Shown here in pieces: positions 1-24,000 of a stretch of DNA of 24,000 bases (the stretch's first letter is position 1; each line of letters starts with the position of its first letter). The stretch is from Burkholderiales bacterium PBB1 (GTDB lineage: Bacteria; Pseudomonadota; Gammaproteobacteria; Burkholderiales; Burkholderiaceae_C): the NCBI GenBank assembly GCA_002255905.1, contig NKIN01000003.1:13925-37924 (forward strand). The letters run 5' to 3'. Under the pieces are notes generated by a model. That model searched no databases and was not told where the DNA came from. It saw only the letters and a program-made list of their open reading frames with translations. Position numbers and translations under genes: made by a program.

Positions 1-16
1 CGATTCTAGCGATTCG

Positions 17-907
17 ATGACCCGCTTCCTGGCGATTTTCCTGACCGGCAGTCTGCGCTTTCTGGCGCGTTTTCCGCTGCGCTGGCTGCAGGCCCTGGGC
101 TCGCTGGTGGGTTGGGGGTATTACGCGATGTCCTCGTCCCACCGCGAGCGATTCCGCGTGAATGCCAGCCGGGCCGGTGTGCCTTGGACGCAGGCGAGGG
201 CGGGCATCGCCGCCACCGGCCAGATGATGATGGAGTTGCCGCCGCTGTGGTTGCGCCCGCAAGGCGCGCCCTTGCCGATGCCGGTGCAGTGGCAAGGTGC
301 CGAGCTGATCGAAACGGCCCTGGCCGCTGGTCGCGGGCTGGTGATGTTGACCCCGCACCTCGGCTGCTTCGAGGCGATCGGCCAGTCGTACGCCGAACGC
401 TATGGCGCGCGCTGCGGCGCGATGACGGTGCTGTACCGCCCGGCGCGCCAGCCGTGGCTGCAGGATCTGGTCGAGGCCGCGCGGCGCCGGCCGGGCCTCC
501 ATGCTGCGCCGGCCACGCTGGCCGGGGTGCGGCAGATGATCCGGGCGCTCAAGCGTGGCGAGGTGGTCGGCCTGCTGCCCGATCAGGTGCCACCCACCAG
601 CCAGGGCGTGTGGGCCCCGTTCTTCGGCCGACCGGCCTACACGATGACACTGGCGTCCCGGCTGGTGCAGCAAACGGGCGCAGCGCTGCTGCTGGTGTGG
701 GGCGAGCGGCTGCCCAAGGGCGCGGGCTACCTGGTGCGCGTGAGCGAACTCGGCGAGCCGCTGCCCGACGACAACGTGGCCGCGGCCACCGTGATCAATG
801 GCGCGATGCAGCGGCTGATCCTGCAATGCCCGCAGCAATACCTGTGGGGTTACCACCGCTACCGCAAGCCGCATGCGGCGCCCGCTCAAACGCAGGGGGT
901 GCCATGA
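17..907 (+). CDS. Lipid A biosynthesis late acyltransferase (LpxL/HtrB family), paralogue 1
   Basis: 296-aa ORF with ATG at 17. It has an N-terminal hydrophobic anchor (FLAIFLTGSLRFLA), an acyltransferase H-x4-E/D box (TPHLGCFEAIG) and a C-terminal QYLWGYHRYRK typical of LpxL-type enzymes. Its stop overlaps the next start (ATGA at 904-907). Confidence 0.8.
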   Translation: MTRFLAIFLTGSLRFLARFPLRWLQALGSLVGWGYYAMSSSHRERFRVNASRAGVPWTQARAGIAATGQMMMELPPLWLRPQGAPLPMPVQWQGAELIETALAAGRGLVMLTPHLGCFEAIGQSYAERYGARCGAMTVLYRPARQPWLQDLVEAARRRPGLHAAPATLAGVRQMIRALKRGEVVGLLPDQVPPTSQGVWAPFFGRPAYTMTLASRLVQQTGAALLLVWGERLPKGAGYLVRVSELGEPLPDDNVAAATVINGAMQRLILQCPQQYLWGYHRYRKPHAAPAQTQGVP

Positions 908-1842
908 AAGCCGGCTCGCGTCGCGCGAAAAGGCACAAGCCCCCGCTGATGCGCTTGCTGAACGCCGCACTGACCCGCGCGTTGCTCGCACTGCTGTGGC
1001 TGCTGCACTGGCTGCCGTTGTCGTTGCTGGCGCCGCTGGGGCGTGGGCTTGGTGTGGTGCTGTGGGTGCTGGGCCGGTCGCGGCGCCGCATCGCGTTGCG
1101 CAACCTCGAGCTGTGTTTTCCGGAACGATCCGAAGCCGAACGTCGCGCACTGGCCATCGAGCACTTCAAGCTGCTGGGGCGCAGCCTGCTCGAGCGCGGC
1201 CTGCTCTGGCACGCCTCGGCCGAGCGCCTGAAGCGGTTGATCCATGTCGAAGGCCAACCGCACTTTGCCGACACCCACCCCGGCGCGCTGATGTGGCTGG
1301 TGCCGCACTTTCTCGCGCTCGATGTGGCGGCGATTGCGATGCGGCTGACGGTGGCGCGCACCGCCTGCACGGTGTACCAGTCGCAGAGCAATCCGCTGTT
1401 TGACGCGGCTGTTCGACGCGGCCGGGGTCGCTTCGGCAAGAACCGGTTGTTCTCCCGGCACGAGACCGTCAAGCCGCTGCTGCGGGCCATCAAGGAAGGC
1501 GATGCGTTCTTCAACCTGCCCGACATGGATTTCGGCCGCAAGGACTCGGCCTTCGTGCCCTTCTTCGGCGTGCCCGCGGCCACGCTGCTGACATCCTCGC
1601 GCATGGCGCAGCTGCTGTCGATGACGGTGCAGCCCATCGTCGCCGAGATGCTGCCCGGTGGCCAGGGCTATCGGGTGCGCTTTCTTGAGCCGTGGACGAA
1701 CTTCCCGACCGACGACGCGCTGGCCGATACCGCCACCATCAACCGCTGGATCGAGGACGAGATCCGGCGTCATCCTGCGCAGTACCTGTGGGTGCACCGC
1801 CGCTTCAAGACGCGACCGCTGGGCGAGCCCGGCTTGTACTGA
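904..1842 (+). CDS. Lipid A biosynthesis late acyltransferase (LpxL/HtrB family), paralogue 2
   Basis: Starts at the in-frame ATG at 904 inside the 112..1842 track ORF. The upstream part of that ORF overlaps gene 1 out of frame and is Arg/Ala/Pro-rich. The product is 312 aa, with a membrane anchor (LLALLWLLHWLPLSLLAPL), an H-x4-D box (VPHFLALDVAA) and a C-terminal QYLWVHRRFKTRP. It is paralogous to the upstream gene. Confidence 0.8.
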   Translation: MKAGSRRAKRHKPPLMRLLNAALTRALLALLWLLHWLPLSLLAPLGRGLGVVLWVLGRSRRRIALRNLELCFPERSEAERRALAIEHFKLLGRSLLERGLLWHASAERLKRLIHVEGQPHFADTHPGALMWLVPHFLALDVAAIAMRLTVARTACTVYQSQSNPLFDAAVRRGRGRFGKNRLFSRHETVKPLLRAIKEGDAFFNLPDMDFGRKDSAFVPFFGVPAATLLTSSRMAQLLSMTVQPIVAEMLPGGQGYRVRFLEPWTNFPTDDALADTATINRWIEDEIRRHPAQYLWVHRRFKTRPLGEPGLY

Positions 1843-1884
1843 TCAACAGGCGGTCGAGGCCGCCTCGGCGACGATAATCACCGC

Positions 1885-2772
1885 ATGAAACTCCGGTTCA
1901 CCAAGATGCAGGGCGCCGGCAACGACTTCGTCGTGCTCGACGCCACCCGCACGCCCCTGAACCTCAGTGCCGAACAGATGCGCCGGCTCGGCGACCGCCG
2001 CTTTGGCGTCGGGGCTGATCAGATCCTGGTGGTCACCCGCAGCGACACGCCGGGCGTCGATTTCGGCTATCGCATCTTCAACCACAGCGGCGAAGAGGTC
2101 GAGCACTGCGGCAACGGCGCGCGCTGCTTCGTGCGCTATGTGCGCGACCAAGGCCTGTCCGACAAGACCACGCTGCGCGTCGAGACCGTCAACAACCTGC
2201 TGGAACTGCACCTGCAGCCCGATGGCCGCGTCACCGTCGACATGAATGCGCCGGTGTTCGATCTGGCGCGTGTGCCGTTCCACTCGGCCGGGTTGCGGCC
2301 ACACAGCGTGAAGGTCAAGGGCGACCGCAAGGGCGCCACGTTCGATCTGTGGCCGCTCACCATCAAGGGGCGTGCGGTGCAGGTGGCGGTGCTGTCGATG
2401 GGCAACCCGCATGCGGTGCAGGTGGTCGATGACGTCGATGCCGCGCCGGTCGCGGTCCAGGGCCCGTTGATCGAGCACCACACCAGTTTTCCCAACCGCG
2501 TGAACGCCGGCTTCATGCAGATCGTCGCGCGCAACCACATCCGTCTGCGCGTGTTCGAGCGCGGTGCCGGCGAGACACTGGCCTGCGGCACCGGCGCCTG
2601 TGCCGCGGTGGTGGCAGGCATCCGGCTCGGGCTGCTCGATCCGGTCGTCGATGTCGATGCACGCGGCGGCCGACTGACCATCGAGTGGCAGGGCGCACGT
2701 GACGGGCTGGGCAGCCACGTGTTCATGACCGGCCCCGCCGAAACCGTGTTCCAAGGAGAGATCGAACTGTGA
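1885..2772 (+). CDS. dapF: Diaminopimelate epimerase
   Basis: 295 aa. The N-terminus is [19 protein letters not shown], and both catalytic-Cys motifs are present (HCGNGARCF and [13 protein letters not shown]), as in DapF. Confidence 0.95.
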
Positions 2773-2821
2773 ATCACACGACTGAACCCACCGCTGTATC
2801 CATCACCGCAGGCAGCGCATT

Positions 2822-3511
2822 GTGAGCAGCCCCACCGGAGTGCAAGGCATCACCGAAGCCGACATTGCCAACTACCTGGCGAACACGCCCGGTTTCTTCG
2901 AGCGGCATGCCGAGTTGTTGAGTTCGATCCAGCTCAGCAGCCCGCACGGCACCCGTGCCGTGTCGCTGCAGGAGCGCCAGATGGACCTGCTGCGCGAGAA
3001 GCACAAGGGCCTCGAGCAGAAGATCATGGAGATGATCCGCCACGGCCAGGAAAACGTCGCCATCGCCGACCGGCTGCACCGCTACACCCGGGCGCTGATG
3101 CTGACGGTCGACGCGGCCGACCTCCCCGAGGTGGTGGTGCGCGAGCTGAAGCAGCAGTTCCTGATTCCGCAGGCCGGCATCCGCGTCTGGGGCTTGCCAT
3201 CCGCTCCGGCCGATCGCGAATTCGCGCGCGAGGTCAGCGCCGATGCCAAGAGCTTCGCCTCCAGCCTGACGCTGCCGTACTGCGGCGCCAACGTCGGCTT
3301 CGAAGCGGCCGGCTGGCTCGACGATGCCTCGACCGTCGCATCGCTGGCGATGATCCCGCTGCGCCACGGTGCCACCACCGACGCGTTCGGCTTGCTGGTG
3401 CTGGGCTCGCCCGATGCCACCCGGTTCGCAGCCGACATGGGCACCGAGTTCCTGATGCGCATCGGCGAGATCGCCAGCGCCGGGCTGTCGCGGCTGATCC
3501 GCGTCGAGTGA
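2822..3511 (+). CDS. DUF484 family protein
   Basis: 229-aa GTG-start ORF. The N-terminal pattern ADIANYLANTPGFFERHAELL and its position between dapF and xerC match the DUF484 family. Its stop overlaps the xerC start (GTGA at 3508-3511). Confidence 0.8.
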   Translation: MSSPTGVQGITEADIANYLANTPGFFERHAELLSSIQLSSPHGTRAVSLQERQMDLLREKHKGLEQKIMEMIRHGQENVAIADRLHRYTRALMLTVDAADLPEVVVRELKQQFLIPQAGIRVWGLPSAPADREFAREVSADAKSFASSLTLPYCGANVGFEAAGWLDDASTVASLAMIPLRHGATTDAFGLLVLGSPDATRFAADMGTEFLMRIGEIASAGLSRLIRVE

Positions 3512-4551
3512 CCGCTCTCGATGGCGGCGACATGACCGACCCCGTCGCCGACACCGCTGCAGAGGCACCGCAAGGTCTGCCCGACGACGTGCTGCGCCAC
3601 CTGCAGCACCTGCGGGTCGAAAGGCGCCTCGCCGAGCGCACGCTGGCGATGTACCGCCTGGCCTTCGAGCGCCTGCAACGCTGCGCCGAGGCTGCCCCCG
3701 TGCCACTGCGCGACGTGCTGCCTCACCATGTGCGCCGTTGGGCTGGGCAGATGCACGCACAGGGCCTCGCGCCGGGCAGCATCGCGATCGAGCTGTCGGC
3801 GTGGCGCGGCTTCTACCGCTGGCTGGGTCGCGAGGGCGGGGTGGCGCAGAACCCGGTGGCCGGCGTGCGTGCGCCGCGTGCGCCGAAGCCGCTGCCCAAG
3901 GCCCTGGCTGTTGACCAGGCGGTGGCGCTGGCCGAGTTCCAGGACGACCCCACCGAGCGCCGCGACAGCCCGGCCCTGGCAGCGCGCGACCAGTGCATCA
4001 CCGAGCTGCTGTATGGCTGCGGCCTGCGTGTGGCCGAGCTGGTGGCGCTCGATGTGCAGCCCGGCCCGCAGGCCATCGGCTGGATCGACGTCGCCGACGC
4101 CACGGCGCACGTGCGCGGTAAAGGCAACAAGCCGCGCAGCGTGCCGGTCGGCGGGCCCGCGCTGAAAGCCCTGCAAGCCTGGCTGTCGCTGCGCCCGCAG
4201 ATGGCCACGCCTGGCGAGCCAGCGCTGTTCGTCAGCAACCGCGGCAGCCGCATCACCACCGGGCAGGTGCGTTCGCGCCTGAAGCGGCGGGCACAGCACG
4301 CCGGCCTGCCGACCCATGTGCATCCGCACATGCTGCGCCACTCGTTTGCCTCGCACCTGCTGCAGTCCAGCGGCGATCTGCGCGCGGTGCAGGAGTTGCT
4401 GGGCCACGCCAACATCGCGACGACGCAGGTCTACACCCAGCTCGATTTCGGCCACCTCAGCAAGGTGTACGACGCAGCGCACCCCCGCGCCAAGCTTGTT
4501 GGCCCCCACGTCGCTCCGCTCCTGCCCCCCGAGGGGGCGCCCACCAAGTAG
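3508..4551 (+). CDS. xerC: Tyrosine recombinase XerC
   Basis: 347 aa. It has the N-terminal core-binding region (LRVERRLAERTLAMYRLAF) and the catalytic motifs LLYGCGLRVAELVAL (Arg I), HMLRHSFASHLL (H-x-x-R) and LLGHANIATTQVYTQ (nucleophilic Tyr). The start is GTG 3508; an alternative in-frame ATG lies at 3532. Confidence 0.9.
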   Translation: MTALDGGDMTDPVADTAAEAPQGLPDDVLRHLQHLRVERRLAERTLAMYRLAFERLQRCAEAAPVPLRDVLPHHVRRWAGQMHAQGLAPGSIAIELSAWRGFYRWLGREGGVAQNPVAGVRAPRAPKPLPKALAVDQAVALAEFQDDPTERRDSPALAARDQCITELLYGCGLRVAELVALDVQPGPQAIGWIDVADATAHVRGKGNKPRSVPVGGPALKALQAWLSLRPQMATPGEPALFVSNRGSRITTGQVRSRLKRRAQHAGLPTHVHPHMLRHSFASHLLQSSGDLRAVQELLGHANIATTQVYTQLDFGHLSKVYDAAHPRAKLVGPHVAPLLPPEGAPTK

Positions 4552-4623
4552 CCGGGAGACCCGTCTACGGTGGTTGCTTGATCAACGCTTTGCCGAGCTC
4601 GCTCGTCCCTGAATATCTCCCCC

Positions 4624-5823
4624 ATGAAAAACATTCGATTGCGCGAAGGCAAGGAGCGCTCGCTGTTGAAGCGCCACCCGTGGGTGTTCGAGGGCAGCAT
4701 CGCCAGCGGCCGCGCCGATGCGGGCGAGACAGTGCGTGTCGAGTCGCACAGCGGTGAATTTCTGGCCTGGGGTGCGTACAGTCCGGCGTCGTCGATCCGC
4801 GTGCGCGCCTGGAGCTTCGACGCCGCCGAGCGCATTGATGCCGGCTTCTTCGAGCGTCGCATTGCCCGCGCGGTGGCGGTGCGCACGCGCCTGCCGATCG
4901 CAAGCGACGCGGTGCGGTTGGTGCACGGCGAGGCCGATGGCCTGCCGGGTCTGGTGGTCGACCGATACGGCGACACGCTGAGCGCGCAGTTCACCGCTGC
5001 CGGTGTCGAACGCTGGAAGGGCACGATCGCCGATGCGCTGCTCAAGGTCACCGGCCTGCAGCGGCTGTACGAGCGCAGTGACGCCAGCGTGCGCGAGCTG
5101 GAGGGCCTGCCACCGATCACCGGGTGGCTGCGCGGTGCCCCCGCTGATGCGGATGACACCGAGATCACCATCCGTGAACACGGCTGGCAGCTCACCGTCG
5201 ACGTGGCGCGCGGCCACAAGACCGGCTACTACCTCGACCAGCGCGACAGCCGCAAGCTCTTCGCCGACTGCGTGCGCCACTTCGGCGTGCAGCGGGTGCT
5301 GAACTGCTACAGCTACACCGGCGGCTTCAGCGTGGCGGCACTGGCCGGCGGTGCGCTTGAGGTGACCAGCGTCGATTCTTCGGGCCCCGCCCTCGAGCGT
5401 GCCCAGGCGCACGTGGCGCTGAACGGCTTCGATGCCGCGCGCCACACCGCGATCGATGCCGACGTGAACGCCACGCTGCGCCGTTTCATCGAACAGGGCC
5501 GCCGCTTCGATGCCATCGTGCTCGACCCGCCGAAGTTCGCCTCCACCGCCGCACAGGCCGAGCGCGCCGCGCGGGCCTACAAGGACATCAACCGCTTGGC
5601 CTTCACGCTGCTCGAGCCGGGCGGCCTGCTGTTCACGTTCTCGTGTTCGGGCGGCGTCAGTGCCGACCTGTTCCACAAGATCGTGGCGGGCGCCGGGCTC
5701 GACGCCGGCATCGACGGGCAGATCCACGCCCGCACCAGCGCCGCGCCCGATCACCCGATGACGGTGACCTTTCCCGAAGGCGAGTACCTGAAGGGCCTGG
5801 TGATCGTCAAACAGATCACGTGA
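4624..5823 (+). CDS. rlmI: 23S rRNA (cytosine1962-C5)-methyltransferase RlmI
   Basis: 399 aa with end-to-end resemblance to E. coli RlmI. Shared blocks include KRHPWVF, GAYSPASSIRVRAWSF, GHKTGYYLDQRDSR, VLNCYSYTGGFSV, DPPKF, FTFSCSG and EGEYLKG. Confidence 0.9.
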   Translation: MKNIRLREGKERSLLKRHPWVFEGSIASGRADAGETVRVESHSGEFLAWGAYSPASSIRVRAWSFDAAERIDAGFFERRIARAVAVRTRLPIASDAVRLVHGEADGLPGLVVDRYGDTLSAQFTAAGVERWKGTIADALLKVTGLQRLYERSDASVRELEGLPPITGWLRGAPADADDTEITIREHGWQLTVDVARGHKTGYYLDQRDSRKLFADCVRHFGVQRVLNCYSYTGGFSVAALAGGALEVTSVDSSGPALERAQAHVALNGFDAARHTAIDADVNATLRRFIEQGRRFDAIVLDPPKFASTAAQAERAARAYKDINRLAFTLLEPGGLLFTFSCSGGVSADLFHKIVAGAGLDAGIDGQIHARTSAAPDHPMTVTFPEGEYLKGLVIVKQIT

Positions 5824-5939
5824 TTAATGCCGCATTTGCGCGATTCCACGGCCTGGGGCGTCGTGCGACCGCCCCGCACGGCGCCCTGGCTGCGTAGCAT
5901 CGGGGTTGCTTTCGCTCTACCGTAACCCGGAGACTTCTC

Positions 5940-7829
5940 ATGTGTGGCATCGTCGGCGCCGTCAGCAGGCACAACATCGTCCCGGTGCTCATCGAGGGCC
6001 TGAAGCGGCTCGAATACCGGGGCTACGACTCCTGTGGTGTGGCGGTGCATCAGCGGGGTGGCCTGCGTCGCGCGCGCAGCACCGAGCGGGTGGCCGAGCT
6101 GGAGATCAATGTCGCGGCTGACAAGGTCGAAGGCAGCACCGGCATCGCGCACACCCGCTGGGCCACGCATGGTGCGCCCGCGGTGCACAACGCGCACCCG
6201 CACTTTTCTTCCGGACCGGCCGGTGCTGACGCGGGCGGCGCGCGCGACGGTGTCGCCGCCGTGGGCCGTGTGGCGCTGGTGCACAACGGCATCATCGAGA
6301 ACCACGACGAACTTCGCGACGAACTGCGCCGTCTGGGCTACCGCTTCGACAGCCAGACCGACACCGAGGTCATTGCCCACCTGGTCGACCATTTGTACGA
6401 CGGCGATCTGCTCAGCGCCGTGCAGCGCGCGGTGCAGCGCCTGCGCGGCGCCTATGCCATTGCGGTGTTCTGCCGCGACGAGCCGCAGCGCGTGATCGGC
6501 GCGCGCGCCGGCTCGCCGCTGATCCTGGGCATCGGCACCGGCGAGCGGCTGGGCGACCACTACCTGGCCAGCGACGCGATGGCCTTGGCCGGCGTGACCG
6601 ACCAGATCGTCTACCTCGAAGAAGGCGATGTGGTCGACCTGCAGCTGGGCAGCGTGGCGATCAGTGCGGGCGTTGATGGCATCTTCCACGCCGTGCAGCG
6701 CCATGTGCGCACCGTGCAGGCGCATTCGGGTGCGGCCGAGCTGGGGCCTTATCGCCACTACATGCAGAAGGAAATCTTCGAGCAGCCGCGCGCCATTGCC
6801 GACACGCTGGATGCGGTGCAGGGCATCTCACCCGCCTTGTTCGGCGAAGGCGCCGCCCAGGTCTTCGGGCAGGTGGATTCGGTGCTGATCCTGGCCTGCG
6901 GCACCAGCTACTACAGCGGCTCGGTGGCCAAGTACTGGCTGGAAAGCATTGCCAAGATCCCGACCAGCGTGGAAGTGGCCAGCGAGTACCGCTACCGCGA
7001 CAGCGTGCCCAACCCGCGCACGCTGGTGGTGACCATCACGCAAAGCGGTGAAACCGCCGACACGCTGGCCGCCGTGAAGCACGCCAGCGCGCTGGGCATG
7101 CCGCACACGCTGACGGTGTGCAACGTCGCCACCAGCGCCATGGTGCGCGAATGCGCGCTGTCGTACATCACCCGCGCCGGCATCGAGATCGGCGTGGCCT
7201 CGACCAAGGCGTTCAGCACCCAGCTGGTGGGCCTGTTCCTGCTGACGCTGACGCTGGCCAAGACGCGCGGCTACCTGTCGGCCGAACAGGAGGCCGAACA
7301 CCTGAAGGCGCTGCGCCACCTGCCAGTGGCGGTGCAGTCGGTGCTGGCGCTCGAGCCGCAGGTGATGGCCTGGGCCGAACAGTTCGCCAGCAAGGAAAAC
7401 GCGCTGTTCCTCGGCCGCGGCTTGCATTACCCGATTGCGCTGGAAGGCGCGCTCAAGCTCAAGGAAATCAGCTACATCCACGCCGAGGCGTATCCCGCCG
7501 GCGAGCTGAAGCACGGCCCGCTGGCCCTTGTCACGGCTGAAATGCCGGTCGTGACCGTAGCGCCGAACGACGCATTGCTGGAAAAGCTGAAAAGCAACCT
7601 GCAGGAAGTGCGCGCGCGCGGCGGCGAGCTGTTCGTGTTTGCCGATGCCGACACCCGCATCGAATCCGCCGAGAGCCTGCACGTGATCCGCATGCCCGAA
7701 CACTACGGCGCGCTCAGCCCCATCCTGCACGTGGTGCCGCTGCAACTGCTGGCGTACCACACCGCCTGCGCACGCGGCACAGATGTCGACAAGCCGAGGA
7801 ACCTGGCGAAGAGCGTGACGGTGGAGTGA
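5940..7829 (+). CDS. glmS: Glutamine--fructose-6-phosphate aminotransferase (isomerizing)
   Basis: 629 aa. It has the MCGIVG N-terminus (Ntn-Cys glutaminase), SIS-domain sequence ([20 protein letters not shown]) and the hallmark C-terminus [12 protein letters not shown]. Confidence 0.97.
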
Positions 7830-7974
7830 GGGCTGGGGTGTGAGTGGTTACTGCTGAAGTCAGACGTTCGATCGCGATCGTGGGCTGATTGCAACCGACC
7901 CATCACTGCTCGTCGTGGCGCCACTTCGTCGTTAGGTCGACCCCCACGGGAGCTTAGAGCGGCGCCCGGATTCT

Positions 7975-9570
7975 TCACCCCTCTCGATGGGGCTGAGTTG
8001 GCCACGCGTGATCGTCGTAAGGGCGCCAACGGCCTTCGCGCATTTCTGTCAGCAATCGCTGCAGATCACCGTCGAGAGCGCGGTCCTCGTCGACAAAGCC
8101 GACTGCTCTGCACAGCTCGTCGAACATCAACGCGAGGGCTGGCGTCAGGCTCAGTGGCCGCAGACGCTGGCGCAGCGCCAAAGACTGGCGAGCCGCAATC
8201 AGCATGGCTGCGCCCACCTGCTCGCTCAGGTCCAGCACCCGCAAGCAGTCGCGGGCCGCGATGGTTCCCATGCTGACCTTGTCCTGGTTGTGGCACTCGG
8301 TCGACCGCGAGAAGACCGAGGCAGGCATCGTCCCCTTGAGCGCCTCGGCCGTCCACGCAGACACGCTGATCTGAAGCGCCTTCAGCCCATGGTTGATCGT
8401 CGCGCGCTCCCCCACCGCACCTGAAAGGTTGGCTGGCAGCCCGTGGTTGAAGCGTGTATCGACCAGCAAGGCCAGCTGACGGTCCAGCAAATCGGCGATG
8501 TTCGCCACAGCGGTCTTCAGCGCGTCCATCGCGAAAGCGATGTGACCACCGTAGAAGTGGCCGCCATGCAGCACGCGGCCGTTCTCCGCGTCGATCAGCG
8601 GGTTGTCGTTGGCGCTGTTGAGCTCGTTCTCGATCTGCTGGCGCAGGAACGGCAGCGCATCCTCCAGCACGCCGATCACGTGCGGAGCGCAGCGCAGGGA
8701 GTAACGGTCTTGCAGCCGTGCATCGTTGCGCGAGGGCTTTTCGCTTTCCAGGTCTGCGCGCAGCCGGGCCGCGACGCGCTGCTGTCCCGGGTGGGGCTTG
8801 GCGGCGAAGAGCGTCTCGTCGAAGTGGTGGGCATTGCCGGCGCTGGCGACGACATTGAGCGCGGTGAGCCGCGTTGCCAGTCGGCCGAGGTGGTCGGCGC
8901 GCTGCCACGCGAGGCAGGCCAGCGCTGTCATCACCGCAGTGCCGTTCATCAGCGCCAGACCCTCTTTCGGCCGAAGCCGCAGCGGTTGCAGGCCGACGGC
9001 CGCCAGCGCCTCGGCTGCGGGCATCCGGCGGCCATCGAACACCACCTCACGCTCGCCGCAAATCACGGCGGCCACATAGGACAGTGGCGTCAGATCACCA
9101 CTGGCACCGACAGATCCCTCGGCCGGGATCAGGGGCAAGATGTCGTGCTGGAGCAGTGCCACCAGCTGTTCGAGCAGCGCGACCCCCACGCCAGACATGC
9201 CCCGGCAGAGTGAGGCGAGCCGAGTGGCCAGCACGGCTCGCGTTTCGGTTGGGTCGAGGTGGCGCCCGGCGCCGATGCCGTGATAAGCGTACAGCCGGTG
9301 CGGCAGCTCGGGGACCAGGTGCGGCGGAACAGCCACGGTGCACGAATCCCCGTAGCCGGTCGTCACGCCATAGATCACGCCATCCTCGGCCAGCAGGCGG
9401 GTGACGAAGTCGGCGCCCGCCTGAATCCGTGTACGGAACGTCAGGTCGGTGCTCAGCACCGCCTGACGGCGGCGGTGTGCAATGTCGGCGACGTCCTCGA
9501 TGGAAAGCGGGCGGCCGTCGAAGACCACCGTGTTGACGGTGTCGTAAAGGGCTATCGGGTCACGGCGCAT
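7975..9570 (-). CDS. MIO-dependent aromatic amino acid ammonia-lyase (HAL/PAL/TAL family); probable tyrosine ammonia-lyase supplying p-coumarate
   Basis: The track ORF is 7975..9630. I prefer the ATG at 9570 (MRRDPIALYD..., 531 aa), but 9630 is possible. Family motifs are present: YGVTTGYG, the MIO-forming Ala-Ser-Gly in GSVGASGDLTPLSYVA (codons at 9097-9105), QDRYSLRCAPHV and NQDKVSMG. No hutU/hutI genes are nearby. It is transcribed divergently from pyp, which is the basis for the TAL inference. Confidence 0.8.
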   Translation of the reverse strand: MRRDPIALYDTVNTVVFDGRPLSIEDVADIAHRRRQAVLSTDLTFRTRIQAGADFVTRLLAEDGVIYGVTTGYGDSCTVAVPPHLVPELPHRLYAYHGIGAGRHLDPTETRAVLATRLASLCRGMSGVGVALLEQLVALLQHDILPLIPAEGSVGASGDLTPLSYVAAVICGEREVVFDGRRMPAAEALAAVGLQPLRLRPKEGLALMNGTAVMTALACLAWQRADHLGRLATRLTALNVVASAGNAHHFDETLFAAKPHPGQQRVAARLRADLESEKPSRNDARLQDRYSLRCAPHVIGVLEDALPFLRQQIENELNSANDNPLIDAENGRVLHGGHFYGGHIAFAMDALKTAVANIADLLDRQLALLVDTRFNHGLPANLSGAVGERATINHGLKALQISVSAWTAEALKGTMPASVFSRSTECHNQDKVSMGTIAARDCLRVLDLSEQVGAAMLIAARQSLALRQRLRPLSLTPALALMFDELCRAVGFVDEDRALDGDLQRLLTEMREGRWRPYDDHAWPTQPHREG

Positions 9571-9772
9571 CGTCAATCTGCTCTTCGACGACAGAGATTC
9601 ACCAGTATGGGCTGCGGTCGCCAGTCCCAATGCTCTGAATAGCGCGAAATAAATACGCCTTAAGCATCAAGGCCCGCGGCTGAACGACCGATACCGTCGA
9701 CGGTTGTCGCATCGGGCAGGTGCCGGCGCGGCAACGTTGATCCCAACAGCAGTTCCCAAGGAGTACGCATCA
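9571..9772. promoter_or_regulatory. Divergent promoter/control region between the ammonia-lyase gene and pyp
   Basis: About 200 nt of non-coding DNA between two divergently oriented starts, so it must carry both promoters. It contains an AT-richer patch (gaatagcgcgaaataaatacgccttaagc, about 9640-9668) and a perfect 12-bp palindrome ACCGTCGACGGT at 9693-9704. No -35/-10 boxes were assigned with confidence. Confidence 0.5.
9758..9763 (+). promoter_or_regulatory. Shine-Dalgarno sequence of pyp
   Basis: AAGGAG lies 9 nt upstream of the ATG at 9773. Confidence 0.65.
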
Positions 9773-10165
9773 ATGACAACCGCAACCATGAACACCCTGG
9801 CCTTTGGCAAGACCGATGTCGAGAATGTCCTCTCGAAGATGAACGACGCTCAGCTCAACAAGCTTGCCTTCGGCGCCATCGAGCTCGACGCCACCGGCAA
9901 GATCCTCAAGTACAACGCGGTAGAGGGGGCGATCACCGGCCGCGACCCCAAGGCTGTCATCGGCAAGAGCTTCTTCACTGAGGTGGCGCCCTGCACCAAC
10001 CGGCCCGAGTTCAAGGGTGTCTTCGACGCTGGCGTGCGTTCGAAGAACCTCAATACGATGTTCGAGTACGTGTTCGACCATCAGATGAAGCCGACCAAGG
10101 TCAAGATTCACATGAAGCGGGCGATCTCCGGCGATACGTACTGGGTATTCGTCAAGCGCGTGTGA
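9773..10165 (+). CDS. pyp: Photoactive yellow protein (PYP), canonical type
   Basis: 130 aa from ATG 9773 (the track ORF starts earlier, at 9704). It is near-colinear with Halorhodospira halophila PYP as I remember it: [67 protein letters not shown] and YWVFVKRV. With a uniform +5 offset it retains the equivalents of Tyr42, Glu46, Thr50, Arg52 and the chromophore Cys69 (TGC at 9992-9994). Confidence 0.95.
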
Positions 10166-11430
10166 GCCCGATGGCCGCAGATCCGACTCAAGGCAAGTCG
10201 CGGCCGTGGCATCGGCGGCCGGGTGCGCTGGCACGCTTCGTCGCCGACCTCGTTGCCGACGAGCTGACCCAGTTGCGACCAGGCGGTGTGTCCTTGCCCA
10301 GCCGTCCCTGGCCGGCCGAACTGGAGCTCGACGAGCAAGGCCTGGGGCTGGATTCCCTCGAACGCCTCTCTGTGGCCGCAGCGCTGAACGAGGCGTTGCA
10401 CCTTCATGAAAGCGGTGTCGAGGACTTGCTGCTGGCTCGGACGCGATTCGGAGAATGGCTGGAGGTCGCAGCCGACGGCCTGTCCGCATTCGATGCATCG
10501 CTGACGTTTCGCACCTCGGGCAGCAGCGGGGTCGCCAAGGCGTGTCCCCACGCACTGACCAATCTGTGGCAGGAGGTCGAGCATCTGGCCAGCCTGGTAC
10601 CCAGCACCCGCCGCTTGCTGGCGGCGGTCCCGGCACACCATCTGTACGGATTCCTGTTCACGGCCCTGCTGCCACAGCGCTTGGGTTGCAGCGAAGTGAT
10701 CGACATCCGTCGAATGACGCCGCAGGCGGTGGCCGCGATGATGCGGCCGGGCGATCTGGTGATCAGTCATCCAGCGCACTGGGCGCTGCTGGCGCGGCAC
10801 GCAGGTCGCTTGGCGTCGGGCGTGCAGGGCGTCACGTCCACGGCGCCATGCCCAGAGGCGCTGGCGAGAACGCTTGAAGCCATCGGACTGGATAGGTTGA
10901 TCCAGGTGTACGGGAGCTCTGAGACCGCTGGCATCGGTACCCGAACCGAATCCGGTGCTGCATTTCGGCTGATGCCTTTCTGGTCACGCGATACTGCAGA
11001 TCCCGATTGTCTTCTGCGCAGAGACGCCGACGGGTCGATCCGCTCTCATGCTGTCCAGGACCAACTGGATTGGCACGATGAGCACCAGTTTGACATTTGT
11101 GGCCGGATGGATGGAGCGGTTCAGGTGGGTGGTACCAATGTGTTTCCGGCGCGGGTGCGGCAGGTGCTGCTCGACCACCCGCAGGTCAGCGATGCAGCAG
11201 TGCGCCTGATGACCCCCGACGAGGGCGCTCGACTCAAGGCCTTTGTGGTGCCTGTCCCGGGCACCGATACCGTGGCACTGACATCAGATCTGTGGCGATG
11301 GACCGAGTCGCGCCTGACCGCGCCCGAGCGACCCAAGGCATTCACCGTGGGGCATCAGTTGCCACAAAACGCCATCGGCAAGCCATCGGACTGGGCGCTG
11401 GACGCATCAAGTCCCGTTGTGCAGTTCTGA
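10162..11430 (+). CDS. pcl: 4-coumarate--CoA ligase, PYP-activation type (short AMP-dependent ligase with an N-terminal carrier-protein-like segment)
   Basis: 422 aa. The GTG start at 10162 overlaps the pyp stop (GTGTGA); an alternative ATG lies at 10171. Adenylate-forming motifs are present: [13 protein letters not shown] (P-loop), [18 protein letters not shown] and the C-terminal NAIGKPSDW (catalytic Lys). It sits immediately downstream of pyp, as in known pyp-pcl clusters. Confidence 0.85.
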
Positions 11431-11438
11431 CGCCGCTG

Positions 11439-13229
11439 TTAGACCAACTGCAGGGGCTCGCGCAGCGCAGGCACTGCCCCAGGCTGCGACTGCGCCCGGG
11501 TTTGTGCGGTGAGCCAGAGGGAGGCTTCTTCGCTGCCCATCGGCCGGGCGTACAGATAACCCTGGGCCTTATCGCATCGCAGTGCTTTCAATGCGTCGGC
11601 TTGTGCTTCGGTTTCCACGCCCTCGGCGACGGTTCCCATGCACAGGCTGCGCGCAACCATCACGGTTGCTTCGATCAGTACACGATGGTGCGCGCTCGTT
11701 GTCACCTGGCTGACGAAGGAGCGATCGATCTTGATCACGTCCACCGGCCACAGGTGCAAGCTGGCCAGGGAGGAGTAACCGGTGCCGAAATCGTCCAGCG
11801 CCAGCTTCACCCCCAGGGCCTTCAGTTCATGCAGCCGCGACTGGATCAGCGGGCTTTCGGCGGCCAGGCTCTCCGTGATCTCGAGTTGCAGGCACTCCGC
11901 CGCCATGCCACTCACCTTCAGCGCGTGACGAACTTCATCAACCAGCGTCGACTCGACCAGCTGTGCCCGCGACAGGTTCACCGACAAGACCTGCGGCGCG
12001 CCACCGTCAAACTGCCGCTGCCACAGCACGAACTGCCGGCAAGCCGAGTGAAGGACGTACGCGCCCAGCGGTCCGATCAGGCCGGTCTCCTCCGCAATTT
12101 CGATGAATTCAATTGGCGAGACCACACCGCGCAGCGGATGCTGCCAGCGCACCAGCGCCTCGAAGCCCGCGACACGACCGTCGTCGAGGTGTGTGATCGG
12201 TTGGTACACGACAAAGAGCTGACCGTCCTGCACGGCCAAGCGCAGTTCACTCTCCAGGCTGGCGCGCCGCCAGGCTCGCTCCTTCATCAGTGGCTCGAAA
12301 ACGCAGTGGCGGGCGCCGCCACCTCTCTTGGCTTCGCGCATCGCGAGGCTGGCGTCCTGCAGTACCGCATCGGCATCGGCAGCGTGGCCATCGCCTAGCG
12401 CCACACCGACGCTGGCCGTGCTGTGCACCAGGCCGCCGCTGATGGCATACGGTTTGCGCAACGCATCGACCAGCCGCTGCGCTACCAAGGCCGCCACATC
12501 AATGCTGGGCACCGCCTCGAGAACGACGACGAACTCATCTACGCCGAGCCGGCCGGCGGTCTGGTCTCCCTGCGAATTGAGGATCACCACATCGCGCTGG
12601 CGTACCGCTGCGTTGATGCGCGACGCCATCATTCGCAGCAGCTCGTCGCCGGCAGCAGGGCCCAGGGTGACGTTCACGCGGTTGAACCGATCGCCGTTGA
12701 TGAACAACACCGCGAATCGATGGTCCGGGTCAATGCGAGCCCGCTCCAGCGTGTGCTCGATGCGTTCCAGCACCACGATGCGGTTCGGCATGGCCGTCAG
12801 GCTGTCGATGCGGCTGGCATCTCGCAACTCCGCCTCGACGTGCTGCCGCTCCAGTCGGAGCGCGGCCGTGATGTCGGTGACGCTGCACATCAACATGTGT
12901 GAGTCCAGGCGCAGCAGGCGGATCGACAGGGTCGGCGGGATGTCATCGCCTATGGGGGGAGGCCCCACACTCACGCGCAGGCCGTCGCAGACCTCACCGC
13001 CGGGGTAAGCAGCGGCGGCAGCTTGATCTCGCAGATGCGGCGCGGACCCTTGCAATACGTCAAACAGGTTGCTCAGATCGCCGCGTGGGGCCAGCGGCAT
13101 CAGCAACTGCGCCGACATCGGATTGATCATCGTGATCTCACCGTCCAACGTCGTCTGTACCAGGCCGATCGGGGCTTGGTACAGGAACTGCATCAGCGCC
13201 TCGTGGGCTGCAGAGCTGGAGTCGCTCAT
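11439..13229 (-). CDS. PAS-GGDEF(degenerate)-EAL signalling protein, predicted c-di-GMP phosphodiesterase
   Basis: 596 aa with an N-terminal PAS-like domain. The GGDEF domain has a degenerate signature GVDEF (12531-12545) and a deviating GDRFNRVNVTLG in place of DxFKxxNDxxGH. The EAL domain looks complete: EALVRW (EAL at 12153-12161), SVNLS, EITE, DDFGTGYSSL, KIDRSF, EGVETE and QGYLYARP. Confidence 0.9.
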   Translation of the reverse strand: MSDSSSAAHEALMQFLYQAPIGLVQTTLDGEITMINPMSAQLLMPLAPRGDLSNLFDVLQGSAPHLRDQAAAAAYPGGEVCDGLRVSVGPPPIGDDIPPTLSIRLLRLDSHMLMCSVTDITAALRLERQHVEAELRDASRIDSLTAMPNRIVVLERIEHTLERARIDPDHRFAVLFINGDRFNRVNVTLGPAAGDELLRMMASRINAAVRQRDVVILNSQGDQTAGRLGVDEFVVVLEAVPSIDVAALVAQRLVDALRKPYAISGGLVHSTASVGVALGDGHAADADAVLQDASLAMREAKRGGGARHCVFEPLMKERAWRRASLESELRLAVQDGQLFVVYQPITHLDDGRVAGFEALVRWQHPLRGVVSPIEFIEIAEETGLIGPLGAYVLHSACRQFVLWQRQFDGGAPQVLSVNLSRAQLVESTLVDEVRHALKVSGMAAECLQLEITESLAAESPLIQSRLHELKALGVKLALDDFGTGYSSLASLHLWPVDVIKIDRSFVSQVTTSAHHRVLIEATVMVARSLCMGTVAEGVETEAQADALKALRCDKAQGYLYARPMGSEEASLWLTAQTRAQSQPGAVPALREPLQLV

Positions 13230-13255
13230 CTATCGCTCAATCTTCGCTGTGATGG

Positions 13256-14575
13256 TCAAGTCAATGCGGCGACCGCTGCAGGCCGCAAGCCTGGATGCCA
13301 CCGTTCCACACGGTTGCGCCCGGAGGCCTTGGCGCGGTACATCGCCAGGTCGGCTCGCTCGATGAAGGCTTCGACGCTGTCCACCGACGCATCCATCGTC
13401 GCCACGCCTATGCTCACCGTGTAATGCAGACTCGCGCTGTTCACGTTGACCGCCTGCTCGGAAACGCTGTGACATAGGCGCTGAGCGACCGTGGCAGCGG
13501 CATCTTCGGTGCAGCCTGGCAGCAGCACCACGAACTCTTCACCGCCCAAACGCGCGACGATGTCCATGGCTCGGAACGTGGCCGACAGGCCGGCGGCCAG
13601 GTGACGAAGCACCGCATCGCCTGCTGCATGACCATGCTCGTCGTTGATGCGCTTGAAGTGGTCCGCATCGATCAGCACCAGTGACAGCGGCCGGGGGGTG
13701 CGGCGCCAGCGCTGCAGCTCCAACTCGCAGGCCTCGAACAGCGCGCGGCGATTGGCCAGGCCAGTAAGGTGGTCACATGCCACCGAGCGGCGCAGCGCCT
13801 CGGTGGCTTCGCGCCGGTCGGACACATCCCGGATCACCAGGCTGTAGGCGCGCTCTTCGTCCAAGGCTTCATCGGGCGCGTGCAAAGGCGCGATCAGGCA
13901 ACTGCCCCAGAAGCGGCTTCCATCTGCGCGTTGGCGCCAGCCTTCATCCAGACTCCAGCCACTGCGATCGGCCTCGTGCAGCCGGTCGATGGCGTCCATC
14001 GATTCCAGCGAATCGGGTGGGTAAAAGATCGAATATGACTTGCCGACGCAGGTGGCGCTCTGATGGGCGGTCACGCGCTCCACACTGCTGTTCCAATCGC
14101 GCACCCGACCCTGGTCGTCCAGCGTCATCAGGCCGTAGTCCGTCAGTCCAGTGACGATGGTGTTGATCCACGCCTGGCTTTGCCTCAACTCACGTTCGCG
14201 CTGCACGCTTTGCGTGACGTCGCCGAGCACCGCCATCAGGCGACCCTCATCGAGCTTCAACAATGTCAGCGACAAGATGCTTCGACCCAGCTTGCGTACG
14301 GGGTCCGCGGCCACCCGCAGTTGCCAGCCTTCGCAGATCATGCCGTGCGAGGACTCGAAGCGTTGCACGGCGGTCCGCAGGTCTGGCGCGACGCTTTCCA
14401 GGGCGTTGTAGAGGTTGTTGAGCTCGCCGTCGCGTGCCAGTGGCATCAACAGCTGGGCGCACAGCGGGTTCACCATCAGGATCTCGCCATCGATGCGAGT
14501 CTGCATGAGTCCGATCGGAGCGAGGTACAAGAACTGGATCAGCGCCTCGTAGTCTTCCTCAACGGTCGTGTCCAT
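13256..14575 (-). CDS. PAS-PAS-GGDEF diguanylate cyclase
   Basis: 439 aa. It has an N-terminal PAS-like domain paralogous to that of the downstream gene and a second PAS domain (TLDDQGRVRDWNSSVERVTAH...). The GGDEF domain is canonical: DHLTGLANRR, IDADHFKRINDEHGHAAGD, and GGEEF at 13532-13546. An RxxD I-site (RAMD) lies five residues upstream of GGEEF. Confidence 0.9.
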   Translation of the reverse strand: MDTTVEEDYEALIQFLYLAPIGLMQTRIDGEILMVNPLCAQLLMPLARDGELNNLYNALESVAPDLRTAVQRFESSHGMICEGWQLRVAADPVRKLGRSILSLTLLKLDEGRLMAVLGDVTQSVQRERELRQSQAWINTIVTGLTDYGLMTLDDQGRVRDWNSSVERVTAHQSATCVGKSYSIFYPPDSLESMDAIDRLHEADRSGWSLDEGWRQRADGSRFWGSCLIAPLHAPDEALDEERAYSLVIRDVSDRREATEALRRSVACDHLTGLANRRALFEACELELQRWRRTPRPLSLVLIDADHFKRINDEHGHAAGDAVLRHLAAGLSATFRAMDIVARLGGEEFVVLLPGCTEDAAATVAQRLCHSVSEQAVNVNSASLHYTVSIGVATMDASVDSVEAFIERADLAMYRAKASGRNRVERWHPGLRPAAVAALT

Positions 14576-14589
14576 GGCCTGTGGTTGCT

Positions 14590-14982
14590 TCAGGTCGAGC
14601 GTTGGACGAGCACATAGCGGGTGGCCGCCCCGGGCAGCGCCAGCAGCCGCAACTTCACCTTGACCGGGCGCATGCGCAGCGTGAGCACGTAGTCGATGAC
14701 GTCATCCAGCGACGTGCTGTTGGCCAGCGCGTCTTCGAAGCGCTGGGCGACCATGAAGTTGTTCATGCACGGCGCCACCACGGTGAACAGCGGCTGCCCC
14801 AGGACGCGGGCACTCGACAGACCAGCGGCTTTGCTTTCGAAGCTGTTGTAGCGCCGAACGATGCCGTTGGCATCGAAGCCGATCACGCCAAAGTTGAGAG
14901 AGTCGAGTTCGTCGTCGCTGTAGCGGTCCAGTTCGGAATGCAGCGCTGTGTCGCTGAAGGAAACGGCTTGGGTGGTGTGCAT
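14590..14982 (-). CDS. Photoactive yellow protein paralogue (divergent PYP-like single PAS protein)
   Basis: 130 aa, colinear with PYP at a uniform +3 offset. It retains Tyr45 (=Y42), Glu49 (=E46) and Cys72 in VAPC (=C69; codon at 14767-14769). The C-terminal beta-sheet pattern RMRPVKVKLRL...RYVLVQR parallels QMTPTKVKVHM...YWVFVKRV. Thr50 is replaced by Ala and Arg52 by Leu. It is the first gene of the operon with the DGC, whose start lies 14 nt after its stop. Confidence 0.85.
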   Translation of the reverse strand: MHTTQAVSFSDTALHSELDRYSDDELDSLNFGVIGFDANGIVRRYNSFESKAAGLSSARVLGQPLFTVVAPCMNNFMVAQRFEDALANSTSLDDVIDYVLTLRMRPVKVKLRLLALPGAATRYVLVQRST

Positions 14983-15396
14983 AGCAGATTCTCGCGAGAC
15001 CGATCAGTACATCGATATCGGCCGCACGGCTCACAACTTGAGAGTTGCAGCGACCTGTTGATTGCCATCCAGCAGTGATCCAGTGGGTCGGGCCAACAAG
15101 CGCCCACTGATGCATTCGGCAGAGTGCGGGCACCCGACGACCGTGAGTTTTCCTAAGGCCGTCCCTGTGGCCGGCGAGCACATTTGAATCGCTTTGCAGG
15201 CCGCACGGGCGTGCTAGCTCGGTGGTCAGGTTTTCGAATGAAGCAGCCGATCGCACCGGCGAAACTTGACTGGCCGCTTTCGGTGACACCTGTCACTTGT
15301 CCGCGTCATCTGACCGACCGGCACCAGTCTGGTACTGCCCTTCGGGTGCGCGACGTGAAAGCTTGCCGATGGCCGGTTGACGGCGATCAAAACTCC
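14983..15396 (-). promoter_or_regulatory. Long non-coding region upstream of the pyp2 operon (promoter/leader) and downstream of the qor-like gene
   Basis: 414 nt with no convincing ORF, and locally AT-richer than the flanks. By gene arrangement it must hold the pyp2 operon promoter and any terminator for the upstream minus-strand operon. Inverted repeats seen: CAGTGGG-N15-CCCACTG (15081-15109), CAACT-N4-AGTTG (15034-15047) and GTGACA-CC-TGTCAC (15283-15296). Confidence 0.45.
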
Positions 15397-16380
15397 CTAC
15401 CCACCCACCCTCAGCATGATCTTCCCGATGTGCGCGCTGGACTCCATCAGCGCATGGGCCTGCACCACGTCGGCCAGGTCGAACGTCTGGTGAATCACGG
15501 GCTTGATCGTCGCGTTGGCGATCAGGGGCCACACGCGGGCTTCGAGTTCCTTGGCAATGGCGGCCTTGCTCGCGTCTGACCGTGCGCGCAGGGTCGAGCC
15601 GGTGAGGGTCTGCCGCTTCATCATCAGCGGGCGGAAATCGATTTCTGCCTTGCCGCCTTCCAGGAAGGCGATGAAGCAGTAGCGCCCTTCGAGGGCGAGC
15701 GAGCGCAGGTTCTTCTCGATGTAGGGGCCGGCCACCATGTCGAGGATGACATCGACCCCCTTCTTCTTCGTGATCGAGGCGATCCCGGCCATCCAGTCCT
15801 GGGTCTTGTAGTTGAAGACGTGGTCGGCGCCGATGTCGCGGCAGAAGCGGGCCTTGTCTTCATTGCCCACCGTCGTGTACACCTCGGCCCCGAAGGCCTT
15901 GGCCAACTGGATGGCCGCCAGGCCGATCCCGCTCGACCCGCCATGCACCAGAAAGCGCTCGCCGGCCTTGAGCCCGCACGTGCCGAACACATTGACCCAC
16001 ACCGTGAAGAAGTTTTCCGGCAGGCTGGCCGCTTCCAGCAGCGACAGATGGCCCGGTATCGGCAGGCAATGCCCGGCTGGCGCCACGCAGTACTCGGCAT
16101 AGCCACCGCCCGGGGTCAGCGCGCACACCAGGTCGCCGGGCTTCCAGCGGCCGGCTTGCGCACCGGTGGCCACCACCTCGCCCGACACCTCCAGGCCCAT
16201 CACGGGCGAGGCGCCCGGTGGTGGCGCGTAGGTGCCCGAGCGCTGCGCGACGTCGGGCCGGTTCACGCCGGCACAGGCCACCTTGATCAACACGTCGTGG
16301 TCACCGATGGCAGGGAGCGGGCCGGTGGCGACCGACATGACCTCGGGCCCGCCCGAGGCCGTGGCGGTGACATAGCGCAT
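15397..16380 (-). CDS. NAD(P)H:quinone oxidoreductase, MDR superfamily (PIG3/Qor-like)
   Basis: The track ORF is 15397..16422. Homologue-like N-terminus MRYVTATASGGPEVMSV suggests the ATG at 16380 (327 aa). MDR features are present: VLIKVACAGVNRPDVAQRSGTY, GLEVSGEVV, the Rossmann motif VHGGSSGIGLAAIQLAK, and the C-terminus HIGKIMLRV. Confidence 0.85.
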   Translation of the reverse strand: MRYVTATASGGPEVMSVATGPLPAIGDHDVLIKVACAGVNRPDVAQRSGTYAPPPGASPVMGLEVSGEVVATGAQAGRWKPGDLVCALTPGGGYAEYCVAPAGHCLPIPGHLSLLEAASLPENFFTVWVNVFGTCGLKAGERFLVHGGSSGIGLAAIQLAKAFGAEVYTTVGNEDKARFCRDIGADHVFNYKTQDWMAGIASITKKKGVDVILDMVAGPYIEKNLRSLALEGRYCFIAFLEGGKAEIDFRPLMMKRQTLTGSTLRARSDASKAAIAKELEARVWPLIANATIKPVIHQTFDLADVVQAHALMESSAHIGKIMLRVGG

Positions 16381-16437
16381 CGTGGCGGGCAGCGTTGCGG
16401 CGGTGGGGGGTGTGGCGCTCATGCAGGGCGGGTGGGT

Positions 16438-17508
16438 CTACAGGCGGCGCGGCATCAGCACGGTGTAATCGAGGTCGAGCACCACCGCCGGGTCGCTGGC
16501 ACCGGCTGCGTCCTGGTCGGGGTAGTCGTGGCATGCGCGGTCCTTGGTCGCCACGGTGCGCAGCCGCAGCGCGCCCACATCGGCGCGGCCGGGCAGCGGG
16601 GTCTTGCCCAGCACTTCGGACCAGGCATAGATGGTGTCGCCCGCAAAGCTCGGGGCCGCGTGCCGGCCGCCGTTGATCGCGGCGATGCACAGCGCATTCG
16701 CCAGCCCATTGAACGACAAGGCGCGCGCCAGGCTGATGACATGACCACCGTAGACGATGCGCTTGCCGAAACGGCCTTCGCGCTCCACGTGCTGGTTGAA
16801 GTGCACCTTGGCGGTGTTCTGGTACAGCCGCGTGGCCAGCATGTGCTCGGCTTCTTCGATGGTCATGCCGTCGACGTGGTCAATGCGCTCGCCCACCGCG
16901 TAGTCGTCCCACAGAAACTCGCTGCCCGCCCGCACGGCGTCGTAGGGCAGGGCGCCCAGCGCCCACGGGCAGTGCAGATCCTCCACCGGCACGGCCTCGG
17001 GCAGCGTCGGCACCACGGCGTCGGGCGCCGGTGCATCGAGGTCGCGCTTGCGCACCATCACCCAGCGGCGAAAGTCCAGCACCATCTCGCCGCGCTGGTT
17101 GGTGCCGGTTGAATGCACGTAGACCACGCCGGTCTTGCCGTCCTTGTTCTGGCGCAGGCCGATCACGGTGGAGTCGCTGGTCACGGTGTCGCCGGGGTAC
17201 ACGAAGGCGCCGAAGCGGCAGCCTGCATACCCGAGGTTGGCGACCGCGTTCAGCGAGACATCGGCCACCGTGCGGCCAAACACCATGTGGAAGGCCAGCA
17301 TCGAATCGACCGGCGCACACGGCAGCCCGAGGGCCTGGGCGAACGGGTCCGACGACGACAGCGCGAACCGCGAGCCGAACAGCGCGGTGTACATCGCCAC
17401 GTCGCCGGTGGTGAGGGTGCGCGGTACCGCGTGCGCGATGTGCTGGCCGAGGCGGAAGTCTTCGAAGTAGTTGCCGGCGCGTGTCTTGGTGCGGGTTTGG
17501 GTGGTCAT
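16438..17508 (-). CDS. MaoC-like double hot-dog enoyl-CoA hydratase, mesaconyl-CoA (2-methylfumaryl-CoA) hydratase-like (Mch)
   Basis: 356 aa. The N-terminus GNYFEDFRLGQHIAHAVPRTLTTGD, the size (about 350 aa) and the two-lobed MaoC layout fit the Mch family. It lies 13 nt downstream of an Mcl-type lyase gene. The subfamily call is inference from context plus remembered family features. Confidence 0.7.
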   Translation of the reverse strand: MTTQTRTKTRAGNYFEDFRLGQHIAHAVPRTLTTGDVAMYTALFGSRFALSSSDPFAQALGLPCAPVDSMLAFHMVFGRTVADVSLNAVANLGYAGCRFGAFVYPGDTVTSDSTVIGLRQNKDGKTGVVYVHSTGTNQRGEMVLDFRRWVMVRKRDLDAPAPDAVVPTLPEAVPVEDLHCPWALGALPYDAVRAGSEFLWDDYAVGERIDHVDGMTIEEAEHMLATRLYQNTAKVHFNQHVEREGRFGKRIVYGGHVISLARALSFNGLANALCIAAINGGRHAAPSFAGDTIYAWSEVLGKTPLPGRADVGALRLRTVATKDRACHDYPDQDAAGASDPAVVLDLDYTVLMPRRL

Positions 17509-17521
17509 GGCGGCCCTGTCC

Positions 17522-18565
17522 CTAGAAGCCGTAGGCTGCGGCCAGTTCAGGATCCTTGCGTGCCACCAGGCGCGCCAGATCGACCATCACCTTGGCCTGC
17601 TTCCAGGTGGCGTCGTCCTGCATCTTGCCGTCGATGGTGGCCACACCGGTGCCATCGGGCATGGCCTCGAGGATGCGCTTGGCGAACAGCACCTCCTTCA
17701 CGTCGGGGCTGAACACGCGCTTGGCGATGGCGATCTGGTTCGGCGCCAGCGACCACGCGCCGGCACAGCCCATGATGAAGGCGTTGCGGAATTGCGCTTC
17801 GCAGCCGGCTTCGTCCTTCAGGTCGCCGAACGGGCCGTAGAAGCTGCGCAGGCCGCTGGCCGCGCAGGCGTCGACCATGCGCGCCAGCGTGTAGTGCCAC
17901 AGGTCCTGCTGCACATAGCTGCGCTCGGGCTGGCCCTCGACCGGATCGGCCAGCACGCCGTAACCCGGGTGGCCACCGCCAACGCGGGTGGTCTTCATGC
18001 CGCGCGAGGCCGCCAGGTCGGCGGGGCCCAGGCTCATGCCGTGCATCCGCGGGCTGGCCTGCGCGATCTGCTCGACGTTCTTCACGCCTTCGGCGGTTTC
18101 GAGCAGCGCATGGATCAGGATGGGCTTCTTCACGCCATGCCGCGCCTCGAGCTGCGCCAGGTACTGGTCGACGTAGTGGATGTCCCAGGGCCCCTCGACC
18201 TTCGGGATCATCACCGCGTCGAGCCGGTTGCCGACGCCTTCGACGATCTGCGCCAGGTCGTCGAGGATCCACGGGCTGTTCAGGCAGTTCACCCGCACCC
18301 ACAGGCCGGTGTCGCCAAGGTTGGCGGCTTTCACGCCGTCGATGAAACCCTGCCGCGCCGCGCCCTTGGCGTCGATGGGAATCGCGTCTTCAAGGTTGCC
18401 GCAGAGCACGTCGACCTGCGCCGCGGTGTCGGAGAGGCGGGCGCGGATTTTCTCGATGTGCGGCGGGAAGAAATGCACCACCCGCTCGGGCCGCACCGGC
18501 AGTTCACGGAACGGGGCCGGCGCGCCGATGGCCAGCGGCTTGTAGAAATTGTTGGGCAGCTTCAT
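17522..18565 (-). CDS. L-malyl-CoA/beta-methylmalyl-CoA (citramalyl-CoA) lyase, HpcH/CitE-like aldolase family (Mcl type)
   Basis: 347 aa. Blocks align with characterised malyl-CoA lyases (Rhodobacter Mcl1 and Chloroflexus Mcl, as I remember them): [98 protein letters not shown] and [12 protein letters not shown]. Confidence 0.85.
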
Positions 18566-18593
18566 CGATGCGGATCCTCGCTGGAAATGAGAT

Positions 18594-19820
18594 TCAGGTT
18601 GCCGACGGCCCGGCCACGATGCCGGCGTCGTGCAGTTGGCCGACCTCGGCCGACGGCAGACCGAGCACGTCGAGCAGGATCTGGTCGGTGTGCTCGCCCA
18701 GGCGCGGTGCCGGTCGGGCTGGCAAGCGCGGGACTTTACTGAAGTCCAACGGCGATGCCGGTGCCAGCGAGCGGCCGATGCCCGGCTGGTCGAGCCAGCT
18801 GAACATCGGGTGCGCCGTCGACAGGTCAGGGTCCTGCTCGATCGCCTGGCGCACGGTGCGGTAAGGGCCCCAGGTCACGCGGGCGGCTTCGAAGGCGGCC
18901 CGCACCTCGGCCAGCGTGCGCGCGGCAAACCACGGGGCAAAAATCGCCACCAGCGCCTCGCGCGCGAGAAAGCGATTGCCTTCCTGGTTCAGATCGAGCC
19001 CGGTCTGCTCTGACAGCGCGGTGATTGCTGCGGCCGTGCCGGTGGCCTTGACCAGGCAGCTCCACTGCAGGTCGGTGAGGCCCACCACCATCGCACGTTC
19101 GCCGTCTCGGGTGACGAAGTCGCAGCCAAAGGCGCCATACAGGTGGTTGCCGTAGCGTGGTCGGTCGACGTCGTTGACCTGCACCTCGGCCAGCATGCCC
19201 AGATGGCCGAGCATGGCCAGGCCCACGTCCTTCAATGCCAACGTGACGAGCTGGCCCTCGGCGTGCCGGTCGCGGTGGCGAAGGGCGGCGAGCATCGCTG
19301 TCGCGATCATGTTGCCGGCAATCGCGTCCCAGGCCGGGAACACATGGTTGGCAGGCACCGGGCTGTCGGCCGGGCCGGTCAGCATCGGGAACCCAAGACC
19401 GGGGTTGACGGTGTAGTCGACCTCCGACCCGCCGTCGCGGCGGCCGAGCAGGTTGACCATGATGAGGTCGGCGCGCCGGGATGCCAGCGTGTCGTAGGCC
19501 AGCCAGCCGCGCGCCGGGAAGTTGGTGCTGAACAGCCCCGCATCGGCGCCTGGGGCGCAGATCAGCGCAGTCAGCAGTTCCTGCCCGCGCGGCTGGCGGA
19601 TGTCGACCGCAATCGAGCGCTTGCCCTTGTTCATGCCGGCCCAGAACAGCGATGCCCCGTTGGCGGCCACCGGCCAGCGGGCGTGGTCCAGTCCGCCACC
19701 GATGGGGTCGAAGCGGATCACGTCGGCGCCGAGTTGGGCGAGCGTCATGCCGCCGAGTGGCGCTGCGACGAAGGCCGAGCCTTCGATCACGCGCAAGCCA
19801 TGAAGAATGCCGTTTGCCAT
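18594..19820 (-). CDS. Class III (CaiB/BaiF family) CoA-transferase, divergent member
   Basis: 408 aa with the N-terminal family motif [31 protein letters not shown]. Its start codon directly abuts the stop of the upstream transferase (TGA-ATG, 0-nt spacer at 19820/19821). It is much less similar to the two upstream transferases than they are to each other. Confidence 0.85.
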
Positions 19821-21050
19821 TCAGACCACCCCGGTCGCACGCAGATGCGCGATTTGCGCGTCGTCCAGGCCGAGCAGTTCGTGCAGCACCTCGTCGGTGT
19901 GCTCGCCGAGCTTGGGGCCCAGGCTGCGGATGCTCGCCGGCGTCTCCGACAGCCGTGGCACGGGCGCCGGCACGATGACCTGCTCGCCCGTGTCCGGTGC
20001 GTCCATGGTCACCAGGTTGCGACGGGCATGGAACTGCCGATCGCCGAAGATGTCCGCGATGTTGTTCAGCGGGCCGGCCGGCGTGTCGGTGGCGTAGCAG
20101 CGCTCGAGTACCTGCTCGCGGGTCAGCGCACCGCACCAGTCGCGCACGATCTCGTTGACGTCGTGGCGGTGGGCCAGCCGCGTGGCCTGCTCGCCGTAGG
20201 TCTCTGCCGTGGCGAGTTCGGGCCGGCCCATGGCCTTGGCCAGACGCTCGAACAGCAGGTCGGTGGCGCAGCTGATGGCGACCCACTTGCCGTCTTTCGT
20301 CGAGAAGTGCCCGTGCGGAACGGCGAAGTCGTTGTGCGACGAGCCTGAACGTTCACGCACGGTGCCGAACATGCCGTAGGCCGGCGCCAGTTCCTCGGTG
20401 CAACGGAACACCGACTCGTACAGCGCCGCATCGACGTACTGCCCGATACCCGTGCGCTCCTTGTGGCGCAGCGCCAGCATCACGCCCAGGCACCCGTACA
20501 GGCCGGTCATGTAATCGCCCAGCGTCGTCGAGCCGGGCGTGACCGGTGTGCCCTTGGGCATGCCGGCCAGGTAGGCGATGCCGCCGACGGCATGCGCCAC
20601 GCGGGCGAAACCGGGGCGGTCCTTGTAGGGCCCGGTCTGACCATAGCCGGTCACGCGCAGCATGACCAGGCCGGGGTTGATCTTCTTCAGCACCTCCCAG
20701 CCCAGGCCCCATTTCTCGAGCGTGCCGGTGCGAAAGTTCTCGCACAGCACGTCGGTCTTGGCGATCATCTGCTTGAAGACCTCGCCGCCTTCGGGATGGC
20801 GCAGATCAAGGGTGACCGAACGCTTGTTGCGCCCCTCGCTCAGCCAGGTCAGCGTGTCGCCCCGCTGCGACGGCGTGCCGAAGCGCCGCAGCGCATCGCC
20901 GCCGTCGGGGTGCTCGACCTTCAGCACCTCGGCGCCGAATTCGCCCAGCAACGTGGCGCAGAAGGGCGCGGCGATCACCGTGGCCAGGTCGATGACGCGG
21001 ATACCGGCCAGCGGCAGCGGCGTGGGCGGGCTGACATTCGAGGCGTTCAT
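19821..21050 (-). CDS. Class III (CaiB/BaiF family) CoA-transferase, paralogue B
   Basis: 409 aa. It has [47 protein letters not shown] and [10 protein letters not shown]-like C-terminal blocks. Only a 1-nt spacer separates it from the upstream paralogue, and its RBS (GAAAGG) lies inside that gene's 3' end. Confidence 0.85.
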
Positions 21051-21051
21051 G

Positions 21052-22275
21052 TCAGATCACCTTTCTTTCACGCAGCCTGTGCAGTTCTTCAGCGTGTACA
21101 CCGAGCAGGCCGTGCAGCACGTCGGTGGTGGCGTTGCCCAGGGTCGGGCCGAGGTGGGTGATGCGCCCGGGCGTGGCCGACAGGCGCGGGATCACGCCCG
21201 GCACCACCACTTCGCCGAGTTCGTCGGCAGGCACACGTGCCAGATTGCCGCGCGCTGCAAAGTGCTCGTCGACAAAGATGTCGGCGATCGAGTTGACCTT
21301 GCCCACGGGCACCTCCTCGGCCAGACAGCGTTCAAGCACGTCGGTGCGCTCGAGCGAGGCCACCCATTCGGTGACGATCTTGTTGATGTGGTCACGCGCG
21401 GCCAGGCGCTTGCGCTGCGGGCCGTACTGGTCGGGCGCCGACAGCTCGGGCCGGCCCATCGCCACGCTCAGCCGCTCGAACATCTTGTCGGTGGTGCAGG
21501 CGATGGCGATCCATTTGTCGTTCTTGGTCCGGAAGTGGCCGTGCGGACAGGCCACGAAGCTGCCCGAGCCTTCACGCTCGCGGATCTTGCCGTGCAGCCC
21601 GTACGAAGCGGCAATTTCCTCGAGCACGCGGAAGATGGCTTCGTAGATGCCCACGTCGATGACCTGACCGACGCCGGTGGCCTCGGCGTGCCGCAGCGCG
21701 ACCAGCACGCCGATGGCTCCGAACAGGCTGGCGATGTAGTCGCCCAAGGGCACCGTGCCAGGCAGCACCGGGGTCTCGCCCGGAAAGCCGGCCAGGTAGT
21801 TCAGCCCGCCGAAGGCCTGTGCAATGTGGGCGAAGCCGTGGCGGCGGCGGTAGGGTCCGGTCTGGCCGTATCCGGTCACGCGCAGCATCACCAGCTTGGG
21901 GTTGGCCTGGCGCAGCACGTCCCACCCCAGGCCCCACCCTTCCATCGTTCCCGGGCGGAAGTTCTCGATCAGCACGTCGCTCTTGGCCACGAGCTTCAGG
22001 AACAGCGCCACGCCTTCGGGCTGCAGCAGATCGATGGTCACCGAGCGCTTGTTGCGACTCTCGCTCAACCATTTGAGGGTCGCATCGGGGCGATCGGTCG
22101 GGGTGCCGAAGCGGCGCATCGGGTCGCCGCCCAGCGGATGCTCGACCTTGATCACGTCGGCACCGAACTCGCCCATCACCGCGCCCGCGTACGGCCCCGC
22201 GAGGAAGTTCCCGACGTCGATGACGCGCACGCCATCCAGTGGCAGTTCGGCGGGCGTGGCGTCGGTCGGCATCAT
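21052..22275 (-). CDS. Class III (CaiB/BaiF family) CoA-transferase, paralogue A
   Basis: 407 aa, with [33 protein letters not shown] and [14 protein letters not shown]. It is colinear with paralogue B, with roughly half the positions identical by eye. It is the first gene of the minus-strand operon, and GGAG/GAGG lies upstream of the tandem ATG ATG start. Confidence 0.85.
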
Positions 22276-22431
22276 CGGCTACCTCACTCCGAAAGGGAGG
22301 AATGTGGCGCGTCGGACTACGCAACCTCTCACCAGCTTAGGTTCATTCCCACGATCGTTACCGGGTGGATTCCCGCGTGACGCGTTTCTGCATCACTGGA
22401 CTAGCATCTTCCGATTTGACGGGGGCACGAC
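22276..22431. promoter_or_regulatory. Divergent promoter region between the CoA-transferase operon and the Meh/Ich-like hydratase gene
   Basis: 156 nt of non-coding DNA between divergent starts. It contains a small 5-1-5 palindrome CGCGT-G-ACGCG (22374-22384). No regulator gene lies within the window. Confidence 0.45.
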
Positions 22432-23280
22432 GTGACTACCGACTTCAGCGCCTGGATAGGCCGCACCGAGACGTCCGAGGATCCGCTGTCCGTGGTGCAG
22501 GCACAGGCCGCGCACGCCACGTTCGATGAACCCGGGCCGTTGATCGCCGCTGGCGACCCGTTGCCGCTGCCCTGGCACTGGTTCTACTTTCTGCCGCGCG
22601 CGCCGCAGGCCATGCTCGACGCCGACGGGCACCCGCAGCGCGGCGGCTTCCTGCCGCCGATCCCGTACCCGCGCCGCATGTTTGCCGGTGCCCGCATCAC
22701 GGTGCACCGGCCGCTCGTGGTGGGCACGCCCGCGGTGCGCCAATCGACGATCCGCAACGTCGTGATGAAGTCGGGCAGGAGCGGCGCGCTCGGTTTCGTG
22801 ACGGTGGCGCAGCGCTTCAGCCAGGGCAGCGAGTTGTGCCTGGAGGAAGAGCAGGACATCGTCTACCGCGAGCCTGGCGATCGGGTCGAGGCGCCGATCG
22901 CGGCCGAACTGCCGCCACCGCCGGCAGGCACCTGGGTGCGCACAGTGCAGCCCGACACGCGGCTGCTGTTTCGCTTCTCGGCACTGACCTTCAACGCGCA
23001 CCGGATTCACTACGACCGGAGTTACGCCCGCGACGTCGAGGGCTACCCCGGCCTGGTCGTGCACGGTCCGCTGACGGCGGCGCTGCTGCTGCAACTGGTG
23101 CGACGATCCACGCCGCGGCCGGTGCGTGCCTTCAGCTTCCGCGGCGTGGCGCCGCTGTTCGACCTCGGGCCTGTGCGCCTGGTCGGCACGCTCGACGGCG
23201 ACACGGTCGCCCTCGAAGCGCAGGGCCCGGACGGCGCGGCGGCGCTGGCGGCATCGGCCACGTTGGCAGCGGCGGGCTGA
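22432..23280 (+). CDS. Double hot-dog acyl dehydratase/hydratase, mesaconyl-C4-CoA / itaconyl-CoA hydratase-like (Meh/Ich family)
   Basis: 282-aa GTG-start ORF. The pattern PLPLPWHWFYFLP...GHPQRGGFLPP...RRMFAGARI in the N-terminal half and FSALTFNAHRIHYD...GYPGLVVHGPL in the C-terminal half are typical of this hydratase family. It is divergent from the CoA-ester operon. Confidence 0.7.
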   Translation: MTTDFSAWIGRTETSEDPLSVVQAQAAHATFDEPGPLIAAGDPLPLPWHWFYFLPRAPQAMLDADGHPQRGGFLPPIPYPRRMFAGARITVHRPLVVGTPAVRQSTIRNVVMKSGRSGALGFVTVAQRFSQGSELCLEEEQDIVYREPGDRVEAPIAAELPPPPAGTWVRTVQPDTRLLFRFSALTFNAHRIHYDRSYARDVEGYPGLVVHGPLTAALLLQLVRRSTPRPVRAFSFRGVAPLFDLGPVRLVGTLDGDTVALEAQGPDGAAALAASATLAAAG

Positions 23281-23373
23281 GGCAGAAAGTCGGCCGTCTG
23301 TGCCAGGTCATCTTCGCTGCCTCAGACCGATCCGCAGCCAGCCGCACGCTGCTGGGGCCGCTTTGTGCGCAGA

Positions 23374-23625
23374 TCAGTCCTTGCGGGCCCGTGCCGCGAC
23401 GGCGCGGCGGCGGGCCAGGATCCACCAGGTGTTCAGGCCTGTCAGCACCATCAGCGGCCAGAGCATGGTGCAGATCAGGGTCCACATCACGCGCCCGTCC
23501 AGCGGGTCGCTCTCGCTGTTGTCGCGGCGCTTGGTCGGCCCTTCGCTGAACAGGTGCCGGTTCGAGTAGGTCAGCAGCCCGAAGCAGAAGCCGAAGACGA
23601 GAAACAGGGCGATGGGGAGGTTCAT
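23374..23625 (-). CDS. Small hypothetical membrane protein (two predicted TM helices)
   Basis: The internal ATG at 23625 is preceded by AAGGA (the track ORF extends to 23718). The product is 83 aa with two hydrophobic stretches (LPIALFLVFGFCFGLLTY and VMWTLICTMLWPLMVLTGL) and a basic tail. I recognise no family. Confidence 0.45.
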   Translation of the reverse strand: MNLPIALFLVFGFCFGLLTYSNRHLFSEGPTKRRDNSESDPLDGRVMWTLICTMLWPLMVLTGLNTWWILARRRAVAARARKD

Positions 23626-23779
23626 GGTGCAGTCCTTGGACGGGGCCTGAGGTTTTCGGGCGGGGCCGCTCTGAGGACGCAGCTGACGCATGGTAGGCGC
23701 CGCGGTACCCGGGCGCAAGCGCGGCGACGGTACGCTGTCGTATTTGCAGCCGGGTCGCTGGCTCAGCCGTGACCCAGGC

Positions 23780-24000
23780 TCATCGGATCAGCAGCACCGG
23801 CGTCTTGCATTGGGCGATCACCTTGGTGGCCACCGAGCCCATGACGGCGTTGACCAGGTTGCCGTGCCCGTGGGAGCCCATCATCAACAGATCGAACGAG
23901 CCGCTTTCGGCCTGCTTGGCGATGACATTGGCGGCAGGGCCCACCTTGGAGACGAATTCGGCCGCGATGCCGCGCTGCTTGAAGAAGGCTCGGATGGGCT
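23780..24000 (-). CDS. Universal stress protein (UspA family), C-terminal part; gene continues beyond the window
   Basis: My hand translation of the minus strand gives ...AKQAESGSFDLLMMGSHGHGNLVNAVMGSVATKVIAQCKTPVLLIR* with the stop at 23780-23782. This is the classic UspA C-terminal ATP-binding motif G-x2-G-x9-G(S/T). It is absent from the ORF track because the start lies outside the window. Confidence 0.8.
   Translation of the reverse strand, partial: PIRAFFKQRGIAAEFVSKVGPAANVIAKQAESGSFDLLMMGSHGHGNLVNAVMGSVATKVIAQCKTPVLLIR

Follow-up and report, generated by a model that had tools for sequence, protein, structure and literature searches.

The minus-strand locus at positions 11439 to 14982 of the window (the whole 24,000-nucleotide stretch that was analyzed, from Burkholderiales bacterium PBB1) is, in our judgment, fairly probably one instance of an operon that is widespread among betaproteobacteria. 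In it, a clade C pyp gene precedes genes for a diguanylate cyclase (DGC) and a c-di-GMP phosphodiesterase (PDE), and the products would form a multiprotein light-to-c-di-GMP switch. PMC9664959 and PMC12826048 had already put forward, as hypotheses from bioinformatics, this operon type and the idea that a photoactive yellow protein (PYP) modulates the neighboring enzymes. What we add concerns an N-terminal domain (NTD): its predicted PAS nature, its sharing by both enzymes, its occurrence on a histidine kinase (HK), alone, and fused to PYP, and its candidacy as the PYP receiver.

Layout of the operon and its surroundings

The features discussed below are as follows.

14983-15396, minus strand: intergenic region 5' of pyp2, 414 nt; presumed promoter/leader
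14590-14982, minus strand: pyp2, 130 aa; clade C PYP, first gene of the operon
13256-14575, minus strand: DGC, 439 aa; NTD-PAS-GGDEF
14201-14575, minus strand: DGC NTD; predicted divergent PAS fold plus N-cap helix, candidate PYP receiver
13808-14134, minus strand: DGC second, conventional PAS domain, aa 148-256; PAS, PAS_9, PAS_4, TIGR00229
13310-13780, minus strand: DGC GGDEF catalytic domain, aa 266-422; E = 7.5e-46
11439-13229, minus strand: PDE, 596 aa; NTD, degenerate GGDEF (GVDEF), EAL
12840-13229, minus strand: PDE NTD, paralogue of the DGC NTD, 43% identity
12315-12809, minus strand: PDE degenerate GGDEF domain, aa 141-305; E = 7.9e-31, motif GVDEF
11541-12248, minus strand: PDE EAL domain, aa 328-563; E = 2.3e-70
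10162-11430, plus strand: pcl, p-coumarate-CoA ligase (pCL); TIGR02372, 343 bits, over the cutoff
9704-10165, plus strand: pyp1, canonical H. halophila-like PYP; TIGR02373, 190 bits
7975-9630, minus strand: aromatic amino acid ammonia-lyase, presumed tyrosine ammonia-lyase (TAL); divergent from pyp1

An earlier note on this DNA had described three closely packed minus-strand genes separated by 14 and 26 nt, and we recovered exactly that arrangement (pyp2-DGC spacer, 14576-14589; DGC-PDE spacer, 13230-13255). A 414-nt intergenic region lies upstream of pyp2. Therefore, pyp2 was taken as the operon leader. The GC content of this region is lower than that of its flanks, no sigma-70-like consensus was found in it, and it had no Rfam match. 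Scanning 19 long open reading frames across the window revealed no transcription factor or kinase, in agreement with the claim that the locus has no DNA-binding or kinase output.

PYP2 is a divergent member of the PYP family

By its sequence, PYP2 is a clade C PYP in the scheme of Xing et al. (2022). Its score against TIGR02373 (photoactive yellow protein) was 74.9 bits (E = 5.7e-21), under the equivalog cutoff of 143. All 33 matches in a PDB sequence search were PYPs, led by the Ppr PYP domain (1mzu; E = 9e-17). When the AF2 model of PYP2 (pLDDT 93.8) was submitted to Foldseek, the top 40 hits were PYP or PYP-derived structures, with native PYPs at a TM score of about 0.9 and an rmsd of 1.7 Å. 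Tyr42, Glu46, and Cys69 are retained (Y45, E49, and C72 in PYP2 numbering), so the description of a 130-aa paralogue that keeps the chromophore Cys and the Tyr/Glu pair was correct. Conservation was near complete across 160 orthologues with 59 to 87% identity (Tyr42, 156/157; Glu46, 157/157; Cys69, 159/159; Met100, 159/159).

PYP2 also keeps Met100 and has the substitutions T50A, R52L, F92I, F96L, and W119Y. Loss of F92, F96, and W119 with retention of Met100 is the clade C hallmark given in the accessible part of PMC9664959, which records no experimental characterization of this clade. The same source notes a misannotation as "phosphonate transporter," and PYP2 itself bears that label. Because Thr50 and Arg52 are absent, the spectrum and kinetics of PYP2 may differ from those of classical PYP. 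"Blue" light is our assumption for a protein whose spectral tuning residues differ (positions 50, 52, 96, and 119). We infer that PYP2 attaches the chromophore and undergoes a photocycle.

A cyclase and a phosphodiesterase share an N-terminal domain

The cyclase has a GGEEF motif, with RAMD five residues upstream (the I-site), and DADHFK. In the degenerate GGDEF domain of the phosphodiesterase, the metal-binding Asp and the Lys are replaced (INGDRFN), and the Asn and Asp that contact guanine seem to have been kept; its role is probably regulatory. All of the EAL catalytic motifs are present (EALVR, N, EITE, DDFGTGYSS, KID, EGVE, and QGY). These features, together with the fold of the NTD, bear out the earlier reading of a PAS-PAS-GGEEF cyclase and a PAS-GGDEF(degenerate)-EAL phosphodiesterase.

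Both enzymes begin with an NTD of about 125 aa, and the two copies match each other with E = 4e-34. Neither NTD matched Pfam up to E = 1, no Pfam or NCBIfam model reached its threshold, and there was no significant match to a solved structure. However, AF2 predicted a PAS fold (pLDDT 87), and we interpret the NTD as a divergent PAS domain on the basis of sequence and model. At least 90% conservation in both enzyme classes was seen at 27 positions, clustered in the N-cap helix and an "NPxxAQLLMPL" segment.

The NTD is modular. Behind clade C pyp, it occurs at the N terminus of a histidine kinase (L167/L168). It also occurs directly after clade C pyp as stand-alone proteins of 145 to 158 aa (about 148 aa; 21 clusters), in operons ordered HK-PYP-NTD-pCL (L169-L174) or PYP-NTD-pCL (L166). 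Metagenomes contain PYP-NTD-PAS-GGDEF fusion reading frames (P0199; P0228, partial), although the contigs are short, P0200, one of the three such frames, carries an obvious frameshift, and read-through artifacts are possible. An NTD that is common to both enzymes, carried by a kinase, free-standing, and fused to PYP is therefore likely to be the PYP receiver or docking site. In the accessible parts of PMC9664959 and PMC12826048, neither the shared N-terminal PAS domain with its stand-alone and HK-linked forms nor direct PYP-GGDEF fusions without a phytochrome are described.

Gene order is conserved in both directions

We examined the 80 best-matching genome loci, with PYPs 64 to 87% identical to PYP2, from genera including Rubrivivax, Aquincola, Methylibium, Paucibacter, Variovorax, Hydrogenophaga, Massilia, Telluria, Janthinobacterium, and Methyloversatilis. 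An NTD-bearing c-di-GMP enzyme gene was directly 3' of pyp in 80/80, and the full trio of PYP, GGEEF cyclase, and EAL protein was present in 58/80. Genes were tightly coupled, with a median pyp-enzyme gap of 12.5 nt, a median second junction of 1 nt, and frequent overlaps (-4 and -11). A reverse search from the NTD in metagenomes found clade C pyp immediately upstream in 80/80 of the best loci. The two sets of 80 are the closest relatives among 443 and 446 hits, not a random sample. The arrangement is far beyond chance, as dozens of genera show the same order of genes. Synteny of this PYP subfamily with GGDEF/EAL genes, which the earlier note had proposed checking, was thus seen in all 80 genome loci. 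Its Rosetta-stone argument, that the stand-alone PYP signals to the c-di-GMP enzymes by protein contact, gains support, all of it comparative, from the synteny, the reverse search, and the metagenomic fusions.

Chromophore genes next door

Translation of pyp1 probably starts at an internal ATG close to 9776-9791. The pcl gene overlaps pyp1 by 4 nt and is convergent with the PDE gene. TAL from the window is 69 to 77% identical to the lyase linked to clade C pyp in Methyloversatilis and Methylibium loci. Among 72 related loci with enough flank, 26 had pCL within 10 kb of clade C pyp, and seven Methyloversatilis genomes have TAL, pCL, PYP, DGC, and PDE in that order on one strand, without a second PYP. 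The suggestion that neighboring chromophore genes serve PYP2 therefore holds as to adjacency, and these relatives make the supply itself plausible.

Alternative explanations

The operon might coexpress proteins that make no contact. The NTDs would then respond to a signal of their own (redox state or a small molecule, perhaps through the near-invariant Cys81), PYP2 would act on an unlinked partner, and two independent c-di-GMP inputs would be coregulated. The intact PAS fold is consistent with this, as is Cys81 on the cavity-lining G-beta strand, conserved in 95 to 97% of both enzyme classes and also in the stand-alone forms. The coevolution check of PYP2 against the NTDs also fits and counts against the switch that we favor: a mirror-tree (distance-matrix) test gave no PYP-NTD signal above that of the operon's other domains, the partial r with PYP being 0.40 to 0.41 for the NTDs versus 0.42 to 0.54 for PAS2 and the GGDEF domain of PDE. 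However, an NTD was directly 3' of clade C pyp at every examined locus, whatever the output (DGC, PDE, HK, or none). Such strict two-way linkage would be unexpected of an independent ligand sensor, the PYP-NTD fusions also argue against it, and we consider coexpression alone unlikely. A second way to account for paralogous NTDs on both enzymes is that they are dimerization modules that join DGC and PDE in a heterocomplex, with PYP2 acting elsewhere, e.g., on the second PAS domain of DGC. PAS N-cap helices commonly mediate dimerization, and the N-cap helix is the most conserved part of the NTD. Even so, loci with just one NTD enzyme still have it beside pyp (L014, L032, L039, L053, L082, and L165), as do stand-alone and HK-linked NTDs, and the stand-alone operons lack a second NTD as a pairing partner. 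These arrangements make a purely dimerizing role quite improbable.

PYP2 might instead regulate the enzymes as an apoprotein or as a PAS domain for another ligand (e.g., free hydroxycinnamates or redox) and not be a light sensor. Its subthreshold TIGR02373 score and its loss of Thr50, Arg52, Phe96, and Trp119 fit this, as does the proposal of neofunctionalized PYP homologues in methylobacteria (PMC9664959). We regard it as very unlikely, as the near invariance of Cys69, Tyr42, Glu46, and Met100 is the mark of functional PYPs in the accessible part of that paper, and pCL and TAL are linked to clade C pyp even at loci that have no further PYP in the vicinity. Finally, the NTD might assist chromophore loading, as a maturation factor or chaperone, and not be a signal receiver. 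At all examined stand-alone loci (L166, L169-L172, and L173/L174), its gene does lie exactly between pyp and pcl, the stop of one gene overlapping the start of the next. However, the NTD is mostly at the N terminus of signaling enzymes, which is a sensor or receiver position, and TAL and pCL alone load classical PYPs (cited in PMC12826048). We give this idea hardly any weight.

Comparison with known systems

Ppd of Thermochromatium tepidum (PYP-bacteriophytochrome-GGDEF-EAL) also has a PYP input and a c-di-GMP output, but it is a single polypeptide with a clade A PYP and a phytochrome between PYP and the output domains. In the window, the proteins are separate, without a phytochrome, and have a special candidate PAS receiver instead. 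In PapB (BLUF)/PapA (EAL) of Rhodopseudomonas palustris and in H-NOX/HaCE, a small sensor controls a c-di-GMP enzyme from the same operon by protein-protein contact. Those sensors belong to other families, use other cofactors, and act on a single enzyme, whereas the locus described here has two antagonistic enzymes that both carry a paralogous candidate receiver domain.

The Idiomarina loihiensis PYP is likewise a single-domain protein beside a c-di-GMP enzyme gene (GGDEF), with biofilm as the presumed output. It has been linked to light-regulated biofilm formation, but it is in clade A, and its GGDEF interaction is described as putative (PMC9664959 and PMC12826048, accessible parts). When the earlier note called the downstream partners of single-domain PYPs essentially unknown, it overlooked Rhodobacter capsulatus, whose PYP (Rc-PYP) binds the PYP-binding protein PBP (RCAP_rcc01067), encoded by the neighboring gene, in a light-dependent manner (10.1101/2021.06.01.446672). 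PBP is a 142-aa dimer with predicted N-terminal helices followed by beta strands (10.1101/2021.06.01.446672) and, judged by description, resembles the stand-alone NTDs (N-cap helix plus PAS). Here, too, a single-domain PYP has an adjacent-gene partner, albeit a candidate one. However, Rc-PYP, unlike PYP2, is in clade A; it is a UV-A/blue photochromic sensor.

The nearest precedents are the catalogued clade C (Meyer group 6) PYPs, mostly from Burkholderiales, which share the clade, residue pattern, pyp-GGDEF-EAL order, and hypothesized mechanism described here. Xing, Gumerov and Zhulin 2022 (PMC9664959, Fig. 6D) propose that PYP modulates adjacent c-di-GMP enzymes, and Dohmen et al. 2025 (PMC12826048, Table 2) propose the same, with 29 pyp operons containing GGDEF and 22 containing EAL. 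Unlike those catalogued operons, the one in the window additionally has a second PYP gene, the canonical pyp1, beside it, along with the TAL and pCL genes.

In the switch that we favor, PYP2 would receive p-coumarate through the neighboring TAL and pCL, and light would isomerize the chromophore and change the shape of PYP2. The dedicated NTDs on the cyclase and the phosphodiesterase would sense this change; we infer direct PYP-NTD contact and the direction of regulation of each enzyme. Through one photoreceptor, light might thereby shift how much c-di-GMP is made (by GGEEF, subject to I-site feedback) relative to how much is broken down (by EAL, next to a degenerate, probably regulatory GGDEF).

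Organization of the PYP2 operon

Three minus-strand genes encode the photoactive yellow protein PYP2, a diguanylate cyclase (DGC), and a phosphodiesterase (PDE), with spacers of 14 nt and then 26 nt between them. The genes, coordinates, and spacers claimed in the earlier note match the ORFs exactly. A 414-nt noncoding stretch separates PYP2 from an upstream quinone oxidoreductase gene. A canonical PYP (PYP1) and chromophore supply genes lie nearby, with the end of PYP1 and the start of the p-coumarate-CoA ligase gene (pCL) sharing 4 nt.

Features of the locus (window positions)
7975-9630, minus strand, presumed tyrosine ammonia-lyase (TAL)
9704-10165, plus strand, PYP1, canonical and H. halophila-like (TIGR02373, 190.2 bits)
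10162-11430, plus strand, pCL (TIGR02372, 343 bits, over the cut-off)
11439-13229, minus strand, PDE, 596 aa
12840-13229, minus strand, N-terminal domain (NTD) of PDE
13256-14575, minus strand, DGC, 439 aa
14201-14575, minus strand, NTD of DGC
14590-14982, minus strand, PYP2, 130 aa
15397-16422, quinone oxidoreductase gene

The window is high-GC DNA (62 to 71%). We scanned 19 long ORFs across it, which encode housekeeping or CoA-metabolism proteins. None was a transcription factor or kinase, in agreement with the earlier note. Rfam gave no match to an RNA element or riboswitch anywhere in the window, the 414-nt leader included. A σ70 consensus search found none, and terminator-like sites were no more numerous than expected from shuffles. 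The pCL stop codon (11428-11430, plus) and the PDE stop codon (11439-11441, minus) are convergent, with 8 nt between them. No terminator-like hairpin was found in this gap, and so the PYP1-pCL and PYP2 transcription units may read into each other.

Two other regions of the window drew our attention. Upstream of the oxidoreductase gene, a minus-strand run (16438-22275) encodes a MaoC/mesaconyl-CoA-hydratase-like protein, an HpcH/HpaI (malyl-CoA-lyase-like) aldolase, and three paralogous family-III CoA-transferases. These genes resemble a C4/C5-dicarboxylate-CoA pathway, and no link between them and the PYP genes was evident. A 328-aa minus-strand ORF (2774-3760) has no Pfam match and overlaps a xerC-like recombinase ORF on the opposite strand. 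Given the high GC content, it is probably not a gene.

PYP2 has the features of a clade-C PYP

PYP2 is 100% identical to a PBB1 (metagenome-assembled) protein annotated "phosphonate transporter," a typical wrong annotation of PYP homologues (PMC9664959). It is 33% identical to PYP1. The only solved structures that matched PYP2 by sequence were PYPs, the best being the PYP domain of R. centenum Ppr (E = 9e-17). We also compared an AF2 model (pLDDT 93.8, pTM 0.87) with the PDB by using Foldseek, and every one of the top 40 matches was a PYP or PYP derived. Native PYP structures aligned to the model with TM scores of 0.86 to 0.92 and an rmsd of about 1.7 Å. Modeled in this way, PYP2 has both the PAS fold and the PYP-type N-terminal cap.

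PYP family members are recognized by the chromophore-binding Cys69 together with at least one of Tyr42 and Glu46. PYP2 retains all three, because its C72, Y45, and E49 align with Cys69, Tyr42, and Glu46, respectively. This bears out the chromophore Cys and Tyr/Glu pair described in the earlier note. Among 160 orthologues, Cys69 was retained in 159/159, Tyr42 in 156/157, and Glu46 in 157/157, and Met100 was essentially invariant. PYP2 scored 74.9 bits against TIGR02373, below the equivalog cut-off of 143.05 bits. This is expected for clade C, because TIGR02373 covers only about 20% of PYP homologues (PMC9664959). The hallmarks of clade C are loss of Phe92, Phe96, and Trp119, conservation of Met100, occurrence mostly in Burkholderiales, and GGDEF/EAL neighbors (Xing et al. 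2022, PMC9664959). PYP2 keeps Met100 and has the changes Thr50 to Ala, Arg52 to Leu, Phe92 to Ile, Phe96 to Leu, and Trp119 to Tyr. Its residues, host group, and gene neighbors all match clade C, to which we assign it on these hallmarks. A PCMNNF(L/M)VAxRFEDA surface is specific to clade-C PYPs.

Some database proteins found with PYP2 were unusual. P0122 (1174 aa) is a methyl-accepting chemotaxis protein with four tandem C-terminal PYP domains, each retaining the Tyr42, Glu46, and Cys69 motifs (YN.AEG...VAPCT). Two multi-PAS giants, P0121 and P0153, were discarded as PYP relatives of interest because they are generic PAS arrays. P0121 (4799 aa) is a giant hybrid histidine kinase with about 32 consecutive PAS domains, and weak PAS matches, added together, were the sole reason that it ranked first in the PYP2 search.

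The cyclase and the phosphodiesterase are both predicted to be active

The domain strings that the earlier note gave for DGC and PDE were right, including the N-terminal PAS domain of each. In DGC, this domain is followed by a conventional PAS domain at aa 148-256 and then by a GGDEF domain (Pfam, E = 7.5e-46). Active cyclases have GG(D/E)EF and a metal-binding Asp plus Lys (DxDxFK), and an RxxD I-site is optional. DGC has GGEEF with a RAMD I-site five residues upstream, as well as DADHFK, and it is predicted to be an active diguanylate cyclase. The EAL domain of PDE (Pfam, E = 2.3e-70) retains every catalytic motif of active EAL domains: EAL(V)R, the catalytic Asn, ExxE, the DDFGTGYSS loop 6, KID, EGVE, and QG(Y/F). 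Therefore, by its motifs PDE is a predicted active phosphodiesterase.

The GGDEF domain of PDE is degenerate (GVDEF), with its metal and lysine positions altered. The two residues, Asn and Asp, through which active cyclases contact guanine are retained. GTP-sensing degenerate GGDEF domains are known in other GGDEF-EAL phosphodiesterases. Because the guanine-contacting residues are kept, this domain may be a GTP-sensing regulatory domain. In most relatives (the second gene after pyp in loci L005 to L084), the EAL protein has an intact GGDEF motif. Among the loci examined, the GVDEF form occurs in the window and closer relatives (L001, L005 to L012, L020, and L021). The EAL protein is 799 to 919 aa long in nine loci, with a C-terminal extension (PAS_7 plus GGDEF in L001).

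Neither DGC nor PDE had a GAF or PHY match in Pfam. Ppd-type proteins carry PYP, bacteriophytochrome (PAS-GAF-PHY), and GGDEF/EAL domains in one polypeptide, whereas the window genes are separate. Therefore, the locus is not of the Ppd type and is likened to it at the level of input and output alone.

DGC and PDE share a divergent N-terminal PAS domain

The NTDs of DGC and PDE, each about 125 aa, are 43% identical to one another (E = 4e-34). The window NTDs had no Pfam or NCBIfam PAS match up to E = 1. Stand-alone NTD proteins from other loci reached only 12 to 18 bits against PAS_8, under its cut-off of 21.8, and an NTD profile had no significant match among solved structures. An AF2 model (pLDDT 87.3) has an N-cap helix followed by a PAS topology of two strands, helices, and three strands, and its best Foldseek matches were PAS domains throughout. 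As modeled, the NTD is a PAS fold, even though curated models miss it.

In both enzyme classes, 27 NTD positions show conservation of at least 90%, and these cluster in the N-cap helix (E10 to Q25) and in the motif NPxxAQLLMPL (N36 to L46). Cys81, on the G-beta strand, is 95 to 97% conserved in both classes and is also present in stand-alone NTDs. Its conservation suggests a cofactor, redox, or (covalent) contact role. A protein search with the window NTD returned 33 short fragments only, probably a word-index artifact that is uninformative about family size. An NTD fragment with 62% identity to that of the window, P0292 (93 aa, on a 386-nt contig), is labeled "hypothetical protein, partial [Escherichia coli]" in NCBI/UniRef. 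Contamination or mislabeling is likely, given the tiny contig.

PYP and NTD genes are conserved neighbors

We scanned one genome per GTDB species, and 443 genomes had a PYP2 relative. The scan was built on 11 closer sequences (a 34-sequence alignment gave no conserved stretch), and so the loci are biased toward at least 64% identity. We examined the best 80 of the 443 (64 to 87% identity to PYP2), from genera including Rubrivivax, Aquincola, Methylibium, Paucibacter, Variovorax, Hydrogenophaga, Xylophilus, Massilia, Telluria, Pseudoduganella, Janthinobacterium, and Methyloversatilis. The gene directly 3' of pyp started with an NTD in 80/80 of these loci. The full trio, in which PYP is followed by NTD-PAS-GGEEF (about 440 aa, with RxxD) and then NTD-GGDEF-EAL (about 590 aa), was present in 58/80. 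Conserved synteny of this PYP subfamily with GGDEF/EAL genes, on which the earlier note's proposal depended, is therefore upheld in these loci. The median gap was 12.5 nt at the first junction and 1 nt at the second, where overlaps of 4 or 11 nt are frequent. Variants had the EAL gene first or a single protein running from NTD through GGDEF to EAL (906 to 920 aa in four loci and 592 aa in L082). In an activated-carbon metagenome, a copy with 79% identity keeps the trio in a completely different flank. We conclude that the trio moves as a unit.

The reverse test began from the NTD. Its profile found 446 relatives in metagenome contigs, and in the best 80 loci a clade-C pyp lay 9 to 211 nt upstream of the first NTD gene in every case (80/80).

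More distant clade-C PYPs (41 to 50% identity to PYP2) have an NTD partner in other forms. The PYP gene is followed by NTD-PAS-GGDEF in L165, by an NTD joined to an apparent histidine-kinase H-box in L167 and L168, and by a stand-alone 148-aa NTD protein and then pCL in L166. L167 also has a tandem pyp pair (3-266, cut by the contig end, and 444-800) before its NTD-histidine-kinase gene. The profile search, which is biased toward short proteins, gave 21 clusters of stand-alone NTD proteins (145 to 158 aa). Three of their operons were looked up, and all had the order histidine kinase, PYP, NTD, pCL. The PYP and NTD junctions in these operons overlap by 4 nt. PYP and NTD are fused in two metagenomic ORFs. 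One is P0199, a 558-aa PYP-NTD-PAS-GGDEF protein on contig Ga0370489_0015034 (JGI 3300034127), and the other is P0228, which is partial. A third apparent fusion, P0200, was rejected because it is frameshifted and both of its ends are out-of-frame translation.

Always beside one sensor, with varied outputs, and sometimes free or fused to that sensor, the NTD behaves like a dedicated PYP receiver in these comparisons. A mirror-tree/partial-correlation test of 46 operons, the window operon and 45 trios from genomes, found no PYP-NTD excess; all operon domains co-vary alike (r = 0.77 to 0.93).

Clade-C PYPs have their own links to chromophore supply

Among the 72 loci with enough flank, pCL was within 10 kb of the clade-C pyp in 26. 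In Massilia, the two genes are adjacent and divergent. Seven Methyloversatilis genomes have TAL, pCL, PYP, DGC, and PDE in that order, all on the same strand, and no further PYP lies nearby. Clade-C PYPs thus have a link of their own to p-coumarate supply, and there is no need to regard PYP2 as a mere satellite of PYP1. The linkage of pCL and TAL to clade-C pyp is also indirect evidence that PYP2 may bind p-coumaric acid covalently and undergo a photocycle. Only 3/80 related genomes (L005, L020, and L028) have a PYP1-pCL(-TAL) module beside the clade-C trio, and their arrangements all differ (convergent, downstream on the same strand, or upstream on the same strand). In this sublineage, two PYP types may therefore feed one output.

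Discussion

PYP is among the best-studied photoreceptors in biophysics. To our knowledge it has no established signaling partner, a question that has stood since the 1980s. The putative link from PYP2 to the c-di-GMP enzymes is supported by strong comparative evidence. In the mechanism that we propose as the best supported, TAL and pCL would load PYP2 with its chromophore, and light activation would alter how PYP2 contacts the NTDs of DGC and PDE. The altered contact would shift the balance between c-di-GMP synthesis and hydrolysis, with the cyclase under product feedback through its I-site.

Other explanations would give the NTD a different role. It might sense a signal of its own independently of PYP2, or it might serve to dimerize DGC and PDE. 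However, its modular distribution beside PYP genes, including as a free protein and with other outputs, argues against both. The NTD might instead be a maturation factor, but its fusion to the N termini of the enzymes is difficult to reconcile with that. PYP2 itself might not be photoactive, although its chromophore site is invariant among orthologues and clade-C genes are linked to pCL. We put at about an even chance the joint reading that the NTD is a dedicated, unnamed family of PYP-receiver PAS domains and that one photoreceptor reciprocally controls two antagonistic enzymes. In this joint reading, the receiver can plug clade-C PYPs into an attached cyclase, phosphodiesterase, or histidine kinase, or possibly act as a free adaptor.

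Published work already describes this type of operon and proposes that PYP modulates its enzymes. Clade-C PYPs are "often found adjacent to" GGDEF proteins, and a model has been drawn in which PYP modulates adjacent GGDEF/EAL proteins (Xing et al. 2022, PMC9664959). Among 113 predicted pyp operons, GGDEF occurs in 29 and EAL in 22 (Dohmen et al. 2025, PMC12826048). HisKA/HATPase genes are preferentially upstream of pyp and pCL downstream, and two or more PYPs occur in 16% of genomes (PMC12826048). Both papers stress that clade-C PYPs are uncharacterized. Their results, discussion, and operon sections make no mention of the shared N-terminal PAS domain, which fits with curated Pfam and NCBIfam models missing it. 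Biochemical evidence exists for only one partner of a single-domain PYP, the PYP-binding protein (PBP) of R. capsulatus, a 142-aa dimer encoded by an adjacent gene and predicted to have N-terminal helices followed by beta strands (10.1101/2021.06.01.446672). Its resemblance in these features to stand-alone NTD proteins is suggestive, and the NTD may be in the same family.

What we add is a concrete candidate interface, a PYP-coupled PAS receiver common to both enzymes, which makes the old question of the PYP signaling partner directly testable. In this operon family, the candidate contact, between a clade-C PYP and a specific PAS receiver, is defined and conserved across many genera. Its readouts are enzymatic, c-di-GMP synthesis and hydrolysis, and its cultured hosts include Methyloversatilis (M. 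universalis FAM5), Aquincola (A. tertiaricarbonis), Massilia, Paucibacter, and Variovorax. Homology of the NTD to R. capsulatus PBP, if it holds, would connect hundreds of operons to the one PYP partner that biochemistry has shown. If the PYP-NTD contact is true, it would be the first mechanistic PYP signaling pathway, a natural two-armed c-di-GMP photoswitch, and a small portable PYP/receiver pair for optogenetics.

Follow-up and report, generated by a model that had tools for sequence, protein, structure and literature searches.

The metagenome-assembled genome (MAG) 'Burkholderiales bacterium PBB1', from an uncultured, high-GC bacterium, carries a compact set of genes for enzymes acting on CoA esters within the 24-kb stretch of DNA analysed here (hereafter the window). 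The locus raises the question of whether these genes make up a route of their own, one half of a 3-hydroxypropionate bi-cycle completed elsewhere in the genome, or a cluster for the degradation of itaconate and related acids.

Organization of the locus

The ORF listing places six tightly spaced genes on the minus strand (15397-22275) and a hydratase gene running divergently from them (22432-23280). The features are:

22432-23280, plus strand: meh, 282 aa, GTG start; mesaconyl-C4-CoA hydratase / itaconyl-CoA hydratase family
22276-22431, no strand: intergenic region of 156 bp between the divergent meh and the operon
21052-22275, minus strand: smtA-like class III CoA-transferase, 407 aa
19821-21050, minus strand: smtB-like class III CoA-transferase, 409 aa
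18594-19820, minus strand: mct, 408 aa
17522-18565, minus strand: mcl, 347 aa
16438-17508, minus strand: mch, 356 aa; mesaconyl-C1-CoA hydratase (beta-methylmalyl-CoA dehydratase)
15397-16422, minus strand: qor, 341 aa; PIG3-family NAD(P)H quinone oxidoreductase

From low to high coordinate, the gaps between the minus-strand genes measure 15, 13, 28, 0 and 1 nt, as the first-pass annotation of this DNA had given them. Its family calls also stand in the profile searches, which return three CoA_transf_3 proteins, one HpcH_HpaI lyase, one double MaoC/MC_hydratase protein and one MDR (PIG3 family) oxidoreductase, with a double hot-dog hydratase as the product of the divergent gene. We infer that the operon genes are co-transcribed. 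The whole string, two CoA-transferase genes (ctA and ctB) followed by mct-mcl-mch-qor with meh divergent, recurs in three further independent assemblies (L086, L092 and L093), and an assembly artefact is ruled out as the origin of the arrangement because the string is identical in all three. An exact copy of mct-mcl-mch is also present in the Logan assembly L081.

The 156-bp intergenic region presumably holds the putative promoters and operators for both meh and the operon. Alignment of 11 Burkholderiales loci reveals two conserved blocks within it, one at 22361-22377, reading CGCGGGAATCCACCCGG on the minus strand, and a second at 22339-22349, GGAATGAACCT, and both may have a functional role. 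Neither a sigma-70 consensus promoter nor a match to an Rfam family was found in these 156 bp. No regulator gene adjoins the PBB1 cluster; relatives carry LysR genes nearby.

Assignment of the lyase and CoA-transferases

The lyase Mcl aligns without gaps over residues 2-346 with Mcl of Chloroflexus aurantiacus (PDB 4L7Z/4L80) at 655 bits, versus 196 bits for the R. sphaeroides type (4L9Y) and at most 77 bits for CitE-like chains; the grouping with CitE for which the first-pass annotation had allowed was thus not observed. Mcl also scores far under the cut-offs of both the RipC_Ccl and the citE models. All seven residues taken from structural papers are kept, each at query position n-1: N58, the water-binding Glu60 and Asp61, the catalytic Arg92, the Mg2+ ligands Glu157 and Asp184, and Asp318 of the lid. 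By sequence, Mcl groups with the Chloroflexus-type trifunctional malyl-CoA/beta-methylmalyl-CoA/citramalyl-CoA lyase (MCLC, CitE-like superfamily), as a predicted enzyme of that type.

Mct spans the TIGR04253 model from end to end (positions 1-403 of 403) with 686.4 bits, 39 bits below the curated cut-off of 725, and matches the Roseiflexus (PDB 7XKG, 667 bits) and Chloroflexus (8APQ, 657 bits) structures over its full length. Ten functional residues have been named in C. aurantiacus Mct (PMC9813914), and all ten are kept, L43 and R47 at query positions 44 and 48 and the remaining eight (R75, N100, F101, R104, E133, D135, Y136 and D165) under the same number. They comprise the catalytic Asp165, Arg47 and Tyr136, which bind mesaconate, the 'cork' of Arg75, Phe101 and Arg104, and Leu/Ile43, which makes the entrance narrower and is a specific trait of intramolecular transferases (PMC9813914). 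Mct is a predicted intramolecular mesaconyl-CoA C1-C4 transferase; NCBI annotates the exact sequence (OYT98738.1) as '2-methylfumaryl-CoA isomerase'.

No curated model exists for SmtAB, and the pair was assigned by orthology and synteny. The smtA-like protein (PF02515, 380 bits), which contains a GD motif with the catalytic Asp at residue 184, shares 74-75% identity with the syntenic gene adjoining meh in Chloroflexus loci, and the smtB-like protein (PF02515, 388 bits) shares 78-79% with its own syntenic Chloroflexus gene. The two adjacent genes, 1 nt apart, encode paralogues with 56% identity to each other, and by synteny with Chloroflexus loci L018 and L023 they occupy the positions of Caur_0179 and Caur_0178, which are smtA and smtB, respectively (PMC3150298). 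The succinate-glutarate and succinyl-CoA:mesaconate transferase models score far under their cut-offs for this pair, and all three transferases stay below the cut-offs of the oxalate and carnitine models, families that the first-pass annotation had named as the competing assignment.

Hydratases and the itaconate alternative

Mch is a fused double MaoC/hot-dog protein of 356 aa, with PF19315 MC_hydratase (above cut-off) and PF01575 domains. It matches the C. aurantiacus MaoC-domain dehydratase (PDB 4E3E) at 599 bits over residues 7-355 and the beta-methylmalyl-CoA dehydratase 8HGN at 459 bits. Meh gives weak FAS1_DH_region/MaoC matches in Pfam, shares 63% identity with its divergently placed counterpart in the Chloroflexus loci L018 and L023, and aligns over residues 4-254 with the itaconyl-CoA hydratase of P. 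aeruginosa (PDB 8KHG/8HUC; E 6e-65, about 50% identity).

The last of these matches bears on a reading in which the cluster degrades itaconate, mesaconate or citramalate in the manner of Ict/Ich/Ccl. The Pseudomonas/Yersinia itaconate cluster has its hydratase family in common with PBB1 Meh, as well as the chemistry leading from mesaconyl-C4-CoA through citramalyl-CoA to acetyl-CoA and pyruvate; the PBB1 locus also encodes class III CoA-transferases and a lyase of the CitE superfamily, and it gives partial matches to the RipB/Ich and RipC/Ccl models. All curated itaconate models nevertheless remain under cut-off: RipC_Ccl (NF038242) scores 124 bits against 375, and RipB_Ich (NF038241) 111 bits against 340, the latter on Mch rather than on Meh. 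The lyase belongs to another subfamily, the Chloroflexus Mcl type, Mct and Mch are additional and have no role in itaconate degradation, and, unlike the pseudomonad cluster of PMC12290011, the PBB1 cluster contains no acyl-CoA dehydrogenase or MmgE/PrpD isomerase. As the entire unit is also syntenic with bi-cycle genes, we consider the itaconate alternative weak and highly improbable.

The five operon genes from smtA to mch and the divergent gene are instead orthologues of Chloroflexus smtA, smtB, mct, mcl, mch and meh. The full-length matches of Mct, Mcl and Mch (667, 655 and 599 bits) and the Chloroflexus synteny of smtA, smtB and meh bear out the enzymology proposed in the first-pass annotation.

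A widespread core operon

The C. aurantiacus glyoxylate cluster (mch Caur_0173, mcl Caur_0174, mct, smtB Caur_0178, smtA Caur_0179, meh Caur_0180) has the same six genes as PBB1, and their order and orientation match down to the divergent meh. The PBB1 proteins are 63-80% identical to those of Chloroflexus and Roseiflexus, and none of the catalytic residues checked in Mct and Mcl is altered. The PBB1 cluster differs in the quinone oxidoreductase appended to it and in its gaps of 0-28 nt, compared with hundreds of nucleotides in the Chloroflexus loci.

The order of meh on one strand, then ctA, ctB, mct, mcl and mch on the other, recurs unchanged in Chloroflexus (L018, L023), Roseiflexus and Chloroploca, and also in Gemmatimonadota, Planctomycetota, Myxococcota and many Burkholderiales, with 60-92% identity across loci. 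When one genome per species was scanned, relatives of Mct were detected at 517 loci at least, many of them in members of the Burkholderiales including Rhizobacter, Rubrivivax and Methylibium, and this operon organization has been reported for Burkholderiales and Gemmatimonadota MAGs (Garritano et al. 2022, PMC9802188). The initial impression that such a set is unusual in a betaproteobacterium-like genome does not survive this comparison: the cluster is real but largely ordinary, because clusters of this kind are common and already on record in Burkholderiales.

The trailing qor gene

The first-pass annotation counted the oxidoreductase as a member of the unit, and the comparison does not support this. 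The qor gene follows mch only in the PBB1-like loci (the window, L086, L092 and L093) and is absent from that position in all others; orthologues with 76-78% identity are located elsewhere, among aspS, ssb and uvrA. Its product matches TIGR02824 with 454 bits (cut-off 297) and PDB 4DUP with an E value of 1e-104. An alternative start at the ATG at 16380, which would widen the gap to mch to 57 nt, is plausible since residue 15 is the first one covered by the TIGR02824 match and the L092 gene is called at 327 aa from an equivalent start. We interpret qor as a common housekeeping-type PIG3 oxidoreductase that probably shares the transcript and has no role specific to the pathway.

The PBB1 lineage lacks dabBA, pcs and mcr at the locus

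What is new here is the contrast with the nearest relatives: their cluster is larger, and the PBB1 lineage has the six-gene core only, followed by qor. The Burkholderiales/Gemmatimonadota bi-cycle clusters (PMC9802188; L002, L082 and L084) belong to the same sequence clade and have the same core operon organization as PBB1. In L002, L082 and L084, the core is embedded in a dabBA - meh, smtAB-mct-mcl-mch-pcs-mcr arrangement with meh divergent; pcs and mcr lie directly 3' of mch in L082, L084 and most of the wider clade, and dabBA lies upstream in L002, L082 and L084/85. The pcs product of these relatives (1842-1868 aa) combines AMP-binding, ECH and ADH_zinc_N domains, and the mcr product (about 1225-1240 aa) contains two SDR domains. 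Identity to the window proteins reaches 85-97% in L082 and 73-95% in L084, with 95% and 90%, respectively, for Mct alone. In the window and the three closest assemblies, pcs, mcr and dabBA are missing at the locus, where mch is followed by qor: there is no trace of pcs, mcr or dab in the 24-kb window, and none within 10 kb of the cluster in L086, L092 and L093. A neighbour-joining tree of five concatenated proteins joins the window with L086 (100% bootstrap), then with L082 (98%) and then with L084 (100%). The six-gene core without dabBA, pcs and mcr at this locus is a derived state in the PBB1 lineage.

The opposite configuration is found in two other Burkholderiales, L090 and L091, which have pcs-mcr without the six-gene module. 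In L091, exactly the six-gene module is deleted, dabBA-pcs-mcr is retained, and mch survives as a relic of its last ~20 codons.

Since the window covers only 24 kb of the MAG, PBB1 may have pcs, mcr and perhaps dabBA at another place in its genome. In that case its 3-hydroxypropionate bi-cycle would be complete and autotrophic (CO2-fixing) or mixotrophic, and the module would supply one of the halves. Such a split is in keeping with the pcs-mcr loci that lack the module (L090 and L091), with the full gene set in the closest relatives beyond the PBB1 group (L082 and L084) and with several Burkholderiales MAGs scored complete (Garritano et al. 2022, PMC9802188), but neither the window nor the 10-kb flanks of L086, L092 and L093 hold a remnant of pcs, mcr or dab. 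None of the best 120 Pcs homologues is traceable to PBB1 either, a weak argument as most of them carry no organism label. We regard a complete bi-cycle in PBB1 as possible but doubtful.

The module corresponds by orthology and synteny to the part of the Chloroflexus bi-cycle that assimilates glyoxylate. Because it stands apart from dabBA, pcs and mcr at the PBB1 locus, it most likely constitutes a stand-alone route there, a reading to which we assign a probability of about 0.6.

Proposed pathway and direction of flux

By analogy with the Chloroflexus enzymes, SmtAB would transfer CoA from succinyl-CoA to (S)-malate, and Mcl would cleave the resulting (S)-malyl-CoA into acetyl-CoA and glyoxylate. 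Mcl would also join glyoxylate and propionyl-CoA into beta-methylmalyl-CoA, which Mch would dehydrate to mesaconyl-C1-CoA; Mct would shift the CoA within the molecule to yield mesaconyl-C4-CoA, Meh would hydrate this product to (S)-citramalyl-CoA, and Mcl would finally split the latter into acetyl-CoA and pyruvate. The net reaction of the module would thus turn glyoxylate and propionyl-CoA into acetyl-CoA and pyruvate, and the module alone would fix no CO2. Such a route would co-assimilate or interconvert glyoxylate (for instance from glycolate), propionyl-CoA, malate and C5-dicarboxylate CoA esters. The substrates, direction of flux and physiological role proposed here are putative, and heterotrophic co-assimilation would be a plausible function.

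The steps catalysed by the Chloroflexus enzymes are all reversible in principle, so the direction of flux is not fixed by sequence. Operating in reverse, the module would convert acetyl-CoA and pyruvate via citramalyl-CoA, mesaconyl-C4-CoA, mesaconyl-C1-CoA and beta-methylmalyl-CoA to glyoxylate along with propionyl-CoA; glyoxylate and acetyl-CoA would then form malyl-CoA, from which SmtAB would release malate. This citramalyl-CoA route, an assimilation of acetate without isocitrate lyase, needs exactly Mcl, Meh, Mct, Mch and SmtAB, and some relatives, among them Rubrivivax gelatinosus, have been reported to have no isocitrate lyase or malate synthase activity (PMC8307300). At least one relative with pcs-mcr, L090, however, encodes isocitrate lyase nearby, and the linkage to pcs, mcr and dabBA in full-cluster relatives points to the forward, glyoxylate-consuming direction. 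We therefore judge the reverse operation improbable.

A stand-alone module has precedents, as partial bi-cycles without mcr and pcs have been proposed to serve heterotrophic assimilation in Candidatus Kentron (PMC6593406) and likewise in Actinobacteriota MAGs (PMC9802188). Kentron resembles PBB1 at this 24-kb locus in having the glyoxylate-assimilation enzymes without mcr and pcs, and its proposed role is the assimilation of organic acids; it is a marine gammaproteobacterial symbiont with genome-wide and expression evidence, whereas the PBB1 data are those of a 24-kb window. The gamma-1 symbiont of Olavius algarvensis, also a marine gammaproteobacterial symbiont, reportedly has a further partial bi-cycle without mcr and pcs (cited in PMC9813914).

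Implications

With the PBB1 cluster, a further Burkholderiales lineage joins the growing number of non-Chloroflexota bacteria with genes of the 3-hydroxypropionate bi-cycle. Its comparative value is modest and lies in a series of very close relatives with the full cluster, the glyoxylate module only or the pcs-mcr part only, which is suited to asking what each half does alone and how bacteria acquire or lose the pathway. The enzymes share 73-80% identity with their Chloroflexus counterparts, have a mesophile-like, high-GC host and may also offer alternative parts for synthetic photorespiratory bypasses.

We tentatively propose, at less than even odds, that the PBB1 lineage is a natural example of a bi-cycle split into its halves, the glyoxylate module being kept without dabBA-pcs-mcr, with L091 as its complement. 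If PBB1 is without pcs and mcr genome-wide, the module would act in these free-living freshwater Burkholderiales as a heterotrophic unit that is autonomous and selectable, used forward for the co-assimilation of glyoxylate and propionyl-CoA or in reverse as an acetate route free of isocitrate lyase, and the bi-cycle would assemble and disassemble by modules within one bacterial order.

Gene content and enzyme identities

The ORF list yields seven genes at exactly the coordinates of the first-pass annotation, and Pfam and NCBIfam agree with the families named there: three class III CoA-transferases, a lyase, a MaoC hydratase, an MDR oxidoreductase and a divergent hydratase.

The six-gene module and qor in the window (ORF list, Pfam, NCBIfam)
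15397-16422, minus: qor, MDR oxidoreductase of the PIG3 family
16438-17508, minus: mch, fused double-MaoC hydratase
17522-18565, minus: mcl, HpcH/HpaI-fold lyase
18594-19820, minus: mct, class III CoA-transferase, 408 aa
19821-21050, minus: smtB-like, class III CoA-transferase
21052-22275, minus: smtA-like, class III CoA-transferase
22432-23280, plus: meh, divergent double hot-dog hydratase

The six minus-strand ORFs are separated by gaps of 15, 13, 28, 0 and 1 nt, and a 156-bp intergenic region lies between this operon and the divergent meh. The cluster has a GC content of 0.67-0.71, as do the housekeeping genes near the window's left edge; it therefore bears no compositional sign of recent acquisition.

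Solved structures at 73-80% identity exist for module enzymes, and comparison with them is decisive for the predicted identity of mct, mcl and mch. Mct aligns end to end with its Roseiflexus castenholzii (7XKG, 667 bits) and Chloroflexus aurantiacus (8APQ, 657 bits) counterparts. Mcl matches C. aurantiacus Mcl (4L7Z/4L80) over residues 2-346 without gaps at 655 bits, versus 196 bits for the R. sphaeroides type and at most 77 bits for CitE-like proteins. Mch scores 599 bits against C. aurantiacus 4E3E and 459 bits against the beta-methylmalyl-CoA dehydratase 8HGN. The residues described as functional in Mct are the catalytic Asp165, Arg47 and Tyr136, the 'cork' formed by Arg75, Phe101 and Arg104, and Asn100, Glu133, Asp135 and Leu43, the last of which constricts the entrance and occurs specifically in intramolecular enzymes (PMC9813914); the window Mct keeps all of them. 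Likewise, the window Mcl keeps the residues reported as functional in the structural study of that enzyme (Asn58, Glu60, Asp61, Arg92, Glu157, Asp184 and Asp318; PMC3832036).

The smtA-like and smtB-like transferases are paralogues (56% identical) with no close match among solved structures or curated models, and these two genes and meh were identified by synteny as the putative counterparts of the Chloroflexus genes. The C. aurantiacus locus tags are mch 0173, mcl 0174, smtB 0178, smtA 0179 and meh 0180 (PMC3150298), and on these positions the gene adjoining meh is named smtA-like and the gene adjoining mct smtB-like. Structure matches, residues and synteny together support the enzymology first proposed for this operon and sharpen it to orthology with the Chloroflexus genes.

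Distribution of the module

The window Mct is identical to OYT98738.1 ('MAG: 2-methylfumaryl-CoA isomerase [Burkholderiales bacterium PBB1]'). Its close homologues in a large protein collection number thousands, the best 120 all being 79-98% identical, and a scan of one genome per species found at least 517 loci with an Mct relative. We mapped the seven window proteins onto the best 80 of these at least 517 loci. The same arrangement, meh (-) divergent from transferase A, transferase B, mct, mcl and mch (+), occurs in Chloroflexus (L018, L023), Roseiflexus and Chloroploca, in further Chloroflexota including Ktedonobacteraceae and Caldilineaceae, in Gemmatimonadota, Planctomycetota, Myxococcota and Steroidobacteraceae, and in many Burkholderiales (Rhizobacter, Rubrivivax, Methylibium). 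Identities between the window proteins and those of the Chloroflexus loci are 63% for Meh, 74-75% for transferase A, 78-79% for transferase B, 73% for Mct, 79-80% for Mcl and 75% for Mch.

The literature contains related cases. TIGR04253 served Garritano et al. (2022) as a marker of the 3-hydroxypropionate bi-cycle (PMC9802188), Pfister et al. included the Mct of the betaproteobacterium Candidatus Accumulibacter phosphatis among the intramolecular transferases (PMC9813914), and for Kentron a partial bi-cycle lacking mcr (malonyl-CoA reductase) and pcs (propionyl-CoA synthase) was put forward as a means of heterotrophic assimilation (PMC6593406). The published cases therefore do not support the view that a compact set of this kind would be out of the ordinary in a betaproteobacterium-like genome, and together with the at least 517 Mct-relative loci and the many Burkholderiales carrying the set they refute it.

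Itaconate degradation is a minor rival reading; Meh is ~50% identical to the P. aeruginosa itaconyl-CoA hydratase. We consider this reading very improbable, because the RipB and RipC models score far under their cut-offs, neither Mct nor Mch has a function in itaconate breakdown, and the six-gene unit is syntenic with bi-cycle genes.

Several loci depart from the common arrangement. A reduced variant, meh divergent from mct-mcl-mch without the SmtAB pair, is found in Accumulibacter, Azonexus and related genomes (L045, L051-L055, L062, L069) and in two Gemmatimonadota (L014, L043). In Accumulibacter L052-L055 and L062, a second, distant mch-like gene (30-31% identity) lies ~5 kb upstream; L069 has such a gene at the same distance and identity, and no meh match was found there. 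Mct homologues of 62-67% identity, hosted by Alphaproteobacteria, Myxococcota, Competibacteraceae and Solirubrobacterales (L058, L061, L063, L064, L066, L068, L070-L075, L077-L080), have no Chloroflexus-type partners nearby, and some adjoin distant Mcl- or Mch-like genes (28-34% identity). They may be intramolecular transferases of other pathways.

A larger cluster in the nearest relatives

In the nearest relatives outside the PBB1 group (Mct identity 95% for L082 and 90% for L084/L085), the gene immediately after mch encodes a protein of 1842-1868 aa that combines AMP-binding, enoyl-CoA hydratase and MDR domains. This is the architecture of propionyl-CoA synthase, and the JGI name is acrylyl-CoA reductase/3-hydroxypropionyl-CoA dehydratase/3-hydroxypropionyl-CoA synthetase. 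Next comes a ~1225-1240-aa protein with two SDR domains, the architecture of malonyl-CoA reductase, and upstream of meh lie LysR regulators and the inorganic-carbon uptake pair dabB and dabA. The pcs-mcr continuation also occurs in L002, L005, L006, L009, L010 and L012; in L004 and L007 pcs follows mch before the contig ends, and in L017 pcs-mcr lies upstream of meh.

Single-locus clusters of the order LysR, dabB-dabA, meh / smtA-smtB-mct-mcl-mch-pcs-mcr
L082: 1171-21224
L084: 1485-21224
L002: 2321-21062

In these three loci, nearly all bi-cycle-specific genes and a carbon-concentrating component fall within ~20 kb.

At the nucleotide level, the window is homologous to L082 from window position 23268, in the last codons of meh, to 16431, 7 nt past the mch stop, so the shared unit is exactly the six genes. 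Unmasked tblastn found no pcs, mcr or dab gene or pseudogene remnant in the 24-kb window (none better than E 0.005). A neighbour-joining tree of five concatenated operon proteins (1963 columns, Kimura protein distances) groups the window with its closest relative L086 at 100% bootstrap support, joined by L082 at 98% and by L084 at 100%. The arrangement without pcs and mcr is thus nested among arrangements bearing them, and is derived, via loss or translocation. The window cluster is accordingly a derived form, without pcs and mcr, of a larger Burkholderiales 3HP cluster, and otherwise of a known type.

The main rival to a self-contained module would place pcs and mcr at another site in the genome and make the module one part of a full bi-cycle. 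We searched a set of 5.8 billion proteins with the L082 Pcs, and among the cluster members of ten NCBI-sourced matches, two of them with their genomic contexts, none was traceable to PBB1; we regard a full bi-cycle as possible, if doubtful.

L091 (ENA ERZ12298642), a relative without the module, is the mirror image of the window, a complementary deletion variant in which the module is gone and dabBA-pcs-mcr is kept. At 4197-24776 it joins LysR-LysR-dabB-dabA to pcs-mcr; the ~630-bp joint between dabA and pcs-mcr preserves the final ~20 codons of mch as a relic (DAAVVRDLDHSLLMPRR), and after pcs-mcr comes a gene of 1826 aa that fuses biotin carboxylase, BCCP and carboxyltransferase.

The qor gene and the DNA behind it

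The qor gene starts 15 nt after mch, or 57 nt if the second ATG is used, and this adjacency occurs only in the window and the PBB1-like assemblies L086, L092 and L093. Qor is an ordinary NAD(P)H:quinone oxidoreductase of the PIG3 family (TIGR02824, 454 bits versus a cut-off of 297), all 8000 scored candidates passed E 1e-60, and its orthologues in other Burkholderiales (76-78% identical) lie among aspS, ssb and uvrA. We reject a role as a stand-alone acrylyl-CoA/enoyl-CoA reductase substituting for the Pcs reductase domain: the PIG3 membership is clear, the AcuI/YhdH and crotonyl-CoA reductase models score far under their cut-offs, tblastn gives no similarity to Pcs, and the orthologues occupy housekeeping contexts. 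The qor gene is probably a co-transcribed passenger rather than a pathway enzyme, and Qor could conceivably still act on an enoyl-CoA.

The DNA just past qor differs in each PBB1-like assembly: a photoactive-yellow-protein (PYP) island in the window (7830-15394), glmS directly in L086 (14417 onward), and in L092 (L092/L093 14563-20653) three large genes, most of which lack a Pfam match. The qor end therefore appears to be an insertion hotspot.

The island is a 7.56-kb PYP/c-di-GMP unit absent from L086, in which 2 nt separate the stop codons of qor and glmS. Its GC content is 0.62-0.65 versus 0.68-0.70 in the surroundings, and it has the appearance of an acquired cassette for signalling from blue light to c-di-GMP.

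Genes of the PYP island
7975-9630, minus: tyrosine-ammonia-lyase-like gene
9704-10165, plus: pyp (TIGR02373, 190 bits versus cut-off 143)
10162-11430, plus: 4-coumarate-CoA ligase (TIGR02372, 343 versus cut-off 335)
11439-13229, minus: GGDEF-EAL gene
13256-14575, minus: PAS-GGDEF gene
14590-14982, minus: second, divergent PYP-like gene (75 bits, below cut-off), 14 nt upstream of the PAS-GGDEF gene

Regulation

In the window, the cluster has no regulator gene next to it. Promoter and terminator scans found no sigma-70 consensus promoter at 14500-24000 and a single terminator-like site, inside meh, and an Rfam scan gave no match anywhere in the window. Two blocks of the meh/smtA-like intergenic region are conserved in 11 Burkholderiales loci, and are possibly a shared operator or promoter.

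Conserved blocks (minus-strand readings)
22361-22377: CGCGGGA(A/T)TCCACCCGG
22339-22349: GAAT.TAACCT

Proposed role

We infer substrates, direction and physiology from the characterised Chloroflexus enzymes. SmtAB would convert malate and succinyl-CoA to malyl-CoA, which Mcl would cleave to acetyl-CoA and glyoxylate. Mcl would also join glyoxylate and propionyl-CoA to form beta-methylmalyl-CoA, to be dehydrated by Mch to mesaconyl-C1-CoA; Mct would shift the CoA intramolecularly to give mesaconyl-C4-CoA, Meh would hydrate this to (S)-citramalyl-CoA, and Mcl would finally release acetyl-CoA and pyruvate. Operation of the module in reverse, as a citramalyl-CoA acetate route, seems improbable to us. 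Since neither pcs, mcr nor dabBA is linked to the module at this locus, we favour, with a probability of roughly 0.6, a stand-alone co-assimilation role for the module.
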